Source: a virus. From it: a stretch of 64,000 nt of DNA. The notes beneath the pieces are model-generated. The model had not been told where the DNA came from, made no database searches, and saw nothing but the letters and a program-made list of their open reading frames with translations. The stretch is taken from the IMG/VR virus record IMGVR_UViG_3300028596_000009, positions 64,001-128,000 of that record. One strand, given 5' to 3'. The position numbers and the translations under genes were made by a program. How positions within the stretch are numbered: the first letter of the stretch is position 1; every line of letters begins with the position of its first letter. Below are positions 1 through 64,000 of this stretch, piece by piece.

Positions 1-183
1 CTGAAGAGCGGCTCGTTCTTCAACCTCACCGGCATCACCGAGCAGGAGCGCTCGACCCTCGCGGTGGCGCTCGACGTGCTCACCAAGAACTTCCCGCAGG
101 GAAACCCCGAGGTGTCCCGGGCCGTTTCCCTGATGAAGGCGCTCGGCGTGGTCTTCCCGGCACAGAAGGGCAACGGGCGATGA
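1..183 (+). CDS. Partial hypothetical protein (5' end outside window), paralog of next ORF
   Basis: Frame 1 open from base 1 to TGA 181-183 with high GC3; shares FxLxx[IL][TS]xxER...[FL]PQG...L[MI]xAL pattern with 180-365. Confidence 0.7.
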   Translation: MKSGSFFNLTGITEQERSTLAVALDVLTKNFPQGNPEVSRAVSLMKALGVVFPAQKGNGR

Positions 184-365
184 GCGACGCGCTCTGGTAC
201 GACAACCACACGCTGCCCAAGAGATTCGACCTGTGCAGGCTGAGCAGCCGGGAGCGTGGGCTGATCCAGGACGGCCTGGCCGCCCTGCTGGCCGCTCTTC
301 CCCAGGGGCACACCCTCCGTACCGAAGTTGCCGACCTCATCACCGCCCTGAAGGGGGACTCGTGA
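180..365 (+). CDS. Hypothetical protein
   Basis: ATGA overlap with upstream stop; 61 aa. Confidence 0.75.
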   Translation: MSDALWYDNHTLPKRFDLCRLSSRERGLIQDGLAALLAALPQGHTLRTEVADLITALKGDS

Positions 366-640
366 ACCTGACTCGCCCCGAGAAGCCCGCCAGCGGCCCG
401 TACAGGGTCCAGTTCAGTCCGGAGGCCCTCAGGCTCCTGAACGGCCTCCCGAAGGACCGTCGTGACGAGCTGACGGCCTACATCGACAGCAACGTGGCTG
501 AGGATCCCTACGCGCAGGGCGACCCGTCCTTCGTGCGGGATCGGCGCGTCCTGTCCGTCGGCAGTGTCACGATCACCTGCATGGTCACCGATGTCACGCG
601 CATGGTGACCGTGATCGACTTGACCGACGTGCCGGAGTGA
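362..640 (+). CDS. RelE/ParE-fold protein (degenerate)
   Basis: GTGA overlap; YRVQFSPEALRLLNGLPKDRR N-terminus, beta-rich C-terminus (VTVIDL) and 92 aa size are typical of RelE/ParE. Confidence 0.5.
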   Translation: MNLTRPEKPASGPYRVQFSPEALRLLNGLPKDRRDELTAYIDSNVAEDPYAQGDPSFVRDRRVLSVGSVTITCMVTDVTRMVTVIDLTDVPE

Positions 641-742
641 ACCGTGAGGAGCGTGAGCGTCGGTTCCTGCTTCCCCGTGGGGATGAGTCGCGGGAGATAC
701 TGCTGCGAATAGCACAGATGAAGCCCTACGAAAGAGGTGACG

Positions 743-949
743 ATGACCACGCTCCTGGTCCACAGGGTGTCGCTCGACGAGTACTCCGACATGCGTGAGG
801 CGGAGATGCTCACGTGCTTCCTGAACACGGGCAACGAGATTCTTCGGATCGGTCCGGATGATCGCGTCGATCCGTGGAAGGAGATCGAGAGGGTCGCCGC
901 CGAGACCGGTGACGACGAGGTCGTCATTGTGAGGAAGTGCCTGGATTGA
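743..949 (+). CDS. Hypothetical protein
   Basis: GAGG RBS, high GC3. Confidence 0.65.
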   Translation: MTTLLVHRVSLDEYSDMREAEMLTCFLNTGNEILRIGPDDRVDPWKEIERVAAETGDDEVVIVRKCLD

Positions 950-1024
950 GCCCCATAAGGAGACCGTGCCGTCTGTTTCTCCGGCTACCTCGCCAACCCC
1001 GGCTGGGTAGGTCCGGAGGAATCC

Positions 1025-1195
1025 ATGAAGAACAGCGCACACCGTCGCTGGAAGGGCTGCTGCCTGTTGTGTGCCGTGGGCAGCGGCAAGGTGAAGGGCT
1101 TCGGCCGTCACGCGAAGGATCCGTTCGCCGTCCGTCGCGCGGTCGGAAAGTCGCGGCGTCTGACCAGGAAGTACCTCGGCGACTACGAGAACTAG
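1025..1195 (+). CDS. Small basic protein (56 aa, MKNSAHRRWKGCCLLC...), absent from ORF track
   Basis: GGAGGA RBS, ATG 1025, TAG 1193-1195. Confidence 0.6.
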   Translation: MKNSAHRRWKGCCLLCAVGSGKVKGFGRHAKDPFAVRRAVGKSRRLTRKYLGDYEN

Positions 1196-1224
1196 TTGCA
1201 AGATTCCTGAAGAACGCCTAACCT
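1196..1224 (+). promoter_or_regulatory. Sigma70/HrdB-type promoter for the RNA array
   Basis: TTGCAA-17 nt-TAACCT directly upstream of the array. Confidence 0.6.
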
Positions 1225-1384
1225 CTTTTTGGGGATACCGCGCAGGGGCGCCACTGCTTACTCAACAGGGGCGCCCCGGCTTGGAAAGCTCTTCGGAATG
1301 GTCAGTTGCCTAACGGCAACTGTGTGGGATGGCTACCCACATTGCAGTACGGACGCTCCGGTATCGAACATCGGGGCGTTTATG

Positions 1385-1464
1385 GGGACTGTGGCGGAAT
1401 TGGTAGACGTTGGTGGTCGAGGGTGCCTCCCTGGCCGTGCGGGTTCGAATCCCGTCAGCTCCCC
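1385..1464 (+). tRNA. Degenerate Leu-type tRNA (anticodon uncertain, GAG or CGA)
   Basis: Leu-like D region TGGCGGAATTGGTAGACG, T arm GCGGG-TTCGAAT-CCCGT; acceptor stem has a bulge, anticodon arm irregular. Confidence 0.5.
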
Positions 1465-1498
1465 CTGGCCGTTGAATGCGAGGATGGCCTCTCGCGCT

Positions 1499-1575
1499 GG
1501 GTGTGTAGTCCAACAGCAGAGACAGCGGCCCGAACGCCGTGACAGTGCCGGTATCGAATCCGGCCACACCCGCCA
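1499..1575 (+). tRNA. tRNA-like RNA with 6-nt anticodon loop and 8-nt T loop, encoded CCA
   Basis: GGGTGTG/CACACCC acceptor + GCCA; GCGGC-CCGAAC-GCCGT; GCCGG-TATCGAAT-CCGGC. Confidence 0.6.
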
Positions 1576-1648
1576 GCCCTCGTAGCTCACTCGGTAGAGC
1601 AGCTCCCTCGTAAGGAGCAGGCAGCAGGTTCGATCCCTGTCGAGGGCT
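1576..1648 (+). tRNA. tRNA-Thr(CGT)
   Basis: Full cloverleaf; GCTCC-CTCGTAA-GGAGC. Confidence 0.92.
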
Positions 1649-1650
1649 CT

Positions 1651-1720
1651 GGGTGACCGTGGTGTCCGCAACGCACACCGATCGTATTTCGGAGGAGCGG
1701 GCCGACCCCGCCGGTTACCC
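1651..1720 (+). ncRNA. Cloverleaf-shaped RNA without tRNA consensus loops
   Basis: GGGTGACCG/CGGTTACCC closing helix enclosing GGTGT/ACACC, TCG/CGG and GCGGG/CCCGC hairpins. Confidence 0.45.
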
Positions 1721-1727
1721 TGCACAA

Positions 1728-1817
1728 GGACAGAGCTTGCGTCGTTGGCCAGACGCGGGGTGTCGTACGCACCTTGCCCCGACGGGGGCTCCGGAGGTTC
1801 GAATCCTTCTCTGTCCA
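1728..1817 (+). tRNA. tRNA-Tyr(GTA) with atypical anticodon loop
   Basis: GGACAGA/TCTGTCC acceptor, long variable arm GCCCC/GGGGC, T arm GGAGG-TTCGAAT-CCTTC, loop TC-GTA-CG (C33, C37). Confidence 0.75.
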
Positions 1818-1888
1818 CGCGGGCCCCATATGGGGCGACAGGGCCAAGTGGGCCCCTGCTCGTTCGAACCGAGGAGAAAGCCCACCCA

Positions 1889-1961
1889 GGATCTGTAGCT
1901 CAGGAGTGAGAGCGCTCGCCTGAAAAGCGAGAGGTCGATGGTGCGACTCCATCCGGATCTA
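1889..1961 (+). tRNA. tRNA-Phe(GAA)
   Basis: Cloverleaf; CTCGC-CTGAAAA-GCGAG; variant T loop TGCGACT. Confidence 0.88.
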
Positions 1962-1977
1962 CGCTAGGGACCCACCA

Positions 1978-2105
1978 GACTGGATATGGGATGGGCGCCG
2001 GTGAAGGCATCGGACATATGGGCGCAGGCCCCACCCGATGAGATAGCCCGGCTCCATGTGGGTGCGCGGCTCTGTCGACGGACAGGGACGTAGGAGAGTT
2101 CAGTC
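1978..2105 (+). ncRNA. Unclassified structured RNA between tRNAs
   Basis: GACTGGAT/GTTCAGTC closing helix; internal CCCAC/GTGGG and CTGTC/GACAG pairs. Confidence 0.35.
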
Positions 2106-2107
2106 AC

Positions 2108-2182
2108 GCCTTCGTAGCTCAGCCTGGTCAGAGCACTCGCCTGTCGAGCGAAAGGTCGCCGGTTCGAATCCGGTCGAGGGCG
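2108..2182 (+). tRNA. tRNA-Asp(GTC)
   Basis: Cloverleaf; loop CT-GTC-GA; GCCGG-TTCGAAT-CCGGT. Confidence 0.92.
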
Positions 2183-2250
2183 CGCCCCATAGGATCCTCC
2201 TGTGACACCTGGCGGTGACGGCCCCGGTGTGTGCCCGGTAAGCACACGAG

Positions 2251-2321
2251 GTCCCTGTAGCTCAGTTGGTACGAGCACCCTCAACGGTGGGAGGTCGCCG
2301 GTTCGACCCCGGCCAGGGACA
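2251..2321 (+). tRNA. tRNA body with truncated anticodon arm (no readable anticodon)
   Basis: Perfect acceptor GTCCCTG/CAGGGAC, D and T arms; anticodon arm 14 nt (CCCTCAACGGTGGG) instead of 17. Confidence 0.7.
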
Positions 2322-2394
2322 CGATGAAGGTGAGGGGTACCGTCACGTGGGAGAGAGACCCGTAGGCTGGTCCTTCTGGAAGAAACCCCCTCAG

Positions 2395-2467
2395 GCTCCT
2401 GTAGCTCAGTGGATAGAGCATCCGCCTTCTAAGCGGAGGGTCGCTGGTTCGAGCCCAGCCGGGGGCA
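2395..2467 (+). tRNA. tRNA-Arg(TCT)
   Basis: Cloverleaf; TCCGC-CTTCTAA-GCGGA. Confidence 0.93.
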
Positions 2468-2469
2468 CC

Positions 2470-2565
2470 GAGTCAGTCGGCATCGCGGTAACGCCGCAGG
2501 GAATCAGGACAAGTGGTGATTGGTCCTGCATGGTGGCCTACATTCTCTGCGGGACTGGCTCTCCA
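2470..2565 (+). ncRNA. Unclassified structured RNA ending in NCCA
   Basis: GAGTCAGTC/GACTGGCTC closing helix followed by TCCA; inner CGCAGGGAAT/ATTCTCTGCG and CAGGAC/GTCCTG helices. Confidence 0.5.
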
Positions 2566-2597
2566 TGGGCCTTCTGGGTCATGAAAACGTACTGCAC

Positions 2598-2670
2598 GGT
2601 CTTGTAGCTCAGCGGATAGAGCGGTCGTCTCCTAAACGACAGGTCACTGGTTCGAATCCAGTCAGGATCA
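2598..2670 (+). tRNA. tRNA-Arg(CCT)
   Basis: Cloverleaf; GTCGT-CTCCTAA-ACGAC. Confidence 0.93.
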
Positions 2671-2752
2671 CGGGTCTTCGGCGGTTTGTTGGCACAGCAC
2701 CGAGGACTAGGGCGGGGGCGTCGGCATAGGGCGTTCAAATCCCCGCCCGCAC

Positions 2753-2827
2753 TGGGGTGTGGCTCAGATGGACAGAGCGCCGATTACAACTCGGAGACCG
2801 CAGGTTCGAAGCCTGCCACCCCAACCA
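2753..2827 (+). tRNA. tRNA-like RNA with 4-bp anticodon stem (loop TTACAAC), encoded CCA
   Basis: TGGGGTG/CACCCCA + ACCA; CCGA-TTACAAC-TCGG; GCAGG-TTCGAAG-CCTGC. Confidence 0.7.
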
Positions 2828-2863
2828 GGGCCCCCGGCGACTGGACCCCCCGGGGGCCCTTTC
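2827..2863 (+). terminator. Terminator hairpin closing the RNA array
   Basis: AGGGCCCCCGG...CCGGGGGCCCT then a short T run. Confidence 0.65.
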
Positions 2864-2883
2864 CCATGGAAAGGGGAGAGGGC

Positions 2884-3366
2884 ATGGCCAAGTTCGTCCG
2901 CATCGAGGCGGAGCTGTTCACCGGGATCGCCTACTGGGCCCGGATCGAGTACTACGAGGCCGGTCCGGGACATGTCCACGTGATCGACGACTACCGGGAT
3001 TACGCGGAGTACATCGCGCCGGGCGCCGAGACCTCCCTTCAGGGAGTGTTCATGCGCGAGTCCGGCGAGTGGGGTGAGATCTGGATGCCGTGCCCCGACA
3101 ACGTCGAGTTCGTCGCCAAGGGCGCCATGCTGGCCTCGCTGCGCAGCCACGCGGAGGGATGGGACGCGTACCTCCAGCCCACCCTGAGCTTCTTTTTCGA
3201 CAACACCGGCAGCGTGTTTCCGCTGGCCATGGAGGACATCTCGTCGGCTCTGTCGCACAAGATTCCCATCGGCTCGTACGTTACCTTCGAGGCGGCGAAG
3301 GATGCCGTCGGTGTCCACGCCAGGCCGTACGACGGGGAGAAGCGGCGCGTTCCGTACATCTGGTAA
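2884..3366 (+). CDS. Hypothetical protein between tRNA array and Y RNA locus
   Basis: GGAAAGGGGAG RBS, ATG 2884, high GC3, 160 aa. Confidence 0.8.
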   Translation: MAKFVRIEAELFTGIAYWARIEYYEAGPGHVHVIDDYRDYAEYIAPGAETSLQGVFMRESGEWGEIWMPCPDNVEFVAKGAMLASLRSHAEGWDAYLQPTLSFFFDNTGSVFPLAMEDISSALSHKIPIGSYVTFEAAKDAVGVHARPYDGEKRRVPYIW

Positions 3367-3372
3367 ACCGGC

Positions 3373-3401
3373 TTGCGGTGAACGACCGCCAAGGGTAATG
3401 T
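3373..3401 (+). promoter_or_regulatory. Promoter for Y RNA/Ro60 locus
   Basis: TTGCGG-17 nt-TAATGT about 10 nt before the first Y RNA. Confidence 0.65.
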
Positions 3402-3410
3402 CTTCCTTGC

Positions 3411-3481
3411 ACACCGGCACGATCGACAGCGGCTACTTCAATCGGTGAACTCACGCCGCAGTCTACTTTTTGGTCGGGTGT
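3411..3481 (+). ncRNA. Y RNA-like copy 1 (minimal)
   Basis: Terminal helix with CGGCACGA / TTTTTGGTCG bulged stem and CGGCTACTTCA motif shared with copies 2 and 3; adjacent to Ro60. Confidence 0.75.
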
Positions 3482-3588
3482 CACGGGCCTCCTGATGGGG
3501 AGGCGGCACGAAGGTAACGGCTACTTCACTGGTAATGAAACGACGCCGTCACCGTCTTTTTGGTCGTCACCTCTTCAGGAGGCCCGTG
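3482..3588 (+). ncRNA. Y RNA-like copy 2 with Thr(GGT) anticodon-like hairpin
   Basis: 14-bp perfect closing helix CACGGGCCTCCTGA/TCAGGAGGCCCGTG; CGGCACGAAGG / TTTTTGGTCG; TTCA-CTGGTAA-TGAA. Confidence 0.8.
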
Positions 3589-3750
3589 CTGCTGAGATGG
3601 ATGCTCGGCACGCAGGCATGCGGTTACTTCCACTGTTAATGGGGTGGTTGCGGGTTCGAATCCCGCCGGGCCCTTCGGGACCTGTAGCTCAACGGCAGAG
3701 CACCTTGTTACCGCCGCCGACTTTTTGGCCGAGCATCCTTCTGAGCAGCA
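3587..3750 (+). ncRNA. yrlA: YrlA-type Y RNA copy 3 containing a circularly permuted tRNA-Asn(GTT)-like domain
   Basis: GGATGCTCGGC/GCCGAGCATCC stem; then anticodon arm (TTCCA-CTGTTAA-TGGGG), T arm (GCGGG-TTCGAAT-CCCGC), acceptor closed by cUUCGg, D arm (GCTC-AACGGCA-GAGC). Confidence 0.85.
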
Positions 3751-3756
3751 CAGACA

Positions 3757-3790
3757 CCCCAGTCCGATTCCGGGCTGGGGTTTTCCTTTT
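3757..3790 (+). terminator. Intrinsic terminator between Y RNAs and Ro60
   Basis: CCCCAGTCCG-ATTC-CGGGCTGGGG-TTTTCCTTTT. Confidence 0.85.
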
Positions 3791-3806
3791 GGAGAGGGGA
3801 AAGAAC

Positions 3807-5405
3807 ATGGCTCGCATGAACAACAAGCTGACGGCCGCGTCGCTGGTCTCCAGCGTCACCTCGGTCGCTCCGGCGGTCACCGCGCAGGGCGGGAAGGGGT
3901 ACACCAGGGACGCCAAGTCCGAGCTGTACCTCCTGGCCATCGCGAACTTCTACAACCAGGACACCTTCTACGAGACCGGCGACAAGCGCGACACCCGGTT
4001 CGCGGAGCTGGTCAAGAAGGTCGCGGTCGAGGATCTCGACTGGATCTCCAGCATGGCCGGGTGGCTGCGCTCGGGCGCCAACATGCGCACCGCGTCCCTG
4101 GTCATGGGTGTTGAGGCCGTCAAGGCCCGGCTGGACGCCCGGCTGTTCGAGGGCAACGCGAAGCTGCTGAACAGCGTCATGCAGCGCGCCGACGAGCCGG
4201 GCGAGGTCATCGCCTACTGGCGCTCGAAGTACGGCCGCACGCTGCCGGAGCCGGTCCTGAAGGCCCTGAAGTGGTCGGTGTCGCGGCTGTTCAACGAGCG
4301 GTCGTACCTCAAGTGGGACTCCTCCGCCCGGGGCATGTCCTTCGCGGACATCCTGCGGATCGTGCACCCGGACCCGGTGGCGGTGTGGCAGGACAAGCTG
4401 TTCAAGGCGATCCTCGACCGGTCCTTCGGTAACGAGGCCGACCTGGAGGGCCTCGACGTCCTGAAGCAGAACAGGCTCTGGCGTGAGCTGGTGGCCAGTG
4501 ATCCGACCTGCAAGCTTCTGCTCGACCCGGGCTTCATCAAGAGCGCGGGGCTCACGTGGGAGGACGTCCTGTCGGCGCTCGGCTCGAAGGTCAACAAGAA
4601 GCTCCTGTGGGAGGCGATCATCCCGTCGATGGGCTATATGGCCCTGCTGCGGAACCTCAGGAACTTCGACCAGGCCGGGGTGAGTGACGAGGTGGCCTCC
4701 GAGGTCATCGCCAAGCTGACCGACCCGGACGAAGTGGAGCGCTCCCGGCAGATGCCGATGCGGTTCTACTCGGCGTACAAGGCGGCGCCGTCGCTGCGCT
4801 GGGGCTACGCCCTGGAGAAGGCGCTGGAGATGACGCTGAAGAACATCCCGAAGCTGAAGGGCCGCACCCTCATCCTCGTGGACTCCTCGGGGTCCATGTC
4901 CGAGTCCTTCTCGAAGGACGGCTCGGTGCACCGGTGGGACGCGGCGGTGCTCTTCGGCGTCGCCCTGGCCCGCGAGTGTGCCGACGTGGACGTGGTCTCG
5001 TTCTCCTCGGGCTACTGGGGCGGACGCAGGCTCACCATGAACTTCCCGCTGGTGAAGGGGGAGTCGCTGCTGTCGGCGCTGAAGCGGTGGGAGAAGGACG
5101 GCTACTTCATCGGCGGCGGCACGGACACGGTGATGGCGCTCCAGGCCAGCTACCGGGACCACGACCGGGTGGTTATCCTGACCGACGAGCAGGCCGGGCA
5201 CGACGGCATCGAGGTCAGCAACGCCATCCCGGCGAAGGTGCCGCTGTACACGTGGAACCTGGCGGGCTACAAGGTCGGCCACGCGCCGTCGGGTTCGGGC
5301 AACCGGCACGTCTTCGGCGGCCTGACGGACAGTGCGTTCACCCAGATCGCCCTGCTGGAGAACCGGCGTGCCGGTTCCTGGCCGTGGCAGGTGGTGGGAG
5401 ACTAG
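3807..5405 (+). CDS. rsr: Ro60/Rsr TROVE-domain RNA-binding protein with C-terminal vWA domain
   Basis: ELYLLA...DTFYE, RADEPGE, TWE..LS, MGYMALLRNLRNF, ILVDSSGSM (MIDAS), GGTD, ILTDEQ; start moved to ATG 3807 behind GGAGAGGGGA. Confidence 0.95.
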   Translation: MARMNNKLTAASLVSSVTSVAPAVTAQGGKGYTRDAKSELYLLAIANFYNQDTFYETGDKRDTRFAELVKKVAVEDLDWISSMAGWLRSGANMRTASLVMGVEAVKARLDARLFEGNAKLLNSVMQRADEPGEVIAYWRSKYGRTLPEPVLKALKWSVSRLFNERSYLKWDSSARGMSFADILRIVHPDPVAVWQDKLFKAILDRSFGNEADLEGLDVLKQNRLWRELVASDPTCKLLLDPGFIKSAGLTWEDVLSALGSKVNKKLLWEAIIPSMGYMALLRNLRNFDQAGVSDEVASEVIAKLTDPDEVERSRQMPMRFYSAYKAAPSLRWGYALEKALEMTLKNIPKLKGRTLILVDSSGSMSESFSKDGSVHRWDAAVLFGVALARECADVDVVSFSSGYWGGRRLTMNFPLVKGESLLSALKRWEKDGYFIGGGTDTVMALQASYRDHDRVVILTDEQAGHDGIEVSNAIPAKVPLYTWNLAGYKVGHAPSGSGNRHVFGGLTDSAFTQIALLENRRAGSWPWQVVGD

Positions 5406-5433
5406 TACCACCCGTCATCTCTCTGGCGGTGTC

Positions 5434-5467
5434 GAACCCCCTTGGTCGCTGGCCAGGGGGGTTCTTC
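5434..5467 (+). terminator. Terminator after Ro60
   Basis: GAACCCCCTTGGTC / GGCCAGGGGGGTTC hairpin. Confidence 0.65.
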
Positions 5468-5488
5468 ATGTTCCACTGCTCCTGTGAC

Positions 5489-5524
5489 TTGACGATGACC
5501 AGGCTCTTGTTAGATGATGGCCAT
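5489..5524 (+). promoter_or_regulatory. Promoter overlapped by operator-like motif
   Basis: TTGACG at 5489; TTAGATGATGGCCAT at 5510-5524, same geometry as 18792-18827. Confidence 0.6.
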
Positions 5525-5549
5525 GTGGAAATGACCCACGTGGAAAGGA

Positions 5550-5735
5550 GTGAAAGTGCCGTTTCTTCTCGGCGCTGGAGCGGGTCTCCTCGGAGGCATA
5601 GGGACGTATCTGGAGTGGCTGAGCGGCTGGGGAATCCCTGGTCACCACCTTCCTGCGGCCCTCGCCGTCGGCGGAGTCCTGTTCCTCATCGGTATCATCT
5701 TCGGGGTGGGAATCTTCATCCTCGGAGACCAGTAG
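5550..5735 (+). CDS. Small membrane protein
   Basis: Two hydrophobic segments, 61 aa. Confidence 0.6.
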   Translation: MKVPFLLGAGAGLLGGIGTYLEWLSGWGIPGHHLPAALAVGGVLFLIGIIFGVGIFILGDQ

Positions 5736-5748
5736 AAAGAGGTAGAAC

Positions 5749-6108
5749 GTGCCCATGGAATTCGTCAGTGCGACCGCCGTGGCGGCGTACCTGGGCGTCA
5801 CAGCCGGATCCGTGCACAACTGGTGCACGAACCCTCCGGAAGGGTTCATCGAGCCCGACGCCGTCACCAGAGGGATCGACGGCAAGGTGGTCGCCCGCTC
5901 CTGGTTCCCCGAGAAGCTCCCGCAGATGCGCGAGTGGATGGAGAACCGGCTCAAGCTGGAGACCGAGATCGACAAGGCCAACCACTGGTCCCTGGTCAAC
6001 GAGGGCCTGAAGTCCAAGCGGGAGACCAAGCGCCGCAAGAAGCTCGGCATCTCCGATGGCCAGACGGCCATAGGAGTGGAGAAGTTCACCGGTGACGGTG
6101 GGCAGTGA
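5749..6108 (+). CDS. HTH DNA-binding protein (MerR/excisionase-like)
   Basis: SATAVAAYLGVTAGSVHNW HTH. Confidence 0.7.
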   Translation: MPMEFVSATAVAAYLGVTAGSVHNWCTNPPEGFIEPDAVTRGIDGKVVARSWFPEKLPQMREWMENRLKLETEIDKANHWSLVNEGLKSKRETKRRKKLGISDGQTAIGVEKFTGDGGQ

Positions 6109-7733
6109 AGATACCTCGGCCTTACCAGTACGACATGATCCGCAGGCTGAAGAAGGACAACTCCGTCCTGATCGGCGCCGACATGGGAACAGGCAAGACC
6201 CTTGTCGCCGTGGAGATGATCCGGCATCTTCCGCCCGCACCGCGCGTTCTGTACATAGCGCCGAACAACACGCACAACCAGGTGATCGAAACGGTCGCCG
6301 AGCAGTTCCCTTCGCTCGAAGGATCCCCGTACCTGCGCAAGGTCGGCACACCGAGAGCGGACCCCGAGAGCTGGCAGCAGATCCTGGCGAAGAAGCCCGG
6401 CGTCTACGTCATCGGGTGGGAAGCGATGCACGGCGTCGTGCCGAGGGACATCCGCCTGAAGCACACGGCGAAGGGCAAGAAGGATCCCGACGTCACGGTC
6501 AAGGCGATCACCGAATGCATGAAGACCGGTCTCGTTCCCCCGTGGAACAAGGCAGGTACCTGGGACATGGTGGTGCTCGACGAGTCCCACCGGGTCCAGA
6601 ACCCGCACTCGCTCAACAAGAAGATCGTCAAGCAGATCAAGTCGATCTATAGGGTCGCGATGTCGGGCACACCGTCCGGCAACAAGCCCGAGGGTCTGTG
6701 GTCGACGCTCAACTGGCTCTGGCCGGACGAGTACCCGTCCTTCACCCGCTGGAAGGACTTCTACATGGAGTTCGAGGAGCGGGTCATCGGGCGGGGCATG
6801 ACGGTCCGCACCATCGTCGGGGAGGCGGCTCCCGGAGCCACCTGGCTGGACATACCCAACGCGATACGGGTCCGGCTGGAGGACATCGGCGTCCACCTTC
6901 CCGACGTGATCGAGCGCAGGGTCTATGTGCCGATGACCACGGAACAGCGCAAGGTGTACGACGACTTCGAGAAGCAGGCTATGGCCTGGATCGACGAGCA
7001 GCCGTACGCAGCACCGCTGCCGATCGAGAAGAGGATCCGCCTGAGGCAGGCTTCACTCGGCCCGCTGAAGGTGATCAAGAAGACCAAGCGCAAGGAACTC
7101 TGGATCGATCAGGGTGACGTGCACAAGGACTTGGTCACGGTCCTCGACGACGAAGGCAAGGAGTACACCGGCCGCGCCGTGAAGGTGCTCGATGCCCTGG
7201 GCTACTCATCGCTGGTGCTCTTCGAGTACGAGGAGGACCAGTTCGAGTTCCAGGAGAAAGCCGAGCACCACAAGGTCCAGGCCATCAGGGAGATCATCGC
7301 AGACCTTCCCCCGGGTGCTCCGGTCCTGGTTTTCACACACTCTGCCCGCTGGGCGCACCTGGCCCATGGCCTTCTGTCGAAGGCGAAGCTGGGTGAAGTG
7401 CGGGCCTGGACCGGTGAACTGAACCAGTCTCAGCGTGACGAGCTGAAGCTGGCGTTCGGTAAGTCGGTGAGGATCCTGATCGCGGTCATTCCGGCCGTGG
7501 CCGAGGGAATCGACGGCTGGCAGAACGTGTGCCGTTATGAAATCTGGGCCTCGAAGGCGGAGAACGCCCTGTTGAACGAGCAGGCCAAGGCGCGTCTTCA
7601 CCGTCCCGGACAGAAGTCCCCTGTGCAGCGATGGCTCATCCACTCGGAGAATTCCATCGACGACGGGGTGGAAGAGCGCCTGAACATACGTGGCCGTCGA
7701 CTGATGACCATGTACCGGGACGACCTGAAGTAA
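6105..7733 (+). CDS. SNF2-like SF2 DNA helicase
   Basis: ADMGTGKT, VLDESH, MSGTP, EGID, QAKARLHRPGQ. Confidence 0.92.
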   Translation: MKIPRPYQYDMIRRLKKDNSVLIGADMGTGKTLVAVEMIRHLPPAPRVLYIAPNNTHNQVIETVAEQFPSLEGSPYLRKVGTPRADPESWQQILAKKPGVYVIGWEAMHGVVPRDIRLKHTAKGKKDPDVTVKAITECMKTGLVPPWNKAGTWDMVVLDESHRVQNPHSLNKKIVKQIKSIYRVAMSGTPSGNKPEGLWSTLNWLWPDEYPSFTRWKDFYMEFEERVIGRGMTVRTIVGEAAPGATWLDIPNAIRVRLEDIGVHLPDVIERRVYVPMTTEQRKVYDDFEKQAMAWIDEQPYAAPLPIEKRIRLRQASLGPLKVIKKTKRKELWIDQGDVHKDLVTVLDDEGKEYTGRAVKVLDALGYSSLVLFEYEEDQFEFQEKAEHHKVQAIREIIADLPPGAPVLVFTHSARWAHLAHGLLSKAKLGEVRAWTGELNQSQRDELKLAFGKSVRILIAVIPAVAEGIDGWQNVCRYEIWASKAENALLNEQAKARLHRPGQKSPVQRWLIHSENSIDDGVEERLNIRGRRLMTMYRDDLK

Positions 7734-7758
7734 CCCTCAGAAAGGGGAAAGACGAGGG

Positions 7759-8496
7759 ATGAACGAAGTACCGATCGAGAACTTCCCGCCTGCCGTGTGG
7801 GGGATGTACAGCAGCCTCGTCGATGAGACCGGAGTAGAGCCGCTCGTCCACCGCAACGGATTCGGACGGATTGTGGTCAGTCACGGGAACGACCGGGTGC
7901 GTGCGATCGTCACGTACAAGCTCGTCGGGGGCAAGTGGAGTTGGCACAGCTCCACCCTCACGATCGACGGCAGGAAGGTCCCGATTGCGCAGGGAGGGCC
8001 GTCGCAGTACGCGGAGATCCTCAAGGATCCTGACTACGGGCGTCACCGGTGGACTCCGAAGAAGGCCAAGAAGGCCAAGCTCCCCAACATGAGGGAGATT
8101 CCCGAGGAACAAATGGAATACATTCCCCAGGATGCGGCGGATTTCTTCAAGGGCCTGAGGGGCAAGCTGGTCGATCCGGATGCGTCGGTCACCGTGCACA
8201 TGAGCGAGAACAGCGAGTACATCGTCCGCGTGCACCACCCGAAGAAATTGTCGGTTTATTTTTTCCTGTCCGCCCACGTTGGCAGGTGGTACCTGGACCG
8301 CCAGGTGACGGTGAACTCCACCGGCTACGACGTGAGTAGCTGGCACGACAACTCCCTCGATGACCTGATCGACGAACTCCTGGGCACCATCTCCCGGGAA
8401 GCGCAGCGGAGCTACCTTCCTCAGCGCCGCGAGCACGCGCAGGCCGGAATGAGCAACTCGGTGTCGGTCCGCAAGTCCACCGTATTTCGCATCTAA
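7759..8496 (+). CDS. Hypothetical protein
   Basis: RBS, 245 aa. Confidence 0.75.
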   Translation: MNEVPIENFPPAVWGMYSSLVDETGVEPLVHRNGFGRIVVSHGNDRVRAIVTYKLVGGKWSWHSSTLTIDGRKVPIAQGGPSQYAEILKDPDYGRHRWTPKKAKKAKLPNMREIPEEQMEYIPQDAADFFKGLRGKLVDPDASVTVHMSENSEYIVRVHHPKKLSVYFFLSAHVGRWYLDRQVTVNSTGYDVSSWHDNSLDDLIDELLGTISREAQRSYLPQRREHAQAGMSNSVSVRKSTVFRI

Positions 8497-8509
8497 GGAG
8501 AAAGACATC

Positions 8510-8695
8510 ATGAGCAACACCGACGAGTCCCGCTGCACCTGCCGCTTCAAGGGCCGGGCGCCCGCCGTGGACCTGTACGCCGGAAGCCACTCGCCGTGGT
8601 GCGGAGCCTGGTGCACCTGCCCCGGCGGCCCCCGCAAGAACCTCGCCGAGCACAACCTCGGCTGCGGCGCGCTCGACCAGGTCGAGGAGGCGTGA
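8510..8695 (+). CDS. Small Cys/His-rich metal-binding protein
   Basis: CTC...HSPWCGAWCTC...H..GCG. Confidence 0.7.
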   Translation: MSNTDESRCTCRFKGRAPAVDLYAGSHSPWCGAWCTCPGGPRKNLAEHNLGCGALDQVEEA

Positions 8696-8883
8696 TGGCC
8701 GTCGCCGACGACGCGAAGTGCACCTGCGGCAACGCGGGCAACCCCACGGTCATCGACGGCTGGTACCCCTCCCACCGGCCGTCGTGCATGGCCTGGTGTG
8801 ACTGCCGACTGCCCGGGGTTCCGATCCTCGGCAACTTCCACCGGACCGACTGCGGAATCTACGAAGGGATGGAGGTGGAGTGA
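8695..8883 (+). CDS. Small Cys/His-rich protein, paralog of 8510-8695
   Basis: CTC...HRPSCMAWCDC...H..DCG; TGATG coupling. Confidence 0.7.
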   Translation: MAVADDAKCTCGNAGNPTVIDGWYPSHRPSCMAWCDCRLPGVPILGNFHRTDCGIYEGMEVE

Positions 8884-9554
8884 TGTTCCACTACCACACT
8901 ACCTACACGCTGCCCCGGGACTACTCCTGGGTTCCCGTGAAGATCGTGAATGCCTCTCTCGGCGTGAAGAACGTCCGCGCTCTCAGTGACCACGGTGACT
9001 ACGTCCACATCGAGGAGAAGGAACTCGACTACTTCCACGTTGAGGCGATACACGCCGACCCCTTCTACGTCCCCCGCCCACAGCCCTACTCGCTCGACAT
9101 CCTGGCCTTTCCCGCCCGGTTCCCTTCCAGGCTGCACGCCACTTCGGGACGGAGCTTCACCAACGACTTCGGTCTGCATCTGATGCGCTCCACGGGAACG
9201 AGCAACCCGGAGAAGGTGACCGCAGACCAGCTTCCCGGCGTCGCGGAGCGGATGATCGGCGCGATCGTCATGATGCAGGTCCGGCACGTCGTGAGGGACA
9301 ACGAGGTCTACGACAGGCTGGACGGAAAGCCCCACCCCGTACCGAACCGAACCATCCAGGTGCTCACCTCCTGGGGCTGGCTCAAGGGAGAAGTGCCCTG
9401 GCGCGCGGTGAAGACCCTCATGGACGACGAAGTGAAGACCGGTTCGACGATCGAAGTCGCCCTGGGCATGGGGATGGGAACCGTCACCGCCTGCTGGATG
9501 AACGGCCGCTGGGAGCACGCCGCTGCCGACCTTCGTACCAAGAACCGGAAGTAG
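8883..9554 (+). CDS. Hypothetical protein
   Basis: Translationally coupled, high GC3. Confidence 0.75.
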   Translation: MFHYHTTYTLPRDYSWVPVKIVNASLGVKNVRALSDHGDYVHIEEKELDYFHVEAIHADPFYVPRPQPYSLDILAFPARFPSRLHATSGRSFTNDFGLHLMRSTGTSNPEKVTADQLPGVAERMIGAIVMMQVRHVVRDNEVYDRLDGKPHPVPNRTIQVLTSWGWLKGEVPWRAVKTLMDDEVKTGSTIEVALGMGMGTVTACWMNGRWEHAAADLRTKNRK

Positions 9555-9562
9555 GAGGAAGC

Positions 9563-9946
9563 ATGATCGAGGCAGTCGCCGTCGACTTCGACGGAGTCAT
9601 CCACAACGCGGACAACGGCTGGCAGGGCGGCGTCATCTACGGCGACCCGCTCCCCGGATCCCTGGACGCCCTGCGTGAGCTGATGAAGGACCACCCGGTC
9701 TTCATCATGACGGCCCGCCCGAACCTGGTACCGGTCGCCGAGTGGCTGAAGAACTTCGGGTTCGACACCATCACCCAGGACGCGTACGACAAGGAAGCCA
9801 AGGAACGCTGGCACACCAGGGACATCCTGCTCGTCACCAACGTCAAGCTCCCGGCCATCGTCTACATCGACGACAAGGGCTACAGCTTCAAGTCGTGGAA
9901 CGAGGGCGTCGTCGACTGGGTGAACCGCATCGCGAAGAAGCCGTGA
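9563..9946 (+). CDS. HAD-superfamily phosphatase/nucleotidase
   Basis: AVDFDGVIH, IMTAR, K...YIDDK. Confidence 0.85.
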   Translation: MIEAVAVDFDGVIHNADNGWQGGVIYGDPLPGSLDALRELMKDHPVFIMTARPNLVPVAEWLKNFGFDTITQDAYDKEAKERWHTRDILLVTNVKLPAIVYIDDKGYSFKSWNEGVVDWVNRIAKKP

Positions 9947-10361
9947 GCGGGGCCCTCTGTACGTGCTCCTGGAGCCCCGTCCACGGATGGGTCGTGTGCC
10001 AGGAGTGCTGCAACTCCGAAGTGGGCTGTGCCCACCTGACGGAAGATCTGGAAGAAGAGGAAGAGCCGTGAGCATCAAGGACTGGATCTACCGCGTCATC
10101 GGCAACGAGAACGACGTGACGTACGTGGTGGACGACGAGGCCGAGGAGCCGGTCGCCTACAGCTCCGGAGGCGTCTTCATCGTGAAGAGCACCGGCCAGG
10201 CCACCGCGCCGGAAGGCAGTACGGCCAACACCGGCTTCAGCGGTTCGTTACCGCGAGGACGGAAGGTCGTCGTGGAGAACACCGGCAACGCCACCGCGAC
10301 CGGCGGCGGATACGCCAACTCGGGCATCGTCTACAGCGACAAGAAGAGGAGGCAGAAGTGA
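9943..10361 (+). other. Two small coupled hypothetical CDS (9943-10071 Cys-rich; 10068-10361)
   Basis: GTGA overlaps; second has repeated TG[QN]ATA..G..AN[TS]G. Confidence 0.6.
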
Positions 10362-10840
10362 GCCGCAGCGGATCGATAACCATCGCCTACGGCTTCTACC
10401 TGCGCAACTACGACGGCGAGTGGATGATCCAGGAGTCCGAGGACGACTGGGAGTACGAGTTTCCCTGGGTGCGGGGCGTTGAGGAGTGCCTGAGCGACGA
10501 CGGTGAGCTGGCCTTCTTCATCAAGTTCCTTCTCCGCCAGCTCCCTGAGCCGCCGAGTGAGAGCTTCCTCGCCGAGGGCGAGGGCGACTCGTACCACCTC
10601 AACAAGCTCCTGACCGAGCTGACCGGCCTGAGCCTGGAGGCTTTCGGCTTCGAGAACAGCAGGATCCTCCTGGCCTCCGGTCCCGTCGCCGAGCACTACA
10701 CCTGGGGCCCGGTCGACATCGACGAAGAGACCTTGAAGGTGTCCGACGCGGCCCGTGAGCGTTTGGAGTGGGTCCGGAGGGTTCTCGGGTGCACACCGGT
10801 GGACAAGCCCGGCATCAAGGTGATGGCGAGCTACGGATGA
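10358..10840 (+). CDS. Hypothetical, 'YG...PxW' paralog family
   Basis: ITIAYGFYL ... PGIKVMASYG. Confidence 0.75.
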   Translation: MSRSGSITIAYGFYLRNYDGEWMIQESEDDWEYEFPWVRGVEECLSDDGELAFFIKFLLRQLPEPPSESFLAEGEGDSYHLNKLLTELTGLSLEAFGFENSRILLASGPVAEHYTWGPVDIDEETLKVSDAARERLEWVRRVLGCTPVDKPGIKVMASYG

Positions 10841-11553
10841 ACGGCAAGGCGCACGCAGCGATAGGCGCCACCTCGCCGCTGGTCCTCATCACGGCCGGAG
10901 CGGACCTCGGTCAGCTTCTGGTCCTGGCGGGGATCGCGGCGGGGGCCGCCCTCGGGCCGGACATCGACCATCCGAACGCCACCGCCACGCGGGCTCTCGG
11001 AACCGCTGTCCACAAGTCGGTCCACACCCTGTCGAAAACAGTCCGCTGGGCAACTTCGACGAGGGCGGACCGGGCGGCGGCGGCACAGTGGGAATCGCTC
11101 GGAAGGGACGCCGATCACAGGGCTCTGACGCACACCGGTGTTTCGGCTCTGGTGGTCGGGACGGCCGGATTCTTCCTGTCACTTATCCCGTTCGGTTCGG
11201 TGGCTGTGGTAGCCCTGGGCGGGTGGCTGGTGGGGAACCTGGTGAAGCGGACCACGGCGCCGGTCGTGTGCATCGCGCTCACTGGACTGGCCGTCATGTG
11301 CAGCGTCCCGGCGTGGATGGCTGCTTCGGCTGTCGCGCTGGGCTGGCTGTCCCACGTCCTCGCGGACGCCTGCACGATGGGCGGGGTGCCGCTGATGTGG
11401 CCGATGCGGCGGGACGGGAAGCGGTGGAAGCACACGCGCTTCCTCGGAAAGATGCTTCGCTCGGGTGCTTCCTCCGAGTGGGCCGTGGCGATGGGATTCA
11501 TCGTCGTCCTGTCCTTCCCGTTCACAGTAGTGATGCTCACGCCCTACCGCTGA
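10837..11553 (+). CDS. YdjM-like membrane metal-dependent hydrolase
   Basis: MNGKAH, PDIDHP, HRALTH, SHVLADACT.GGVPLMWP; multiple TM segments. Confidence 0.88.
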   Translation: MNGKAHAAIGATSPLVLITAGADLGQLLVLAGIAAGAALGPDIDHPNATATRALGTAVHKSVHTLSKTVRWATSTRADRAAAAQWESLGRDADHRALTHTGVSALVVGTAGFFLSLIPFGSVAVVALGGWLVGNLVKRTTAPVVCIALTGLAVMCSVPAWMAASAVALGWLSHVLADACTMGGVPLMWPMRRDGKRWKHTRFLGKMLRSGASSEWAVAMGFIVVLSFPFTVVMLTPYR

Positions 11554-11620
11554 CCTGCGGAAACATCGAGGAAGCACCGAGGAAGCAGTTCAAGGAAACA
11601 CGGAAACGGAGAAGGAAACA
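11550..11620. repeat. GGAA(G/A)C(A/G) heptamer array 1
   Basis: Copies at 11559, 11570, 11581, 11594, 11602, 11614. Confidence 0.8.
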
Positions 11621-12039
11621 TGACGTCGTACGCGACGGTTCTGTACGGGTTCAAGATGGAGAACGACGGGTTCTTGACCGACGGCATCCACGATAAGTGC
11701 GAGCTGGGCATGGAGCTGAAGCAGGCGGTGGCCTTCCACCTCCGTGAGGAGCTGGGAACCATCATCGACGAGAAGCCCGTGAAGGTCGCCCGCTTCGACG
11801 ACCACGTGGAGCTGCTCCGCCAGGAGACCGGCCTGTGGGTCGAGCCGTGGGGCGAGAAGACGTGCTTCATCACCATGATCAAGATGTGCCACGTCGGCGG
11901 CGAGTTCGAGCCCAAGCGCATCCCGCTGAACACCCCTGGCCCCGGAACCCTCCACGAACTCCTGGGGGCGGCTTCGAAGGCGGGAATCGACATCGACGTT
12001 CAGGAGCCCGCCTGGTTCCTCCTGTCCGGCAGCGAGTGA
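11620..12039 (+). CDS. Hypothetical, 'YG...PxW' paralog family
   Basis: ATVLYGFKM ... PAWFLLS. Confidence 0.75.
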   Translation: MTSYATVLYGFKMENDGFLTDGIHDKCELGMELKQAVAFHLREELGTIIDEKPVKVARFDDHVELLRQETGLWVEPWGEKTCFITMIKMCHVGGEFEPKRIPLNTPGPGTLHELLGAASKAGIDIDVQEPAWFLLSGSE

Positions 12040-12050
12040 AGGAGACGGCG

Positions 12051-12440
12051 ATGAGCGGAAATGCGAGGGCGAAGCTGTTCTGCGGCACCGAGCTGGACTT
12101 CTGCACGACCGACGAGATGGACGAGGACTACGAGAGGGACTACTCGGACGTGGGCGTGTACGCCCGGCACATCGCAAGGTCGATGGACGAAGGTCCGCTC
12201 GCCGACAACTTCAACGAGGAGACCCTCGCGGAGCAGTACGGCCTGCGGGTTCTGATGGCCGACAACAGCCTCTTCCTGGCGATCGAGGACAGCGTGACCG
12301 AGGTCAGCGGCAACGGCATCCACGACGTGAACTCTCTGGCCTACTCGCGGCGGTACGAGGAGCTGCTGGGATTCGCCCTGCTGAGGATCGACAACTCGGA
12401 GACCCAGCCGAAGTGGCTGCTGGCCACCGACTGCAACTGA
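12051..12440 (+). CDS. Hypothetical, 'YG...PxW' paralog family
   Basis: AKLFCGTEL ... PKWLLAT. Confidence 0.75.
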   Translation: MSGNARAKLFCGTELDFCTTDEMDEDYERDYSDVGVYARHIARSMDEGPLADNFNEETLAEQYGLRVLMADNSLFLAIEDSVTEVSGNGIHDVNSLAYSRRYEELLGFALLRIDNSETQPKWLLATDCN

Positions 12441-12460
12441 CCCACGGAAAGGGGACAGAC

Positions 12461-12847
12461 ATGAAGGCGAAGTTCTTCTACGGAGTGAAGCTCGACCACA
12501 CCAACTACCCGAGCGGCGTCACGAAGCTGCTGGAGAAGTGGGGCAACCCCGAGGAGGCCCTGTCGATCCACCTGCTGAAGGAGGGCGGGTACACGATCGA
12601 CAACGAGTACGACGCGGAGGAGGAGCTGGCCAGGAAGACCGCGATCCGCGTGCTCGACCTCGGGGACTTCGGCACCTACCTGGCGCTGGAGAAGGCGATC
12701 ACGTCCCTCGACTCGCACGGAGTCACCAAGGCCGACATGGCGCCGACGGAGCTGGGAGAGCAGCTTCGGATGGAGGTCTATGCCAAGCGGCTCGGCACCA
12801 ACGCCCTCGGAAACACCGGCTGGAGCCTGTGGGGCGACCACGTGTGA
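12461..12847 (+). CDS. Hypothetical, 'YG...PxW' paralog family
   Basis: AKFFYGVKL ... TGWSLWG. Confidence 0.75.
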   Translation: MKAKFFYGVKLDHTNYPSGVTKLLEKWGNPEEALSIHLLKEGGYTIDNEYDAEEELARKTAIRVLDLGDFGTYLALEKAITSLDSHGVTKADMAPTELGEQLRMEVYAKRLGTNALGNTGWSLWGDHV

Positions 12848-12849
12848 AG

Positions 12850-12958
12850 TGCTTCCTGCCGCTTCCGTGGTGCTTCCTCCTCATCGGGGAAGCGCTGCGG
12901 TGGACAACAGGAAACACCTGCTGACCTGCGGAAACACAAGGAAGCAAGGGAGGAAGCA
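12850..12958. repeat. GGAA(G/A)C(A/G) heptamer array 2 (inverted then direct)
   Basis: Reverse copies 12850, 12860, 12871; forward copies 12888, 12910, 12930, 12940, 12952. Confidence 0.8.
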
Positions 12959-13182
12959 TGGAGGAACAGGAAGACTGTGCCGCTCTCGCGGAAGACTGGT
13001 TCCCCGAAGCCAGCGAGGAAGCACTGGAACTCGCGACCGAGACTCTCACCCACATCATGAACAACCCGTTCATGCTGGTCGACGACGCACAGATCGAACT
13101 TCTGATGAGGCTGGCCACCTTCGCCGACGCGGGCGAGAAGCTCGCCATGGAACTCATCAAGAGCCGGAAGGAAGCACCGTGA
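12958..13182 (+). CDS. Hypothetical acidic protein
   Basis: GGAGG RBS. Confidence 0.65.
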   Translation: MEEQEDCAALAEDWFPEASEEALELATETLTHIMNNPFMLVDDAQIELLMRLATFADAGEKLAMELIKSRKEAP

Positions 13183-13400
13183 ACCGCACTGAGATCGAGA
13201 ACCTCTTCACCTACCACCCGCCGTTCGGCAGCCAGCCCGACCGCTACATCGAGATCCGTCAGATGGCCTTGGAGTTCGCCCTCCGCCTGGAGGAACTGTG
13301 CCCGCCGTCCGACGAGCGCAAGGAAGCGATCCGGCACATCGACTACGCGGTGATGCGGGCCAACGCCTCCATCGCCCGGCACGAGACGGAGGAGCAGTGA
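13179..13400 (+). CDS. Acb2/Tad1-like helical-hairpin protein (putative signalling-nucleotide sponge)
   Basis: IENLFTYHPP...RY.EIR...EFA...EELCPPSDERKEAI..I..AVMRANASIAR, 73 aa. Confidence 0.7.
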   Translation: MNRTEIENLFTYHPPFGSQPDRYIEIRQMALEFALRLEELCPPSDERKEAIRHIDYAVMRANASIARHETEEQ

Positions 13401-13654
13401 GCGACCGCAAGTACGACACCTGGCACAACGTGTACGTCGGGGACCGGGGCTGGGCGATCGGAGGCCACCGGCCGGACTGCCCCACCCAGCCGGGCAACCC
13501 GGCGTCGTACAACTGCCTGACCTACGCCAACGTGCGGGACTACGCCCGGAACTACCCGGAACTCCAGGTCATCACCGACGGCGCCTACCGGATCCGCTAC
13601 TGGCACAGCGACGAGGAGCCCGGCGGCGGCTTCGAGATCGAGAGGATGGGCTGA
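13397..13654 (+). CDS. Hypothetical, paralog of next
   Basis: YD.WH...H..C...C...YPEL...G.YRIRYW. Confidence 0.75.
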   Translation: MSDRKYDTWHNVYVGDRGWAIGGHRPDCPTQPGNPASYNCLTYANVRDYARNYPELQVITDGAYRIRYWHSDEEPGGGFEIERMG

Positions 13655-13657
13655 GTC

Positions 13658-13936
13658 ATGCGCAGCTACGACGAGTGGCACGACCTGTATATCGACGGGG
13701 ACGGCGAGTGGAGCCTGACCCACCCCATCGCCAAGTGCCCGTCCTACCCCGACGGCCCTGAGCCTGGCGACACCGCCTACGGATGCGGCACGGAGGACGT
13801 CATGGGCGTCCACGGCACCGAGTACCCGGAGCTGGCCAAGCTCAAGGAGGGCCACTACCGGATCCGCTACTGGGGCGAGACGTCTCCGGTCGACGGGGAG
13901 TTCGAGGACGGCTTCGACGTGGAGGTGGCCGGGTGA
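13658..13936 (+). CDS. Hypothetical, paralog of previous
   Basis: YDEWH...H...C...C...YPEL...GHYRIRYW. Confidence 0.75.
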   Translation: MRSYDEWHDLYIDGDGEWSLTHPIAKCPSYPDGPEPGDTAYGCGTEDVMGVHGTEYPELAKLKEGHYRIRYWGETSPVDGEFEDGFDVEVAG

Positions 13937-14355
13937 AGCCGCTCGTCATCCTGGTCACCGGCTCCCGGGACTATACCGACCGGGCCTTCGTGTACGCGGC
14001 GCTCGGGCGGGCCCGCGAGTTCTACAGCGACCGCCGGATCATCGTCCGTCATGGGCTGGCCAAGGGTGCGGACACTCTGGCCAGCGACTGGGTGCAGTCC
14101 ATCGGGAACCACCGGCTGGTCGACGAGGATCCGCACGACCCGAACGACCACGGTCCGTGGCCTGCCGCCGGGATGATCCGAAACGCGCACATGATCCGGC
14201 TGGAACCGCGTCCCGACTGGTGCCTCGGCTTCGTCAACCGGTGCCGCAGGCCGCAGTGCAAGAACCGGCAGCTCCACGGATCGCATGGCGCTGAGGGGTG
14301 CCTGGAGATGGCCGAGAGGGCGCAGATCCCCTTCAAGGCATGGAGAACGTTCTGA
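13933..14355 (+). CDS. SLOG-superfamily (YspA/DUF2493-like) protein
   Basis: ILVTGSRD, HG.AKGAD, AAG.IRN..M, SHGA..C. Confidence 0.85.
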   Translation: MKPLVILVTGSRDYTDRAFVYAALGRAREFYSDRRIIVRHGLAKGADTLASDWVQSIGNHRLVDEDPHDPNDHGPWPAAGMIRNAHMIRLEPRPDWCLGFVNRCRRPQCKNRQLHGSHGAEGCLEMAERAQIPFKAWRTF

Positions 14356-14381
14356 TCTGAGCCTTCTGGAAGGAGAAGGGC

Positions 14382-15257
14382 ATGGAGCAGCTTGAGATTT
14401 TCTTCGAGGACAACGAGATTCTGAAGCAGTACGAGGCGATACCGGCGCCGCTTCAGCGCAAGCTGGAGACTCACTTCGCCACCCTCGTGGCGTGCGTGTC
14501 GATGAGGAAGACGCCGTTCCCCGCGCACCGCAACCGTGGTGTTTCCATCACGGTGGAGAACCCCAGGACCACGGTCGTCGTCCATGCGACGCGGGTGCAG
14601 GGCGGCGTGGAGATACTCGGTGTCATCGCCCGGGTCCGCACCCCGGACCAGCAGGAGGACTACCGGGCCGAGCGGGGCGTGGACTGCCCGTTCTGCGGCG
14701 CCGGGAAGGGCAACGCCTGCGTGGGGACCGACGGGCATGTCCTGACCTACGTCGGCACACGGAAAGACAAGCGACGTACCCACGCTGCCCGCCGCGAGCT
14801 GCACCAGACCGGCTCCGTGAAGAGGTTCAGCGGGGTCCAGAAGTCCATCCCGTTCATGACGGCTTCGGGGATCCGTAACGAGATGGCCGACGGCCGGGAC
14901 TCCGACTGGGCTGAGGTGTTTGACCAGTACAGGAACATGTACGACTCCGTCGAGATGGCCGACGGGCTGGTGGACGGCGCGATGCGGGTGATCGAGAAGC
15001 ATCACCCGGACCATCTGTGGTCGCCGTCGAAGTTCTGGAACCTGATGTGCGAGCACATCAGCGGCCCGCACGAGAATCCCGATCGGATGATCGTGACGAT
15101 GATGGGCAGGAGCCTGAGGCTCGGCATCATCACGCAGAAGCAGCACGACTACTACCTGCGCATGGGGGTCAGGGGCTACGCCGCGTTCGTCGGCCTGGAC
15201 TTCGCCCCGCACCCGCTCGGCGGCTTCGTCGCCGTCCGCAGCCTGAAGGGAATCTGA
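14382..15257 (+). CDS. Hypothetical with CPxCGA..G..C...H zinc finger
   Basis: CPFCGAGKGNAC...HAARR. Confidence 0.7.
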   Translation: MEQLEIFFEDNEILKQYEAIPAPLQRKLETHFATLVACVSMRKTPFPAHRNRGVSITVENPRTTVVVHATRVQGGVEILGVIARVRTPDQQEDYRAERGVDCPFCGAGKGNACVGTDGHVLTYVGTRKDKRRTHAARRELHQTGSVKRFSGVQKSIPFMTASGIRNEMADGRDSDWAEVFDQYRNMYDSVEMADGLVDGAMRVIEKHHPDHLWSPSKFWNLMCEHISGPHENPDRMIVTMMGRSLRLGIITQKQHDYYLRMGVRGYAAFVGLDFAPHPLGGFVAVRSLKGI

Positions 15258-15610
15258 TGGGGCTGAACATCGACGGCGTGACGAAGTGGAGCTACGGCGC
15301 CTTCAACACCTGGCGGGCACAGATCGCCCATCACGAGGGGTTCACGTTCTCCGAGATGGAAGGGTGCGGCGGCGTGCGCCCCTGGAGCGAGGTCGACTCC
15401 GTCCTGCTGCCCCTGCTGGACCACCCGGACGACGACGGTGAGCTGACCGCTGCGGAGTGCGCGCAGATGCACACCTACCTCCGTGAGGTGGTCGACAAGC
15501 TGTGGCCTTCCTGGCAGTACGACGGGCTGGGGGAACGGCAGCGGGGCCTGGAGCTGGCGGACGCGATGAAGGAGGCCGCCGAGGGCGGCTGGAGTCTGGA
15601 GTTCCAGTGA
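15257..15610 (+). CDS. Hypothetical protein
   Basis: TGATG coupling; WSYGAF, LLDHPDDDGEL. Confidence 0.75.
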   Translation: MGLNIDGVTKWSYGAFNTWRAQIAHHEGFTFSEMEGCGGVRPWSEVDSVLLPLLDHPDDDGELTAAECAQMHTYLREVVDKLWPSWQYDGLGERQRGLELADAMKEAAEGGWSLEFQ

Positions 15611-15705
15611 GAACTGCCCTCGTGACCGATGGCCTGTCGTCGAAGGATCTGATCGACCACCTGCGTGCAGCCGTGGGGGCTGCACAGGATGAGAGGAGGG
15701 GAACG

Positions 15706-15975
15706 ATGAGCACCGAGATGATGGTCTACGTGGCGGTGCGCTGCCCGCAGGCGCCGACGGCGGACCAGTTGTCCGCGCTGACTCGGAACATCAACGGGGA
15801 GATACGCCACAGTGAGCACACCGGGCTGCTGGAGATGTACTGGCGTGTGCCGTCCGAGCGGCTTCTGGGCGTCGCGTCCACGGTGCCGAAGCTGGTGTCG
15901 CAGACGCTGACGACGGCCTTCAGGGACGAGCCGGAGGTCGTCTCCCTGAACGTCATTTCCACAGCGAAGCAGTAG
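15706..15975 (+). CDS. Hypothetical protein
   Basis: AGGAGG RBS. Confidence 0.6.
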   Translation: MSTEMMVYVAVRCPQAPTADQLSALTRNINGEIRHSEHTGLLEMYWRVPSERLLGVASTVPKLVSQTLTTAFRDEPEVVSLNVISTAKQ

Positions 15976-16046
15976 GGAAGCAAGGAAGCGGGTGCTTCCG
16001 GGGAAACAGGAAGTACCCACAGGAAGCGGGGAAACCCGCAGATCAG
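15976..16046. repeat. GGAA(G/A)C(A/G) heptamer array 3
   Basis: Exact or near copies at 15976, 15984, 15993 (rev), 16002, 16009, 16022, 16030. Confidence 0.75.
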
Positions 16047-16056
16047 GAGGCATGTG

Positions 16057-16670
16057 ATGGCGACCGGACCCGAGCACTACGCCGAGGCCGAGAAGCTGCT
16101 GGAAGCGGAGAAGACCCTCTCCGCGAAGAACACCGACCTGCGCAACCTGACGGTCAACAAGGCCCTCGCGCATGCGGTGCTGGCCCTGGCCGCCGCGTCG
16201 GCGCCGACCTCGACGACCCAGGCGGAGAAGTGGTCGCGGGTGATCCGGTGAGCGCACTGGCCAAGGGGACCCGGGCGCTGAGCCATGTGTTCGCCAAGGC
16301 CCCTGCCGGTACCTACGTGCTGTTCGCCGTGGACCGGGACGACTCCGGCTCCGGACGGGGAGCCCTGGATGAGATATCCCTGGCCCGGGACGGCAGGAAC
16401 ATCCTGGTCAGGAACGGCTTCAGGGGCGTCGCCGAGACCGTGGGCAAGTCCATGGACAGCCTGAACGGCGGCTACCTGGTGCTGACCGGCGGCGACTTCA
16501 CCTCCGAGAACAACCCGCGTACGTCCTGGGTCTGGCAGGTGCTGGCGGGGTCTCTCCTCCCGCTTTCCGGCGACGCGGCCTGGGACGTGCTCCAGCACTA
16601 CCCGACGGCGCAGGGGTACGTGTGGCTGTCGAAGGAGACCAGCTACGAGGACGCATGGGCTACGACATAG
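16057..16670 (+). other. Two coupled hypothetical CDS (16057-16251; 16248-16670)
   Basis: RBS and GTGA overlap. Confidence 0.7.
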
Positions 16671-16917
16671 ACCCGGACCGTCATCTCCTCGCACTGGCCT
16701 GCGGATTGGCCACGGGGATGGTGTGCGTCGTTGCCTGGATCGTGGTGGAACTCCTGCGTTCTTAACCATTGCGAAGAAGCGTGCAAACGCCCGGATGGAA
16801 GCGGCCCGCCTCTGCATTTCCGGTCGAGGAAGCAGGGTTTCCTGGCAGGAAGCGGCGTGGGAAACTGATTCCATCCGGGCTTTTGCTTGGAAGTAACTCT
16901 CTGGAAAGGAGGAACTG

Positions 16918-17442
16918 GTGAAGAAAATGAAAGCAAGGCTGGGCTGGATTCCCAGTGGCGCCAAGGGGTCCACCGAGGAACTGTTGAAGTGGATCGACAG
17001 CGGCCAGGACAAGGAACTGTCCAGGAAGAAGCTGACCTTCTGTGCGTGCGTTGCTGGCGGTGCCGTGCTGCTCGTCGTGCAGGTTCCCGTGGTCGGCCCC
17101 ACCGCGATTGTGCTGGGCGCGCTGGCGGTATTCGCCTGGTTCGACAAGACCCCGCAGGAGGAGATGAGGATGCGGTTCTCGGACTTCAGCACGGAGTCCT
17201 TCGTCATCGGCGACGAGCAGGTGCCGGGCATGGAGGTGCTCTGGCGCTACATCCAGGCCCATCCCGGCAAGACCCCGGCCGAGCTGGCCGAGTACCTGTC
17301 GCAGGCGCCCGGTTCCCCCACGGTCAGCCCGCGCCTGATGGCCGGTGTGATGACCGAGCTGGGCATCCCGATCCCGCGCCAGGAGCAGCCCCAGGCCCCC
17401 GTCGAGAAGCCCGCCGAGGAGCCGGAGCCGGTCAAGGAGTAG
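16918..17442 (+). CDS. Membrane protein with two TM helices and C-terminal winged-HTH-like segment
   Basis: Hydrophobic hairpin then LWRYIQAHPGKTPAELAEYL...LGIP. Confidence 0.6.
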   Translation: MKKMKARLGWIPSGAKGSTEELLKWIDSGQDKELSRKKLTFCACVAGGAVLLVVQVPVVGPTAIVLGALAVFAWFDKTPQEEMRMRFSDFSTESFVIGDEQVPGMEVLWRYIQAHPGKTPAELAEYLSQAPGSPTVSPRLMAGVMTELGIPIPRQEQPQAPVEKPAEEPEPVKE

Positions 17443-17636
17443 CTTCCGGCGCCTCTCTGTCCAATAGATCTGTCTATCCACTCCCCTCCTCTCGGCGGGT
17501 GTGCCCCCTCAAAACAAGATGCGCTGGTCAGCGCTGTGACGTGGGACGAGACCCGGGAAAAGCCGAGAAGTGGGGGACAGGATGGACAGATCTAGTGGGT
17601 CTGTTTAGTGGACAGACTTGCGGTAGCCTTTTCCGC

Positions 17637-17861
17637 ATGGATGAGGAGACGAAATCTGAGATCCGGCGCCGTAGTTTCGCGGCCTGGTACCGCTTCTACG
17701 AAGGAACCGAGGGCGGGCCGGTCGACTCGGTCGAGGTGGTCGAGGTGAACGACAAGTACTACGCGGCCGTCCGGCATGCCGGAAAGCTGCGGGCGGTCTT
17801 CCGGGTCCGCAACGACCTGAAGCTGAAGCGCCTGTTCAAGTGGCCCAAGGTGATCGTGTGA
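17637..17861 (+). CDS. Small hypothetical protein, probably leaderless
   Basis: TAGCCT -10-like box just before ATG; AVFRVRNDLKLKRL.KWP. Confidence 0.65.
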   Translation: MDEETKSEIRRRSFAAWYRFYEGTEGGPVDSVEVVEVNDKYYAAVRHAGKLRAVFRVRNDLKLKRLFKWPKVIV

Positions 17862-17940
17862 CTGTCACATGGAGCTTGTTGTGCCGGTCTGATCCCGTGA
17901 GGTCGGCATATAGGTTCCCGTTAAGAGCGCTGGGGAGTTC

Positions 17941-18579
17941 GTGATGGACGAGGACATCGATTACGGGGACGAAGATGACCTGACGGGTGATTCGGAGGAG
18001 GCCGTTGCGCGGCCTCTCACTGAGACGGAACTCGCTGAGGCCGAAGAGAGGAACCTGGTACGCAGGAAAGTCGAGATAGAGGCCATAAGAGGCTTCCCGT
18101 GGGCCTCCTGCCCCGTCTGGCAGGAAGACATCCCGCCGGAAGACCGTGATCCTCCGTGGCGAATTCCAGGACAGCGTGCTTCCGGGTACTTCCGGATCGA
18201 TGAGATCGAGCGCTTCCTGCTTCTCGGGGACCACCCGCTTAACGAAAGCAACGAGTAGAAGGAAGAAGCAGTGGGTCTGGGGAATGCAGTTCTTCGTATG
18301 TTCGGCTGGAACGTCAAGGTCGGTGCTTCCGGCGATGTGGAGCAGGTCGCGGACGGCCTTTCGGGGAGCGTGGTCGTGCGGCCCAACGGCAGAGGCGGCA
18401 CGAAGGTCGAGGTGAAGTCGGACTCGGGCAAGTGGGTGCTGGACCACTTCGAGTGCGAGAGGTGCGGCTTCGACCGCTACGGCACGTCTTGCACGCGCAC
18501 GAAGGACCGGGGTTACCGGGTGACCTTCACCTGCACGGAGTGCGGGCACGTCGAGCAGTACTTCCAGCGGGAGGTCTGA
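17941..18579 (+). other. Two hypothetical CDS (17941-18258; 18271-18579 with CxxC..CxxC zinc ribbon)
   Basis: ORF track, codon bias. Confidence 0.6.
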
Positions 18580-18649
18580 CGGGGCAAAACACGACAGAGC
18601 GTCAGGTAGGTCCGGGCGCACGACACGCCCCACCGCACGACTGAGAAGA

Positions 18650-18850
18650 TCCGCTTCTGAGAATTTTCATCGGCTCGTTTCCACCGCTTCCCCCGGGTGC
18701 TTCCATCTCTGACCTGGGGGTTTCGTGTTTCCCAGGAAGTGCTTCCAGCCATGAGGCACCCTGTTTCCACCACGTGCTTCCTGATGGTCCGTTGACAAGG
18801 AAGCGCCGTCGCTTAGATGATGGCCAAGTCCAAACGGACTGGAAACGGAG
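18650..18850. repeat. Heptamer array 4, mostly reverse orientation
   Basis: YG(C/T)TTCC at about 18676, 18685, 18698, 18726, 18740, 18762, 18775; forward at 18799 and 18841. Confidence 0.75.
18792..18827 (+). promoter_or_regulatory. Promoter overlapped by operator-like motif
   Basis: TTGACA at 18792; TTAGATGATGGCCAA at 18813-18827. Confidence 0.65.
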
Positions 18851-18857
18851 ACAAGAC

Positions 18858-19940
18858 ATGATGAAGTTCTGGAAGTCGGGTGAGGCGGCGAAGACGCCCG
18901 CCAAGCCCACGACGCGCAAGAAGCAGCAGCCCGAGGTGGAAGCGAGGATGAACGTGGGAGCGTTCCTCCTGACCCCACTCGGCGGCTTCCTGTCCGGTTG
19001 CTCGCTGCTGTGGACCGCCTTCTCGGTCACCGATCTCCTGGGCATCGGGCCGATGGGTCTGACCGTCGCGCTGACGCTCGACCTGATCTGGCTCGTCATC
19101 ATGTACGCCACGCACAAGGAGATCCCGTTCTATGGAAGCCTGACCGCCACTCAGGCCATCGGATGGATCTTCCTCGTCGTCGTCGTCGTGGCCCTCGCCT
19201 GGCACGGCGTCAGCCTGGAGGGCAAGGAGATCCTCGGGTACACGGTGAGCAGGAACGCTTCGCACGCCATGGCCATCATCGGTCCGATCCTCCCGCTGGG
19301 TTCGAAGATCACCTGGGTTCTCGTGAGCGCCGCGTACAAGAAGGCGGAGCAAGAGGCGAACAACCCGGAGGGCTACACCGAGGAGCAGCTCATCGCTCTG
19401 GAGGAGATGGAGCGCGAGTCGAAGTTCGAGGAGGCCGAAGCGGAGAAGGCCCTGGAGGCCAAGCGCCGCAAGCACAAGCTGGAGCTGGAGGAGATCCGGA
19501 TGGGCGGCGAGAAGACCCGCGCCCGCAACGACGTCAACTTCGAGCTGGAGCGGGCGCGCATCGAGCAGGCCACCAAGCTCCGCAACGAGATGCCGGTGGA
19601 CCTGGTCCGCATCATCCAGGGCGAGGTCGAGCAGCCGGTCCTCCCGGCGCAGGCGCAGGCCCCGGCCCTCATGCCGGTCCGTACGATTCCGGCGGCGAAG
19701 GAGAGGGAGCGGACCGAGGTCACCGTCTCCATCACCGACCTGAACGAGGACCAGCGCAAGGCCCGGACGCTCGTGGTTGAGTACCTCCTGCTCAAGCAGA
19801 AGGACCCGACCTACAGCCAGCGGAAGTTCGCCGCCGACAAGGGCATCTCCAGCGGCTGGCTCAACAAGCTGATCACCCGGTACGGCCCGTCCATCGAGAA
19901 CGACGAACTGAGCGACGGCGACGAGGCCATCACCGGCTGA
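18858..19940 (+). CDS. SpdB-like membrane protein (4 TM + coiled coil + C-terminal HTH)
   Basis: LLWTAFSVTDLL...ALTLDLIW, AWHG, GPILPL..K..W; charged coiled coil; SQRKFAADKGISSGWLNKL HTH. Confidence 0.6.
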   Translation: MMKFWKSGEAAKTPAKPTTRKKQQPEVEARMNVGAFLLTPLGGFLSGCSLLWTAFSVTDLLGIGPMGLTVALTLDLIWLVIMYATHKEIPFYGSLTATQAIGWIFLVVVVVALAWHGVSLEGKEILGYTVSRNASHAMAIIGPILPLGSKITWVLVSAAYKKAEQEANNPEGYTEEQLIALEEMERESKFEEAEAEKALEAKRRKHKLELEEIRMGGEKTRARNDVNFELERARIEQATKLRNEMPVDLVRIIQGEVEQPVLPAQAQAPALMPVRTIPAAKERERTEVTVSITDLNEDQRKARTLVVEYLLLKQKDPTYSQRKFAADKGISSGWLNKLITRYGPSIENDELSDGDEAITG

Positions 19941-20028
19941 CCTTCGCGCGGTACCACCACGGGCCCCTGCGGGGCGTCACTCGGCACACCGCAGGGGCCC
20001 TTCCATGTCCAAGGAGAGGAAGAGAACG

Positions 20029-21093
20029 ATGAGCGACAACTGGCTCGAAGACATCATGCGGGGCAACGCGGCCACCCCCGAGGCGGCGTTTGAGAAGAAG
20101 GCCACGGCGACGGTTCCCAGGCCGCGTCCGTCCGGGATGCCGACCCACCCGAACGAGTGGGGCTCCGGCGGCAAGGTGAACCTGCTTCCGGGTGAGGAGG
20201 AAGCGCCTGCTTCCCCTGCTTCCGATGCCGCTTCCTCGGTGTCGGCCAACACCCCCGAAGAGGACGGTGAGCTGCGGAAGCGCAAGGAAGCGAAGAAGAA
20301 GCGCCCGCTTCCCCCGATGCCGAAGCAGCCCCCGACCGTCCACGAGAACATCGCCTCCGGCGAGCCGGAGAAGGAAGCGGAAGGGGAAGCGGGAAGCGCC
20401 GGGGAAGCGGACGGCGAGGAAGCACAGGAAGCGGTCGACGAGGAGACGAAGGGCCGCATCCGGTCCGCTCTCGCCAAGGCCCGTACGGTGACCGGTTCGG
20501 CGAAGGAGAAGGTCTCCGAGAAGACCAAGCCGGTCAAGGACAAGGTCGTCAATGAGATCGACCCGAAGAAGGCGCAGAAGTGGTCGCTGCTGTGGGCCGG
20601 TGCCGCTTCGTGGGTGATCTCGCCCGGTACGCTCGCTGCCCTCTACGACCGGGCGGTGATGCTGTTCGGCTCGTGGACGGAGAGCTTCCCGAGGGCCGAG
20701 TTCCTCAACTCCGGCGGCATGCCGCATGAGTGGGATCTGCTCCAGGGTCCCGCGTGGTGGGTTCGCAACACCGTCCAGGACGCGTTCGAGGCCGGTGTGA
20801 CGAGCGACCTCCTTGCCGCGCTTGTCGTGGGCGTGGTTCCGACGGTCGCGCTCATGCGCGTGAACCACCGGATCGTCAGGTTCTTCCTGGTGGTGGGAGT
20901 TGCGTACTTCGTCGGCTTCCAGTGGTTCCCGCAGTGGTGGGAGGTCTACATGGCGACCTTGGCCGCCTGTGCGTACTATGGCTGGACGATGGCCAACCGG
21001 ATTCAGTCCGCGTTTCTGGCCTGTATGTTCCGTGTTCCCGTGGCGGCGATTGTCTCGGGATCCATCCTCTACTCTCCGGGGGCGATTTTCTGA
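20029..21093 (+). CDS. Membrane protein with long disordered acidic N-terminus
   Basis: Several TM segments, C-terminal RVPVAAIV..SILY.PG. Confidence 0.75.
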   Translation: MSDNWLEDIMRGNAATPEAAFEKKATATVPRPRPSGMPTHPNEWGSGGKVNLLPGEEEAPASPASDAASSVSANTPEEDGELRKRKEAKKKRPLPPMPKQPPTVHENIASGEPEKEAEGEAGSAGEADGEEAQEAVDEETKGRIRSALAKARTVTGSAKEKVSEKTKPVKDKVVNEIDPKKAQKWSLLWAGAASWVISPGTLAALYDRAVMLFGSWTESFPRAEFLNSGGMPHEWDLLQGPAWWVRNTVQDAFEAGVTSDLLAALVVGVVPTVALMRVNHRIVRFFLVVGVAYFVGFQWFPQWWEVYMATLAACAYYGWTMANRIQSAFLACMFRVPVAAIVSGSILYSPGAIF

Positions 21094-21635
21094 TGGCGCT
21101 GGATTCGATCGTGGCTGCGGCACCGGTCGTGCAGATGCAGTCCAACCCGAACAGTTGGTTCGGAAACGCTGGTTCCGCCTTCGTCGGCGTCGCGTTCCTG
21201 CTGTCCGCTTTCATGCTGGCCAGGTCCGACGAGGCGAAGGGGATCAAGCCCAAGGGTCCGTGGGGACCGTGGCTCGCGAAGAAGCTCGACCACGTCAAGT
21301 GGGACTGGAAGTCCCTGATGTCGTGTCTGTGGGGCTTCTTCGGTACCACCGCCCTGCTGGGTTCCGTCGGTGTCCTCGGCAACCTGTCCCGCTGGTTCCA
21401 GGGACTCTTCTCCTGGATCAAGGACATCGAGTTCATCGCCAACGTCGGCATGGCCGGTGTGTGCCTCTTCATCCTGCTCATGGTGTGGAGGCGGCAGAAC
21501 GACAACATCAGCGACGTGCGCTGGGGCTGCGTCATGGGCCTCGCGTTCCCGCTCGGCGGCGGCATCTGGCTTCAGGCATCCCTCGCCGTCGGCAACATGC
21601 TGGTCAACATCATGAACGGGATCCCCAGGGCATGA
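21093..21635 (+). CDS. Multi-pass membrane protein
   Basis: TGATG coupling; about 4 TM segments. Confidence 0.75.
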   Translation: MALDSIVAAAPVVQMQSNPNSWFGNAGSAFVGVAFLLSAFMLARSDEAKGIKPKGPWGPWLAKKLDHVKWDWKSLMSCLWGFFGTTALLGSVGVLGNLSRWFQGLFSWIKDIEFIANVGMAGVCLFILLMVWRRQNDNISDVRWGCVMGLAFPLGGGIWLQASLAVGNMLVNIMNGIPRA

Positions 21636-22129
21636 ACATGAGGGCGGGTGGCTACTTCGTCCTTGCCTTCTTAACTCTCGGCGCCGGTCAGGCCGTGTTC
21701 GGATTCTTCGACGAAGTCTCCGGCGCCGAGGGTGGGGCAGGGATCACAGTCTCCAGTGGAGTTGGGGGAGCAGCCTCCGACAAGCAACTGAACGCGTGGA
21801 TCAATGACGCGCTCAAGGTCATGAAGCAGGAAGGGATCCCTGGAAGCTTCAACGGAATCAAGCGCAACGTCATTCGTGAATCGGGCGGTAATCCGACCAT
21901 CGTGAATGATTGGGACATCAACGCCAAGAACGGAACACCTTCAAAGGGTCTCCTTCAGGTAATCCAGCCAACCTTCAACGCCTATAAGCTTCCGCAGTCG
22001 GCATACGACCGGGCCGGAGTCAAGGCAAACGCGAACAGCTTGACTGACCCCATTGCCAACATTGTGACCGCGTGCAACTACGCAGCGGCTCGGTACGGCT
22101 CCATGGACAACGTCAACGGTCCCTACTGA
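21632..22129 (+). CDS. Secreted or membrane-anchored lytic transglycosylase (SLT)
   Basis: RESGGNP..VNDWDINAKNGTPSKGLLQVIQPTF, DPIANI...NYA..RYG; N-terminal hydrophobic segment. Confidence 0.92.
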   Translation: MNMRAGGYFVLAFLTLGAGQAVFGFFDEVSGAEGGAGITVSSGVGGAASDKQLNAWINDALKVMKQEGIPGSFNGIKRNVIRESGGNPTIVNDWDINAKNGTPSKGLLQVIQPTFNAYKLPQSAYDRAGVKANANSLTDPIANIVTACNYAAARYGSMDNVNGPY

Positions 22130-22142
22130 TCAAGGAGAGGCG

Positions 22143-22886
22143 ATGCCTCCAGCTCCCATTCCCGAAGCCAGGGCGCGAGCCCTGATGATCAACACCGGTC
22201 TGACCCCGCGAGTTCCCTATCCGGGATCGAACCGTCCCTGGCCCTGCCTGTGCATGACTTGTGGGTCGGAGTGCTCTCCCCGCTACAACAGCATCCAGCA
22301 AGGGCAGGGAGGTTGTGGGAAATGCGGTCGATCCGCCAAGAGGGAGACCGAGCTTCTGTCTCTGGGTCCAGCGGCGATAGATCGGATGGTTTCTCTGGGT
22401 CTGCGGCCGGAAGAGCCGTACTTGCATGCCGAAACGCCATGGCTGTGTACCTGTCTGAAGTGTGGCAACAGAATTCGCGTCTCCTACAACAACTCGGTAC
22501 ACCGTGATCGGGGGTGTCCGTACTGTCACGAGACGAAGCATAATCTCGGAACTCCAGCGCAGGTCTACCTGATAGGGAACTACGGGCTGGGTGCTGGAAA
22601 AATAGGCGTCACTCATGGAGGGTTTCGATCCGGCGCCTTCTCACGGCGTGGATGGAAGGTCGTCAACACGGTCGAACTTGCCAGGCGGATTGACTGCTAC
22701 AGGATCGAGAAGGACTTCATCCACTGGTTGCACACAGAGGGAGCTTTCCCCTTCCTGTCTCAGAGTCAAATGGCGGGCCTGGACGGTTACACTGAAACAT
22801 TTTCGACAGAGATGATCAACCTAGATCAGGCCGATCGGAAACTTCGTTCTTTGCTGAACAACCTGGGACTTCCTTGTCCCTCGTAG
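22143..22886 (+). CDS. Putative homing endonuclease: two zinc-ribbon repeats + GIY-YIG/T5orf172-like domain
   Basis: Twice GL.P..PY....PW.C.C..CG...GC..C; VYLI...KIGVT...IEK...GYTETF; lower GC3. Confidence 0.7.
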   Translation: MPPAPIPEARARALMINTGLTPRVPYPGSNRPWPCLCMTCGSECSPRYNSIQQGQGGCGKCGRSAKRETELLSLGPAAIDRMVSLGLRPEEPYLHAETPWLCTCLKCGNRIRVSYNNSVHRDRGCPYCHETKHNLGTPAQVYLIGNYGLGAGKIGVTHGGFRSGAFSRRGWKVVNTVELARRIDCYRIEKDFIHWLHTEGAFPFLSQSQMAGLDGYTETFSTEMINLDQADRKLRSLLNNLGLPCPS

Positions 22887-22962
22887 GGATGGTTTCCTAC
22901 AGAGGTTCGAATCAAACCGCTTCAGCGAAACCATCAGCAACACTGGCCAGAAGGAGTCGGTC

Positions 22963-23741
22963 GTGACCGAAGAAGAACGTGACGCCGTGGCCGACCTGCT
23001 GCCGGAGAACATGAGCCTGTGGGACTTCGAGGACGAGATCGAGCACTTCGGACATGCCACCCTCGACTGGTGGATGGACCAGCTCGGCCACGGTCCGAAG
23101 TCCCCGGGACACCGCTGCTGCAAGACCTGCGGCTGTGCGACCACCTGTCTGGCAGGCGCCTTCTACGAGGCGACGGTCTCCACGATCCTGCGGGAAGTCG
23201 ACAGGCTCGGCCTGCTGAAGAACCCCGAGGAGGGCAACGTGAGCGATTCGCTCGTGCACAGGAAGTTCCGCCACCACGACAGCCGGATCCCGCGCTTCGC
23301 CACGGTGTGTGCCGAGTTCCTGCACCCGGTCACCGAGGCGCCGATGGTCACCTACATGCAGAGCAGCTCGCTGCGCGGCGAGGAGGAGCCCGTCTTCTAC
23401 ACGACACATCGCCGCGAGTTCAAGCAGTGGTTCCCCCGAGAGACCGAGAACTAGGAGAAACGATGGAGATCAAGAACATCACGCTCAACGACGGCAAGCC
23501 GGTCACCGTGCTCGCAGAGTTGTCGTTCGATGAGGCCGTCTACCTGGGCCTCGTCACCGGCAGCATGAACTGGGACATGGCAGAGAAGATCCTGCCCGAC
23601 GCAGGGCCCAACGCCAGCAACAACATCTACGACTGCGTGAGCGATCTGCTCAACCGCTTCTACGAGGGCGGGATCCGTGAGGCTGCCCGGTACGCGACGC
23701 GGTACGAGTGGCCGCCGAAGAAGACCGAAGGGGAGCGATGA
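22963..23741 (+). other. Two hypothetical CDS (22963-23454; 23463-23741)
   Basis: RBS, codon bias. Confidence 0.7.
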
Positions 23742-23745
23742 GGTC

Positions 23746-24006
23746 ATGGTGTTCCAGCAGTCGGCACAGAAGGAACTGGAGCGCCTGAGGAAGAAGGACC
23801 GTCAGGCGTACATACGGATCCGGGGTCTGCTCGCCGAGGTGTCCCAAGGCAGAGGCAAGATCCTCAACAACAAGGCGACCGAGGTGCACGGGTGCAGGTC
23901 GCTGCGATCCGGCAAGCTCCGCGTCATCTACCGGCCCGGCCCGGATCCCGAAGTCCTCTACGTCGGCTACCGGCGCGAGGTCTACCACGGCAACTGCAAC
24001 AACTGA
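23746..24006 (+). CDS. RelE/StbE-family mRNA interferase-like protein
   Basis: F..SA.KEL.RL, RSLRSGKLRVIY, VLYVGYRREVY. Confidence 0.8.
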   Translation: MVFQQSAQKELERLRKKDRQAYIRIRGLLAEVSQGRGKILNNKATEVHGCRSLRSGKLRVIYRPGPDPEVLYVGYRREVYHGNCNN

Positions 24007-24014
24007 GGAGAGAC

Positions 24015-24383
24015 GTGCCCTGCATGCACTGCGTAGCCGACCGGATCAGCACCGGATCGGGACAAGTCCTTCCGGCGCTCCGGAAGAAGCTGCCCCTGGA
24101 GAGGTTCGGCAGGAAGACCAGGTTCCTCGTGATGCCCGCTGTTCTGACGGGTGTCTTGATACTGGCCTTCTCGAAACCGCCTTCCCTGTGGGTGATCGTT
24201 CCGCTCTGGCTTTTCTTCGCTCACCGGTTCGGATACGTCCGGCACATCCACGAAGCGGAGGAGAGCGATGACGGAGAAGAAGCCGAAGGATCCGCCGAAG
24301 AGGCCGAGGATTCCGGCGACCGTACTGAAGGACAGCAGTCCGAAGAAGCACGGGAAGGCGGTTTTACCGCATCTCGACACTAG
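24015..24383 (+). CDS. Two-TM membrane protein with acidic tail
   Basis: GAGGAG RBS, hydrophobic hairpin. Confidence 0.6.
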   Translation: MPCMHCVADRISTGSGQVLPALRKKLPLERFGRKTRFLVMPAVLTGVLILAFSKPPSLWVIVPLWLFFAHRFGYVRHIHEAEESDDGEEAEGSAEEAEDSGDRTEGQQSEEAREGGFTASRH

Positions 24384-24502
24384 ATGAACGCCACTGGATT
24401 TCACGATCCGTTGGCGGTAGGGTTTCTCTCGTTGGACCGCCTCGGCCGATACCCGAGGCGGTTCGATTTTCGTACTGGAAAGTCCTGGAAAGGGGACAAG
24501 AC

Positions 24503-24955
24503 ATGAAGAAGATCGACACGCAGGTCAAGAGCTTCACTCGCGCCATCAAGAAGCTGTACCCCGGCATCTCCGACGACACCGCCGCCGAGGCCGTCAAGGC
24601 GCTGTACATCCTCGTCATCGACTTCAAGCTCACCGAGGACGACGACGCCTGGACCCTGTACGAGGCGAAGATCAGCGATCTGGCCGACGCAGACGCGGAC
24701 GGCTGGGCGGCCGAGATGGTCAAGTCCCGCGTGAACCGCGCCCGCCCGTTCTACGACAAGGCCATCGCCACCGACTCCGACCCCGTCGAGGTCATCAAGG
24801 CTATGTGCGGCCTGTCCGAGCAGGCGGCCTGCGACCTCGTCAACGCCTTCAAGGACGAGGACTCCCAGAAGCCTTCCATCCCGGCCCCGGCCTCCGACCC
24901 GTTCAACACGGACGAGGAGTCGAAGGACGAGGAGAAGGAGGAGCAGTACGCGTAA
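24503..24955 (+). CDS. Hypothetical protein
   Basis: GGAAAGGGGA RBS, strong codon bias. Confidence 0.8.
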   Translation: MKKIDTQVKSFTRAIKKLYPGISDDTAAEAVKALYILVIDFKLTEDDDAWTLYEAKISDLADADADGWAAEMVKSRVNRARPFYDKAIATDSDPVEVIKAMCGLSEQAACDLVNAFKDEDSQKPSIPAPASDPFNTDEESKDEEKEEQYA

Positions 24956-24987
24956 CCCCTCCGCACAGGTTTGCGGTCGTCGTCAGA

Positions 24988-25020
24988 GAGGTCCCCGCTT
25001 CGGCGGGGACTTTCTTTTTG
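24988..25020 (+). terminator. Intrinsic terminator
   Basis: GTCCCCGC-TTCG-GCGGGGAC-TTTCTTTTT. Confidence 0.9.
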
Positions 25021-25074
25021 TCCGAAACCAGCCCATCATGTTGCGTGAGCAGAGGGAGGAAGATGGGCTGAATC

Positions 25075-25392
25075 TTGGCACTTTCGCCTCGGGCGTACCG
25101 CGAGGAACGAATCGAAAAACTGACCAGGGAGTACCACGAATTGAGGGAAGAGTACCGAAACGCGTTTCCGTGGGAGCAGCCGCGCATCGCGGAGCGGGCA
25201 CAGGACATCCAGGACGAGATCGAGGAGCTGAAGAAGCCGACGGCCCTGGAGAGGCCCAGTGGCATCAAGGCGGCGTACGCGGTGGCCGTGGTGTTCATGG
25301 CGTACGGCCTGCTCGTGGGCTCGTACGGGACCTTCACGTTCGGGGTGTTCGCCCTGATCGTGGGCCTGGTCGGCGCGGCCCGGAACATCTGA
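25075..25392 (+). CDS. Coiled-coil + two-TM membrane protein
   Basis: ORF track; start uncertain. Confidence 0.6.
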   Translation: MALSPRAYREERIEKLTREYHELREEYRNAFPWEQPRIAERAQDIQDEIEELKKPTALERPSGIKAAYAVAVVFMAYGLLVGSYGTFTFGVFALIVGLVGAARNI

Positions 25393-25413
25393 GACGTCAT
25401 CCACTGGCAGACA

Positions 25414-25442
25414 TTGACAGCCAGTTGGCCATCGTCTAATGT
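25414..25442 (+). promoter_or_regulatory. Promoter with operator-like motif in reverse orientation
   Basis: TTGACA-17 nt-TAATGT; TTGGCCATCGTCTAA at 25425-25439. Confidence 0.75.
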
Positions 25443-25467
25443 AGTCATCACAAGGAAGGAGGTGCCG

Positions 25468-25635
25468 GTGGAGTCCACCGACAAGGCCAGAACCGAGAGG
25501 ATCACCATCCGCTTCACGCAAGCGGAGAAAGCGGAGATCGAGGCTATGGCCCGTCAGGAAAACCGTAAGGCAGCGGACTTCGCCCGCCTGCTGATCCTCG
25601 CGCACATCGAGCGCAAGAGGACGATGCCGGGGTGA
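25468..25635 (+). CDS. Ribbon-helix-helix DNA-binding protein
   Basis: RTERITIRFTQAEKAEIEAMARQENRKAADFARLLI; AAGGAGG RBS. Confidence 0.85.
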   Translation: MESTDKARTERITIRFTQAEKAEIEAMARQENRKAADFARLLILAHIERKRTMPG

Positions 25636-25853
25636 ACGAGGAGGTCCACATCCGGCTTTCCGGTGGCTCAGGCTTACCGGTCTGCTGGACAAAGAACGGC
25701 CCGCTGGCCGTGGACAACCTGACCGGCATCAAGGAAGAAAGCACCTGCGACGACTGCATTGCGCTTCAGCAGGCGTTCCAGGAGTTCGAGGACGCGGCAT
25801 CCGAGCTGCTCCTCGACCAAGCCAGGATCAACAAGATCCTCGGCGAACTGTGA
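25632..25853 (+). CDS. Hypothetical protein
   Basis: GTGA overlap. Confidence 0.65.
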   Translation: MNEEVHIRLSGGSGLPVCWTKNGPLAVDNLTGIKEESTCDDCIALQQAFQEFEDAASELLLDQARINKILGEL

Positions 25854-25875
25854 TCCCTCGGAAAGGGGAAACGGC

Positions 25876-26331
25876 ATGAACTTCACCAAGGCTGGTGCCT
25901 ATGCGGTCGCGGGAACGCTGAGCGCGACCCTGCTCATCTCCGCCTGCTCCTCCGGCTCGGTCTCGGGCCCGGTGCAGTCGAAGCAGGTCGACACCTGCGA
26001 GACCCTGTCGATGGAGCCGATGGCCTCGGTCGTCGTCACCAAGGGCAAGCCCGGCGGGGGCGGCTCCAAGTCCTCCAGCTCCGGCGGCGGCTCGGGCAAG
26101 ACCACCAAGAAGGTCGACACCAACAAGCCGTCCAAGACGAACGGTTCGACCGGCGGCTCGGGCAAGACCGGCGACTCCGGCAAGAAGTCCAAGAAGCCGA
26201 AGACCTGCTCGACCGAGTACGAGCTGATGGTCACCGACAAGGAGGACGGCGTCATCGAGCAGGATGTCACCTCCGAGGAGTACGCCCGCTGCGACGTCGG
26301 CGAGCAGTACCCCGCCTGCAAGGAGAACTGA
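25876..26331 (+). CDS. Lipoprotein with Gly/Ser/Lys-rich linker
   Basis: Lipobox LISAC; C-terminal EQDVTSEEYARCDVGEQYP. Confidence 0.8.
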   Translation: MNFTKAGAYAVAGTLSATLLISACSSGSVSGPVQSKQVDTCETLSMEPMASVVVTKGKPGGGGSKSSSSGGGSGKTTKKVDTNKPSKTNGSTGGSGKTGDSGKKSKKPKTCSTEYELMVTDKEDGVIEQDVTSEEYARCDVGEQYPACKEN

Positions 26332-26332
26332 C

Positions 26333-27142
26333 ATGGACAAGGACATGGCCAAGTACGTCCTGAAGGACTGGACTGTTCTGGTCGGCTCCGTCGTGACCAG
26401 CGTCGAGCTGTTGTGCTTCGTCATGGTCTGCAAGGTAGGAGGCATGGCGGAAATCTCCTACGTCGGCCTCCTGCTGGTCGCCAGCTTCGCAGCGTGTGGC
26501 TACCTCGCCGCTGTCGCCTCGACCGAGTATGAGGAGGGCCGGTGAGCAGGGAGATGGCTCGTTACGTGGCTGGCATGATCGGCGGCTCGGCGTGGTTCCT
26601 GTGGAACCTGCCGTACATCGACTCCTTCAACTTCATGTGTCTGATGTGCGCGGTCATCTGCGGATGGGGCGTACTCAAGACGCTGAAGAAGGGACGTCGG
26701 TGAACCTGAAGAAGGCTGACGAGGAGGCCGCCAAGGGCGTCGCGGTGCGCGACATCATCGCGGACCACCGGGCCACCGTCGAGAACCTGAGGATCCTCTG
26801 GTACGCCATGCTCCTCCTGTGGGCGGCGAGCGTCGTCTTCGAATGGGCGCCCGGCCGGACCGGAGGATGCATCGGACTCGTCGTCACCTCCATCGTGGAG
26901 ATCGTGTACAGGCGGAAGAAGTTCAAGTAGTCCCTTGGAAAGGGGAAACGGTGAAGATACGCAAGCCTTCGGGTGATGCCCTGCTCGTGATGGGCGGAGG
27001 GTCCCTGATGACCTACCTCGCGATGCTTCTGACCGGCAGTGAGACCTGGATGGCGGACGTCATGATCGTGGCGGCGACCGTGTTCATCCTGTCCGGCCTG
27101 TACGTCGGCTCCGGCAAGTCCGATGGCCAGACCGACGCATGA
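26333..27142 (+). other. Four small two-TM proteins (26333-26545, 26542-26703, 26700-26930, 26951-27142)
   Basis: First three coupled by GTGA overlaps; hydrophobic hairpins. Confidence 0.65.
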
Positions 27143-27887
27143 CGAAGTAGCGGAGATCGCGCAACTGCGCAGAGAAGGTGACCTCGGCTCGTACATCCGC
27201 AGCCTGGCTGGCCTCAAGGTCAAAGCCAGGCCGGAGTACCAGGCAATCCAGTGCCCGTTGTGCGGCGCCCCTCCCAACCAGTCCTGCACCGGACTGCGCG
27301 GGAAGCGCCTGGGTGCCGGAGTGCATGAGGCCCGGATCGGCGCGATCTCTCCGCAGGAGGTGACGTCGATGGGTGGAGCATGGCCCGTCGGTCTTCCCAT
27401 GGAAAGGGAGAATGACGAAGTGAACCTGAACAACGAGCAGGCTGTCAGAGCTGCCGCCCTGCAAGCGGCGGCCGTCACGGTGGCGTCCATCAACGGCGAC
27501 GAGAACGACGTGATACTGCTCGCCGAGGAGTACGCCGCGTACATCCGGGGCGGCCCGGCCAGTTTCCAGCGCAACCCGGACGAGGAGTTCTCGAAGCCGT
27601 CCGAGGCGTGGGCCGAGCCGGACCCGGCGTCCATGGCGCAGGAGTTCGCGACCAGCGGCTACAACGCCAGGACCAAGGAGGAGTTCGGCAAGGTCTGGAA
27701 GGCCGCGAGCGACGCCGGGGTCATGGGGACGGTGGTGATCCTCAGCGACGGTGAGCAGCAGGAGCTGGGGGCGTACCTGACGGTGATGGCGGCCAAGTTC
27801 AAGGATCCGAACCAGGTCTCTGACCCGAACCGGTCTTCGGAGCGGGAGAGGGCCCGGCAGACGATCCGGTCCGACATGGGCCTGTAG
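27123..27887 (+). CDS. Zinc-finger protein, possibly with internal start at 27420
   Basis: CPLCGAPPNQSC...HEAR; internal GGAAAGGGAG before GTG. Confidence 0.65.
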   Translation: MARPTHDEVAEIAQLRREGDLGSYIRSLAGLKVKARPEYQAIQCPLCGAPPNQSCTGLRGKRLGAGVHEARIGAISPQEVTSMGGAWPVGLPMERENDEVNLNNEQAVRAAALQAAAVTVASINGDENDVILLAEEYAAYIRGGPASFQRNPDEEFSKPSEAWAEPDPASMAQEFATSGYNARTKEEFGKVWKAASDAGVMGTVVILSDGEQQELGAYLTVMAAKFKDPNQVSDPNRSSERERARQTIRSDMGL

Positions 27888-28038
27888 GTCCATCTGGCTG
27901 AACCCCTCGCCGGATGTGCTCTGACGAGGGGTTTTCCTGTACCCCGCCACGACTTAATCTGTACTGTCAGGTACACTCATTGACAGTCAACAGGAATCAG
28001 ATGTAGGGTTCCGAACAGAAAGTATCGGTGAGGTCAAC

Positions 28039-28473
28039 GTGAACACACGGGAAAACGTCAGCGAGTCCGTCCGGGCCCTGATGGGACTGCGTGGGATGAA
28101 CAGCATGTCTGAGCTGGCAGAACTGCTCGACGTGCACCCCGAGTACATGCCCCGCAAGGTCCGGGAAGGGCGGTGGACCCTGGAAGACCTCGACGTACTG
28201 AGCGAGATCTTCGAAGTCACCCCCGCCGCCCTGGTGTCCGGCGAGAACCTGGCCCAGCGACCCACCTTCCCCGGCAAGCAGCGTCTCTTCGAGGTCATTT
28301 TCACCCTCGAAGGCGGAGCAAAGCTGGTCTGCCTGGAGGAGGCGGGAAGCAGCGGAGACGCCATCAAGTCCATCACCGGCGTCTGGGCCCCGCCCGAGGA
28401 GGTCACCAACATCAGCACCAAGGAGAAGAGGTACTTCCAGGTGCACATCCCCTCCCTGGAAGGCCAGCGGTGA
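28039..28473 (+). CDS. XRE-like HTH protein
   Basis: VRALM...SMSELAELLDV...WTLEDL..LSEIFEVTP..L. Confidence 0.75.
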   Translation: MNTRENVSESVRALMGLRGMNSMSELAELLDVHPEYMPRKVREGRWTLEDLDVLSEIFEVTPAALVSGENLAQRPTFPGKQRLFEVIFTLEGGAKLVCLEEAGSSGDAIKSITGVWAPPEEVTNISTKEKRYFQVHIPSLEGQR

Positions 28474-28784
28474 TACCCCACTTCGAACCGGCCAGCAATC
28501 CGTTCGACGGTGACGACACCGAGACGCCCGAGTCCTACGCCGCACAGACCTGTGCCTGTAAGGAGCCGGACGTCTGGATGGAGATCAGCGAAGGCGATCT
28601 GGTCTGGGGATGCGACGGCTGCAAGAAGCCGATGAGCGACTGGTTCACCGAGAGCGTCCTGATGAACCCCATCAAGGTCTCGTACACGGTCGAGCCCGGC
28701 TGCTGCACCTGCAACATGTTGGACCAGTTTTCCTGCGACTGCGATCAGTGGCCCGTGGTGAAGCCGGTCATAGGAGAAGGATGA
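28470..28784 (+). CDS. Cys-rich hypothetical protein
   Basis: GTGA overlap. Confidence 0.65.
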   Translation: MIPHFEPASNPFDGDDTETPESYAAQTCACKEPDVWMEISEGDLVWGCDGCKKPMSDWFTESVLMNPIKVSYTVEPGCCTCNMLDQFSCDCDQWPVVKPVIGEG

Positions 28785-28809
28785 TTCAGCACATAGGAAG
28801 GAACACCCG

Positions 28810-30336
28810 GTGAGTGACCTGAAGCCGACCGACGAGCAGCAGGCTGTCATCGACGCCGCCAACGAGGGCGAGACGTTCGTGGTGGACGCGGTCGCCGGTT
28901 CCGGTAAGACCTCGACCCTTCGGATGGCGGCCGAGGCGATGAGCGACCGCAAGATCCTCTACCTGGTCTACAACCGGGCCGCCTCCGACGACGCGAAGAA
29001 GTCGTTCCCGAAGAACGTGGACGTCAAGACCACCTCGGCTCTGGCCTACCGCGACTACGCGGGTGACTACGGGCACCGGCTGATCAACGCCCCGTACGTT
29101 CCCGCCCGCCAGACGGCCCGCCTCCTCGGCATCAACGAGCCGGTGCGGCTTGGCGAGAACATGATCTACCACCAGAACCAGATCGCGCAGTTGGCTGTCG
29201 ACACTGTCGACAACTACGCCCGGTCCGCCGACGTTCAGGTGAGCGAGAAGCACGTCTCCACCAGGGACATGCCGCTGGGTCTGACCCAGGTCCAGGTCGA
29301 CTTCCTCAAGATCACGGCCGCCAAGTGGGCCGAGCAGCTCTGGGAGGAGGCGATCGTCCCGGCGAGCAGCCACCGTTTCACGTTCGACTACGCCTTCAAG
29401 CTGTACGCGATGGCCGACCCCGATCTGTCGCACTACGGCGCCATCTTCATCGACGAGGCGCAGGACTCCAACGACATCGTCGAGCACTTCCTGAAGAACC
29501 AGTGGACCCAGAAGGTGGTCGTGGGAGACCCCGCGCAGCAGCTCTACGGCTGGAGGGGTGCGGTCGACATCATGGGCCGGTTCGACGGTCCGCGTCTGCC
29601 GCTGACTCAGGCATGGCGCTTCGGTGAGGAAGTCGCCGAGGAGGCCAACAAGTGGCTGGAGCACACCGGTACGAAGATCAAGGTGCGAGGCAACCCGCAC
29701 ATGGACTCCCTGGTCCTCGACACGGTCTCCCCGCACCCGAACGCGGTACTGTGCCGGACCAACGCCGCCGCCGTGGACCGGGCTCTGTTCTACCTGGACA
29801 ACGGCCTGAGCGTGGCGGTGGCGGGCGGTACGGACAAGCTGCTGAAGCTGGCCTTCGCCGCCGGTGAGCTGTACAAGGGCGAAGGCACCACCCACCCGGA
29901 GCTGATCGCCTTCAGTACCTGGCAGGAACTGGTCGACTTCACCGAGGAGACCAGCGGCAGCGATCTGAAGGCACTCGTCAATCTCATCCAGATTCACAAG
30001 CCAGGCGGCATCCGCGCGATCTGCAACCGGCTCGTCCCGGAGACGAAGCTGGACGCGAAGAAGATGAAGGTGCCCTTCGAGGGTGAGCCGGACGTGGTGA
30101 TCTCGACGGCACACAAGTCCAAGGGCCGCGAGTGGGGGACGGTTCAGATCGGCGAGGACTTCGAGGTGCCGATGCCGGTGAAGGACCCTCTGACCGGCGA
30201 GGCGGGCCCGGGTCCGATCAAGAGGGCGGACGCGATGCTGCACTACGTCGCTGTCACCCGTGGACGCCAGGCCCTGCACCGGGGCAGTCTCTCCTACATC
30301 GACGGCTACGCGGACGTTCCTCAGGAGACCTGGTGA
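28810..30336 (+). CDS. UvrD/Rep-like SF1 helicase
   Basis: AVAGSGKT, IDEAQD, VGDPAQQLYGWRGA, STAHKSKGREW, YVAVTR. Confidence 0.93.
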   Translation: MSDLKPTDEQQAVIDAANEGETFVVDAVAGSGKTSTLRMAAEAMSDRKILYLVYNRAASDDAKKSFPKNVDVKTTSALAYRDYAGDYGHRLINAPYVPARQTARLLGINEPVRLGENMIYHQNQIAQLAVDTVDNYARSADVQVSEKHVSTRDMPLGLTQVQVDFLKITAAKWAEQLWEEAIVPASSHRFTFDYAFKLYAMADPDLSHYGAIFIDEAQDSNDIVEHFLKNQWTQKVVVGDPAQQLYGWRGAVDIMGRFDGPRLPLTQAWRFGEEVAEEANKWLEHTGTKIKVRGNPHMDSLVLDTVSPHPNAVLCRTNAAAVDRALFYLDNGLSVAVAGGTDKLLKLAFAAGELYKGEGTTHPELIAFSTWQELVDFTEETSGSDLKALVNLIQIHKPGGIRAICNRLVPETKLDAKKMKVPFEGEPDVVISTAHKSKGREWGTVQIGEDFEVPMPVKDPLTGEAGPGPIKRADAMLHYVAVTRGRQALHRGSLSYIDGYADVPQETW

Positions 30337-31091
30337 CAGTACCGGAAGATAAGGTGCAAACCATCCGTTCCTTCCTCGAATGGGCTGGAAAGAACGGCGT
30401 GCATCTCGCGATGCATGGGCGCCCTCCGTACGGCAAGGAGGGCACCTGGTTCCTCGACGACAGGGAGCGGGAACGGCTCATCGCCTTCCACCTCCTGGAG
30501 ACGGAGAAACGCCATGGCGTGCACCCTTCCGGACTGCAAGGTGTGCGAGAAGACCCGGACTCACCCGGCGTTCAGGCTGGGTGACCGACAGCTTCTCGAA
30601 CTGATCAAGAAGCAGCGCATAGTCATTCCCCGGCAGCGGGGCTGACTTCGACCGGGGCCGTCCACAGTGGGCGGCCCCACCCGGAAAAGGAGAAAGACCA
30701 TGGCCGACGGCGGAATCCACAACCCCAACCCCTGCCCGCAGTGCGGCGGGAGCCAGCCCAGTCACGCGCCCGGCTGCCCGAACGGGAGCTGACGGCGATG
30801 GGCAAGTACCACTCGACGCACGCCGAGTACGTTCTCGATCAGATTGTCCGGTCCATCACCACCAACACGATCCCCGGCCTCGAACTGTCCAAGAAGTATG
30901 CCTGGAACCTGTTGGGAGAGCTGGCCAACGGCTTCGGTGAGTACATCACCAACGTGATCGACGATCCGGAGACCCCGGAAGAGGACAAGATGCCGTTGCG
31001 CAGGGCATCCGTCCTGTTCCACCAGATGATCCTCGACGCGCGAAAGGAAAGCATCCAACCGCTTCTGGACAAGAAGAAGGTGAACCCCTGA
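30333..31091 (+). other. Small hypothetical CDS (30333-30584; 30798-31091; possibly others)
   Basis: Overlapping starts/stops. Confidence 0.55.
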
Positions 31092-31678
31092 TGTGGTTCC
31101 AGGGCAGCTACTACGTCTCCCTCGACACCGAGTTCATCTCCAACAACCTGACCCGCACCGGCACCCTGTCGATCGGCCTGGCCACCGAGGAACACCGCGC
31201 CTACGGCGTCAACGGACTCGCCGACACCGAGATGCGGGGCCTCGACCCGGACAGCAAGGAGTGGATGCGGGCCAACGTCTGGCCCCACCTGCCCGGCGGC
31301 AGCCCGGAGAACTTCGACCGGTCCAACTCGGCCGTCGCCACCCCCGAGGGCCTGGCCAACCTCGCCGAGAACTTCTTCGGCAAGGTCATGGATGAGGTGA
31401 ACCACGACATGGACAAGGTCGTGGTGGTCGCCCTGTGCGGGGCGCAGGACATGGTCCGGCTGCACGGCCTGTGGGATCACAACTGGGCCATGATGCCCCG
31501 CGTCATTCCCAACTGGTTCCGCGACATCGCCGACATGCGTCGCCGTGCCCACCTGAGCAGCGACCAGCTTCCGGTTCGCAAGAGCGGTGAGCACCACGCC
31601 CTGCTCGACGCGGTCCACCAGCTCGACCAGGTCCGCTTCATCCTGGAGAACGACCCGATGAACGAGGAGGTCTTCTGA
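31091..31678 (+). CDS. DEDDh 3'-5' exo(ribo)nuclease, Rv2179c/RNase AS-like
   Basis: LDTEF, LSIGL, W...NV.PHL, QD.V.L, HHALLDA. Confidence 0.82.
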   Translation: MWFQGSYYVSLDTEFISNNLTRTGTLSIGLATEEHRAYGVNGLADTEMRGLDPDSKEWMRANVWPHLPGGSPENFDRSNSAVATPEGLANLAENFFGKVMDEVNHDMDKVVVVALCGAQDMVRLHGLWDHNWAMMPRVIPNWFRDIADMRRRAHLSSDQLPVRKSGEHHALLDAVHQLDQVRFILENDPMNEEVF

Positions 31679-32519
31679 TGGGCATCCGCAGCTTCTTCGG
31701 GTTCTCCTCCGAGGGCAACGACACCATGGGTCCGGCCGGATCCGAGGCGCAGGAACAGGTCCGGCGCGACCGGTTCGAGAACTCCGGGCAGGCCAGCTCC
31801 GGTACCGGCTACTCGGATCCGGAGATCATCACCAACCCGGTTCCCCGCCAGCGAAGGTCCCACCGGGACTGACCGGCACACCACCCCAGGGGCGTTCCTT
31901 CACCGGGGCGCCCCTTCCCATGAGGAGAGATCCGTGAAGTACCGAGCCGTCCTGAACACCACCGCCTCGTGCACCGTGACCTTCGAGGCGCCGGAGAACG
32001 CCACCACGGAGGAGATGCTCGAAGCGATCGAGGAGACCGACAAGCCGACCCTGTGCAACCACTGCTCCGGCAAGTCGGACCTGAACCTCGGCGACGAGTG
32101 GGACGTGGACTACTTCCAGGGCGCGCCGCAGATCTTCCCGGACAAGTGAGCTGCGAAGTCATACGGATCATCCGGTGTGACGCTGGGTGCGGCGCCGGAT
32201 TCAGGCTCGCGGGACGCAAGGTCTCCGTGGAGCGCATGCGATGGATGGCCACCTGGAACGGGTGGCACAGCCGAGGACGCAACCGGGACATCTGTCCCTG
32301 GTGCTGGAAGGAAGGGAAACGCTGATGCCGCTGAAGATGGTCAGCACGTTCGAGCTGTCGTGCGACAACTGCGACTACGTCGCGGACATGGAGGAGGGCG
32401 AGGTCATGCTCTTTGAGACCCCGGAAGCCGCTACCGCCTACGCGGTGGACTCGGGCTGGAAGTACGCCAACGCCGGTGAGATCCGCTGGTTCTCCTGCCC
32501 CGGATGCGAGGGAAACTGA
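31678..32519 (+). other. Run of small hypothetical CDS (31678-31872, 31934-32149, 32146-32325, 32325-32519), several with CxxC
   Basis: Coupled ORFs. Confidence 0.6.
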
Positions 32520-32836
32520 TGTCTCAGTCTGCTACCGCCTACTTCTTCTACGGCTTCCCGGCCCCGGAGGATCTGAGCCGGGAGGCTCTGGAGTTCGCCC
32601 TGGCGAAGAAGTCCTGGTACCAGGTCGGATATGTGACGGTCGGACCGTACGGCGGGGACAAGCGCCTGTACGTGGTGACTTTCTGCCAGGAGGCCGACAC
32701 CCACAAGGCTGCGGTCTTCAGTCCGCTCGCGCCGCACCGCGTCGAGTTGGACAGGGATGAGCTGCTTGACGTCGCCGCCTTCAACGAGTGGCCAGTGCCG
32801 GACCCGCAGTGGTTCGTCGCCGCCGATCTGTCCTGA
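32519..32836 (+). CDS. Hypothetical, 'YG...PxW' paralog family
   Basis: AYFFYGFP ... PQWFVAAD. Confidence 0.7.
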   Translation: MSQSATAYFFYGFPAPEDLSREALEFALAKKSWYQVGYVTVGPYGGDKRLYVVTFCQEADTHKAAVFSPLAPHRVELDRDELLDVAAFNEWPVPDPQWFVAADLS

Positions 32837-32860
32837 ACACCTCCGGAAAGGGGAAAGCGG

Positions 32861-33960
32861 ATGAGCACGATCATCGTTTCGGGCATGTGGCACTGCCAGG
32901 AGTGCGGTGACAGTGGACCGGTCGAGCCGGTCGAGCCCGGCGAGTCGATTTATGCCGACCACCAGTGCGGCGGCGACTACTACCCGGAGGAGGAGCGGTG
33001 GTGACGTTGCCGGAGGAGCGTGAGGAGATCCGCCGCAAGGCGCTGCTCCAGTCGTCCGCGATGCTCATGGCGGCGGTGAACGAACCGTGGGAACCGGCTG
33101 ACCTGCTCGCCGAGAAGGGCGAGGGGTACGTCGAGGAAGTGGTTCTGGAGATCTGCCGGATCGCCGGGAGGCTCCGGCGTCAGGCCGGATAGGGAGGGGA
33201 GAAGGATGAACGACGAGGATCTGGGCCTGGTGCGCAGGATCAGCCGCGATCAGGCGAAGGAGTGGGGGATCCCCCACCAGCACACGATGAACCCGCAGCC
33301 GGTCTGCAAGACGTGCCGTGGGCCGGTCGACTGGGTCGACTCCCCGTCCGGGGCGTGGTGGTCGCACTGGAACCACCCGCTGGACGGGCACGACGCGGAG
33401 GTGGAGCTGGCTCCATACGGCAGGGCCTTCTTCATCTCGGCCGAGCACATCGAGTCGAAGCGGTTCCAGGAGGAGTGGTCGCTGGTCTTCCTCGACCCGG
33501 ATCTCCAGGACGCCTGGGAGGTCGCCTACTTCGTGGGGAACGCTGATGGCGAGGCCGACGAGTGGAACGACGCCCGTGATGTTCTCCTGACCCGGGTCCG
33601 GCGCGTCGAGGTGGTGAAGAACGAGTGGCATCCGGTGAGGAATCTGGTGAGCGAAAGTACGCCCAGACCGTAGGGGAGAAGTACCGGGTCGTACAGCCGA
33701 AGGACTGGCCGATCGACACGGCCGAGGCGCGGGCCGCTCTGTTCCGGTTCTTCGGGCCGGACATGGAGGAGAAGGACTACCCGGAGTTCACTGCCGCGCT
33801 CGACAAGTATCTGGCCGGTGTGCTGATCGGACTGGGCAACGAGTTCGAGAACCTGGGGATGAGCGCCACCGGCTTGAAGGGGACCGCGTGGTACGGCGAG
33901 GGCTTCAAGGACGCCATGCGCCACATCGAAGAGATCGGCTGGGCGATCGACCCGGACTGA
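32861..33960 (+). other. Run of small hypothetical CDS (incl. 33001-33192, 33206-33673, one ending 33960)
   Basis: RBS and codon bias. Confidence 0.6.
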
Positions 33961-33970
33961 AGGAGGCGAC

Positions 33971-34498
33971 ATGCACGACCCGACGACCCGGACGGTCGCG
34001 GAGAACCTGACCTGGATACGTGAGCGGCGGGGTCTGGCCAAGCAGGAGCTGGAGCTGTTGACGGAGGACATCGGCTACGGGGTGACCAGGAAGGTCATCG
34101 GTATGACCGAGAATTTCCACCGCAACGACATCACGGTCAGGGAGCTGATGGCCTGGTCGGCGGCGCTGAAGGTGAGCCCGCTGGATCTGCTGCTTCCGGC
34201 CGACCACGGGGAGAAGGCCGAGGTGACCGGGTTCGGGATGTCGGAGGTCGGTGAGCTGCGCGCCTGGATGGGGAAGGAGAGCGCCTTGCGCAAGACGGTG
34301 ACGCCGTTCGAGCCCACGGAGGAGAACTCGTGGTTCGTGTTCGGCTTTGACGGTGATACGTGGCTGCCGGTGACGGCGCCGCTGACCACGCAGGAGGAGG
34401 CCGACATGCGGCTGGACCGGTTCTCCTACGACCCGAGGTACCAGGGCATGGAGATGAAGGTGATCCGCAGGCGGATCGTTCTGGAGGAGGAAGACTGA
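33971..34498 (+). CDS. XRE-family HTH protein
   Basis: VAENL..IRERRGL...EL...E...R.ITV.EL.A.S.AL.VSP..LL. Confidence 0.8.
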   Translation: MHDPTTRTVAENLTWIRERRGLAKQELELLTEDIGYGVTRKVIGMTENFHRNDITVRELMAWSAALKVSPLDLLLPADHGEKAEVTGFGMSEVGELRAWMGKESALRKTVTPFEPTEENSWFVFGFDGDTWLPVTAPLTTQEEADMRLDRFSYDPRYQGMEMKVIRRRIVLEEED

Positions 34499-35377
34499 TG
34501 GGCAACTCTGTGACGGTGCAGGGCGAGCTGGACATTGTTCCGCCGCTCACCTGGAACGATCTGAAGAAGAACCCGGGCTACCGGCCGGACGCCAAGTACC
34601 ACGACATGCGGATCCTGTTCGACGAGGAGACCGTCGACACCGACAAGGGTGAGCTGGTGTGCCGTACGGGGCTGGAGGTCGGATACGGCGGCAGCAGCAC
34701 CGGCGACCTGCGGTACTCGATGATCGAGAAGCAGTTGACGGAGATTGTCGGGGCGCTGCCGAAGGGCACCGAGCTGAAGGGCTGGCTGGACTGCCGGGAC
34801 GAGCAGGGTGACGTGTGGCGGTTCGCGGTCCGTGACGGCAAGGTCGTCGAGGTGAAGCCGGAGCTGGTCTGGCCGGAGTGGATGTCGTGAACGACGTAGC
34901 GTGGCTGATGGAACGCCGTATCCGGATGGTCCACCGGAAGAAGCGTCTGGACGGCGGCGGCGGGTCGTACTGCGACCTGTGCTCGAACCACGGCGACATC
35001 CACTGGCCGTGCCGGACGATCCGGGCGCTGGAGGACCGTGACCGGTCCTGGATGGAAGAGTGACGGCGGATTCCCACTGGGGCCCGAGTCCGTTCCACCC
35101 GGGGTCCACGGAGCACAGGGGGCGCCGCGAGGACTGCTCGGGCCCGGACTGCGGGCCTCCTCCCCGGATCCCTGACGACTGGGGTGCCTGGTGTCCGCAC
35201 GGCAAGCATGTCGTGGTCCATGACCCGGAGTGTGTGGACGAGTGGGGCAATCCGTTCGGTCGGGTGGTGGATCCGTGGCCGTGTGACCGGTGCACGCAGG
35301 CCGAGTTCGAGGCGGATCAGGAGAGGGCGTACCACGAATCCTGTCCGTCGTGGGAAGAGATCTACGGACTGCACTGA
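34498..35377 (+). other. Three hypothetical CDS (34498-34890, 34887-35063, 35060-35377)
   Basis: Coupled ORFs. Confidence 0.65.
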
Positions 35378-35385
35378 GCAAGTCG

Positions 35386-35430
35386 GCGACCGCCAGGGTG
35401 GAGACAAACACCTTGGCGGTCGTCTAATGT
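35386..35430 (+). promoter_or_regulatory. Promoter/operator with inverted pair of the motif
   Basis: GCGACCGCCAGGGTG...CACCTTGGCGGTCGT; TTGGCGGTCGTCTAA 35413-35427 overlapping TAATGT. Confidence 0.6.
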
Positions 35431-35453
35431 GTACTCCGGAAAGGAGCTACAGC

Positions 35454-36263
35454 ATGAGCAGGATCTACTTCCACACTCCGACCGGGACCGGCGAGGTTCT
35501 CGGCTCCGAGCGGTTCCATCTCGGTGGCCTCATCGACGACTACACCGACACCTTCCTGCGGAAGATCCAGGACACGTACCCCGACCGCATCAGAGGGATC
35601 GTCAGCCCGAAGGCTCTCGCCGAGAACATCCGGCTGTACAACACGCCTCAGGAGTTCCGGAAAACCTTCACCGCGCTCTCGTCGTACAACAAGCGCCTTC
35701 TGGCGTGGAAGGGAACCGAGTTCGAGACCTTCTCCACCAAGATGAACACGGCGCACAGGAGCGGCGACGACGACCTGATCCTGGCCACGATGATCTACTC
35801 GACGTGCGAGGTGCACGGCTGGGTCGACGGCCCGGACCGCGAGTGGTTCGCCGACAAGATCGACCACGCCCTGTGCGCCGGAACCTTCCGCGAAAGCCAC
35901 GGCTGGGAAGGCGTCATCGAGCTTCTGCTGGCCAACGACCACGGCGAGGTGGTCATGTCGTACTCGGTCACCGGCGGCTTCCCCGACCTGCGGATCGTCA
36001 GCCCCGACATCGACTGGGACGACTACGGGGCCTGTTCGCAGGCGGAAAAGCGCTGGGAGGAACTCGGCGCCGAGGGCCGCTGGAAGGCCGGGATGGGAGC
36101 CCTGCACAGGGACGGCACCCTCCAGATCTCGCCGCTGAAGTGGGGCAGGCAGTACGCCGGGGCGAACTTCGCCCTCCAGGATCTGATGTACGACGACTGG
36201 CGCGAGCGGCTCGACAAGGCCGTGGACATGCCGAAGGGACCGATCGACCCGTGGACGAAGTGA
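35454..36263 (+). CDS. Hypothetical protein
   Basis: AAGGAG RBS, 269 aa. Confidence 0.8.
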   Translation: MSRIYFHTPTGTGEVLGSERFHLGGLIDDYTDTFLRKIQDTYPDRIRGIVSPKALAENIRLYNTPQEFRKTFTALSSYNKRLLAWKGTEFETFSTKMNTAHRSGDDDLILATMIYSTCEVHGWVDGPDREWFADKIDHALCAGTFRESHGWEGVIELLLANDHGEVVMSYSVTGGFPDLRIVSPDIDWDDYGACSQAEKRWEELGAEGRWKAGMGALHRDGTLQISPLKWGRQYAGANFALQDLMYDDWRERLDKAVDMPKGPIDPWTK

Positions 36264-36829
36264 CCTACCCGAAGCTGCTGAAGGCCATCTGCGGCTACAT
36301 GGGCTGGACTCTCCAGCACGGGCCACCGACCCGTACGCGTGTCGTCATGCCGCCGGACTACAACATCCGTATCGTGCTGCCGAAGGTGCCGCGCAGCGAC
36401 CCGTTCTACGCCCTGGACAAGGCGGTCCGCGACAGCCTGCTGGAGATACTCGACGGCTACGAGCACAAGAACGCCACACCGTTCTCCCAGAAGTCGTACC
36501 GCTCGCTGCTGACCGGCTTCCAGTCGATGTACGTGGAGCAGGTCCAGGCCCGTCACCACGCGGAGCGCCAGCGGCACGGTTCCCCGGAAGAGGAGAAGGC
36601 TGTGGAGACGGACGACAGCGACCTGGAGAAGGTCCTGATGAGCAGGGTGGAGCTGAAGACGCCCGGCAGCCTGGAGGAGGCCAGGGACTTCCTGGAGAAG
36701 CTTCTGGTGCCCGGCATCACGGCACAGGGCAGGAGTCCTCACGAGGCCCGCACCGAGGCGATGAACCTGCTCGGCGCGTTCCAGCGCATGGCGTACCTGA
36801 AGGGCCTCGCCGAGGGTCGTGGCGAGTAG
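36260..36829 (+). CDS. Hypothetical protein
   Basis: GTGA overlap. Confidence 0.7.
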   Translation: MTYPKLLKAICGYMGWTLQHGPPTRTRVVMPPDYNIRIVLPKVPRSDPFYALDKAVRDSLLEILDGYEHKNATPFSQKSYRSLLTGFQSMYVEQVQARHHAERQRHGSPEEEKAVETDDSDLEKVLMSRVELKTPGSLEEARDFLEKLLVPGITAQGRSPHEARTEAMNLLGAFQRMAYLKGLAEGRGE

Positions 36830-36900
36830 GCTCATCGACGGTCATGCGACCCGGCCCCCGTACCGAACCCCATCCGGTGCGGGGGCCTCGCCGTGTCCGG

Positions 36901-38052
36901 CTACGAGGCGATGTCCCAGGCGTGTTCCACGGGGCTGTCGTCGAGGTCGTCCTTGAGCTTGGCGATCTGGGCCTGGAGCTTGCGCTTGTCGTTGCCGAGG
37001 GTCATCGGTCCGTGTCCGTGCCACTGGATCTGTCCGGTGCCGGGCGGCATGACGTAGCCCAGCTCGTCGCACTCCAGGCAGTCGGCGATGAACAGCTTCT
37101 GCTGGGCGTGCTGGATCTCCAGCCGGTCGACCTGCTCCTGGAGTTCCTTCACAGCGGTGTCTTCCTGGCCCTCCACGGGGGCCGTGAACGCCTCGGAGGT
37201 CTCCAGTGGGGAATCTTCCAGAACCTGCGCCACGAGGCTCGCAGGGTAGCGCGCAGCCTTCCAGTCGGGGATCCGCTCCTTGACGAGGTCGCGGACCATC
37301 TCCTCGGTCCACCCCTTCGCCGCCATCATGCTGAGCCGGGCGATGATCCGCTTGCGGTTCTTGATGCCCACGGCGACCTTCGACGGCCACGGCACAGCGT
37401 CGAGAAGCCGCTCGGCCATGAGCAGGTCGTCACTCGTGATCTCGATGTTCTCGTCGTCCTGCCCCGCAGGGGCTTCCCTGTCCTCCTCATCCTCCTGCGG
37501 GCCGACCGAGGAGGGAGGAGGAGGAGTTCTAGTTATGGCTTCTTCTAGTTCCTGCACACCATGCTGTGCGTCCGGATGCACACCAGACTGTGCGTCCGGA
37601 CGCACACTAGACAGTGCATCCGGGCTGACCTGCGGGTTTGCATCAGGTTCGCTGTTCAGGACGTACCAGTCGCCAGTCGAGACCACGCCTTCGTACCCGG
37701 GTGGCGGAAGCTCATGGACCACGTACACGTTGCGCCTGCGGGTGTTGTTGTCCCCGTAGCGGTGGATCCGTATCTCGGCCAGGCCGAGCGGAACGAGTTC
37801 GGTGTTGATGACCTTGCTGATGCTGTTCCTGTGCACCCCGGCCATGTCGGCGAGGTTGTCCTGGGATGGCCACGCCAGGGTGTCTCCGCGCGAGGCGTTC
37901 AGGTGGGAGAGGAGAAGTGCGTATACGCGCAGCCCGAGATGGGACAAACCCTCCAGGTGCAGCACCCAGTGAGGGATCGGAGTGAACGGCACGCGACGGC
38001 CGCCTCGGACTTCCGCCCCCGTAGCGGGGTCGACACTGAGCCCATTGGTCAC
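36901..38052 (-). CDS. Winged-HTH replication initiator (RepA/lambda O-like)
   Basis: FTPIPHWVL...LS...LRVYALL...AWPSQDNLADMAGVHRNSISK...NVY; AGGAGG RBS before GTG 38052; internal iterons. Confidence 0.8.
   Translation of the reverse strand: MTNGLSVDPATGAEVRGGRRVPFTPIPHWVLHLEGLSHLGLRVYALLLSHLNASRGDTLAWPSQDNLADMAGVHRNSISKVINTELVPLGLAEIRIHRYGDNNTRRRNVYVVHELPPPGYEGVVSTGDWYVLNSEPDANPQVSPDALSSVRPDAQSGVHPDAQHGVQELEEAITRTPPPPSSVGPQEDEEDREAPAGQDDENIEITSDDLLMAERLLDAVPWPSKVAVGIKNRKRIIARLSMMAAKGWTEEMVRDLVKERIPDWKAARYPASLVAQVLEDSPLETSEAFTAPVEGQEDTAVKELQEQVDRLEIQHAQQKLFIADCLECDELGYVMPPGTGQIQWHGHGPMTLGNDKRKLQAQIAKLKDDLDDSPVEHAWDIAS
37525..37624. repeat. Putative origin: three 24-bp iterons plus AT-rich stretch
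   Basis: TGCACACCATGCTGTGCGTCCGGA / TGCACACCAGACTGTGCGTCCGGA / CGCACACTAGACAGTGCATCCGGG at 37553, 37577, 37601; AGTTCTAGTTATGGCTTCTTCTAGTT adjacent. Confidence 0.8.
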
Positions 38053-38388
38053 TACAGCCTCCTGCGAACCAGGCGGGAGTGACAAGCGTCCGGTCACACT
38101 CGTATGGTGTGATTGGGATGGATGCGGTTCTGGCTGGCTTGTCACTACCGCAAATCTTGGCGACAAGGGGCCGTGACGGGCCCCTTTCGCATGTCTACGG
38201 CCTGACTCTACTCTCGTCGGCCCGCGCCAGGGGGATCATCCTCGGCCTCCTACTCCAGTCTGTCGCAGGGGTGTTGCTCCCCCTCCTGGGCTGGCTGTGC
38301 GTGTACCGCTTTCTTCGGCTTTGCGCCAGTATTCCCGTGCGAGATCATCGATGTGACACGCATCACACGGGCAGACACTTTCTTACCC

Positions 38389-38406
38389 TTGGCGGTCATG
38401 TAATGT
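38389..38406 (+). promoter_or_regulatory. Operator-like motif overlapping -10 box
   Basis: TTGGCGGTCATGTAA overlapping TAATGT. Confidence 0.55.
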
Positions 38407-38430
38407 TGGGTCCACGGAAAGGGGAACACC

Positions 38431-39156
38431 ATGAACCGCAAGATCTTCGCCGGTGACCGGTACGAGAACGTCGCCACCGGCGCCGTCGTCCAGGTCACCG
38501 CGCACAGCACCACCAGCCGAGTCGAGGTCGCCACCGTCAACGCGGCAGGCGCCCTCGTCAACAAGCGGACCATCGGTGCCAACGACCTGCACGAGGACGC
38601 CAAGACCAAGCAGGGCAACCCGCGCAAGTCCGGCTACGTCCGCATCGACGCCCTCGTGGCGGCCAAGAAGAAGGAGGAGCGCATCATCGACGCCGACCAG
38701 GACATCGACTACGACCAGCTCGACACCGGGCAGCTCGTCAAGTTCATCGCCCAGCGCGAGGCCCAGGCCAAGCTGCTCAAGGAGCAGGCCGAGGCCGCCA
38801 AGACCGTCCTGCGGGCGCGTGTCACCGAGCGCGGCACCCGGGTCTACGGCGACATCGCCGTCAACGCGGCGGCCAACTCCAAGTTCGACCCCAAGCTCGC
38901 CCTGCGCAACCTGACCCCCGAGCAGTACCGGTCGATCTGCGTCCTCAAGCCCGACGGCACCCAGGCCAAGAAGCTCCTCGGCGAGGAGAGCGCCGCCTAC
39001 CAGTCCACCCTCGCCAAGGGCGACTGGCGCCTGACGGTCCGCCTCGCCACCGACGAGGATCGCGAGGCCGAGCTGATGGCCCAGAAGGCGCACGACGTCG
39101 CCACCTTCGTTCCCGGATCCACCCTGAACGAGGACGGGGAGGTGCCGTTCGGATGA
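38431..39156 (+). CDS. Hypothetical protein (very strong codon bias)
   Basis: GGAAAGGGGA RBS; coiled-coil centre; ends EVPFG. Confidence 0.85.
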   Translation: MNRKIFAGDRYENVATGAVVQVTAHSTTSRVEVATVNAAGALVNKRTIGANDLHEDAKTKQGNPRKSGYVRIDALVAAKKKEERIIDADQDIDYDQLDTGQLVKFIAQREAQAKLLKEQAEAAKTVLRARVTERGTRVYGDIAVNAAANSKFDPKLALRNLTPEQYRSICVLKPDGTQAKKLLGEESAAYQSTLAKGDWRLTVRLATDEDREAELMAQKAHDVATFVPGSTLNEDGEVPFG

Positions 39157-40219
39157 GCCGGATACCTCCGAAGACCGGCGGCCACGCCCGGAACCACTGG
39201 AGGGCGGCTGAGAAGACCCGGGACGGCGAGGGCGAGTGGGTGCGGGTGTTCGACTGCCCCACCCTGAACGCCGCCCGGACGATGGCCCGGAACATCCGGT
39301 ACGGCACGTTCGCCGCCTGGCAGCCGGAAGGCGAGTTCGACGCGAAGTTCCAACTGGGTGAACTGGACTATGAGGTCCACGCCCGCAAGATCTGAAGGGC
39401 CCACGCCGGGTGGAAGCAGCGCCCTGTTCAGGGAAAAGCTCACCACCCGGCCTCCATGGAAAGGGGAGAGGCATGTTCGAGAAGCACCGGAAGCGCAAGG
39501 CGGAACGGGCAGTCATCGAAGCCGAGACGTTCGTCGACAGCGTGACCGAGAAGTACTACAAGATCCTCGCCAGCGAGGGGATCGAGGCGGCCAATGCGTA
39601 CTTTGCCGACATGGATCCCATGGTGAAGGCCGTCATCGAGCGGGCCCGCCGTAAGAGTTCCGGCTGATGACCTCCCCGTACAAGGCGGACGACATCTGCT
39701 TCTACTGTTCGCACACCTTCGCGGAACACACCCTGATCGTCCAAACCTGCGCCGCCTGTGCCGAACTCCAGGACGGAATGCCCCGGCTCCCCGGTCACGA
39801 AGAGCGGTGCATCCGATTCCGCAAGACTGACTTCTGCGGTGAATGCAGCGCTCGGATCGCCTGGGACTCCTGGCTGAATGAGTACCACCATGCCGAACCG
39901 GCGCTGGACGACGACCACATGCCGTACCGGAGGAGGAAGTCCCGTGTGTAGTGCGTGCGAGCCGGACGGACTGCGGGGTCAGCGGGCGACCGACGAGGCC
40001 AGGGAGATACACGATCTGGCGTTCTTCTGGGTGAGCGAGGGGTGGTTCGAGTACGACGTCGAGTGGGATCCGCAGCTCGGAATCCACGAGATCACCGTTC
40101 AGCTCCCCGACGACCCGAACGAGCTGCTCATGACTCCGTGCCAGTTCGACACCTTCATCTTCGGAATGAAGGTCGCGCTCGACAAGCTGCGGACCGACGA
40201 CGGCGGCGCCAGTGTGTGA
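39153..40219 (+). other. Run of small hypothetical CDS (39153-39395, 39473-39667, 39667-39951, one ending 40219)
   Basis: Coupled ORFs. Confidence 0.6.
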
Positions 40220-40445
40220 CTCCTGCCGCGAGTTCTACAACGGAGCCCCGGGACTGATGGGCAGTACGGAGGTCGCCGAGACCCTGAAGGTCTCCAGGTC
40301 GCGGGTCACCGAACTGGTCCGGTCCAACCGCGATTTCCCCAGGCCACTGGTGGTTCTGAGGGCGGGTCCCGTCTTCTGTGGCGTCGAGATCCACGAGTTC
40401 CTGCGCACCTGGACTCGCAAGTCTGGCCCGAAACCCAAGAAATGA
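40212..40445 (+). CDS. AlpA-like HTH protein
   Basis: LMGSTEVAETLKVSRSRV..L....DFP.P...L.AGPVF. Confidence 0.8.
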   Translation: MCDSCREFYNGAPGLMGSTEVAETLKVSRSRVTELVRSNRDFPRPLVVLRAGPVFCGVEIHEFLRTWTRKSGPKPKK

Positions 40446-40462
40446 ACGAGGAGAAAAACGAC

Positions 40463-41335
40463 ATGAATGACGGCAGGGGCAGGGCGATGAGTACCACCGA
40501 AACCGAGAAGAAGATCATCATCTCGGTCGATCCGAGCCTTTCGCCCGAGGTGCAGGAAGAGCTGCGCAAGACCATCGAAAAGGGGTTCAAGGGCGCGGGC
40601 GGCTACTTCAGCGTCGAGGGGACCATGCTGGGAATGAGCTTCGGCATCTGCTCCGGCGGCCTTCTGTCGCTCGTCACTGAGGTGCCGTCGTCCATCGGAT
40701 ACACGATGGTTCTCGGCATGATCGGAGGCAACCTGGTCAGGGTCGCCATCCCCGGAGTCCGCAGGAAGATCAAGGTCGGCAACGCTGCCTGGGTCGCGTA
40801 CCGCGCCAACGAGTGGCGGACCTCCGACATCGGCTGGGAGGAAGGCGAGAAGCTGATCCAGCGGGCCTCCGAGTCGATCGAGTGGATCACCGGGTCCCTG
40901 GTGCACAGGGACGGCCAGATCGACACCGTGCACAACAACGTGGTCCTCCCGCGTCAGCTCTGGGACCTGATGGGCGACCTCACCGAACTTCAGAAGCACC
41001 GTGAGAACCGTCCGGTCGAAGGCAGCCCGCTCGCCGAGACCCACGACAAGGTCATCGGACAGATCAAGGTCAACTGCGAGCGTCGTGTCCTGGCCCTGGA
41101 GACCTACGCCCGGCAGGTCATGAGCGCCGACAAGCGGTACGCCGAGCTGGTGTCCGTCGAGATGCTGGAGTCGAAGTCTTCCAGCCTCATGGACCTGCTG
41201 GCCCGGACCTCCATCGTCGACCGTGACGTGTCGGAGCTGAACGGCCTGACCGCCGAGGCCACGCACCTCGTCGAGTCGTACCGCACCGCGCTGGCCGCCG
41301 CCCGTGAGGCCGGTCTCGCGCTGACTTCGGCCTGA
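40463..41335 (+). CDS. Two-TM membrane protein with coiled-coil C-terminus
   Basis: GAGGAG RBS, hydrophobic hairpin. Confidence 0.75.
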   Translation: MNDGRGRAMSTTETEKKIIISVDPSLSPEVQEELRKTIEKGFKGAGGYFSVEGTMLGMSFGICSGGLLSLVTEVPSSIGYTMVLGMIGGNLVRVAIPGVRRKIKVGNAAWVAYRANEWRTSDIGWEEGEKLIQRASESIEWITGSLVHRDGQIDTVHNNVVLPRQLWDLMGDLTELQKHRENRPVEGSPLAETHDKVIGQIKVNCERRVLALETYARQVMSADKRYAELVSVEMLESKSSSLMDLLARTSIVDRDVSELNGLTAEATHLVESYRTALAAAREAGLALTSA

Positions 41336-41393
41336 AGCACCCTTCGCCGGACGGTGAACCAGTAGCCGTCCGGCCCCTCGGAAAGGAGAACTG

Positions 41394-42234
41394 ATGGGAT
41401 TCGCCAACCGGTTCATCAGCACCCACACCAGGTGCCTGGCCGTCGACCGCGACGAGGAGGGCCGCATGCTGATGTGTGGCCGGTCCTACGGACACGACGA
41501 CCCGAAGGCGAAGAAGACGCCGACCGACCACTACGACCCGAGCGCCGAGGTGACCTGGGTGTCGGAGCGGGCGGAGCGGGCCCGGCGCAAGAAGGAGAAG
41601 AGCGCGTGAAGTACTACTTGCGCCAGCTGCACGAGATGAACGGAACGCTGCACACCTACAGCGGAGAGCCCGGCTCGGTCACTGGCGACCCGCACGATCT
41701 GTTCCCGAAGCAGGTGCGGAAGATGTGGCGTAAGTGGGACGCGCGGGACGTGGAGCTGGGATTCAAGCCGACCCCGCACACCAAGACGGGCCTCGCCTAC
41801 GGCATCTGGGCTCTTCCGGACAGCACCTGGTCCGTGGCCGAGGCGGCTGCCTGGGCCGAGAAGAACCCGGGCTTGATGGAGCTGTACGTCATTCTGTACA
41901 GCAGTTGGAAGCCGACCAGGCTCGCCGTGCACCCGGACAACCCGGTCGTGTTCGACAAGCCGCTCATCCCGTTCGAGGAGTAGACATGGGTCACCAGTGG
42001 CAGGACGTCGGCCGGGGCATATTGTTCCGCACCCGCAACGTCAACATCACCGAGCCGTACCGGGAAGCGCTCGGCGTCAAGGAAAAGCTGAACGGCATGG
42101 CTGCGTACTGCGACGGGGACGGGTGCGAGATCGCCCCCTGCGGTACGTACATGATCCACAAGACCGGCTGCGCCGCCATGTACAACCCGCGCACCGACGG
42201 CGGGACCGGCATGCAGGACGAGGAGTGCGGATGA
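41394..42234 (+). other. Three hypothetical CDS (41394-41609, 41606-41983, 41986-42234)
   Basis: RBS, coupling. Confidence 0.7.
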
Positions 42235-43014
42235 GCAAGGTCTGCGCCTTCCTGCACTTCAGGTCCAGCAAGATCGTCGCCAACGTGACGCTCTACCAGG
42301 TGCCGCGTATCGGTGAGCGGATGAGTTACTTCGAGTACCCCGGCGAGAAAGATGCGGTCAGGGGAACTGTCACTGACGTCGAGTGGATCAGCAGCCCGCT
42401 TGGGGCCCTGAGCCAGACCGTCCGCGTCTACATCAGCGACACTATCGAGGAGGTACCGGCGTGATCCGGGCCATGGTCGACATTCACTATGTGGAGTCGC
42501 TCAAGCCGTCCTCGGTGATCCTCTGCTTCGAAGCCCTGCCCCGGGTCGGCGAATGCCTGGAGGTGGACCTGGAGACGCTCGGCATCACCGACTTCGCCGA
42601 GATCGACAAGCTGGGTATCGGGTGGAGTCTGAACGGCAGGCGCGGCCTGTCCCTGACGGTCCGGAGCATCTACTGGCAGCCGGACAATTCGGGCGAGAAC
42701 GGGCCGGTGATGCTTCCCGTCCTCAACGTCGAGTCCTGGCAGTCGAAGGAGCGCACGTGATCACCGCCGAGCTGAAGCTTCACCGCCGGTTCATCAAGGG
42801 TGTCGAGCTGAACTTCCCCGGCGTGCCGGAGGTCGGTCAGTTCGTCACCCTCCACGACGGCCTGGTCAACGAGAAGACCCGGGACCTCGTCATGAACGGC
42901 GCCCCCATCGACTCCCAGACCATCTTCCAGATCACCCGCGTCGAGTGGACCGCCGAACGGCTTCACGCCCCGGCCCGCATGGTCGTACACATGGACCACA
43001 AGGGCGGCGTGTAG
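42231..43014 (+). other. Three tandem paralogous CDS (42231-42464, 42461-42760, 42757-43014)
   Basis: VPRIGE/LPRVGE/VPEVGQ and VTDVEW/VRSIYW/ITRVEW. Confidence 0.7.
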
Positions 43015-43265
43015 TGGAGCTGTGGAGCTGGACCCTGATGGGCATCGGCATCACCGGCCTCTACCTGGCCGGACGCAAGAGCGCCTGGGGGTGGGCCATC
43101 GGATTCGGCGTCCAGCCCCTGTGGGTCGCCTACGCGATGGCCACCGAGCAGTACGGCTTCATTGTCGGAGCCATCGCCTACGGTGCGGTCAACGCCCGCA
43201 ACTTCCTCCGCTGGAAGAGGGAGGAGAAGCAGGAGAAGAGCAGGGCGGTCGAGAAGGCCGCCTGA
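43014..43265 (+). CDS. PnuC-like small three-TM membrane protein
   Basis: G..GLYLAGRK..WGW.IG...Q.LW.AYA..T.QYGF...N...W. Confidence 0.65.
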   Translation: MELWSWTLMGIGITGLYLAGRKSAWGWAIGFGVQPLWVAYAMATEQYGFIVGAIAYGAVNARNFLRWKREEKQEKSRAVEKAA

Positions 43266-43285
43266 ACCACTGGAAAGGAGAAGAC

Positions 43286-44159
43286 GTGAAGCATGGACAG
43301 GAGAGGCGCAAGCAGCCTCTCACCCTGCCTCACCAGGAGGACTTGTCCTCCGACTCCGAAAGGTCCGCTGCGCAGTCCTTCAAGGACAGGATCACGGAGT
43401 ACAACGCCATCCTCGCCACCGGCGACACCGAGGCCGCCGAGGTCTACGCCTGGGAGACCCGGTGGGTGTCCCGTAACGAGTATCGCGGGGCGAGGGGATG
43501 ACCATCATGCGAGACGAGATCGAGCACATAGCCGAAGTCGATCAGTGTGTCGGCTCCTGCTTCACCTGCTGCCCGGGTACTGAGAGGTTCTGGTACCAGT
43601 ACATCGACGAGGCGCTCGGCTGCATCGACGAGCAGGAATCGGTCGCCGAGATCCGCAACAAGGCTGTCGACGACGGTGCGCCGTTCACCATAATCGGCAT
43701 GCTCGACGGCCTGCTGCGAACCCTCCGGGTCTGTGACTGCCGCACCGAGATCTGCTGGTGCGACGTCAGCCCCCAGGACCCGTGGTCGAAGGTCCATCTG
43801 TACAGCCAGGCGGACATCGACTTCACCAACGCCTACCTGAAGACGATGGCCGAGCACATGGCCGCCCAGCTCGACGTCGCCATGCCGGACTACGAGGTGT
43901 CCTTCACCGAACGCCCCGGCACCGGCAACATCTGCTGGTGCGGCCAGACCGTCAGCGCCGCCGACATCGAAGCCCTCGACGCCCACTCCTACTGTTCGCC
44001 GGAGCAGTGATGACCAAGAACCCCCAGGAACTGTGCGACCGGTGCAGCCACCCGGTCGGCATGCACACCGGAGTCGCGGGCCCGTTCACCCGGGCCTGCC
44101 TGAAGGAGATCGGACGCGGCATCTGCTGCGCCTGCAAGGGTCCCCGCAGCAAGTCCTGA
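43286..44159 (+). other. Three hypothetical CDS (43286-43501, 43498-44010, 44010-44159)
   Basis: Coupled ORFs, Cys-rich. Confidence 0.65.
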
Positions 44160-44237
44160 CGAGACCCTGACCCCGAGAACCATCGGACCGCCCGGCACAC
44201 AGTCGGGCGGTCCACCCATAAGGAAACGGAGAAGGAC

Positions 44238-44963
44238 ATGAAGAAGAGCACGGCGAAGAAGTCCACGGTCGTCATATCCATGCTGGGCGCCCTGCTGATG
44301 ACGGCGGCCCCGGCCCAGGCTCTGACGCCCGGACAGGTGAGCAGCGGTACCGGCTGGACGCTCGGCTACTCCGACCAGGTCACCTCGATCGCCCCGGTGA
44401 CCTACACGATCACCTTCGACTCGGTCGCCGCCCGCACCCGCCTCAAGCCGTACATGCAGGCCATCGCCACCCACACGCAGACCCTGACGCCGGGCACGAC
44501 GTTCGTCGTCTCGGACACCATCGCCCCGCAGACGTACCCCGGCTGCCAGACCACGCGGACCATCTCGCTGTCCCTGTCGTACCGGCCGACCGGCCAGGCG
44601 GGCATGGCGTGGGGCGGCGCCTGCTACATGCTCAGCGACCACAGCCTGCACTCCGGCCTCATGCGCATCAACACCGAGTGGTGGTACCCGAACTGGTTCT
44701 CGTCCAACGCCACCACGAACGAGCAGTGGATCAAGAACGCGGTCATCCACGAGTTCGGCCACGCCATCGGCCTCGGCCACCCGAACAAGGATCTCGACAA
44801 GGACGGTGTCGTCGAGGCCCACGAGTGCGTGAAGAACACCGACGGCTGGCTCCCCGTCCTGTGCTCCCCGAACGGCGGCAGCCGCAACGCGAACGCGGGC
44901 AAGTGGACGTTCCTGGAGCAGGCGGGCGTGAAGATGCTGACCACCAACTACCAGTACCGCTGA
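44238..44963 (+). CDS. Secreted zinc metalloprotease (metzincin)
   Basis: Signal peptide ending PAQA; HEFGHAIGLGH. Confidence 0.88.
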   Translation: MKKSTAKKSTVVISMLGALLMTAAPAQALTPGQVSSGTGWTLGYSDQVTSIAPVTYTITFDSVAARTRLKPYMQAIATHTQTLTPGTTFVVSDTIAPQTYPGCQTTRTISLSLSYRPTGQAGMAWGGACYMLSDHSLHSGLMRINTEWWYPNWFSSNATTNEQWIKNAVIHEFGHAIGLGHPNKDLDKDGVVEAHECVKNTDGWLPVLCSPNGGSRNANAGKWTFLEQAGVKMLTTNYQYR

Positions 44964-45091
44964 CCGCATCGGCCTCACGGACGCTCCGTGAGGTACGGTC
45001 GGATCCAGATCTGCACCCCCAGATCTCCTCGTCGAACGGCCCGGCCCCCGACCTGCCGGGCCGTTCGCATGTCCAGGGATAGGAGCCGAGG

Positions 45092-45823
45092 ATGTCCGTC
45101 GTCGTTCTTGTGCCGTGGTCCGGCCGGTGTCCGCATCGTGAGGCTGCCTGGGAGTGGGTGGCCCGGTGGTACACGGAATCCCACCCTGCCTGGAAGGTGG
45201 TCCGTGGCGAGATCTCCGGTCCGTGGAGCAAGGCGACCGCCGTGGCCGAGGCGCTGAAGCAGACCGATGCCGACATCCTGGTCATCGCTGACGGGGACTG
45301 CGTGGCGCCGGACGTCGGCAAGGCCGTGTTCCATGTGGAGACGGGAACGAAGCGCTGGGCGATCCCGCATCTTCGGGTCCACAGGCTGTCCCAGGAGGCC
45401 ACGGACAGGGTTCTGGCGGGTGAACTCCCGCAGGACGTGGTGCAGACCCTGGACGACTACGACCAGCCTCCCTACCGGGGCATGGCGGGCGGCGGCATCA
45501 CGGTGCTGCGGCGCGAGACCTACCTCGAAGCCCCCATGGACCACCGGTTCGTCGGCTGGGGGCAGGAGGACCAGGCGTGGGCAATCGCCCTGAAGTGCCT
45601 CTTCGGCAACCCCTGGAGGTCCCAGGAGGGCCCACTGTGGCACATGTGGCATCCGCCGCAGGAGCGCATGTCCCGGGAGAAGGGATCGCTTCCTTCGTGG
45701 GATCTCTACAGCTCGTACCGCCGGGTCGCGGCGAACCGGACGAAGATGGCCGAGCTGCTCGATGAGCCCCGCAGGGTGGCCGGACAGGGCCCCGTGAACC
45801 CCGCCCGGCCAGTCACACCCTAG
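45092..45823 (+). CDS. Glycosyltransferase (GT-A fold, GT2/GT7-like)
   Basis: VVVLVPW, IADGD, MDHRFVGWGQED, HMWH. Confidence 0.88.
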   Translation: MSVVVLVPWSGRCPHREAAWEWVARWYTESHPAWKVVRGEISGPWSKATAVAEALKQTDADILVIADGDCVAPDVGKAVFHVETGTKRWAIPHLRVHRLSQEATDRVLAGELPQDVVQTLDDYDQPPYRGMAGGGITVLRRETYLEAPMDHRFVGWGQEDQAWAIALKCLFGNPWRSQEGPLWHMWHPPQERMSREKGSLPSWDLYSSYRRVAANRTKMAELLDEPRRVAGQGPVNPARPVTP

Positions 45824-46383
45824 GACCCGGCAGGGAAGGGCACGACCACCTGGTAGCTGAAGTTACGTGCCGCGTTGTCGGCGTCCTGGACCAGCATGTC
45901 GAAGATGCCGCCCTCGCCGTACTCGTAGAAGGACTGGGTGACGCCGTCGCCCGGGTTGGTGCCGTTGGGGGAGCCGTCGCCGAAGGTGATGTTCACCGGC
46001 CCGTTGCCCTTGTTGTCGACGGTGATGAACGCCCGGCGGGATCCCGGCACATCGGTGGTGACCTCGACCTCCATGGGCGAGGTCGGGTCGACGGCCAGAT
46101 CCGCCGCCTCGACAGTGATGTGGGTGTCGGTGAACTTCACCTTGGACACCTTGCCGTAGAAGACCTCGCGGCCCGAGCGGTCCATGAGGGAGAGGAACTC
46201 CCGGCCGGGCCAGGAGCGGGAGACCAGGACGTAGGACTCGGCGTCCTCGCCCAGGGTGCGGCGGCACCACGAGACGCAGGCCGTCCAGGTGTTGTCGCCG
46301 AGGCCGACGGCGAGCGACGAGGGCTTCGCCTCGATCTTGGCAGGTATGCCACCTTCTGCGGTGATGTGCACCGTGTACGGCAT
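45820..46383 (-). CDS. Protein with C-terminal PKD/Ig-like domain
   Basis: ITFGDGS...YEY...G.F...V; AAGGAG RBS. Confidence 0.65.
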   Translation of the reverse strand: MPYTVHITAEGGIPAKIEAKPSSLAVGLGDNTWTACVSWCRRTLGEDAESYVLVSRSWPGREFLSLMDRSGREVFYGKVSKVKFTDTHITVEAADLAVDPTSPMEVEVTTDVPGSRRAFITVDNKGNGPVNITFGDGSPNGTNPGDGVTQSFYEYGEGGIFDMLVQDADNAARNFSYQVVVPFPAGS

Positions 46384-46559
46384 ACGGAACTCCTTCGTTT
46401 GACTGTGTGTCACCTTCCAGGGTGCCTCACAGGATCCGATAAGCAACGGGCTCGTTTGTGCGGTTCTGACGAAGCGTCGGGCGGTTGCCACGAAGGTCCA
46501 GACTGTCGGACGAAACGGTTATCCGGGTGCTGTCAGTGCTCGCATGTACGGTTCCTGAC

Positions 46560-47258
46560 GTGACCGACGACGACACTCAGGTCCGGGCGCGCGCGTTCAT
46601 CCGGGACCTCATTCGCTTGACGATGACCAACCCTTCCGACAGGGACAAGCAACGCCTTCCTGGGCCCAGTGATCTCGCGGATCCCTGTGACGTTTGCCTG
46701 GCGCGAAAGATAGCCCTGGCGTGTGGTATATCCACGCCCGAAGACCACAAGCGGAACTTCTCCCTCAAGGCATGGACGGGTACCGCGACCCACCAGAAGA
46801 TCGAACATGATCTTCCTCGTGTGTACCCCCACGCCGAGCAGGAGATCACGGTCGAGATCGAGGACGTCGAGGGCCTCGGCATGGTCAAGGGACACGTCGA
46901 CCTCTACGTCCCCCAGCACCGCACCATGTGCGACTGGAAGACCACTGACCTGCGGAAACTGAAGACGTATCAGATGAACGGCGTCCCAGCTTCCCACTTC
47001 GGGCAGACGATGCTCTACATGCTCGGGCTGCGCCGTTCCGGCCGCGAAGTCGACACCGCGACCCTGTGCTACATCCCCCGCGACTCGAACAAGGAGTCAG
47101 ATATATGGGTCGCTTCATGCTCCTTCCGAGAGGACGTTGCGGTAGGGTTGCTGGAACGAGCCAGGCGGCTTACGGCCACGGTTCGCGCAGGGGAGTTGGG
47201 CACTCTTGTGCCTGAAGAAGGGTGCTTCCCCTGCACGGTGCAGCCGAATCTGCGGTAA
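46560..47258 (+). CDS. Cas4-like PD-(D/E)XK exonuclease
   Basis: GPSDL..PC..C, GTATH...E, GHVDL, DWKT, Q..LY, CFPC. Confidence 0.85.
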   Translation: MTDDDTQVRARAFIRDLIRLTMTNPSDRDKQRLPGPSDLADPCDVCLARKIALACGISTPEDHKRNFSLKAWTGTATHQKIEHDLPRVYPHAEQEITVEIEDVEGLGMVKGHVDLYVPQHRTMCDWKTTDLRKLKTYQMNGVPASHFGQTMLYMLGLRRSGREVDTATLCYIPRDSNKESDIWVASCSFREDVAVGLLERARRLTATVRAGELGTLVPEEGCFPCTVQPNLR

Positions 47259-47309
47259 CAAAAAGCGCTAGAAAACCACTGGGAATTCTGCATCTTCTGA
47301 GGAGAACGC

Positions 47310-48392
47310 GTGACGCTTCCCGCTGCACAGCCACCCCCGTCCGGGGCCCTGGTGGTCGCCCCCGCCAAGATCCTCACCTCGAACGAGCGGCACGACCTCG
47401 TCAAGTCCCTCTCGGGGTCCACGTTCCTGCCGACGCACTTCAGGAACAACGAGGCGAACATCTTCTACGCGGTCGAACTCGGCCAGTCCTTCGGGCTGGA
47501 GCCGGTCTCGATCATGAAGAACATCCACGTCTTCGACGACGGACAGGGCCGTATCCAGGCCGCCCTCTCGGCGGACCTCATGGTCTCCCTCGCGCGGCGC
47601 GCGGGGCACGTCGTCCACGTGAAGGCCACCAAGTCCAAGGCCATCGCGACCCTCGTGCGCGGCGAACTGCTGACCATGGAGGTCGACCGGCTCAAGGCGC
47701 TGGCCGAACTCGGCCTGCCGCTCAAGGACTACTTCACCTTCGAGGAAGTGTGGTCCGAGGAAGACGCCATGACGGCGGGTCTGCTCGGCAAGGGCAACTG
47801 GAAGAAGTACCCGCGCGCCATGCTCCAGGCCCGAGCGAAGGCCGCCATCGTGCGCGCCGCCGCCTCCGAGGTGCTCATCCAGATGTCCGACGCCTCCGCA
47901 CAGCACGGCGGTCTCATCGTCCACGGCGAGCGCATCATGCCGGTCACCACGCACACGGCCGACGAACTCGGCGACGACTCCTCCTTCGAAGTGGACGGCG
48001 AGATCCGGATCGAGCGCGCCGACCGTGCCTCCAGGAGCAGGACCGCGCCGGTACGGATGAACGCTGACGTCCAGGCCCCGGCGAAGCCCGTCCAGGCGCC
48101 TGCCGCCATCCCGGCCCAGCCCTCCGGCATCCCGAAGCAGACCAACCAGGAAGTCGTCGACTACGTCAAGGCGAACACCGCCACCTCCGTGGCGAAGACC
48201 GCGAACGACATAGCCGAGAACGCCGGGTTCACGGCGGACGACAAGACGAAGCGCCTGATCGCTCTGCACGCCGCGCTGAAGTACCTCGGTCGCCTCACCG
48301 AGAAGATCGAAGCCCCCGAAGGCGTCATGCCCATCGGAGATTTCATCGTCTCGCTGACCACCCAGGTCAAGTCCGCCGCCCCGGCGAAGTAA
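47310..48392 (+). CDS. RecT-like single-strand annealing protein
   Basis: FLP.HF...G...GL.P...NIHV; A..AGL..K.NWKKYP.AML.ARA; follows the exonuclease. Confidence 0.75.
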   Translation: MTLPAAQPPPSGALVVAPAKILTSNERHDLVKSLSGSTFLPTHFRNNEANIFYAVELGQSFGLEPVSIMKNIHVFDDGQGRIQAALSADLMVSLARRAGHVVHVKATKSKAIATLVRGELLTMEVDRLKALAELGLPLKDYFTFEEVWSEEDAMTAGLLGKGNWKKYPRAMLQARAKAAIVRAAASEVLIQMSDASAQHGGLIVHGERIMPVTTHTADELGDDSSFEVDGEIRIERADRASRSRTAPVRMNADVQAPAKPVQAPAAIPAQPSGIPKQTNQEVVDYVKANTATSVAKTANDIAENAGFTADDKTKRLIALHAALKYLGRLTEKIEAPEGVMPIGDFIVSLTTQVKSAAPAK

Positions 48393-48411
48393 CCCCAGAA
48401 GGAGAAGCATC

Positions 48412-49464
48412 ATGACCGACGACCCGTTCGCGAACCTCGGCGCCACCGGCGCGAAGGACGAGCCGCAGGACGCCCCCGCCGCCGTCGCCGTCGCGGAGCC
48501 CAGCTCCGACAGCACGGACCTCGACGACTACTTCGCCACCGAGATGACCATCGGCGAGGAGGAGTTCAAGCAGCCGCAGGAGCGCATCCAGTACAAGATG
48601 CCCGAGGACAAGACGTGGGTCCCCGTCGTCATCCTCGACGCCAAGATCGGCCAGCGCGACATGAACGTGATGGTCGCCAAGGACGGCGAGAAGACCGCCG
48701 AGCTGCGGTCCATCGACCGGTTCGAGCTGGAGTGCCAGCACGCCACCGACGTCTACGGCGAACGTTCCTGGCCGTACCTGCTCTCCGCCCCGGTCTTCGA
48801 CCTGGAGATGCCGACCAAGTCGGGCCGCACCTGGACCAAGTCGTCCGGCCGCAAGCTCCTCGCCGCGACCCGCGTCACCAAGCCGGGCCAGCGCATCACC
48901 AAGGACACGCTCGACGAGCTGGCCGAAGCGATGAAGGGCAAGGTCGTCATGGCCCAGATCCGCATCGTCGAGAAGAAGAACAAGGAGCGCGTCCCGCTCA
49001 AGGACTCCTCCGGCACCATCCTGCGCGCCCGCGTGGACGACGAGGACGAGTACGTGCGCATCGTGAAGAACGACGCGGGCGAGCTGGTCATGGAGGCCAC
49101 CGGCCAGATCTGCCCCGTCGGCGCCGAGTCGCTCCTCAAGGTCGAGGACTACTACCTCATCCCCGATGAGACCGGCCGCATCGTCCACACGATGGAGGAG
49201 ACGATCCGCTACTTCGACAACCTCCAGGACGACGTGGCGCCGGTCCCGAACCGCGACGTGGCGTACACCAGGCTCGACGGCAAGCAGGGCAAGGCTGAGG
49301 TCACCATGGAGACCGTCGGCGCCATGACCACCCGCCCGCTGAAGGTCGGCACCGAGGTCTCCGCCGTCGTCGGCAAGGCCGGTGAGGTCATCCGCCTGTC
49401 GTGGATCGGTTCGGCCTGGAACGAGGTCGAACTCGCCGGGGGAACCGACGTCTTCAAGGGCTGA
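48412..49464 (+). CDS. Hypothetical replication-module protein (possible SSB)
   Basis: Between annealase and primase; strong codon bias. Confidence 0.6.
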   Translation: MTDDPFANLGATGAKDEPQDAPAAVAVAEPSSDSTDLDDYFATEMTIGEEEFKQPQERIQYKMPEDKTWVPVVILDAKIGQRDMNVMVAKDGEKTAELRSIDRFELECQHATDVYGERSWPYLLSAPVFDLEMPTKSGRTWTKSSGRKLLAATRVTKPGQRITKDTLDELAEAMKGKVVMAQIRIVEKKNKERVPLKDSSGTILRARVDDEDEYVRIVKNDAGELVMEATGQICPVGAESLLKVEDYYLIPDETGRIVHTMEETIRYFDNLQDDVAPVPNRDVAYTRLDGKQGKAEVTMETVGAMTTRPLKVGTEVSAVVGKAGEVIRLSWIGSAWNEVELAGGTDVFKG

Positions 49465-49642
49465 AACCGGTCAGGCCCCGAACGGGCCGCCGCCGGAAGC
49501 CAGGTGGTTGAATCGGGTCATAGCCCACACCACTGAGCGAACGGCCTGAAAGAAGGTGAGGGCGGGAGACTTGGATCTCCCGCCCTTACTGGTGGCCGGT
49601 GTCAGGACCGACCGCCAACCGTCGAACGAAGAAGGATCCGCG

Positions 49643-51922
49643 ATGAGCTTTACGTTCTTCGACACCCTGTTCCCGGGACAGAGCAGCGACGGCCAGGATC
49701 TAGGGTACGTGGTTCTGGCCCTGTTTCCCGGAGGAACTTTCGACCCTTCCAAGGGCCCCGTACAGAACCATTTCTTCGCATGGCCGTCCCAGCGTGACGA
49801 GGTCGTGGCGTTCTGCCTGCACAACAGCGAGAGCGACGTCTACACGGTTCCGGCGCTTTTCAAGACGCGTTCCAGCCGCAAGGCCGACAACATCGGGCAC
49901 ATGTGGTGCGTGTACGCCGACGCCGACACCCTGCCGCTGGAGAACCTGAAGGCCGAGCCGACCCTCATAGTCGAGACGTCTCCCGACCGGCACCACGCCT
50001 ACTGGACCACGTCCTCCGACAACCCCGAGGCGCTGACCGCCGTCTCCCGGGCCATCGCGCACACGCACGCCGACCAGGGCTGTGACCCGAGCGGCTGGGA
50101 CGCCGGTCAGCTCCTTCGTGTGCCGGGCACCACGAACAACAAGTACGCGCAGATCGGCCTGGACCCCTTCGAGGTCCGCATCAAGAAGTCCGGCAACCCG
50201 TGGTCACTGGAGAAGCTGGCCGACCTGTACCCGCCGCCGCCGAACGTGGCACGCGATCCCTCGGTGCAGGACATGCCGCCCCGGTCGAAGTGGTACCTGA
50301 CTCCGCAGACCATCGAAGAGTCGTCGGAGATCTTCCACTACAACCCGGACATCTACCAGATGGCCAAATTGGAGCCCCGTCTCGAACAGGACTGGTCCGC
50401 CACCATGTGGCGCCTGCTGTGCGAACTGTCGCGGGTGGGGTGCTCGCGTGAGACCGCGCTGTTCATCGCCAGCGACGCCGAGTGTAACAAGTACAAGCGC
50501 GACGGCAGGCCCACGGAGGAGCTGTGGGTCGAGCTGACCAAGGCGTTCGACGACCCGGCCAACGCTCCGGTCACCACCTCCCTGGAGGCCGCCGAGCGAA
50601 CCCGCCTGGACGCCTCGGCGAACAACCCCGAGAACAAGATGAAGGCGTTCCTGGAGTCCGTGGAGATCCTCCACGCCGGTGAGCGCGAGATGGTCCCCGA
50701 CGACACCTTCGTGGACCGGTATGTGGCCTGGGCGTCCACCCGGACCGACGCGCCCGAGATCTACCACCGGTCCGGCGCCGTCACCATGCTGACCGCGATA
50801 TTCGGGGAGTTCGGCTCCTGCCCCACCAAGTTCGACTCGAACCTGACCCTGTGGTTCCTGCTGCTCGGCCCCACCACCCGGGCCCGCAAGACGACCGCCA
50901 TGATGCTCTGGGTCGACCTCCTCGGCGACCTCGAAGACCACCGGTACAACTACCTACTGGGCTCCGACGTCACCTCTGAGGCGCTGTCCGCGATCCTTCC
51001 CAAGCGCAACGGCCGCACCTCCCTGTTCTACCGCGACGAGGCACACGGTCTGCTGTACGAGCAGGACAAGAAGCGCTACCTGGCCGGTCTGCGTGAGCAC
51101 ATGACCGAGCTGTTCGGTGGTCGCGTTCGCAAAGCGATGCGTGCCTCGACGGCAACCTCCGACGAGGAAGACGCCCACACCGGCAACGTCACCACCAACT
51201 TCGTGATGTTCCTGTGCGGCACCCTGGACCAGGTGACCCAGGCCCTGACGATCGACGACTACCAGTCCGGCCACCTCGCCCGGTTCCTCGTCTCGGAGGC
51301 CGACCCGCCGCCGCTGACCCGTGAGTCGATGTACATCGAGCAGTACGACGGCATCGACCGCTCCGAGGACCCCTGGCGCCAGCGGCTGATCGACGAGCTG
51401 TCCGACGCGCGCGAGTACTGGCAGAACATCACCGTGCCCGGCAAGCTCAAGATGGTGCCGTTCGACAAGGAAGCCTGGAAGCGTCTCCAGGACGCCCGGT
51501 TCGAGATCTACGTGGCGGCACAGAACGACCCTCAGGCCGAGGCCCTGCTGCCGACCATCGACCGCATGGGCAACTCGATGATGAAGTGCGCCGTGCTGCT
51601 GGCCATGTCGGACAAGACGCCCACGGTGCGGATGCGTCACGTCCTGAAGGCGATGAGCCTCTCGGAGGAGTGGTACGCCTCGACGGCGAAGATCGCCGGA
51701 AAGATCATGCACTCCGCCTGGTCCTCCCGCCAGGAAGAGATCCTGAAGGCCATCGGCTCGAACGTGGACGGCATCACGGAGTCCGAGCTGTACAAGCGCT
51801 TCCGCACCAAGATGCAGGAGAAGGAGATCGAGTCCGACCTGTCGATGCTGATCAAGTCGAAAATGATCAACAAGATCATCGAGAAGAAGAGGATCCGATA
51901 CATCCGAGTCAGCAGGATCTGA
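49643..51922 (+). CDS. Primase-helicase (RepB-type AEP primase + DUF3987-like P-loop domain)
   Basis: YADAD, PT..VETSP...HAYW, LLRVPGT.N.KY; GPTTRARKTT, T.EAL, RDE, SG.LARF. Confidence 0.85.
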   Translation: MSFTFFDTLFPGQSSDGQDLGYVVLALFPGGTFDPSKGPVQNHFFAWPSQRDEVVAFCLHNSESDVYTVPALFKTRSSRKADNIGHMWCVYADADTLPLENLKAEPTLIVETSPDRHHAYWTTSSDNPEALTAVSRAIAHTHADQGCDPSGWDAGQLLRVPGTTNNKYAQIGLDPFEVRIKKSGNPWSLEKLADLYPPPPNVARDPSVQDMPPRSKWYLTPQTIEESSEIFHYNPDIYQMAKLEPRLEQDWSATMWRLLCELSRVGCSRETALFIASDAECNKYKRDGRPTEELWVELTKAFDDPANAPVTTSLEAAERTRLDASANNPENKMKAFLESVEILHAGEREMVPDDTFVDRYVAWASTRTDAPEIYHRSGAVTMLTAIFGEFGSCPTKFDSNLTLWFLLLGPTTRARKTTAMMLWVDLLGDLEDHRYNYLLGSDVTSEALSAILPKRNGRTSLFYRDEAHGLLYEQDKKRYLAGLREHMTELFGGRVRKAMRASTATSDEEDAHTGNVTTNFVMFLCGTLDQVTQALTIDDYQSGHLARFLVSEADPPPLTRESMYIEQYDGIDRSEDPWRQRLIDELSDAREYWQNITVPGKLKMVPFDKEAWKRLQDARFEIYVAAQNDPQAEALLPTIDRMGNSMMKCAVLLAMSDKTPTVRMRHVLKAMSLSEEWYASTAKIAGKIMHSAWSSRQEEILKAIGSNVDGITESELYKRFRTKMQEKEIESDLSMLIKSKMINKIIEKKRIRYIRVSRI

Positions 51923-51946
51923 CGCACAGGAAAGAAAAGAGCTGCC

Positions 51947-52882
51947 GTGCCCCGCCGCCCCACCGGACGCGCACCGGGGCGGCCCAGGGGACCCGTCACA
52001 GCGGAAGGAAAGATCGAACGGGCCCGCACCATTCTCCCGGATGTGCGGGCCTTCCCGTTTCTGTGCAACGCCGTCGACCGCTCCCTGGCCGCACCCGACA
52101 CGGTGCTGCGTCGTGAGCAGACCTCGGACTCCCGCAACGTGATTCTCGTTCACCACTACACCCCCGCAGAACGCGGTCAGATCCTGGCCTTCGCCTGGTG
52201 GGTGCACACGAACAGAAGCCGCTGGGACCGGGAAGAACTCCGAGCCGCCGTCATGATCCTGTCTCCGCTGATGATGTTCTCCTCCTCGTTCTTCGAGGAG
52301 ATGTCAGGGATTCCCGGGTCGACAGTCAAGAAAATCATGGTCAAGCCGCCCCAGGTTACGGCCGCCCGTGTCACCGGCACCTGCGACATGGTCGTCATCC
52401 ACCGACTCCTGGAATCCGCAGCTCAGGGCATGGCAGAATACCGGGAGACCGTCCGGGAGTTGTCGATCGCCAAAGGGATTCCCGGCGCGATGCTGGCTCG
52501 AATCTCCGGCATTCCCAGGGAAGTTCTGATCCGTCCCGAGCGAGGAGTCAACTTCTTCGCCGAGAAGCCCGACCTCCTCATGGAGCGCGTCTGCACCGCG
52601 AACCAGCGCATCACGTACATCAGCAGGAACCCTCAGGAAAGGAGAGGATATGACCCACAGCCTGGTAATCAGCGGGCCGTCCGTGATGCCCTCGCAGGTA
52701 CGTATCTGGGTGAATTCTGTGCTACCCATGCTCCCGTACCCGACGACGGCGCGCTTCCGTACCACTTCGCAATCCCTGGGTTCCCCGTTCGGCGTCAGGG
52801 GGATCCCGTCGGAATCGACGACCTGCGAAGGATGCAGGAGTGGCAGATGCTCTACCACCTTCCGATTTCCGCCGCTCTATGA
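51947..52882 (+). CDS. Hypothetical protein overlapping polymerase start
   Basis: 311-aa ORF filling the primase-pol gap. Confidence 0.6.
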   Translation: MPRRPTGRAPGRPRGPVTAEGKIERARTILPDVRAFPFLCNAVDRSLAAPDTVLRREQTSDSRNVILVHHYTPAERGQILAFAWWVHTNRSRWDREELRAAVMILSPLMMFSSSFFEEMSGIPGSTVKKIMVKPPQVTAARVTGTCDMVVIHRLLESAAQGMAEYRETVRELSIAKGIPGAMLARISGIPREVLIRPERGVNFFAEKPDLLMERVCTANQRITYISRNPQERRGYDPQPGNQRAVRDALAGTYLGEFCATHAPVPDDGALPYHFAIPGFPVRRQGDPVGIDDLRRMQEWQMLYHLPISAAL

Positions 52883-55800
52883 CCTGCGCGCCCGCGCCAA
52901 CACCCGCGAGGTCATCCTCGCCAACCTGCTCCGCGCAGTCCGCCACATCGCTGGGGAAGACATACCCAAGCCCGACGGCGTGTACCGGCTGCTCACCTCC
53001 CGCGAGGAAGCCGAATCCTGGATCAAGGTCCGGCAGAAGACCCACGTCCTCGCCATCGACATCGAGGGCGACGGCAACCCCGACACCGTCCACCCCTCCC
53101 GCCACGAGATCCTGTGCCTCGGGATCCACGACGGGGCCGAGACGGTCGTCCTGCCCGAGGAGCTGTTCCTTCCCGGACTGTGGCCCGAACTGGCCGACCT
53201 GCTCGAAGGTGCCGTCACCGTGGCACACAACGGCAAGTTCGACGCCGCCGTCCTCGGCTGGGTCCTGCGGGGAACGAACAACCCGATCCACATCACGCAC
53301 GACACGATGCTCGCCCACTACGCCCTGTGGCCCGCCGGAGGCAACGACGACGAGCATGCCGACAAGTCCTCCACGGCCTTCGCGTACCACGGCCTGAAGC
53401 TCCTCGGCGTCCTCTACAACGGCGTCGAGAACTGGGCGCTGGACCGCTCCGAGTACGAGAACATGCGCTCCGTCCCTCTGAAGCGGCTGTGGAAGTACAA
53501 CGCCGAGGACGTCCAGCACACCCACCTGCTGCTCCAGTTCTTCCGTGACCAGTTCCGCCTGCGGCCCGAGCAGCTCCATGCCTACATGACCGTCTTGATG
53601 CCCGCTTCCAACCACCTCACGTGGCAGGAGGACTCCGGCGTCTGTGTCGATGTGCCCTACGTTCAGACCGAGCTGGTACCCGGCATGACGCAGGAGGTCG
53701 AAGACCTCACCCGGGACCTCATCTACAAGGCGAACCTGATCCTGCCCGGCCACGCGTGGCCCCTGGTCGCGCCCGCGAAACGGCTGCCGGGGGAGACTTC
53801 CAAGGAGGCCCGCCGGTTCAACCCGGGCTCGGCCGACCAGGTCCGCGTCATCCTGGAGAGCCAGGGCGTCGAGCTGCCCGTCGACCGTGAGTCGAAGTCG
53901 AAGAAGGGCTCCACGTCCAAGCGGACCCTGGAGCTGCTGATGCGCGACTCCCGCAAGGGAGACCCGTTCCTCACCAGGCTGCTGGAGCGGCGCAAGGTTG
54001 AGAAGATCCTCGGTACGTACGCCAACCCCCTGGCCACCCGGTCGCACACCAACCACCCCTACCAGGGTCTGCGTGTCTTCCCCGGACTCCACCTGCACAA
54101 GACGCTCACCGGCCGTCTGGCGTCGTCGAACCCGAACATCCAGAACCAGCCCAAGCTGGCCACGATCCGGCGCGCCTACATCCCCTCAGGGCCCGGCCGG
54201 GTGGTCTTCCAGGTCGACTACAGCCAGGCCGAGCTGCGGGTCATGGCCGTCCTCGGCAAGGACCGATTTCTTACCAAGATCTTCAAGGACCCCAGCCTCG
54301 ACGTCTTCGACGGCATGATGCCCGGCATTTTCGCTGACATCGACTTCGAGAAAAACCCCGAGAAATACTCGGAATTGCGTCGTCCACTTAAGGCGTGCGT
54401 CCCGCTCGACACGATGATCCTCACCAAGCGGGGCTGGCTGAAGCACGACGAGGTCCGCATCGGCGACGAGACGCCCGGTCTGACTGCCACCGGTCGTACT
54501 GAGTGGACTCGCATCAGCGCCATCCACCACCCCGGCAAGCAGAAGGTCTACCGCCTCGGACACTCCCGTTGGAGCTTCCTGTGCACCTCCGACCACCGGT
54601 GGGCCGTAGGGAAGCGCAACCGCAGGGCGAACCAGTACGGCGAGCCGGTCATGGTCGAGGCCAAGGACATCACCAAGGACTCGGTGATCTACGTGGCCGG
54701 TGAGCTGGCGGATGAGAACATCTCCTTCCTCACGGACGACGAGGTGCGCATCCTGGCCTGGATCCAGTCGGACGGGTACCTGAAGGTGGCACAGTCCACC
54801 GGTGGCCCCTCCCAGGGTCGTGATGGATCCAAGCGCCAGGTGAACGCTTCGATACAGCAGGCCAAGCCGCAGTGCGTCGAGGAGATCAAGGAGCTGCTGA
54901 GGGACGTTCCGCACGGCGTGGGTGTGCGTCCTGGAGTGAACCACGAGACGGCGTACGACTTCCGCCTCTCCAGCCCCTGGACGCGTGACCTGCTCAGCCG
55001 AGCCAGACTCCTAGACGGAGGGATCGAGGACTTCGTTCTCCGGCTCCCGGCTGCCCAGCGACACATCTGGCTGGACACCTTCTGGAAGGCTGAGGGGCAC
55101 ATGAACGGCAAGGCCCGCTGCATCACCCAGAAGCGCGGCGAGAAGGCCGACGCCATCGCCCTGGCGGGATACCTGTGCGGCTACCGGGTCAGCGTCACCA
55201 CCCACACCAAGGGAAGCGGTGTCGTCAAGATCCTGCTCAGCCACGTGACCGACGTGGGCACCAACACCATGACCATGACCGAGCACTCCGAGGAAGAGGT
55301 CTGGTGCGTCACCACGGAGAACGGTAACTGGACCGCCCGCCAGGGTGACGTGACGGCCAACACGGGTAACTGCGTCTACGGGCTCGCCTTCGCCAGAGGT
55401 GCGAAAGATATCGCGGAAGACCTCGGAATGGAGACCGCCTACGCGCAGGGAATCATCGACGGCTTCCTCTCCTCCGCGCTCGGCGTGACCCGGTGGCGGC
55501 AGGACGTCATCGACCACATCCAGTACGAGATCCCCCTGGTCAGCCGTCTCGGCCGGTACTTCCTCCACCAGCCCGTCAACGACAAGAACCGCGACGACAT
55601 CAACCGCTCCGCCCTGTCGTTCCTGCCCCAGTCCTCCGCCTCCGACTGCTGCCTGCTGGCCGCCGTGGAGCTGGGCAAGCACATCCGCAGCAACGACCTC
55701 GACTGGGACATGAGCGCCCTCATCCACGACGCGATCATCCTCGACGTCCCGCAGGACCAGGTCGAGGAGGCGATGAAGGTCACCGGCGACTTCATGGTGG

Positions 55801-55958
55801 CGTCGGCGGCCAAGTGGTTCCCCGAGGTCCCGTTCGCGGTCGACGGCACATGGGGCTGGTCGTGGGCCGACTTCGACGACAAGAAGCTCCAGAAGAACAT
55901 GAAGACCCTGACCTCCGACGAGATCAAGACGGTCCGCCGCGAAGATCTGGTCGGCTGA
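52650..55958 (+). CDS. DNA polymerase family A with 3'-5' exonuclease, intein-containing
   Basis: DIE, HNGKFD, YNAED; FNPGS..Q, TGRLASSNPNIQN, DYSQAELR, IHDA; AAAGGAGAGG RBS. Confidence 0.95.
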   Translation: MTHSLVISGPSVMPSQVRIWVNSVLPMLPYPTTARFRTTSQSLGSPFGVRGIPSESTTCEGCRSGRCSTTFRFPPLYDLRARANTREVILANLLRAVRHIAGEDIPKPDGVYRLLTSREEAESWIKVRQKTHVLAIDIEGDGNPDTVHPSRHEILCLGIHDGAETVVLPEELFLPGLWPELADLLEGAVTVAHNGKFDAAVLGWVLRGTNNPIHITHDTMLAHYALWPAGGNDDEHADKSSTAFAYHGLKLLGVLYNGVENWALDRSEYENMRSVPLKRLWKYNAEDVQHTHLLLQFFRDQFRLRPEQLHAYMTVLMPASNHLTWQEDSGVCVDVPYVQTELVPGMTQEVEDLTRDLIYKANLILPGHAWPLVAPAKRLPGETSKEARRFNPGSADQVRVILESQGVELPVDRESKSKKGSTSKRTLELLMRDSRKGDPFLTRLLERRKVEKILGTYANPLATRSHTNHPYQGLRVFPGLHLHKTLTGRLASSNPNIQNQPKLATIRRAYIPSGPGRVVFQVDYSQAELRVMAVLGKDRFLTKIFKDPSLDVFDGMMPGIFADIDFEKNPEKYSELRRPLKACVPLDTMILTKRGWLKHDEVRIGDETPGLTATGRTEWTRISAIHHPGKQKVYRLGHSRWSFLCTSDHRWAVGKRNRRANQYGEPVMVEAKDITKDSVIYVAGELADENISFLTDDEVRILAWIQSDGYLKVAQSTGGPSQGRDGSKRQVNASIQQAKPQCVEEIKELLRDVPHGVGVRPGVNHETAYDFRLSSPWTRDLLSRARLLDGGIEDFVLRLPAAQRHIWLDTFWKAEGHMNGKARCITQKRGEKADAIALAGYLCGYRVSVTTHTKGSGVVKILLSHVTDVGTNTMTMTEHSEEEVWCVTTENGNWTARQGDVTANTGNCVYGLAFARGAKDIAEDLGMETAYAQGIIDGFLSSALGVTRWRQDVIDHIQYEIPLVSRLGRYFLHQPVNDKNRDDINRSALSFLPQSSASDCCLLAAVELGKHIRSNDLDWDMSALIHDAIILDVPQDQVEEAMKVTGDFMVASAAKWFPEVPFAVDGTWGWSWADFDDKKLQKNMKTLTSDEIKTVRREDLVG
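54396..55370 (+). mobile_element. Intein (325 aa) with LAGLIDADG endonuclease in polymerase motif B
   Basis: KA|CVPLDT.ILTKRG, CTSDHRW, LAWIQSDG, FWKAEG, VWCVTT.NGNW.AR...TGN|CVYG. Confidence 0.93.
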
Positions 55959-55968
55959 GGAGAAGACG

Positions 55969-56583
55969 ATGGACTACCCGTACTACCTGACCGCCATGGA
56001 CCCCGGCGGCACCACCGGCCTGACCCTGAACAGGATCTCGGACGAAGACTTCGTCCTGGTGGACAGCGCCGCCGTCCCGTACCGGAAGGACACCACCGGG
56101 CCGGTCGGGAAGATGAAGGAGTGGGTCGAGGAGCACTCCGATCACCCGCACATCCTGGTCTACGAGGACTTCCACGTCCGCCCCGTACGCGGGCCGGTGG
56201 ACACCACGGCCATCAACGTCATCAGCGAGGTGAAGAGCTGGCTCGCCGAAGGGGACCAGAACCAGGAGCTGGCCGAGATCCACGGACTTCTCCAGGGGTT
56301 GAAGCAGTTCGTCCAGATCGGCGGGCAGTCCGTCTACACGGCCATCATGGAGCGCATGGCCACCCTCTACGACTCCGAGGTCACCGGTCCGTACCGGATG
56401 GTGCTGCGGCAGACACCGACGGAAGGCAAGCGCATGGTTCCCGACGACGCGCTGAAGCGGGCGGGGATGTGGCTCTCCGGGCCGGACGCGCAGCACATGA
56501 GGGACGCACAGAGGCATGCGGCCACTTACCTCGCCAAGAGGAAGTACATGCCCCTGTGCCGGATCGCGTGGCCCCGGGACTAA
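55969..56583 (+). CDS. RuvC-like Holliday junction resolvase
   Basis: AMDPGGTTG, VYEDF, QTP...K, H.RDA.RH. Confidence 0.75.
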   Translation: MDYPYYLTAMDPGGTTGLTLNRISDEDFVLVDSAAVPYRKDTTGPVGKMKEWVEEHSDHPHILVYEDFHVRPVRGPVDTTAINVISEVKSWLAEGDQNQELAEIHGLLQGLKQFVQIGGQSVYTAIMERMATLYDSEVTGPYRMVLRQTPTEGKRMVPDDALKRAGMWLSGPDAQHMRDAQRHAATYLAKRKYMPLCRIAWPRD

Positions 56584-57774
56584 GAGCCTTCGATGAGCTG
56601 AGCCGGAGCCTGGAAGTATCCCTTGGTGGTCTGCGTCGTCGCACCCGGGGAGAGGAAAGGCTGAGCAAAGTTGTCGATCAGAGCGACGATCTGATCCATC
56701 AGGAGATCAAGATCCGCTCCGGTGGAGTTGGGGATGACGACCTCCCGGATCATGAAAGAGTCGGGAGGTCCGAAGGGGTGGAGGGATTCCCCTACCGGAT
56801 CCTCACTCGGCTGCGTGATGCGGACGGCGGCACGCAGCAGGGGGAACGAGTAGCCGGTCCCGTCCATCATGACCTGCGTCTCGCTCCAGTCGGCGCCTTC
56901 GGGTATCACTATGCCTCCGTCTTCCGGTTGTTCTGCTGGGTCCGCTCAGTCTCCAGCTCTTCGATCCTCCGCCGGTAGGTGAGGGCCTGAGCCCGGAGAA
57001 TCGAGTTCTCGTAGATGAGATCGCCGACCTTCTCCCTCAGGCCATCGATCACGTCACTCGACGAAACGGAGTCCGTCACGGCGTCTTCCCCTTCCAGCTC
57101 TTGTCGGCTTCCATGCGGCGTACGGAGATCATCTTCCTGATCTGCCTTCCGTACTTCACTTCCATCACGTGCCTACGGGACTCTTCGACCAGGTCGGCGT
57201 TCTCTTCGAGGATGGAGGACAGGGAAAGGTACCCCTTGGCGGAACGGTCGATCGAGTGGTCCGAGGCGTCCGCCAGAAGGAGATCACGAGCAGCCTGCCG
57301 GGCCTGAGCCACGGGAGACGCGGACAGCGCCCTGGCGGCTCGCATCCCCCCTCCGCCGATCTCGGTGGAGATGTCGAAGACCGCCTTCATCATCGTTTCC
57401 GTGTCGGCCAGCTTCATGCTCCTGGCCTCCTCCATGAGCGTGTGGCCCACCTGGTCCAACAGGTTCCTGACGGCCCGCCCACGATCCACCTGACGGTTCT
57501 GCACACTTCGCAGACCGGCCATCTTGCTCTTCATCAGACCGGCTTCCGCCGCATGATTCATCACGTGGAACTCGACGGCTTCCATGTCCGATTCGACGCC
57601 GAAAGTGAGCTGGGCGTCAGCGATGGCATGGATCGGCATGTAGTGGAGGTGCTTGCCGTTGGGTTCCTCGTCCCACGGAGGGTCGTACTCAAGAATCAGG
57701 CAGGAAAGCTTGGGGATCCCGTCCATGGTGAGTGCGGTGTCATTCAGTTCGGCTGACTTGAAAACTATGTCCAT
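56580..57774 (-). other. Three hypothetical CDS at end of tail operon (57076-57774, 56909-57079, 56580-56909)
   Basis: Coupled minus-strand ORFs. Confidence 0.7.
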
Positions 57775-57781
57775 GGCATCC

Positions 57782-60700
57782 CTAAATGTCGTAGGAACCA
57801 CGGAAGCAAAGGAACTGAACCGCCTCCGTATCCGCGTTCTGCCTCCAGGAGAACCCGGAAGAGGAAAGTGTATAGTAATTCGCATACATCGGTGTCGTCG
57901 TACTGACAGCATTCGGGCTCACCATCGGACGGTACGACCAACCGTTATTCAGCGACCACGTCACTGTGCCGTTTCGCTGGGTGGCTACCGTAGCTACCGC
58001 GATAGCCCGGAAAACCCCGTAGTTGTCGTTCAGCTCCGAGCCGTGAGGCATGGTCCCCTCAAGCAGAAGCTCGTTGCCGGTGTCGCCCCAACTGATGCTG
58101 GCAACCACCGAACTGTCGACCCACTCCTTGTAGATGGCCATACCGCCACCGGTCTTGAAGTTCAGGTCGACGCGGCCCGTGCTGTTCCGGGTGATCTCCG
58201 GCCCCACGATGCCGAACGAGTACGGCGTCCACCCTCCCGTACCGGCGCCGTCGGCGGCGAAGATGTTGGTGTCCTGGTCGCCGGGGCCCGGGGTGTCGAT
58301 ACGGATACCGGCCTGGCCCAGGTAGTTGGCGCTCTGGCTGATGACGACTCGCGGCACACCGGAGGCCGGAACCGTGGTCTGGTAGACCGAGCCGGTGATC
58401 GTGTGCTTGACCGTCAGTGCGTCCGCCTTGATCTGAGTCGCCGTCACCGAGTCGGCAGCCAGCAGCGGCGTGTTGATCATGCCGTCGCCGATGTAGACCG
58501 ACGACTCCTGCCAGATCGAGAACTCGGACAGCCGCACCACGTTTCCGGCCGGGACGTTCGTCCACTGCGTCCAACCGTAAAGGGCGACAGCAGCCGTGTT
58601 CGCCGGAGGGCTGACGCCCGCCCCGGTGCTGGTGGTGATGATGGCGTCCTGGTTCGGGGCGGTGTAGTTCGTCGTACCGATGATGGCCAGGTTGCTGATC
58701 TGGTTTCCCGCGCGGTCGAAGAACTTGGCGAAGAGCTGAACGGCCAGCGTCGCACCCACCGGCCATGCGGCAGCCGCCGGGATCTCCACACGCATACGGG
58801 CCTTCAGGCCGCCTACCACCTGAGATCCGTTACGGGTGAGCTGCTGAAGCTGTCCGATGTTCACACCGGTGAGGGTGTTGCCCAGCGGAAGCGACAGGAT
58901 CGTGTTGTTCAGCAGAGAGAAACGGGCGGTCTGCGTGGTGGTCAGCGGCCCCTTCGTGCCGACGGCCTTGCCGCCCGAGACCGACCACGTGATGTCCGAC
59001 GAGGAAGTGCCTGAGAGCGCCGAGGTGGCCACACGGAAGGCGTTCAGGTCCGGGTCTCGGAGCTGCGGGTCGGCAACCAGGTTGTTCGTCTCACCGATCG
59101 ACAGGCGGTCGACCGTCAGCGAGTACGCCTTGATCTTCTCGGCGGTGATCGTACCGGCGGCAATGTTGTTCGCCGTGATCGAGTTGGCCTCGATGTCCGG
59201 GCCGACAACGCCGACGACAACGATGCTGGAGACGTCGGACACCGTGGTCGAGTCGTTGCCCGCCGTGTCGTAGGCGGTGAACCGGAAGTACAGGGTGTCG
59301 CCGATGCCCCAGTTGAGCTGGGCGTCCTCACCGGTGACGATAACCGCGCTGCCCGGCTCGAAGATCTCTCCGATCCTGGTGAACGGACCGGCGCCCGACA
59401 ACGACATCTCGACCTGGATCGAGGCAAACCGTGCGGGCATCGGCTGACCGGCCGAGTCGTTGCCGTCCCACTCGACCTTCACCGTGGACAGGCGGCTGGA
59501 CAGCACAGGGTCCGACGGCTTGGGCATGCCCGTGGTGGGCCACGCCATGACGGCCGAGACCTCGTTGCTGTACTCGCCGACACGACCGCCCAGGCCGATG
59601 GCCGCCACACCGAAGTAGTACGTCTCGCCGGAGTCGAGGTTGTTGATGTGGCCGACGATCCTGTTGCCCGGCGTCGCGTTCAGCGGGTGGCGGACCGAGT
59701 TGCTCAGCGACATGTCCTCGGGCGACGAAGCGGGCCGGGCATAGAAGCTGTACCTGGCCATGCCCATGCTGTTGCCGTCGACATCGACGAAGACCGGGTC
59801 GAACTCGACCCTCGCCCGCGCCTTCGGCTCACCGGCCGGATTGAAGTACCCCGTGGACGTGACCACGAGGTTCCCCGGGATGCTCGGCTCCTGGTTGGTC
59901 GGGTCCGGCTGGGGGATGGGGATCGGGTTGGTGCCGCCGCCACCGCCAGCTCCAGGCCCTCCCTGTCCCGTGACACGGTTGACCCACCGCTCGTTGCGCA
60001 TCTGGCGTTCGAGGAAGCGGTCGTTCAGGGTGAGGTGGATGACCATGCCGGTCGGCTCGGTGCCTGCCAGCGTGATCTGGTACACCCGAAGAGGTTCGAG
60101 CTGATTGCCGTTCTCGGTGCGCCCTCGGATCACGTCACCGGGGCGGTAGTCGTAGAAGGGCACAGGAAGGCCCTCACGCCAGGTGATCTGCTTCGTGATC
60201 ATCATGCGCGGCTGGCTGCGGGACGACAGCACATAGGCGCCCACCTGAGCCATGGTGGAAAGGTCGGAAACACCACCGGCCTGCATGAGATCCTCCCACT
60301 CGCCCCACGGCGGATCGGGAGAAAGCGGCGGCATCTCCACCACCCGGCTGATGCCCTTGTCGCCCTGCACAATGATCGTGCGGGTGTAGTCCTCCAGTGT
60401 CCGGTCCACCGGCTCTTCGAGGTGCGAGGCGGTCGGGTGCAGGATGACACCGCCGCTGTCTATCGCGAGGTTCCGGCGCAGCTCGGTGTTCGGGCGGTAC
60501 AACTCCAGGGTGCGGCCCAGCATGCGCCAGTCGGCCAGCCCCTGAGAAGTGAGGGCGTCGAGGATCGACCAGGCGTCCTGCCCGTACTCGTACTCGACGG
60601 TGTAGGTGTCGTCCCAGGGAATGCCTGCGGAGTCCTCGGTGGGGCCGAAGTTGTACGCCAGCCCGGGAATGTTGCCCCGGAGCTTCGACTCCTCGATCAG

Positions 60701-61117
60701 GGCGCTCAGCGCGTCACCCGGCGTGGTGTTGGCGAACCGGCGCCGGTTCTCCTTGTTCACCAGGGCCTTGTTGGTGAACCTGACCTTCTTCAGCATCCAG
60801 CCGTACGACGGCATCGTGTACGTGACGTGGCCCGGCCGGATCATCAGGTCGTGCTGGCGGCGCAGGTTCAGGAAACGGAATCCGGTCTGCTCGCCGTACC
60901 CTCCGGTGACCGGATTGCGCAGCCGGAAAACCACCTCGCACGGCTGCTCCAGCAGCTCGATGCTGGGCGAGTCTTTCGGGTAGACCATCGTCAGTGACGA
61001 CATGTCGTTGATCGGGACGGAAATCTCCCACGAAAGCGGGTGGGGTATGGAACCCCTCAGGTCACCGTTCGGCTCATAGACCTGGAACCTTCCGATGAGA
61101 CTGTTCTGTGCCGCCAT
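57782..61117 (-). CDS. Minor tail protein (Tal/central fibre-like, Fn3-like domains)
   Basis: Follows Dit and TMP; NLDSGETYYFGVAA and YFRFTAYDTAGN Fn3 signatures; ANSITA..IAAG.ITA.KI repeats. Confidence 0.85.
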   Translation of the reverse strand: MAAQNSLIGRFQVYEPNGDLRGSIPHPLSWEISVPINDMSSLTMVYPKDSPSIELLEQPCEVVFRLRNPVTGGYGEQTGFRFLNLRRQHDLMIRPGHVTYTMPSYGWMLKKVRFTNKALVNKENRRRFANTTPGDALSALIEESKLRGNIPGLAYNFGPTEDSAGIPWDDTYTVEYEYGQDAWSILDALTSQGLADWRMLGRTLELYRPNTELRRNLAIDSGGVILHPTASHLEEPVDRTLEDYTRTIIVQGDKGISRVVEMPPLSPDPPWGEWEDLMQAGGVSDLSTMAQVGAYVLSSRSQPRMMITKQITWREGLPVPFYDYRPGDVIRGRTENGNQLEPLRVYQITLAGTEPTGMVIHLTLNDRFLERQMRNERWVNRVTGQGGPGAGGGGGTNPIPIPQPDPTNQEPSIPGNLVVTSTGYFNPAGEPKARARVEFDPVFVDVDGNSMGMARYSFYARPASSPEDMSLSNSVRHPLNATPGNRIVGHINNLDSGETYYFGVAAIGLGGRVGEYSNEVSAVMAWPTTGMPKPSDPVLSSRLSTVKVEWDGNDSAGQPMPARFASIQVEMSLSGAGPFTRIGEIFEPGSAVIVTGEDAQLNWGIGDTLYFRFTAYDTAGNDSTTVSDVSSIVVVGVVGPDIEANSITANNIAAGTITAEKIKAYSLTVDRLSIGETNNLVADPQLRDPDLNAFRVATSALSGTSSSDITWSVSGGKAVGTKGPLTTTQTARFSLLNNTILSLPLGNTLTGVNIGQLQQLTRNGSQVVGGLKARMRVEIPAAAAWPVGATLAVQLFAKFFDRAGNQISNLAIIGTTNYTAPNQDAIITTSTGAGVSPPANTAAVALYGWTQWTNVPAGNVVRLSEFSIWQESSVYIGDGMINTPLLAADSVTATQIKADALTVKHTITGSVYQTTVPASGVPRVVISQSANYLGQAGIRIDTPGPGDQDTNIFAADGAGTGGWTPYSFGIVGPEITRNSTGRVDLNFKTGGGMAIYKEWVDSSVVASISWGDTGNELLLEGTMPHGSELNDNYGVFRAIAVATVATQRNGTVTWSLNNGWSYRPMVSPNAVSTTTPMYANYYTLSSSGFSWRQNADTEAVQFLCFRGSYDI

Positions 61118-61118
61118 C

Positions 61119-61958
61119 TCACACCACCGCTGCTCGGGCTCGAATCACCACAGGTCCGGCTGTTTCCGTGGAGACGATCTGAACCTGAGAAGTCACCGTC
61201 AAACTGGATCCGCCCGACCTGGAGGTAATCGTAAACGGACCGAGATCGGTGAACACCATTCGACTGGAAACGTTGGTCCCGGTGAAGGTCCACACAGGGG
61301 AAGTGACGATGTGTGCTATCAGGTTGTAGGGGTCCATCAGAAGGTACTGTCCGGACGGAACCGTCAGACTTCCCTTGGTCCAGTTGACCGCCGTGTTGGA
61401 CACCACGTCCCTGACCGTGATCGACCCGACCGGTCCCGGCACACGGATCAGGGAATCGACGATGGGGGCCGTGGTGGAAAGCCCCACGTTGGACGTCGTG
61501 GTGTTGTTGATGGCGAAGCCCTGCTCGACATAGGGGCCACGCCAGGAGCCGCCGGGAATGTTGAAGATGATCTGCACATCGGCACGGTTGGTCGAGCAGA
61601 AGAAGTCCGGCGAAGTCGTCGACACGAGCTGCCCGTCGGCCGTCTCGGTGTTCGTCCCACGGACCCTGGTCAGTTCGACCGGCTGATTGTTGCCCATGCC
61701 GAACGCGCCGGTCAGGCTGTTCCACAGACCCCGCAGATCGTTCGCGTCGTCGCCCTGCACACGGACCTTCAGACCCAGCGTGATGGCCGACATCGGATCG
61801 TCCCACTTCGGGATCTGGTAATGCGTAGCAGGAATCTCCACGACCGCCCGGCGCGGAGCCAGGGCAGGGGCGTACTCCGTCTCCTTCAGGAGCCAGATGC
61901 CCCGCGTCTGCGTCGTGCCGGGGATCGTAAAGCCGTTCAGGCCGTACTGCGTAGACAC
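61119..61958 (-). CDS. Distal tail (Dit)-like minor tail protein
   Basis: Directly after tape measure; 279 aa, beta-rich. Confidence 0.75.
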   Translation of the reverse strand: MSTQYGLNGFTIPGTTQTRGIWLLKETEYAPALAPRRAVVEIPATHYQIPKWDDPMSAITLGLKVRVQGDDANDLRGLWNSLTGAFGMGNNQPVELTRVRGTNTETADGQLVSTTSPDFFCSTNRADVQIIFNIPGGSWRGPYVEQGFAINNTTTSNVGLSTTAPIVDSLIRVPGPVGSITVRDVVSNTAVNWTKGSLTVPSGQYLLMDPYNLIAHIVTSPVWTFTGTNVSSRMVFTDLGPFTITSRSGGSSLTVTSQVQIVSTETAGPVVIRARAAVV

Positions 61959-61971
61959 GGCTCTCCTTTCC

Positions 61972-64000
61972 TCAGACTCCGTTCAGCGTCGCAGCGTACG
62001 CCAGGGACCGGTTGATGGTGGTGCTGGTGGGCTCTGCCTGCGGGTACTGGTTGTTCACGGTGATACGAGTACCGGCACCACCGCCGATCATCGCGATCCG
62101 GGGCACCTGACTGTTCGCGGGCATCCGCTGGATCATGCCGCTGCCGGACTGCATCTGCCGCAGGCTGACCTTCCGGACGTTGACACTGCCGCCCGAGGCG
62201 AACTGCGGGTAGCCGTAGCCCCTGCCGTACCTGCCGGAGTTGATCGCCTCCAGCAGCGCGCCGAACCGACTGGCCTGCTTGGCGTTGATGACGAACTCGC
62301 CGTCGGACAGCATCGCCGGGATCGAGTCGGACGTGCCCGTACCAGGACCCGCGATCCAGCCACCGGTGGCTGCTTCCATCGTCGAGGGCGGGCTGTTCTT
62401 CTGGTAGTAGTAGTAGCCGACCGAGACCGTCGCTGACCTGGTCAGGTTCGCCTGGATCGTCTCGCCCGTGCTCCAACTGTTCTGGCGCATCTGCTGAAGG
62501 TCGCTGTCGAAAGCGCTCTGGTTGACCTCCGGTGTCGGGTCCATCCAGCCGTTCAGACGGTCGCGCCACTTGCCCGTCCACTCGCGCAGCTTGTTCAGGC
62601 CCTGCTGGAACACGTCCGGGTAGACGTTCGGAGTGCCCGTGGGCGACAGGCCGCTCTTCGTCTGCTGCGACTGTGCGATCCCCTTCAGCAGCTCCAGCAC
62701 ACGCAGGTACTCAGCGGGGTCAAGCTTTCCGTTGCCGTCCGCATCGAAGTCGCCCGCCTCGCCCCTCGCCTTGGCCAGGGTGTTCAGGGCGTCCATCGTG
62801 GTCTCGAACTGCTCGGTGGTGAGCTTCGCCTCGGCCTTCGGGTCGAGCGCGCCGGAGCCGACGACCAGGGTGACCAGCTCCTCCAGCTTGGTCATCTCGG
62901 TGGTGTACTGCTCAGTGGTCAGCTTGCCCTCGGCGTTCAGGTCGAGCGCGTCGCTCGCGTTGAGCAGGTTGACCTGTGCCTCCAGGCGGGCCACGGCAGC
63001 GGCGTACTCGGCATCGTCCAGGGTGGCGTCGCCGTTCAGGTCGAACGCGCCGACGGCGTTCTGTGCCTTTACCCAGTCGGCCAACTGGCTTGCCTCACCG
63101 GTGTACAGCGCGGTGACCAGCTCGGCAGCCGCCTTGATGTCCAGAGCGCCGGACTGCACCAGGCTCAGGGCGTACGTCTGAAGCTTCGTGGCGTCGCCCC
63201 GGAACTTCTCCAGGTCGAGTGCGATCTCCTTGGTGATGACGTCCTTGGAGATCAGGTCGCCGAGGGTCTCCAGCGCCTTTGTGGCCTTCTGCACAGAGCC
63301 GCCGGGCTTCATCGCCTGGTCGAGCGCGTTGGCCGTGGCGTCGGCGAAGAGCTGGCCGGTCTCAGCGCCCTTTCCGGCAATGGCGACCTGCCCCTTGGTC
63401 ACCGCAGCACCGAATGCCTCCTGACCCTGCTTTCCGTACGCGCTCATCTGGGCGATGAAGTCTGCCTTCTCCTTGTCGCCCAGCTTCAGAGCCTGCGCCA
63501 GCATGGGGGCGGCGTCGATACCCATGTCGCGGAACGCACTGGCCACGGCCGGGGAAAGCTCATTGACCGCGCGAACCAGGTTCTTCTCCCAGTCCCTGGT
63601 GACAGTGAGCTGGTCCTTGATCGCCTGACTGAACGCATCGAACGACTTGGTCATCGCTTCAATGTTGATCTTCCCTGCCCGGAATGCGGCAACGAAGCTG
63701 TCGGCACTCTCAAACTCGATCGCCTCGAAACCGGCCTGAAGGGCGCGCATGGGATCCAGCGAAGCGCCGATGGCACTGGCCATGGCCGTGATGTCGGTGG
63801 ACAGCGACGAGGCGTTCGAGTCAGCTTCGTCCAGACTGTTGGCCAGCTCCTCGGCATCGCCCGAAGCCTTGGCGGCCGAGTCGCCGAAGAGAAGGTTGGT
63901 GGCGGCCGACTTCTGTAGGTTGCCCTCGAAGAGGTTGAGGGACTCGGCGATGAGAGCGATGGCGGCCTTCTCTTCCGCGAGCCCCCTCATCTCCTTGTCG
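61972..64000 (-). CDS. Tape measure protein, C-terminal part
   Basis: Long Ala-rich helical ORF open to window edge; ATGG.I.GPGTGTSDSIPAMLSDGEFVINA. Confidence 0.9.
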   Translation of the reverse strand, partial: DKEMRGLAEEKAAIALIAESLNLFEGNLQKSAATNLLFGDSAAKASGDAEELANSLDEADSNASSLSTDITAMASAIGASLDPMRALQAGFEAIEFESADSFVAAFRAGKINIEAMTKSFDAFSQAIKDQLTVTRDWEKNLVRAVNELSPAVASAFRDMGIDAAPMLAQALKLGDKEKADFIAQMSAYGKQGQEAFGAAVTKGQVAIAGKGAETGQLFADATANALDQAMKPGGSVQKATKALETLGDLISKDVITKEIALDLEKFRGDATKLQTYALSLVQSGALDIKAAAELVTALYTGEASQLADWVKAQNAVGAFDLNGDATLDDAEYAAAVARLEAQVNLLNASDALDLNAEGKLTTEQYTTEMTKLEELVTLVVGSGALDPKAEAKLTTEQFETTMDALNTLAKARGEAGDFDADGNGKLDPAEYLRVLELLKGIAQSQQTKSGLSPTGTPNVYPDVFQQGLNKLREWTGKWRDRLNGWMDPTPEVNQSAFDSDLQQMRQNSWSTGETIQANLTRSATVSVGYYYYQKNSPPSTMEAATGGWIAGPGTGTSDSIPAMLSDGEFVINAKQASRFGALLEAINSGRYGRGYGYPQFASGGSVNVRKVSLRQMQSGSGMIQRMPANSQVPRIAMIGGGAGTRITVNNQYPQAEPTSTTINRSLAYAATLNGV

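Follow-up and report, generated by a model that had tools for sequence, protein, structure and literature searches.

Why would a phage keep genes that have the body of a tRNA and an anticodon arm unsuited to decoding? Today, phage tRNA genes are mostly interpreted as a supply of spare or resistant parts that counters tRNA-cutting immunity, and odd tRNA calls within phage arrays are usually dismissed as pseudogenes. The question is raised by an uncultured soil actinophage, of which a stretch of 64,000 nucleotides (the window) was analysed. Positions 1384–2827 of this window hold ten tRNA-shaped genes in one promoter-to-terminator array: five canonical tRNAs and five aberrant elements, here called E1 to E5, each with a non-standard anticodon arm. 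The original prediction had placed elements with abnormal anticodon arms at 1385, 1499, 1728, 2251 and 2753, and all five were found there, on the plus strand.

The array and its five aberrant members

The array is preceded by a promoter-like site (TTGCAA-17 nt-TAACCT, 1196..1224, plus strand) and a leader of about 160 nt, and is closed by a GC-rich stem-loop followed by TTTCCC (2828..2870, plus strand). Both were recognised by direct reading of the sequence, and strict scans for consensus promoters and for terminators flagged neither in the window. Two related metagenome contigs, L017 and L018, carry TTGCCA-17-(C)ATAAC(C/A)T at the equivalent site after a small CxxC gene and clear stem-plus-T-run terminators at the equivalent position; a conserved promoter-like site and a terminator flank the array in all three genomes. 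No credible open reading frame was found in the 1.7-kb stretch. The canonical genes, all on the plus strand, are tRNA-Thr(CGU) (1576..1649, 63.5 bits, also called by ARAGORN), tRNA-Phe(GAA) (1889..1962, 64.0 bits), tRNA-Asp(GUC) (2108..2183, 63.8 bits), tRNA-Arg(UCU) (2395..2469, 67.7 bits) and tRNA-Arg(CCU) (2598..2671, 67.2 bits). Their Rfam scores of 63.5–67.7 bits compare with 25–53 bits for the aberrant elements. At the gathering cut-off of the tRNA model (RF00005, 29 bits), E5 (52.9 bits), E4 (48.8 bits) and E2 (30.0 bits) pass because their bodies match and the model skips the anticodon arm; E1 (26.7 bits) falls below, and E3 has no listed match to this model.

The combination of a T arm (5 bp with T-loop motif) and a subsequent 7/7 acceptor was counted nine times across both strands of the 166.8-kb genome, each time inside the array, which argues that the pattern of the elements is not due to chance. 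The acceptor stems of E2–E5 are Watson-Crick paired throughout (28/28), compared with 28 Watson-Crick and 7 G.U pairs in the five canonical genes, and the minimum free energy folds of E2–E5 are cloverleaves with z values of −2.1 to −2.5 (tRNA-Thr, −2.3). It is almost certain that the elements are real, tRNA-derived members of one operon.

Almost all elongator tRNAs carry U33 and a purine at position 37 within a 7-nt loop that sits on a 5-bp stem. This combination is absent from all of E1–E5; E5 lacks it on account of its 4-bp stem, though its loop is formally normal. The bodies are better preserved. A 7-bp acceptor, a 5-bp T stem with a TTCRANY-type T loop and a D-loop GG are all present in E3, E4 and E5, for which the predicted "intact bodies" therefore stand, whereas E1 departs by a single acceptor bulge or mismatch and E2 by its non-canonical loops, an 8-nt T loop and a D loop without GG. 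The damage had also been called selective. Anticodon arms are indeed aberrant in all five, but part of this selectivity is ascertainment, as damage to the acceptor or T arm would prevent an element from being recognised as tRNA-like.

E1 (1384..1465, or from 1385; ARAGORN 'Pro-agg') has a tRNA-Leu-derived body in which a central hairpin (1415–1436) replaces the anticodon and variable arms. Its D arm is of Leu type and its T arm canonical, and among phage sequences it matches a tRNA-Leu best; its sequence does not allow a 5-bp anticodon stem with a 7-nt loop. The acceptor contains an A:C mismatch in the 7-bp register or, once G1384 is counted, extends to 8 bp with a bulged C (1459). A His-type reading of the eighth pair (G-1:C73) was kept as a lead only, as the pair is invariant and thus provides no covariation, and -1:73 complementarity is frequent by chance among the neighbours. 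RNAalifold paired the 5' strand of the E1 D arm with the 3' strand of its T arm, which was put down to the invariance and complementarity of the two arms and treated as an artefact. A tmRNA identity was also rejected: E1 reached 13.8 bits with the tRNA-like domain RF00023 (cut-off 47), has G3:C/U only by choice of register and lacks a tag reading frame, and a tmRNA search with ARAGORN found none.

E2 (1499..1575; called by ARAGORN only at -ps90) folds as a cloverleaf (z −2.33) with a 5-bp anticodon stem and the 6-nt loop CCGAAC, without U33 in register. Its 3-bp D stem, D loop without GG and 8-nt T loop (TATCGAAT) make the elbow non-canonical. Its encoded G-CCA directly adjoins G1 of tRNA-Thr; E2 and E5 (A-CCA) are the only array genes with an encoded CCA, as had been predicted for two of the elements.

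E3 (1728..1818; ARAGORN Tyr-gta) is a class-II Tyr-like element with the loop U-C-GUA-C-G (1763–1769; C33 at 1764, C37 at 1768), a 5-bp D stem and a 4-nt acceptor-to-D linker. A possible 32:38 pair would close the loop to 5 nt. The anticodon GUA, A73 and a long variable arm form the bacterial Tyr identity set, and E3 keeps all three. Its sole Rfam match kept was to tRNA-Sec (RF01852), with 25.2 bits against a cut-off of 47; an identity as tRNA-Sec or 8/4 allo-tRNA was rejected on this score, the anticodon GUA and a minimum free energy fold of the 7/5 type.

E4 (2251..2322; ARAGORN '???(ca)') has a class-I body of the Lys/Arg-UCU family with 16/16 body pairs Watson-Crick. Its anticodon arm (2277–2295) is 3 nt short, with 14 nt instead of 17, and forms a bulged hairpin. 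The closest paralogue is the Arg-UCU gene of the window (74%), and against its Lys/Arg-UCU relatives E4 shows derived compensatory changes in T stem and acceptor. E5 (2753..2827; ARAGORN Cys-aca), the last gene before the terminator, combines an Arg-type D arm and a U1-A72 pair with a 4-bp anticodon stem (CCGA/UCGG, 2780–2783/2791–2794). Its loop UUACAAC has 7 nt, U33 and A37, and E5 might still decode; A34 and A73 do not fit Cys identity.

Conservation in related phages

L017 and L018 were the only relatives found. They share the synteny of the array, and the comparison thus covers three genomes, two of them from one metagenome scan. Among isolated phages, there was no close relative of the region, of E1, of E3 or of the neighbouring reading frame ORF160. 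Searches of IMG/VR with the E5 and E3 patterns, with ORF160 (alone or as a profile), with a profile of the small CxxC protein and with the SNF2 helicase gave no relative, and a scan of the same collection for spacer motifs gave chance matches only; bacterial genomes yielded neither a relative of ORF160 nor an E3-type arm. At least one unannotated tRNA-like call of this kind is present in the Streptomyces phage BRock.

Four-fold sites are 57–59% identical between the window and the two relatives and are thus saturated. Against the same relatives, canonical tRNAs of the window are 75–85% identical, and E1 (93%, L017) and E3 (86%, L018) equal or exceed these values. E1 occurs in all three genomes and E3 in two (window and L018), whereas neither L017 nor L018 has an orthologue of E2, E4 or E5. 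The aberrant members of L018 are E1 and E3; those of L017 are E1 and a further element, X (9410–9503). Homology of X to E4 was rejected: the loop word CCCTCAAC is common to both, but their alignment scores lower than alignments of E4 with ordinary tRNAs.

The copy of E1 in L018 is 69% identical to that of the window. Across the three genomes, three acceptor pairs and four pairs of the central hairpin are changed on both sides; the hairpin core AGGG/CCCU is kept and its extensions differ. The 28-nt central region of the window differs from that of L017 by one pair-preserving change, and the hairpin of L018 is strongly different from both. The copies of L017 and L018 are only 72% identical, although the canonical tRNAs of these two are 89–96% identical to each other; the 93% between window and L017 may therefore reflect module exchange rather than constraint.

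For E3, the orthologue (L018:9654–9743) keeps 28/28 pairs: the eight stem differences are confined to six of them and leave pairing intact, with one pair changed on both sides in the D stem and another in the variable arm. C33, GUA and C37 are identical, the 32:38 pair changes from U.G to C-G, and the anticodon arm is identical at 15/17 positions with pair-preserving changes only. Identity of the 5-nt loop core has a chance of about 0.47 at 86% identity between two sequences and is not significant alone, and the shuffle control for pair conservation was weak (137/500).

Conservation over saturated four-fold sites together with compensatory changes excludes plain decay for E1 and E3, and both are very probably maintained by selection. 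Comparison with related phages had been proposed as a check, and in these two elements it returned pair-preserving compensatory changes instead of uniform decay across the arms. A pseudogene would show evenly spread differences and broken pairs; no pair is broken in E3, and both elements carry compensatory changes.

Around these elements, the content of the array turns over fast, with modules shuffled, gained and lost among the three genomes. The Arg-UCU gene of the window is 80–83% identical to the Lys-CUU genes of L017 and L018 and shares their anticodon stem, with a change of the anticodon from CTT to TCT and of T20 to A20; judged from these sequences, it is probably an identity-switched orthologue. 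E5 and the terminal Arg-UCU of L018 have identical D arms.

Possible roles of the elements

We propose that E1–E5, as genuine tRNA-derived genes transcribed together, have turned into non-decoding tRNA mimics, a reading to which we assign a probability of roughly 45%. It is the reading that best fits the anatomy of the elements, and it was one of two put forward in the original prediction; that at least four of the five do not decode is probable. The retention of two elements in distant relatives points to working mimics rather than decaying genes.

The acceptor/T half of a tRNA is read by RNase P, RNase Z, the CCA-adding enzyme and EF-Tu. Selection would thus retain the parts recognised by processing enzymes and many tRNA-binding proteins (acceptor stem, T arm and, in four of the five elements, the D/T elbow), while the anticodon arm would have been rebuilt as a hairpin incapable of presenting a normal anticodon. 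RNase P and 3' processing would release the elements from a polycistronic precursor like their canonical neighbours, and RNase P cutting at tRNA-Thr would itself generate the CCA end of E2. The stable tRNA-body look-alikes may then occupy a tRNA-binding partner, at best guess a host factor of the tRNA-centred phage-host conflict, such as a tRNA-targeting nuclease or sensor; for E3, a tRNA-handling enzyme such as TyrRS might serve instead. Whether the elements act as decoys or competitors in defence evasion is doubtful. Classical anticodon nucleases read the anticodon loop, which the elements lack, and this weakens a decoy role against that class.

Much of the same anatomy would also arise if former tRNAs were kept only as folded units, so that RNase P and 3' processing free the neighbouring tRNAs and conserved structured spacers. 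Processing does not read the anticodon arm, which would then be free to degenerate while acceptor, T and D arms are kept. The position of E2 directly before tRNA-Thr is in line with this, as are E1 lying 6 nt from tRNA-Thr in L017, the divergent E1 hairpin of L018 and the spacers between array genes, which are structured and 73–80% conserved (S5 with six pairs changed on both sides). However, the aberrant arms do not run free: that of E3 accepts pair-preserving changes only, and the central region of E1 differs from L017 by a single such change despite saturated neutral sites. Moreover, a mere processing mark could dispense with the whole arm, and we regard this explanation as unlikely.

Somewhat less likely still is that the elements are pseudogenes, inactivated by indels in the anticodon arm and heading for loss. 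For E1 and E3, conservation speaks against this. For E2, E4 and E5, the missing orthologues mean that recent lesions in formerly normal tRNAs may be present; the quick turnover of the array and the bias towards recognising intact bodies fit such a history, and with the replacement Arg-UCU of the window in place, the terminal Arg-type gene (E5) may have been free to decay. However, the acceptors (7/7 Watson-Crick) and T stems (5/5) of these three are cleaner than those of their functional neighbours, and encoded CCA is confined to two of them. E5 also differs from its positional counterpart at 7/7 acceptor pairs and is still perfectly paired.

The other reading in the original prediction was that of nuclease-resistant variants, whose altered loops would block an anticodon nuclease while translation still uses them. 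Resistance to anticodon nucleases has been predicted for phage tRNAs with point substitutions in normal 7-nt anticodon loops (van den Berg et al. 2023, PMC10264068), and functional phage tRNA-Tyr/Lys overcome retron-Eco7 and PrrC and so rescue phages (PMC11555353). The Tyr identity set of E3 and the formally normal loop of E5 would suit such a role. However, a normal 7-nt loop with U33 and purine 37 is out of reach for four of the five elements, which makes resistant decoders very unlikely: E1 has no anticodon arm, the loops of E2 and E4 are 6 nt or smaller, and E3 lacks both U33 and purine 37 and could close to a pentaloop. E5 has its short stem, A34 and an A73 unlike Cys identity, and the published variants depart from a normal loop by point changes.

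A functional tie to the adjacent Ro60 locus had also been suggested. Ro60 lies at 3807–5405, and a YrlA-type Y RNA (3620–3735, 40.4 bits with RF02553) about 800 nt downstream of the array. The order of small protein, array, ORF160, three Y RNAs and Ro60 is conserved in three phages; actinophage Ro60 genes generally lie in or near tRNA arrays, and that of BRock sits inside one. ORF160 has no Pfam or PHROG family, and its AlphaFold model (pLDDT 77) no PDB fold match with E < 0.06; its homologues include P0003, P0004 and P0005, the last encoded on a 149-kb contig. The elements might thus be parts or substrates of the Ro60/Y-RNA particle, either as bodies that complement the anticodon-arm mimics of the Y RNAs or as RNAs bound by the phage Ro60, and Y RNAs do mimic tRNA (PMC4201824). 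However, the handle motif CGGYTACTT, found at 3430, 3518 and 3621 in the three Y RNAs, is absent throughout 1196–2883, and the YrlA model gave only T-arm/D-arm dimer artefacts on E1–E5 (13–27 bits), so that a Y RNA identity of the elements was rejected. The array and the Y-RNA/Ro60 unit are adjoining but separate transcription units, equally related Ro60 genes (52–58% amino acid identity) occur with Y RNAs but without array, ORF160 and small protein, and no RNA repair or CCA-adding gene, including RtcB, was found in the phage. The link would consist of synteny and the actinophage habit of placing Ro60 near tRNA arrays, and a role in the particle is improbable.

Should the proposed mimics be processed and stable, they would form a class of phage small RNAs using the tRNA body for a non-decoding purpose and would give reason to revisit 'undetermined' and 'pseudo' tRNA calls in other large actinophages. 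At least two odd calls appear to have been kept by selection, odd anticodon arms included, across phages with saturated silent sites. More speculatively, the mimicry could have two parts, with anticodon-less tRNA bodies from the operon and anticodon-arm mimics on Ro60-bound Y RNAs together baiting or titrating host tRNA-sensing or tRNA-cutting enzymes in infection. The Tyr mimic with GUA in a closed pentaloop and the Leu-type body with its 8-bp acceptor would conceivably be members. We consider both the scheme and this membership to be long shots; if true, the scheme would make up a counter-defence class of its own, separate from the supply of spare or resistant decoding tRNAs.

Comparison with known systems

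In principle, the elements resemble mascRNA from the end of MALAT1 (RF01684), a cloverleaf that also has a reduced anticodon arm, is recognised by RNase P, RNase Z and the CCA-adding enzyme and is non-translational. However, mascRNA is eukaryotic and the match of E1 (14.4 bits) is at chance level, so the likeness is one of principle only. Within phages, RNA C and RNA D of T4 are likewise non-tRNA small RNAs, encoded in a tRNA region and transcribed from it. They are co-processed with tRNAs and are not known to be near-complete cloverleaves. Both are small stable RNAs with unknown roles (PMC3014915).

Non-standard cloverleaves in polycistronic clusters are also known from 8/4 and 9/3 allo-tRNAs and tRNA-Sec-like tRNAs, some of which lie in phage tRNA clusters and some of which have been proposed to be regulatory RNAs (Mukai et al. 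2017, PMC5389517). E3 can be drawn in the 8/4 form (ARAGORN), and an 8-bp acceptor is possible for E1. However, the anticodon loops of allo-tRNAs are normal, and charging and decoding have been demonstrated for them, whereas E3 folds equally well as 7/5 and has an abnormal loop. YrlA-type Y RNAs, the tRNA-mimicking partners of bacterial and phage Ro60 (RF02553; Chen et al. 2014, PMC4201824), share with the elements a non-decoding design that keeps T-arm, D-arm and acceptor-like parts of tRNA. They are circularly permuted and carry a Ro60-binding bulged helix, whereas E1–E5 lack the handle, have normal topology and leave both acceptor ends, 5' and 3', free.

Closest in setting are the phage tRNAs implicated in resistance to anticodon nucleases (PMC10264068, PMC11555353), which are also phage-encoded, organised in arrays and changed mainly in the anticodon arm, and E3 is likewise of Tyr type. 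A nuclease-insensitive tRNA is a decoding tRNA with a substitution at a known nuclease site, whereas four of the five elements have an abnormal loop geometry. The published tRNAs are canonical and decode; here, the arm has been shortened, re-paired or replaced, and decoding is unlikely in at least four of the five.

The array and its source genome

The window (positions 64001–128000) is part of a 166.8-kb IMG/VR virus record that has a G+C content of 64%. The best matches of its Ro60 protein among isolated phages are Streptomyces phages (40–44% identity), which identifies the source as an uncultured actinophage, probably with Streptomyces or a relative as host. Between positions 1196 and 2883, where no open reading frame with coding-type composition was found, ten tRNA-shaped genes lie on the plus strand. 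ARAGORN called nine of them with default settings, among them four odd ones (an 81-nt 'Pro-agg', a 91-nt Tyr, one with an undetermined two-base 'anticodon' and a Cys-aca), and the tenth (1499–1575) was seen at a relaxed threshold. The canonical plus-strand genes Thr-CGU, Phe-GAA, Asp-GUC, Arg-UCU and Arg-CCU reached 63.5–67.7 bits with the Rfam tRNA model. Of the five aberrant elements, E1 to E5, E5 scored 52.9 bits, E4 48.8, E2 30.0 and E1 26.7 (under the cut-off of 29), and E3 did not match this model, hitting only tRNA-Sec with 25.2 bits (cut-off 47). A scan of both strands of the whole genome for a tRNA signature (5-bp T stem and T-loop motif followed by a 7/7 acceptor helix) gave nine occurrences, all inside the array, and the minimum-free-energy folds of E2 to E5 were cloverleaves with z-scores similar to that of tRNA-Thr. 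The five elements are real, and chance is ruled out.

A CCA end is encoded by none of the five canonical tRNAs and, among the genes of the array, only by E2 (G-CCA, 1573–1575) and E5 (A-CCA, 2825–2827). A non-tRNA spacer RNA (2470–2565) also consists of a helix followed by U-CCA (about 2562–2565).

Anatomy and decoding capacity of the aberrant elements

E1 (1384–1465, plus strand) combines the D arm of a tRNA-Leu with a canonical T arm, and of 50,697 phage records searched, a tRNA-Leu of Microbacterium phage Zooman matched it best. Its acceptor has 7 bp including an A:C mismatch, or 8 bp and one bulged C when G1384 is included, and the 28 nt between D and T arms form a single bulged hairpin (GGUC-G-AGGG, loop UGCCU) that replaces the anticodon and variable arms. 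E2 (1499–1575, plus strand) has perfect acceptor, anticodon and T stems, an anticodon loop of 6 nt, a T loop of 8 nt and a D loop devoid of GG. E3 (1728–1818, plus strand) is Tyr-like with A73, GUA and a long variable arm; its D stem has 5 bp, four nucleotides instead of two follow the acceptor, and its loop, U-C-GUA-C-G, would shrink to 5 nt if position 32 paired with 38, as it can. E4 (2251–2322, plus strand) has a textbook class-I body and an anticodon arm of 14 nt that forms a bulged hairpin jointly with the variable region. E5 (2753–2827, plus strand) likewise has a textbook body, with U1-A72, A73 and the encoded CCA, and carries the loop UUACAAC on its anticodon stem. The original prediction of intact tRNA bodies with abnormal anticodon arms thus described the elements correctly except for the acceptor of E1 and the elbow of E2, and the damage can be called selective only with the caveat that elements hit in other arms would escape recognition as tRNA-like.

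The U-turn and stable codon reading require a 5-bp stem carrying a 7-nt loop in which position 33 is U and position 37 a purine. E1 has no such arm, the loops of E2 and E4 are too small, and E3 lacks both U33 and the purine at 37; on structural grounds this speaks against tRNAs that resist anticodon nucleases and still decode. E5 is the only element with a formally normal loop, yet on a 4-bp stem, and its anticodon ACA (A34) together with A73 does not match Cys identity. Published nuclease-resistant phage tRNAs carry point changes within normal loops (PMC10264068), and the published cases also include functional spare phage tRNAs (PMC11555353). Therefore, nuclease-resistant variants in the published sense, as had been proposed, are unlikely for at least four of the five elements, whose loops are abnormal or missing, and still-decoding resistant tRNAs are the least probable of the explanations considered here.

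Conservation in related arrays

Relatives at the array locus were found neither among isolated phages nor among other IMG/VR contigs nor in 185,579 bacterial genomes; two related metagenome contigs, L017 and L018, were reached through homologues of ORF160 (2884–3366), so that the comparison comprises three genomes. All three share a gene order of a small basic CxxC protein, a conserved promoter-like site, the tRNA array, a terminator and ORF160, followed by a second promoter-like site, three Y RNAs, Ro60, a 119-aa open reading frame and a SNF2 helicase. The contigs are distant from the window, with Ro60 proteins 54% identical and four-fold degenerate sites 57–59% identical, a level that amounts to saturation at this composition. 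ORF160 itself, a conserved protein of 160 aa on the 3′ flank of the array, had no match in Pfam, PHROG and PDB-fold searches, and the 56-aa CxxC protein on the other flank (1025–1195) is 68–70% identical in the relatives.

Array content is fluid across the three sequences compared: L017 contains E1, Thr, an aberrant element X (9410–9503), Asp, Lys-CUU and Arg-UCU, and L018 contains E1, Thr, Lys-CUU, E3 and Arg-UCU. The structured spacers are 73–80% identical across relatives, and the counterparts of modules 1819–1888, 1963–2107, 2323–2394 and 2672–2752 adjoin other tRNAs in L017 and L018; therefore, spacers move as conserved units. Spacer 2323–2394, about 72 nt long, folds into a three-way junction in which both partners have changed in six pairs.

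E1 opens each of the three arrays, with 93% identity between window and L017 and 69–72% between L018 and the other two. Across the three genomes, both partners have changed in three acceptor pairs and in four of the central hairpin, and the core AGGG/CCCU is retained while loop and outer pairs vary. E3 is 86% identical between window and L018, and in both copies each of the 28 pairs is standard; differences at eight stem positions, affecting six of the 28 pairs, broke none, and one pair each in D stem and variable arm changed on both sides. When all 3′ partners were slid by one to three columns as a control, only 36–61% of the cells paired. C33, GUA and C37 are the same in both sequences (32:38 is U.G versus C-G), a loop identity that, with two sequences, is not significant by itself. 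Canonical tRNAs are 75–85% identical, and the values for E1 (window–L017) and E3 (window–L018) are equal or higher; therefore, mutations spread uniformly across the arms in relatives, which would have spoken against the original prediction, were not seen for E1 and E3, where changes preserve pairing. To judge from this comparison, E1 and E3, abnormal arms included, are very probably maintained by selection (probability about 0.85). The 93% identity of E1 may partly come from module exchange, because between the closer relatives L017 and L018 E1 is only 72% identical while canonical tRNAs are 89–96% identical.

For E2, E4 and E5, no orthologues were found in L017 or L018, and it is possible that they are recently inactivated normal tRNAs. 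The evidence on their status is indirect: their acceptors are 7/7 Watson-Crick, compared with seven G.U among 35 pairs in the canonical genes, and two of them, E2 and E5, are alone among the array genes in encoding CCA. E4 is 74% identical to the Lys/Arg-UCU family, relative to which its compensatory changes are derived; E5 has a D arm identical to that of the terminal Arg-UCU of L018 and differs from it in all acceptor pairs, being perfectly paired nonetheless. In X, the acceptor has 7 bp, the T arm is canonical, an additional hairpin takes the place of the D arm, and a 9-nt loop contains CUCAAC; this word also occurs in the loop of E4, but overall homology was unsupported.

The tRNA-Arg(UCU) of the window (2395–2469) is closest to Lys-CUU of L017 and L018 (80–83%) and not to their Arg-UCU; the anticodon stem is the same, the anticodon reads TCT instead of CTT, and position 20 has A, an Arg identity element, instead of T. 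The gene has probably undergone an identity switch from Lys to Arg, and no Lys-CUU gene was found in the window. A solitary tRNA-Ile(GAU) with a U:C mismatch at acceptor pair 6:67 (C1:62039–62113, equal to L002:1496–1570) precedes the window by about 1.9 kb; in L017 and L018 the corresponding place is taken by a tRNA-Leu(CAA).

Possible roles and known systems

The acceptor/T/D half of a tRNA is read by RNase P, 3′-end processing, CCA addition, EF-Tu and body-reading tRNA-binding proteins, and the anticodon arm, the part rebuilt in the elements, is what the ribosome requires. This suggests non-decoding tRNA mimics that would mature in tRNA fashion and then occupy a tRNA-binding partner, for which a host factor of a tRNA-centred conflict is a tentative best guess. 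The G-CCA end of E2 directly adjoins G1 of tRNA-Thr, so that RNase P cutting there would yield its mature 3′ end, and the arm of E3 could hold Tyr identity nucleotides without decoding. If the elements were only processing punctuation, the arms themselves would not need to be kept; because those of E1 and E3 are conserved, an arm-dependent role explains them better, and punctuation alone is rather unlikely. Still less likely are pseudogenes, a reading that chiefly concerns E2, E4 and E5 with their missing orthologues and that conflicts with the conservation of E1 and E3 at saturated divergence with compensatory changes.

A link to Ro60, also raised in the original prediction, would fit the synteny conserved in three phages, the location of Ro60 inside a 27-tRNA array in Streptomyces phage BRock and the tRNA mimicry of Y RNAs (PMC4201824). 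However, the motif CGGYTACTT, common to the three Y RNAs, is absent from the array, equally close Ro60 genes (52–58% identical) are accompanied by a Y RNA but lack array, ORF160 and small protein, and neither RtcB nor a CCA-adding enzyme was found in the phage; a role as Ro60 partners or substrates is doubtful. The Y-RNA/Ro60 unit, 3′ of array and ORF160, is equipped with a promoter-like site and a terminator of its own.

The third Y RNA matched YrlA with 40 bits, under the cut-off of 69. The second (3518–3560; L017:10640–10680; L018:10640–10680), read by eye, has a loop that resembles Thr-GGU and reads CUGGUAA in each of the three genomes, together with a compensatory stem change (UUCA/UGAA versus UUCU/AGAA). 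Upstream of a 42%-identical Ro60, L012:5000–5860 contains a series of Y-RNA-like units, at least five or six in number, with the common handle GGTGCGAA...CGGCTACTTC, several with permuted tRNA modules and anticodon-like loops such as CUGCAAA. The array of this Ro60-bearing actinophage also has unannotated tRNA-like elements (L012:2516–2589 and 2603–2694) with perfect acceptor and T arm and a non-canonical interior.

Among the closest precedents are small RNAs C and D from the T4 tRNA region, which are unexplained (PMC3014915), the irregular tRNAs of phage clusters (PMC5389517) and YrlA (PMC4201824), but E1 to E5 are not members of any of these families and lack the Y-RNA motif. Processing elements such as mascRNA are alike in principle, again without E1 to E5 being members. 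Conserved, free-standing tRNA bodies with a rebuilt anticodon arm have not been described for actinophage arrays in the literature searched. BRock contains at least one unannotated tRNA-like element (L003:12016–12096) with perfect acceptor and T arm and a non-canonical interior, and therefore the phenomenon is probably wider than the window.

What the first reader, a model, noticed from the sequence alone, without database searches (positions are those of the whole stretch)
3373..5467. Phage Ro60 locus with a tandem array of three Y RNAs, two displaying different tRNA anticodon loops
Seen: promoter, three related RNAs, terminator, Ro60/TROVE gene, terminator. All three RNAs share a bulged terminal helix (CGGCACG / TTTTTGGYCG) and a CGG(C/T)TACTTC motif, then differ in the apical module. 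Copy 1 has a 5-nt loop (ATCGG), copy 2 a canonical 7-nt anticodon loop CT-GGT-AA (Thr), copy 3 CT-GTT-AA (Asn) plus T, acceptor and D arms. Known: bacterial Ro60 (Rsr) binds Y RNAs, YrlA RNAs mimic tRNA, and rsr/yrl loci are linked to tRNA damage and RNA repair. Inference: a modular scaffold in which Ro60 protects RNAs presenting anticodon hairpins as decoys or sensors for host anticodon nucleases, i.e. an RNA-based anti-defence system. No RtcB ligase is visible in this window.
Basis: partly seen in the sequence, partly recalled or inferred. Interest (0 to 1): 0.92.

Follow-up and report, generated by a model that had tools for sequence, protein, structure and literature searches.

The report
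Phage Ro60 with anticodon-displaying Y RNAs
A large soil actinophage encodes the RNA-binding ring protein Ro60 preceded by three partner "Y" RNAs, two of which display close copies of tRNA anticodon arms; the same display, with a fast-changing triplet, recurs in many related RNAs of actinobacteria and their phages, which suggests an untested role in conflicts over tRNA.

Summary
Window 3409-3751 carries three abutting Y-RNA units upstream of a TROVE+vWA (Ro60) gene at 3807-5405, with terminator-like hairpins after the RNAs and after the gene.

Unit 3 is a YrlA-class permuted tRNA mimic. It scores 40.4 bits against Rfam YrlA, below the family threshold of 69. Units 1 and 2 are short Y RNAs on the same scaffold.

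Ro60 with tandem Y RNAs in phages is already known (Chen 2014; Thermus phage phiLo, 2025). What I found in no paper is the anticodon display.
- Among 196 unique homologous tRNA-like units from 160 Ro60 loci, 89 have a perfect 5-bp stem with a 7-nt loop placed as a tRNA anticodon arm; shuffles give about 9.5.
- In those loops U33 is present in 86/89 and a purine at 37 in 77/89, with 33 different triplets.
- 53 of 79 loops equal a genuine Streptomyces tRNA loop over all 7 nt.
- Positions 34/35 change four to six times faster than the flanks.
- Short units show the same signature.

The decoy or sensor role against anticodon nucleases is plausible but untested. The 166.8-kb phage record has no RtcB.

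The scan has noted similar anticodon-display RNAs beside Ro60-like genes on other DNA; those notes are unchecked and I did not use them as evidence.

The parts
3372..3400 (+). Promoter-like region (weak -35, 17-nt spacer, TANNNT -10 box) ahead of unit 1
   Evidence: Read from the sequence. The sigma-70 consensus scan did not flag it. -10-like TANNNT boxes lie at a similar distance before the first unit in homologous loci. Inferred only.
3409..3481 (+). Y RNA unit 1 (short): basal stem, bulged Ro-type helix (5' strand 3415-3428, 3' strand 3466-3476), closing helix, YUAC-UUC (3434-3439), apical hairpin 3437-3449 with a 5-nt loop
   Evidence: Repeat families D1-D5. Fold of -25.4 kcal/mol, z = -1.76. 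Same architecture as 99 unique short units in homologous loci. The loop is atypical: 5 nt, or 7 nt without U33.
3482..3588 (+). Y RNA unit 2 (short): 24-nt basal inverted repeat, Ro-type helix with a CGAAGG motif (3504-3514), closing helix, apical anticodon-stem-loop mimic at 3525-3539 (4 bp, loop CUGGUAA)
   Evidence: Inverted repeat I2. Fold of -57 kcal/mol, z = -5.65, with 0 of 200 shuffles folding as well. The 7-nt Y-U-NNN-R loop is shared by 41 of 99 short units, against 2.9 in shuffles.
3586..3751 (+). Y RNA unit 3 (YrlA class): 24-nt basal inverted repeat, Ro-type helix (3606-3616 / 3721-3731), closing helix (3620-3627 / 3707-3714), anticodon-arm mimic 3628-3644 (loop CUGUUAA), variable loop 3645-3649, T arm 3650-3666, closed acceptor-like stem 3667-3684, D arm 3687-3701
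   Evidence: Rfam YrlA RF02553 at 40.4 bits, E = 1.6e-7, below the gathering score of 69. Inverted repeat I1. Arm statistics and covariation in homologues. An A15:U48 Levitt pair is possible, as in 149 of 167 homologous units.
3756..3789 (+). Intrinsic-terminator-like hairpin and U tract after the RNA array
   Evidence: Terminator scan: 11 pairs, 8 of them G-C. Inverted repeat I3.
3807..5405 (+). Ro60 / TROVE + vWA gene (532 aa) with a DxSxS MIDAS motif
   Evidence: Pfam TROVE 71 bits and VWA_2 23.9 bits. PHROG 850 'RNA-binding protein', E = 1.2e-51. Thermus phage phiLo Ro60 (PDB 9KOP/9L5Y), E = 2e-24. 42-56% identical to Ro60 genes of 160 loci. D359, S361 and S363 are invariant in alignment A1.
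5434..5470 (+). Terminator-like hairpin after the Ro60 gene
   Evidence: Terminator scan: 14 pairs, 9 of them G-C.

Best explanation
This is an rsr-type operon of a 167-kb actinophage: one transcription unit of three Y RNAs followed by the gene for Ro60 (TROVE ring plus vWA domain).

Each RNA has four parts: a long basal stem, a bulged helix carrying the conserved CG(A/C)A-type Ro60-binding motif, a short closing helix, and the conserved YUAC-UUC element that starts an apical hairpin.
- In unit 3 a tRNA elbow (T arm, closed acceptor stem, D arm, in permuted order) is inserted 3' of that hairpin, making it a YrlA-class tRNA mimic.
- The apical hairpin, called the 'V' arm in the literature, is in sequence terms an anticodon arm. 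It shows the loop of tRNA-Asn(GUU) in unit 3 and a tRNA-Thr(GGU)-like loop in unit 2.

Inferred mechanism. Ro60 binds and stabilises the three RNAs, and their apical modules present anticodon stem-loops (plus, in unit 3, a tRNA body) to factors that read anticodon loops. Most likely the RNAs act as competitive decoys or baits for anticodon-loop-specific ribonucleases of host defence or toxin systems, possibly while tethering Ro60 and host PNPase to them.

What is shown: the anatomy, family membership, the anticodon-arm signature and its evolutionary behaviour.

What is inferred: Ro60 binding (by homology), expression, and the decoy/bait role.

My confidence is about 0.9 for the identification and about 0.35 for the decoy/bait role. 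The figure given is a blend.
For: Identification.
- TROVE, PHROG and phiLo-Ro60 hits.
- Sub-threshold but specific Rfam YrlA hits for unit 3 and for units upstream of every close Ro60 relative.
- Shared scaffold repeats.
- Levitt 15:48 covariation in 149/167 units.
- The CGAA-type motif was shown to matter for phage Ro60 binding in phiLo.

The anticodon arm is real.
- The YUAC anchor lies 24-25 nt before the T stem in 108/196 units.
- 89/196 units have a perfect 5/7/5 arm, against about 9.5 in shuffles and 4-24 for other loop lengths.
- In a frame fixed by position, not by pairing, 77.9% of cells pair against 62.5% shuffled. The covariation score is 0.397 against 0.169 (0/500 shuffles reach it), and slid controls stay at or below 0.159.

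The loop behaves like an anticodon loop.
- C32 in 75/89, U33 in 86/89, R37 in 77/89, A38 in 84/89, with 33 different triplets.
- G36 goes with G37 in 13/15 loops, and U36 with A37 in 46/54.
- 53/79 loops equal a genuine Streptomyces tRNA loop over all 7 nt, against 40.1 +/- 2.2 (maximum 47 of 5000) when triplets are permuted.

Fast, body-independent change.
- Mismatch is 0.43 and 0.57 at positions 34 and 35, against 0.10 in the flanks, among close pairs.
- 23 of 34 orthologous arms with identical stems differ in the loop at 80-100% Ro60 amino-acid identity.
- The body isotype matches the displayed triplet in only 11/60 units.
- No triplet is repeated within 23 multi-display arrays.

Short units carry the same loop signature without any tRNA body: 41/99 against 2.9 in shuffles, with U33 in 43/46.

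Literature context. YrlA has been proposed as a competitive inhibitor of an anticodon nuclease. Phage tRNAs are thought to counter tRNA-targeting defences.
Against: - There are no expression, binding or cleavage data for this phage.
- Unit 1 lacks the signature, and about half of the homologous units have no 5/7/5 arm, so the display is not obligatory.
- The excess of exact loop matches over permutation is moderate, because most loops are of the CU-NNU-AA type.
- Part of the 36-37 correlation may be phylogenetic.
- Fast change at positions 34/35 is also what relaxed constraint inside a U-turn loop would give.
- Salmonella YrlA was not cleaved by the nuclease studied.
- The only tested phage Ro60 works with host PNPase.
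- Unit 3 alone does not fold better than shuffles (z = 0.03).
- Relatives are common on actinobacterial chromosomes, so a purely anti-defence role for phages is too narrow.
Confidence: 0.45

Rival explanations
1. Classical RYPER tether. The Y RNAs only tether Ro60 to host PNPase (or gate the Ro60 cavity) for decay or protection of structured RNAs during infection. The apical loops are PNPase or effector docking sites, or are functionally indifferent. The anticodon likeness is a relic of descent from tRNA genes.
For: - Rsr-Y RNA-PNPase complexes are established in Deinococcus and Salmonella.
- Thermus phage phiLo Ro60 with Yrl1/Yrl2 forms such a complex with host PNPase.
- The dimeric-tRNA origin model predicts a retained anticodon arm 5' of the T arm.
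- About half of the units lack the 5/7/5 arm.
Against: - A relic would decay in length and lose U33 and R37. Instead the 7-nt length and flanks are kept while the triplet turns over.
- Position 37 tracks position 36 as in real tRNAs.
- Short units keep only this hairpin.

This rival is not exclusive of the main explanation.
Confidence: 0.3
2. The hairpin is simply the variable arm of a class-II-like tRNA mimic, as drawn by Chen et al. 2014. It serves folding only, and the 7-nt U-turn loop is a stable cap with three free positions.
For: Topologically the hairpin occupies the V-arm position if the closing helix is taken as the anticodon stem. In the Salmonella YrlA crystal structure the linking stem stacks as the anticodon stem.
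Against: - To my knowledge, variable arms of genuine class II tRNAs do not show this loop signature.
- A normal 4-5-nt variable loop with the Levitt partner still follows the hairpin.
- Loops match host anticodon loops over 7 nt more than permutation allows.
- The same hairpin occurs on short units that have no tRNA body to stabilise.
Confidence: 0.12
3. The RNAs act as sponges or substrates for anticodon-loop modification enzymes or aminoacyl-tRNA synthetases, retuning host translation. [quoted passage not shown]
For: [quoted passage not shown]
- 7-9-bp closed acceptor-like stems occur in 103/167 units.
- The U36-A37 bias fits t6A-type determinants (my own knowledge).
Against: - Body isotype and displayed triplet are mostly uncoupled (11/60), which argues against synthetase recognition and decoding.
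- Short units have no acceptor end.
- The Ro helix is inserted at position 26.
Confidence: 0.1
4. The units are not functional RNAs. They would be decayed tRNA genes or repeat debris next to a tRNA array.
For: A tRNA array lies immediately upstream. Unit 3 resembles a tRNA (22 bits against RF00005).
Against: The scaffold, its order and its strand are conserved next to Ro60 in about 140 of 160 loci from many actinobacterial genera and phages, with stem covariation.
Confidence: 0.02

Closest known systems
Bacterial and mycobacteriophage Rsr (Ro60) with YrlA/YrlB Y RNAs (Chen et al. 2014, PMC4201824; Rfam RF02553; Wang et al. 2018, bioRxiv 10.1101/312249)
   Same: - Ro60 gene with several Y RNAs upstream on the same strand.
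- Ro-binding CGAA-type motif.
- T arm 5' of the D arm with a closed acceptor stem.
- Levitt-pair covariation.
- A conserved YUAY before a fourth hairpin.
   Different: - The published model calls the fourth hairpin a poorly conserved variable arm and states that YrlA lacks an anticodon loop. Here, and in 89/196 relatives, it is a 5-bp/7-nt arm with the anticodon-loop signature and a hypervariable triplet.
- Unit 3 scores below the Rfam threshold (40.4 against 69 bits).
- RtcB is not linked to the locus.
Thermus phage phiLo Ro60 with Yrl1/Yrl2 (Hu et al. 2025, PMC12135203; PDB 9KOP, 9L5Y)
   Same: - A phage Ro60 preceded by tandem Y-like RNAs with a CGAA motif.
- It is the only solved relative by sequence (E = 2e-24).
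- It recruits host PNPase.
   Different: - That paper describes no tRNA-like or anticodon-like module; the word 'anticodon' does not occur in it.
- The protein match covers only residues 249-463.
M. smegmatis YrlA/YrlB, processed from one precursor, cleaved by RNase P and given a CCA end (Chen et al. 2014)
   Same: An actinobacterial array upstream of rsr, with a 7-bp acceptor-like stem closed by a small loop, as in unit 3.
   Different: Processing was not tested here. The anticodon-like hairpin was not discussed there.
Phage tRNAs that escape or compensate tRNA-targeting defences (van den Berg et al. 2023, PMC10264068; PMC11555353)
   Same: The same biological arena: actinophages, anticodon loops, and a tRNA array next to the locus.
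   Different: Those are decoding tRNAs. These are Ro60-scaffold RNAs that cannot decode. That paper does not mention Ro60 or Y RNAs.
Unannotated arrays in isolated phages: Streptomyces phages Satis and BRock, Gordonia phage Cashline, Microbacterium phage SM23, mycobacteriophage Cali
   Same: 2-4 units upstream of the annotated 'Ro-like RNA binding protein', several with anticodon-type loops.
   Different: - The Ro60 proteins are only 25-44% identical.
- The Ro-helix sequence differs: GGUGCG... and other variants there, against GGCACG.../U5GG here.

Membership tests
Ro60 / TROVE proteins | TROVE domain over the Pfam threshold | tested here: met
   PF05731 at 71 bits against a cut-off of 23, though only residues 250-326 align. 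PHROG 850 covers residues 15-527, E = 1.2e-51.
Ro60 / TROVE proteins | C-terminal vWA domain with a MIDAS DxSxS motif | tested here: met
   VWA_2 at 23.9 bits, just under the cut-off of 27. D359, S361 and S363 are invariant in A1. The phiLo Ro60 match spans residues 249-463.
Rsr equivalog (NCBIfam NF041674) | Score over the curated equivalog cut-off | tested here: not met
   23.5 bits against a cut-off of 900. The protein is a TROVE-family member but not the Rsr equivalog.
Ro60 / TROVE proteins | Ring fold that binds Y RNA | not tested
   I ran no structure prediction and have no binding data. This is inferred from homology.
YrlA (Rfam RF02553) | Score at or above the gathering threshold | tested here: not met
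   Unit 3 scores 40.4 bits against 69 (E = 1.6e-7). The misfit lies exactly where the model expects a long-range helix and the RNA has the local hairpin.
YrlA (Rfam RF02553) | Permuted tRNA core: T arm, closed acceptor-like stem, D arm, 15:48 Levitt pair | tested here: met
   Coordinates 3650-3701. A15 with U48. 149/167 homologous units keep A:U or G:C.
YrlA (Rfam RF02553) | Encoded within 4 kb of Ro60 on the same strand (criterion of Chen 2014) | tested here: met
   The unit ends 56 nt upstream of the Ro60 start, on the same strand.
Y RNA (general) | Ends pair into a bulged helix carrying the CGAA-type Ro60 motif | tested here: met
   Unit 2 has CGAAGG; units 1 and 3 have CGAU and CGCA variants. 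The helix with a bulged A pairs to the U-rich 3' strand.
Y RNA (general) | Bound and stabilised by Ro60 | not testable with these tools
   Needs RIP or EMSA.
tRNA anticodon arm (mimicry, not membership) | 5-bp stem, 7-nt loop, Y32, U33, R37, followed by a 4-5-nt variable loop and the T stem | tested here: met
   Unit 3, 3628-3649. 89/196 homologues. Covariation.
tRNA anticodon arm (mimicry, not membership) | Joined to the D stem through a single nucleotide 26 | tested here: not met
   The closing helix and the whole Ro stem are inserted between the D arm and the hairpin. Topologically the hairpin sits where a variable arm would.
tRNA (RF00005) | Score over threshold and standard arm order | tested here: not met
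   22 bits against 29. ARAGORN does not call unit 3, though it miscalls 57 homologous units.
rsr-yrlBA-rtcBA RNA-repair operon | RtcB/RtcA linked to Ro60 | tested here: not met
   The 166.8-kb record has no RtcB, no Rnl2-type ligase and no CCA-adding enzyme. Only 2 of about 165 related loci have RtcB within 1.5 kb.

The most novel reading that the evidence does not exclude
Ro60-bound Y RNAs of actinobacteria and their phages form a programmable display of anticodon stem-loops. A constant Ro60 'handle' carries an exchangeable, rapidly diversifying anticodon loop, with or without a tRNA body. The loop serves as an RNA decoy, bait or tripwire for anticodon-specific ribonucleases, so each array encodes a repertoire of protected or monitored tRNA specificities. 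This would give the long-unexplained tRNA-like domain of bacterial Y RNAs a concrete function in tRNA-centred conflicts.
Probability: 0.3. Interest if true: 0.9.

Novelty: new variant of a known kind. Interest (0 to 1): 0.74.

Why it matters
[quoted passage not shown] The published model says YrlA lacks an anticodon loop.

If the apical hairpin is an anticodon-arm replica, kept in shape while its triplet turns over, and if minimal Y RNAs carry nothing else, then the search for the missing effector narrows to factors that read anticodon loops: anticodon nucleases, modification enzymes and the like.

It also yields simple experiments: loop swaps, nuclease assays, and RIP-seq in culturable Streptomyces phages such as Satis or BRock.

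There is a practical side as well. These RNAs are unannotated or mis-annotated as tRNA genes in phage genomes.

Tried and rejected
1. Rfam's long-range helix for the region before the T arm (the alternative pairing of 3641-3644 with 3702-3705). I rejected it because in homologues such as L009 and L007 the partner does not pair, while the local hairpin covaries.

2. MFE folding of short segments to call loop sizes. It was unreliable because it adds 32-38 type pairs. I replaced it with position-anchored frames.

3. A MAFFT alignment of 47-nt segments (A2). It misaligned 4- and 5-nt variable loops, so I did not use it for pair counts.

4. An exact-pattern scan of viral contigs for the window's own Ro-helix variant. 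It gave 115 chance hits and no true relative.

5. Repeated capture of whole tRNAs as the source of loop diversity. It is only weakly supported: body and loop agree in 11/60 units against 5.9 expected. Glu-type and Gln-type bodies exist but often carry unrelated loops.

6. A conserved protein partner next to Ro60. I found none within 1.5 kb; the neighbours are heterogeneous.

7. An attP or tRNA-remnant origin. I rejected it because the D arm and both acceptor strands are present in permuted order.

8. I could not obtain Sim et al. 2020 or Burroughs and Aravind 2016. A prior statement of the anticodon reading in those papers cannot be excluded.
Full report
**What is there**

The window is bases 64001-128000 of a 166,823-bp virus record, estimated 88% complete.

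At 3807-5405 on the + strand lies a 532-aa protein with these matches:
- Pfam TROVE, 71 bits against a cut-off of 23.
- A near-threshold vWA domain.
- PHROG 850 'RNA-binding protein' over nearly its whole length.
- The Ro60 of Thermus phage phiLo, PDB 9KOP/9L5Y, E = 2e-24.
- It does not reach the NCBIfam Rsr equivalog cut-off, 23.5 against 900 bits.

Relatives at 42-56% identity are abundant. More than 580 actinobacterial genome stretches and 172 viral contigs encode one, and 305 deposited phage genomes carry more distant ones annotated 'Ro-like RNA binding protein'.

**The three RNAs**

Upstream, at 3409-3751, are three abutting units. They share the 5' strand of a bulged helix, its U-rich 3' strand and the CGGYUACUUC block (direct-repeat families D1-D6).

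Units 2 and 3 sit on 24-nt basal inverted repeats (I1, I2). Extended unit 2 folds at -57 kcal/mol with z = -5.65. Unit 1 gives z = -1.76. Unit 3 folds no better than shuffles, so its support is comparative rather than thermodynamic.

The helix carries the CGAA-type motif (CGAAGG in unit 2). This motif marks Ro60 binding from vertebrate Y RNAs to bacterial YrlA, and mutagenesis showed it matters for phiLo Ro60.

Unit 3 matches Rfam YrlA at 40.4 bits (E = 1.6e-7), below the gathering score of 69. It has the permuted core: T arm 3650-3666, closed 7-bp acceptor-like stem 3667-3684, D arm 3687-3701.

Terminator-like hairpins follow the array (3756-3781) and the gene (5434-5464). The proposed promoter is weak, and the scan did not flag it.

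**The same architecture elsewhere**

I fetched 160 Ro60 loci with 1.5 kb of upstream sequence.
- Every close relative examined has sub-threshold YrlA hits upstream, on the same strand.
- Inspection shows arrays of units built on the same plan, mostly 2-3 per locus and up to 6.
- Isolated phages also carry unannotated arrays: Streptomyces phages Satis and BRock, Gordonia phage Cashline, mycobacteriophage Cali.
- The 'tRNA-Asn' annotated in Microbacterium phage SM23 is the 5' half of such a unit.

Phage Ro60 with upstream Y RNAs is therefore a known kind. Chen et al. 2014 reported YrlA in 22 phages and several Y RNAs per locus. Hu et al. 2025 showed binding for phiLo.

**Is the apical hairpin an anticodon arm?**

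Rfam's model pairs the segment before the T arm with the segment after the D arm. In this family a local hairpin forms instead.

I anchored on the T arm and collected 196 unique permuted units.
- The YUAC element lies 25 nt (81 units) or 24 nt (27 units) before the T stem. That is 3 + 17 + 5 or 3 + 17 + 4, the length of an anticodon arm plus a class-I variable loop.
- 89 units have a perfect 5-bp stem with a 7-nt loop ending 3-6 nt before the T stem. Shuffles give about 9.5, and any other loop length gives 4-24.
- In a frame set only by position, 77.9% of cells pair (62.5% shuffled, 0/500 reach it). The covariation score is 0.397 (0.169 shuffled; at most 0.159 when the partner is slid). There are 98 double-sided changes at the two loop-proximal pairs.
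- The loop has C32 in 75/89, U33 in 86/89, a purine at 37 in 77/89 and A38 in 84/89. The central triplet takes 33 different values.
- The tRNA-like fold is supported independently by the 15:48 Levitt pair, A:U or G:C in 149/167 units.

Topologically the hairpin sits where Chen et al. drew a 'V' (variable) arm, because the closing helix can be read as the anticodon stem. In sequence and dimensions it is an anticodon arm, and a normal variable loop still follows it.

Wang et al. 2018 state that YrlA lacks the anticodon loop. None of the papers I could read describes this signature. Two reviews were not available.

**Does the loop copy real tRNA loops?**

I extracted the tRNA set of one Streptomyces genome that also carries such a locus.
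- Of 79 displayed loops whose triplet is an anticodon in that genome, 53 are identical to the genuine loop over all seven positions. Permuting triplets among loops gives 40.1 +/- 2.2, with a maximum of 47 in 5000.
- The matches include idiosyncratic loops of tRNA-Gln, Pro, Glu and Arg.
- Position 37 follows position 36 as in tRNAs: G after G in 13/15, A after U in 46/54.

The excess is real but moderate, and part of it may reflect shared ancestry.

**How does the loop evolve?**
- Among unit pairs at most 12% divergent elsewhere, mismatch is 0.43 and 0.57 at positions 34 and 35 and 0.27 at position 37. It is 0.10 in the flanks and 0 at positions 33 and 38.
- I found 34 orthologous arm pairs with identical stems in loci whose Ro60 proteins are 80-100% identical. 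Of these, 23 differ in the loop, often at two to four positions.
- The tRNA-like body is of a few types (a generic type, a Glu type, a Gln type). It agrees with the displayed triplet in only 11/60 units, against 5.9 expected. The loop therefore changes independently of the body.
- In 23 arrays with two or more display loops no triplet is repeated (0 of 31 pairs; 1.8 expected). This is suggestive only.

**The short units**

I found 99 unique short units that have the scaffold and the hairpin but no tRNA body.
- 41 have a 7-nt loop on a stem that starts at the conserved UUC, against 2.9 in shuffles.
- U33 is present in 43/46 and a purine at 37 in 40/46.

Window unit 2 is a typical member. Unit 1 is atypical, with a 5-nt loop, or a 7-nt loop without U33.

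The element common to all units is thus the handle plus the hairpin. The tRNA elbow is an optional insertion 3' of the hairpin.

**Mechanism**

By homology, Ro60 binds the handle and stabilises the RNAs. The apical modules are the effector side, as in other Y RNAs.

Four features point to a partner that reads the anticodon loop itself rather than the tRNA body or acceptor end:
- the loop's tRNA geometry is conserved;
- it copies host anticodon loops;
- its triplet turns over quickly and independently of the body;
- it is the only module in the minimal units.

Anticodon nucleases of defence and toxin systems are the best candidates. A phage would gain from decoys or baits, and Hughes et al. 2020 already suggested that YrlA might competitively inhibit such a nuclease.

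This step is inferred. Relaxed constraint in a U-turn loop, a PNPase-tether role as in phiLo, and sequestration of modification enzymes all remain open. Because relatives are common on bacterial chromosomes, the system cannot be solely a phage counter-defence.

RNA repair enzymes are not part of it here. The phage record has no RtcB, Rnl2-type ligase or CCA-adding enzyme, and RtcB lies within 1.5 kb in only 2 of about 165 loci.

**Context and earlier notes**

The locus lies directly downstream of a tRNA array at 1385-2827, where ARAGORN reports several odd genes. I did not test that beyond seeing the odd calls.

The phage's own tRNAs do not include the GUU or GGU anticodons shown by units 3 and 2.

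The scan has also noted anticodon-display RNAs beside Ro60-like genes in unrelated phages. I treat those notes as leads, not evidence.

**Verdict**

The locus is a new member of the known Ro60/Y RNA kind. The anticodon-arm display is general, statistically solid and apparently undescribed, and it makes this a new variant of that kind. It also gives a testable handle on the function of bacterial Y RNAs.

Noticed in passing
L001:2484-2550 (Microbacterium phage SM23) and 57 units in L003-L166: tRNA finders call the 5' halves of these Y RNAs tRNA genes, using the anticodon of the display hairpin. The deposited 'tRNA-Asn' of SM23 is such a case: its D arm lies 3' of the T arm.
   Followed up: yes
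window 3482-3505/3565-3588 and 3586-3609/3728-3751: Units 2 and 3 stand on 24-nt, nearly perfect basal duplexes and abut without a spacer, which suggests double-strand-specific processing of a polycistronic precursor. Homologous loci have shorter stems and an ACAACUUCA-like spacer between units (66/161 loci).
   Followed up: partly
L003-L016, about 1455-1500 (just before the Ro60 start): In close homologues a C-rich/G-rich hairpin with a U run lies directly before the Ro60 start codon, and its 3' arm is the only Shine-Dalgarno-like sequence. It could act both as terminator of the RNA array and as a translational gate for Ro60. In the window the hairpin (3756-3781) and the ribosome-binding site (3792-3799) are separate.
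   Followed up: partly
window 1385-2827: The tRNA array just upstream contains oddly built genes in the ARAGORN output: 81- and 91-nt genes, one with a 2-nt 'anticodon', and rare anticodons. Only six pass the Rfam tRNA threshold. An earlier scan note reads several of them as tRNA mimics.
   Followed up: no
window 3415-3428, 3504-3514, 3606-3616 with 3466-3476, 3556-3566, 3721-3731: All three units use a Ro-helix variant (GGCACG... paired to U5GGYCG). It differs on both strands from the consensus of the 160 related loci (GGUGCG... paired to UUGAUCUCGG), which suggests concerted change with this phage's own Ro60. I found no other contig with this variant.
   Followed up: partly
L079:3108-4439 (-) and L118:3042-4151: These are the only two related loci with an RtcB ligase gene within 1.5 kb of Ro60. 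The Ro60-RtcB linkage typical of enterobacteria is mostly absent in this actinobacterial family.
   Followed up: yes
L223:1020-1420 (Streptomyces phage Satis): The second unit of Satis looks like a full mimic of tRNA-Gln(CUG): a Gln-type loop, a 4-nt variable loop identical to the Streptomyces tRNA-Gln, and a Gln-type D arm. In other units the body and the loop are unrelated.
   Followed up: partly

Follow-up and report, generated by a model that had tools for sequence, protein, structure and literature searches.

Organisation of the locus

The record analysed is that of a 166.8 kb phage of the large Streptomyces type, and the window considered here is a stretch of 64,000 nucleotides taken from it. 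Within this window lies a set of four conserved genes on the + strand, referred to here as A, B, C and D, behind a conserved promoter of the host type. The regulatory region (18677..18857, + strand) contains an array of GGAARC/GYTTCC motifs at 18686-18804, the -35 and -10 hexamers and a ribosome binding site, GGAGA, ahead of the ATG of gene A. The promoter has the form TTGACA-N18-GATGAT (18792-18821), with the -35 hexamer TTGACA at 18792-18797 and the -10 hexamer GATGAT at 18816-18821, and matches at 10 of 12 positions. One copy of the GGAARC motif sits between the two hexamers. Counting sites of this type gave 1 against 0.5 expected, which taken alone is no more than chance. Yet four relatives (L008, L009, L020 and L021) preserve the hexamers together with ~200 nt ahead of them, even though their A proteins have diverged (50-69% identical). 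The order A-B-C-D is also intact in these four relatives.

Gene A (18858..19940) is followed by B (20029..21093), C (21093..21635) and D (21632..22129), all on the + strand. The stop codon of B overlaps the start codon of C by 1 nt (TGATG), the overlap between C and D is 4 nt (ATGA), and identical overlaps are seen at both junctions in relatives. Between A and B lies a stem-loop (19961..20000, + strand) with a perfect 12-bp GC-rich stem and a stability of -37.7 kcal/mol. It may serve as an attenuator, as a terminator that lacks a U-tract or as an element affecting RNA stability, and because of it A may in part be a transcription unit separate from B onward. An initial sequence-only reading of the window had described an operon with its own promoter, translational coupling of the last three genes and a position far from, and opposite to, the tail genes. 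The promoter was present and conserved as given above, and the tail genes were found at 57782-63990 on the - strand. The coupling also stands for B, C and D, with the amendment that the hairpin splits A from B. The neighbours of the module are helicase, primase and polymerase genes, that is, replication genes of a presumed early/middle block.

Gene A is related to SpdB of conjugative plasmids

Gene A encodes a protein of 360 aa with a basic N-terminus, four transmembrane (TM) segments, visible in the sequence as four hydrophobic stretches, a long helix, a disordered linker and a C-terminal three-helix bundle. In the AF2 model the four TM helices span residues 27-168, a long coiled-coil-like helix spans 175-244 (pLDDT 80-90) and the bundle spans 297-347 (pLDDT 83-87). 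The description of A as a protein with four TM helices, a coiled coil and a helix-turn-helix (HTH) was thus borne out in its first two elements, while the HTH assignment is weak. The top rows of a Foldseek search with the model of A were HTH domains of the Lrp/AsnC, DeoR and sigma-4 types, but only at E ~1, and no HTH_SpdB_C match (PF27079) is recorded for A (P0001).

The sequence-only reading had suggested comparing the module with Spd proteins by profile and structure. Alignment of the A profile with pIJ101 SpdB using hhalign gave a probability of 92.6% and an E value of 4.7e-7 over 139 columns, covering the N-terminal membrane domain. BLASTP showed that the invariant residues of the A family, D75, W78, G102, W103, H116, L145, P146, K150 and W153, are all identical in pIJ101 SpdB. 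A also carries a precomputed Pfam 38.1 match to SpdB_N (PF27080); the matches on its relatives are flagged weak and one of them, P0008, has none. In the Foldseek search, made against the PDB, nothing reached E<=1e-3. Judged by these sequence comparisons, A is a genuine relative of SpdB.

Other searches were negative within their scope. Megablast with the locus and tblastn with pIJ101 SpdB gave no match among phages, a pattern scan of viral contigs for A found no relatives, and word-based protein searches with A, B and C recovered close phage relatives only. Scanning phiC31 with the profiles of the A family and of pIJ101 SpdB gave nothing, so that the SpdB2 homologue of phiC31 in the literature was not reproduced with these queries.

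The likeness to the plasmid proteins, pIJ101 SpdB and pSVH1 SpdB2, is greatest in the four-TM domain, which is homologous and shares the pattern D, W, GW, H, LP..K..W. It extends to a helix of the oligomerisation type in A, tentatively to a C-terminus of the DNA-binding type, and to the arrangement of the genes, since in both cases small membrane-protein genes follow with overlapping stops and starts. Unlike the plasmid genes, A is encoded in a virulent-looking phage of ~167 kb in whose record no TraB, integrase or ParB was found, and neither B nor C, its partners, resembles the named Spd proteins. The domain order also differs, as SpdB2 is reported to have its coiled coil at the N-terminus (PMC4447253). 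Furthermore, pIJ101 has no dedicated SLT enzyme attached, whereas the phage module does.

Genes B and C encode orphan membrane proteins

Gene B encodes a protein of 354 aa belonging to an orphan family. Its N-terminal half is charged, disordered and variable, and its C-terminal domain, with 4-5 TM segments, is highly conserved and rich in Trp, Pro and Gly. The start at 20029 is more likely than the alternative ATG at 20005, given the AAGGAG ribosome binding site and the fact that relatives begin MSDW. No relatives of B were found by a pattern scan of 185,579 species genomes and of viral contigs, and the search of the protein-structure Atlas gave no usable match.

Gene C encodes an integral membrane protein of 180 aa from a small orphan family, for which an exhaustive profile search gave 24 clusters only. 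C, like B, was not found in the 185,579 species genomes. AF2 models it as a bundle of membrane helices (pTM 0.72). The top PDB structure, a transhydrogenase membrane domain, had a Z score of 6.6, a value no better than background among helical bundles. The closest shapes in the Atlas were unnamed actinobacterial proteins of 136-138 aa, with TM scores of 0.54/0.67.

The expectation of two further multi-TM proteins after A was therefore correct. A likeness to plasmid spread genes had been proposed for the set as a whole; it holds for A, through the membrane domain of pIJ101 SpdB, but B and C have no detectable likeness to any named Spd protein. B and C are not similar to each other, nor is either similar to KilB of pIJ101, and they may be called Spd proteins by linkage only.

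Gene D and the question of lysis

Gene D encodes a lytic transglycosylase of 165 aa in which a membrane anchor or signal at the N-terminus and a linker rich in Gly precede the SLT domain. The match to Pfam SLT (PF01464) reached 30.3 bits, above the cut-off of 21.3, in agreement with the secreted SLT noted previously. The catalytic pair Glu83-Ser84 is intact, and E83-S84, G106 and Q109 are invariant among D-type proteins. There is a single N-terminal hydrophobic segment, containing Gly and Ala, and this TM anchor is kept even where the SLT subtype differs among relatives. D is the sole PF01464 match in the genome, hence the tape measure has no SLT domain. A role for D as a virion (tape-measure) lysin was considered and rejected for this reason, and because the protein carries an anchor of its own and its gene belongs to the early block.

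A holin/endolysin role for the module had been named as an outcome that would speak against a function in spreading. The late operon, by the terminase and portal genes, contains a canonical endolysin (phrog_880, 1.6e-62; Amidase_2) and a holin (phrog_443, 7e-13), and the module was accordingly rejected as the main lysis cassette. The objection is weakened by these genes but does not vanish, since SpdB2 itself has a holin-like activity in E. coli, where it releases T7 lysozyme (PMC4447253). It could be that A, B or C form holin- or pinholin-like pores and that D is a SAR-type enzyme which aids the Amidase_2 endolysin late. As in cassettes of a holin and a signal-anchored endolysin, small membrane proteins here adjoin a muralytic enzyme whose N-terminal hydrophobic segment precedes the catalytic domain. 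M23 and NlpC/P60 hydrolases are added in relatives, and C gave a match to Phage_holin_2 (PF23778) at E 4e-4, although its 20.9 bits fall below the cut-off of 32. That profile was touched by only 2 of 11 members of the C family (E<=0.01), all under the cut-off. Unlike such cassettes, the module lies outside the late region, amid replication genes and behind a host-type promoter, in a phage already provided with a separate holin and endolysin. B and C also have dozens of invariant residues, far more than is usual for holins. An accessory role in lysis or wall weakening is therefore considered unlikely.

Motif arrays

Across the window the GGAARC motif occurs 100 times, where 42 +/- 6 copies would be expected, and these copies are concentrated in 14 kb around the locus, which is the genome-wide peak. 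Besides the array upstream of A, a second array of 15 GGAAGC/GCTTCC motifs lies within gene B at 20184..20432 (no strand assigned), in the 5' half of the gene, and is a candidate cis-acting protein-binding site. Relatives have GGAAAC where the gene B array carries GGAAGC, and the motif variant changes in concert between phages, in intergenic and coding arrays alike. This concerted switch suggests that the GGAARCG arrays, both the one ahead of A and the one within B, may be a cis site, and we infer that A could be the protein which binds them.

These arrays raise the alternative that A tethers phage DNA to the membrane for replication or segregation, anchoring the genome through its HTH and the GGAARCG arrays, presumably in the manner of phi29 p16.7, while B, C and D have an unrelated role in the envelope. 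The architecture of A (TM segments, long helix and C-terminal three-helix bundle), the ring of helicase, primase and polymerase genes around the module, and the enrichment and concerted variation of the motif are all compatible with tethering. However, the homology of A is to a spread protein of conjugative plasmids, and tethering does not explain why A, B, C and wall hydrolases are conserved together even in distant relatives. The arrays are also missing from two relatives that still have the module (L012 and L013) and could be operators of another regulator. Tethering as the role of A appears distinctly unlikely.

Relatives of the module in phages and plasmids

More distant versions of the module were found. 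One (L012) has A, B and C with two SLT genes and another (L014) has A, a GntR gene, B, C, SLT, M23 and NlpC/P60. The BM-cluster phages (Satis, JustBecause, Quantum, Kela and Frankenweenie) have A, GntR, B, C, SLT and NlpC/P60. They resemble the phage analysed here in the order in which A, B, C and SLT follow one another, in the placing of these genes in a helicase-flanked region with YdjM, and in conserving the N-terminal anchor of the SLT protein. They differ in that protein identity to the present module is only 25-32% and in the extra NlpC/P60 gene, the internal regulator of the GntR/UTRA type and an FtsK-like translocase ~20 kb away, which is found in all BM phages. The FtsK-like genes of Streptomyces phages have been annotated but their role has not been tested (PMC11536984, PMC13587820).

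On a 160-kb contig (L013/L017), a Tra gene of the pIJ101 type is divergent from A-B-C; its product is 44% identical to pIJ101 Tra (E 1e-94). This contig has many phage genes in common with the record analysed here. The pZL12/pSAM1-type plasmid-phages of Streptomyces likewise bring phage structural genes and transfer genes together, and in pSAM1 a homologue of A (34% identity over 212 aa) is encoded in an operon downstream of a divergent GntR gene. In contrast to the present module, that operon lacks homologues of B, C and SLT. Furthermore, pSAM1 is a circular plasmid prophage of ~90 kb, whereas searches of the analysed record for families of plasmid maintenance and integration found none. A plasmid ancestry for the module is supported.

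No TraB/FtsK motor had been visible in the window, and none was found in the whole 166.8-kb record, estimated to be 88% complete, where neither PF01580 nor tblastn with pIJ101 Tra and L013 Tra gave a match. Neither integrase nor ParB was found in the 166.8 kb. A GntR-type (TraR/KorA) repressor is also absent from, and from beside, the region 18.5-22.2 kb, where there is no gene on the - strand either.

The regulators of the relatives bear on another alternative, namely that the module acts like kil genes in host takeover or exclusion, its membrane proteins and SLT enzyme altering the envelope so as to arrest growth and development, like the kil/spd genes of plasmids in pocks, or to block superinfection by other phages or plasmids. 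Unregulated spd and kil genes slow the growth of recipients (PMC4447253). A GntR (kor-like) repressor, with a UTRA domain in the BM phages, is embedded in the module of these phages and of L014, and the promoter, with the motif copy between its hexamers, looks regulated. Against this, up to three wall hydrolases are not obviously needed for exclusion, and comparison of A-D with the PADLOC models of known defence and exclusion families gave no match at E<=0.01. A takeover or exclusion function is very unlikely. On the same PADLOC result the module was rejected as a known defence system.

A possible role in spreading between hyphal compartments

Since cross-walls partition the hyphae of Streptomyces, a phage that brings about lysis of a single compartment leaves the rest of the filament unused. 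Plasmids cross these walls using TraB together with Spd proteins, and their spreading needs TraB. For pSVH1, intramycelial spreading with pock formation has been defined experimentally, as have the pore formation and the binding of DNA and peptidoglycan that characterise SpdB2 (PMC4447253). That phage homologues of SpdB2 aid the spread of phage DNA was already a speculation in 2015 (PMC4447253). The reading that we tentatively prefer, while allowing that it may well be wrong, is that the phage carries a module derived from the tra/spd ('spread') system of Streptomyces plasmids, and that this module acts at the membrane and peptidoglycan, most plausibly at cross-walls. That no TraB/FtsK motor was found in the record counts against this reading.

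Under this reading the module would be transcribed from the host sigma-70-type promoter as part of the early/middle gene block. A would insert with both of its ends in the cytoplasm, oligomerise via the long helix and expose its C-terminal HTH for contact with DNA. As accessory proteins integral to the membrane, B and C would be kept in a fixed ratio with D through translational coupling, and D would be anchored at the outer face of the membrane, cutting glycan strands locally. We infer that A-D form a complex; it would penetrate the membrane and peptidoglycan, most plausibly at the hyphal cross-walls, and could pass phage DNA or other cytoplasmic material to neighbouring compartments before late lysis, giving a wider infected zone.

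A broader proposal, which we regard as doubtful, is that one lineage of large phages of Streptomyces, which takes in the present clade, the BM cluster and the types represented by L012-L014, has domesticated a conjugation apparatus to pass replicating phage genomes through cross-walls and so spread without virions. The apparatus would consist of SpdB, two new membrane partners and anchored hydrolases, in some phages with TraB and a Kor-type GntR repressor. The GGAARCG arrays would be a clt-like site read by the C-terminal HTH of SpdB, and where TraB is absent it would be replaced by a translocase of the host or of a resident plasmid, or by passive passage. If the idea of spreading is true, it would add a new way for phages to propagate in multicellular bacteria and be a case of phages co-opting conjugation machinery. 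If it is false, large actinophages still have in the module a strongly conserved envelope system that lacks an explanation. The presence of the module in the BM-cluster phages, which are cultured and genetically tractable, makes the old speculation directly testable. In GenBank, the module genes of these phages are labelled hypothetical, membrane protein or 'glycosyltransferase'.

Gene structure and promoter

The four genes of the module were defined by GC3-based calling, ORF listing and reading of the sequence. All lie on the + strand: the SpdB-like gene A (18858–19940, 360 aa), the orphan membrane protein genes B (20029–21093) and C (21093–21635, 180 aa), and the SLT gene D (21632–22129, 165 aa). 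The start of B has an AAGGAG ribosome binding site and agrees with the MSDW start of its relatives; an in-frame ATG upstream, at 20005, has no such site. The stop of B and the start of C share 1 nt, and C and D share 4 nt, with identical overlaps in relatives. The sequence TTGACA-N18-GATGAT at 18792–18821, by itself not significant, is the only sigma-70-like site in 18.3–23.1 kb, and it is kept block by block, together with the preceding 200 nt, in four metagenomic relatives (L008, L009, L020 and L021). The operon described in the sequence-only reading was thus correct in its gene structure, promoter and overlaps, with two small amendments, the start of B and a GC hairpin with a perfect 12-bp stem that lies between A and B.

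Immediately downstream of the SLT gene lies a 247-aa ORF (22143–22886, +) of lower G+C with several CxxC pairs and no match in Pfam, NCBIfam or PADLOC. It is not at this position in the same four relatives, which have small ORFs there instead, and it may be a mobile insertion. L021 has a 247-aa Phage_zn_bind_8 protein at another place.

Gene A is related to plasmid SpdB

Gene A gave no significant match in the Pfam, PHROG and NCBIfam libraries. The protein database holds a precomputed match to PF27080, named SpdB_N in the Atlas; the corresponding match is unmarked in the distant contig L013 and marked weak in L009, L012, L014 and L020. As an independent test, the SpdB sequence of the Streptomyces plasmid pIJ101 was taken from the plasmid record. 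BLASTP aligned residues 66–155 of A with SpdB 39–115 (E 0.039), placing all of the A-family invariants D75, W78, G102, W103, H116, L145, P146, K150 and W153 on identical SpdB residues. Alignment of the A-family profile to pIJ101 SpdB with hhalign gave a probability of 92.6% and E 4.7e-7 over 139 columns, bearing out the Spd similarity proposed earlier. A plasmid (tra/spd) ancestry is well supported for gene A; for B and C only the linkage points to it.

In the AF2 model of A, four TM helices and a helix of 70 residues are joined by a disordered linker to a three-helix bundle predicted with confidence; the weak structural neighbours are HTH domains. A basic N-terminus together with four TM helices would put both ends in the cytoplasm, where a DNA-binding role needs them. 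The module may, as one alternative to DNA transfer, tether replicating DNA to the membrane.

Genes B, C and D

The N-terminal half of B is variable and charged, and its C-terminal membrane domain is very conserved (75 invariant positions among 7 sequences). A pattern scan found no relatives of B in bacterial genomes or IMG/VR, and an Atlas search gave it no neighbours. Relatives of C are scarce, its family filling only 24 clusters in a set of 1.84 billion representatives. C is modelled as a bundle of membrane helices (pTM 0.72), for which structure searches turned up nothing convincing; a match to Phage_holin_2 was below threshold and not common to the family. Gene D encodes the genome's only SLT enzyme, which has the catalytic E-S motif and, as its closest PHROGs, SLT segments of tape-measure proteins. 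An N-terminal hydrophobic segment, consensus M..RAGG.FVL.FL..GA.QAV.GF, is kept in all D-type proteins, including those of the BM-cluster phages and L014. As it is conserved even there, where the SLT domain is of a different subtype, the segment would seem to serve a specific interaction with the membrane and not to be just a disposable signal peptide.

Among cultured phages, the SLT domain closest to D (61% identity) is the C-terminus of Shady gp40 (L011 4536–5312), a 258-aa hypothetical protein whose gene sits with replication genes in Streptomyces phages of 45 kb. An SLT gene located outside the virion and lysis blocks may thus be a recurring feature of Streptomyces phages.

Conservation and linkage to transfer genes

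The order A-B-C-SLT is kept in the four metagenomic relatives, with A proteins 50–69% identical, and in far more distant elements A, B and C were all detected by HMMs built from our own alignments. The BM phages have A, several genes including a GntR+UTRA regulator on the - strand, then B, C, SLT and NlpC/P60. Contig L012 has A, B, C and two SLT genes, and L014 has A, GntR, B, C, SLT, M23 and NlpC/P60. JustBecause gp94 (L002 7688–8326), a 'glycosyltransferase' in GenBank, is an SLT lytic transglycosylase by Pfam (1.6e-9) and is directly followed by an NlpC/P60 peptidase gene; Quantum gp96 (L003 7692–8324), annotated likewise, aligns with it. A YdjM-family membrane protein (10837–11553, +; Pfam 3.9e-15) is conserved close to the module in all relatives examined (BM phages, L008, L009, L012, L014 and L021).

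In the phage-plasmid pSAM1, the A homologue belongs to an operon that diverges from a GntR gene, a typical layout for transfer regions in Streptomyces. In L013, A, B and C are divergent from a gene for a 757-aa protein that is above the FtsK_SpoIIIE threshold and 44% identical to pIJ101 Tra over 390 aa (E 1e-94). This 160-kb contig has long runs of small co-directional genes and has in common with the present record SNF2 and UvrD helicases, an Amidase_2 lysin and several small ORFs; from this layout and these genes it looks like a related large phage, although the 30 kb inspected showed no structural genes. The Tra-like query matches genes annotated as 'FtsK-like DNA translocase' in 20 cultured Streptomyces phages, every BM phage among them, where the gene is ~20 kb from the module. 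On the L013/L017/L018 contig (ENA ERZ25039576 contig_144796) a WhiB gene, with the pIJ101-type Tra (TraB-like) gene, is also divergent from SpdB-B-C.

Motif arrays around the module

The window has 100 copies of GGAAGC, where 42 ± 6 are expected, and the genome-wide density of the motif peaks at 72–86 kb of the record, with the maximum in gene B. GGAAGC/GGAARC clusters lie at 11417–11586, 12851–12957, 15976–16027, 16797–16853, 18686–18804 and 20184–20432, within a field of 11417–21993. The intergenic clusters from 11.4 to 18.8 kb contain both orientations, often spaced by ~10–11 bp, and B carries fifteen copies in its 5' half. GGAAGC is the variant in the window phage and L020; L008, L021 and L009 have GGAAAC at the same places, also inside B, where residues change along with the variant (Glu-Ala to Glu-Thr, Ala-Ser to Val-Ser). 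No phage compared mixes GGAAGC and GGAAAC arrays, and the arrays are absent from L012 and L013. This switching in concert argues for selection at the DNA level on a candidate binding site, GGAARCG(G), which either the HTH of A or another regulator might read.

Genome setting and possible function

The window spans bases 64001–128000 of an IMG/VR virus record, which is linear, 166,823 bp long, ~64% G+C and estimated to be 88% complete. Genes on the + strand up to ~120 kb include Ro60, SNF2 and UvrD-type helicases, a primase-helicase and a DNA polymerase, followed on the - strand by the virion block (tail proteins, tape measure, portal and terminase). A Streptomyces-like host is probable since the closest cultured relatives are the BM-cluster Streptomyces phages (184–200 kb, 25–40% protein identity).

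The canonical endolysin (Amidase_2, phrog_880, 1.6e-62) and holin (phrog_443, 7e-13) genes flank the terminase and portal genes in the late block, so the module is not the main lysis cassette and that holin/endolysin reading of it was rejected; an accessory lysis role may apply. PADLOC models gave no match for the module, which may alternatively serve kil-like host manipulation or exclusion. The most economical mechanism would be a cross-wall-penetrating complex made before lysis, in which the membrane-anchored SLT, with M23 or NlpC/P60 in some relatives, would fit the need for local peptidoglycan opening.

Such a complex might move phage DNA between compartments, as the sequence-only reading proposed. 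That reading saw no TraB/FtsK motor in the window, and none was detectable in the whole record, nor were tyrosine or serine recombinases or ParB; the record sequence thus gives no hint of a motor, nor of a temperate or plasmid lifestyle, and the missing motor weakens the case for DNA movement here. The pSVH1 membrane protein SpdB2, required for intramycelial spreading, oligomerises, forms pores and binds both DNA and peptidoglycan, and its homologues in actinophages (phiC31 and VWB) and the spreading idea are already published (PMC4447253). FtsK-like phage genes have been annotated and left unexplained (PMC11536984, PMC13587820). New here is that a conserved SpdB-B-C-hydrolase module has been defined, that cultured BM phages carry it under annotations that are uninformative or wrong, that it is linked to a Tra gene of pIJ101 type in a phage-like contig related to this record, and that the motif arrays co-vary.

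Other genes

The 241-aa product of 44238–44963 (+), which has a hydrophobic segment at its N-terminus and matches zincin metalloproteases weakly (Peptidase_M8, Reprolysin-like, E ~1e-3), may be a secreted protease. At 146986–152075 of the full record the late genes run endolysin, large terminase, holin and portal, with the lysis genes split around the packaging genes. Residues 359–510 of the 1054-aa terminase match a 'thymidylate synthase' PHROG and may be an intein or inserted domain.
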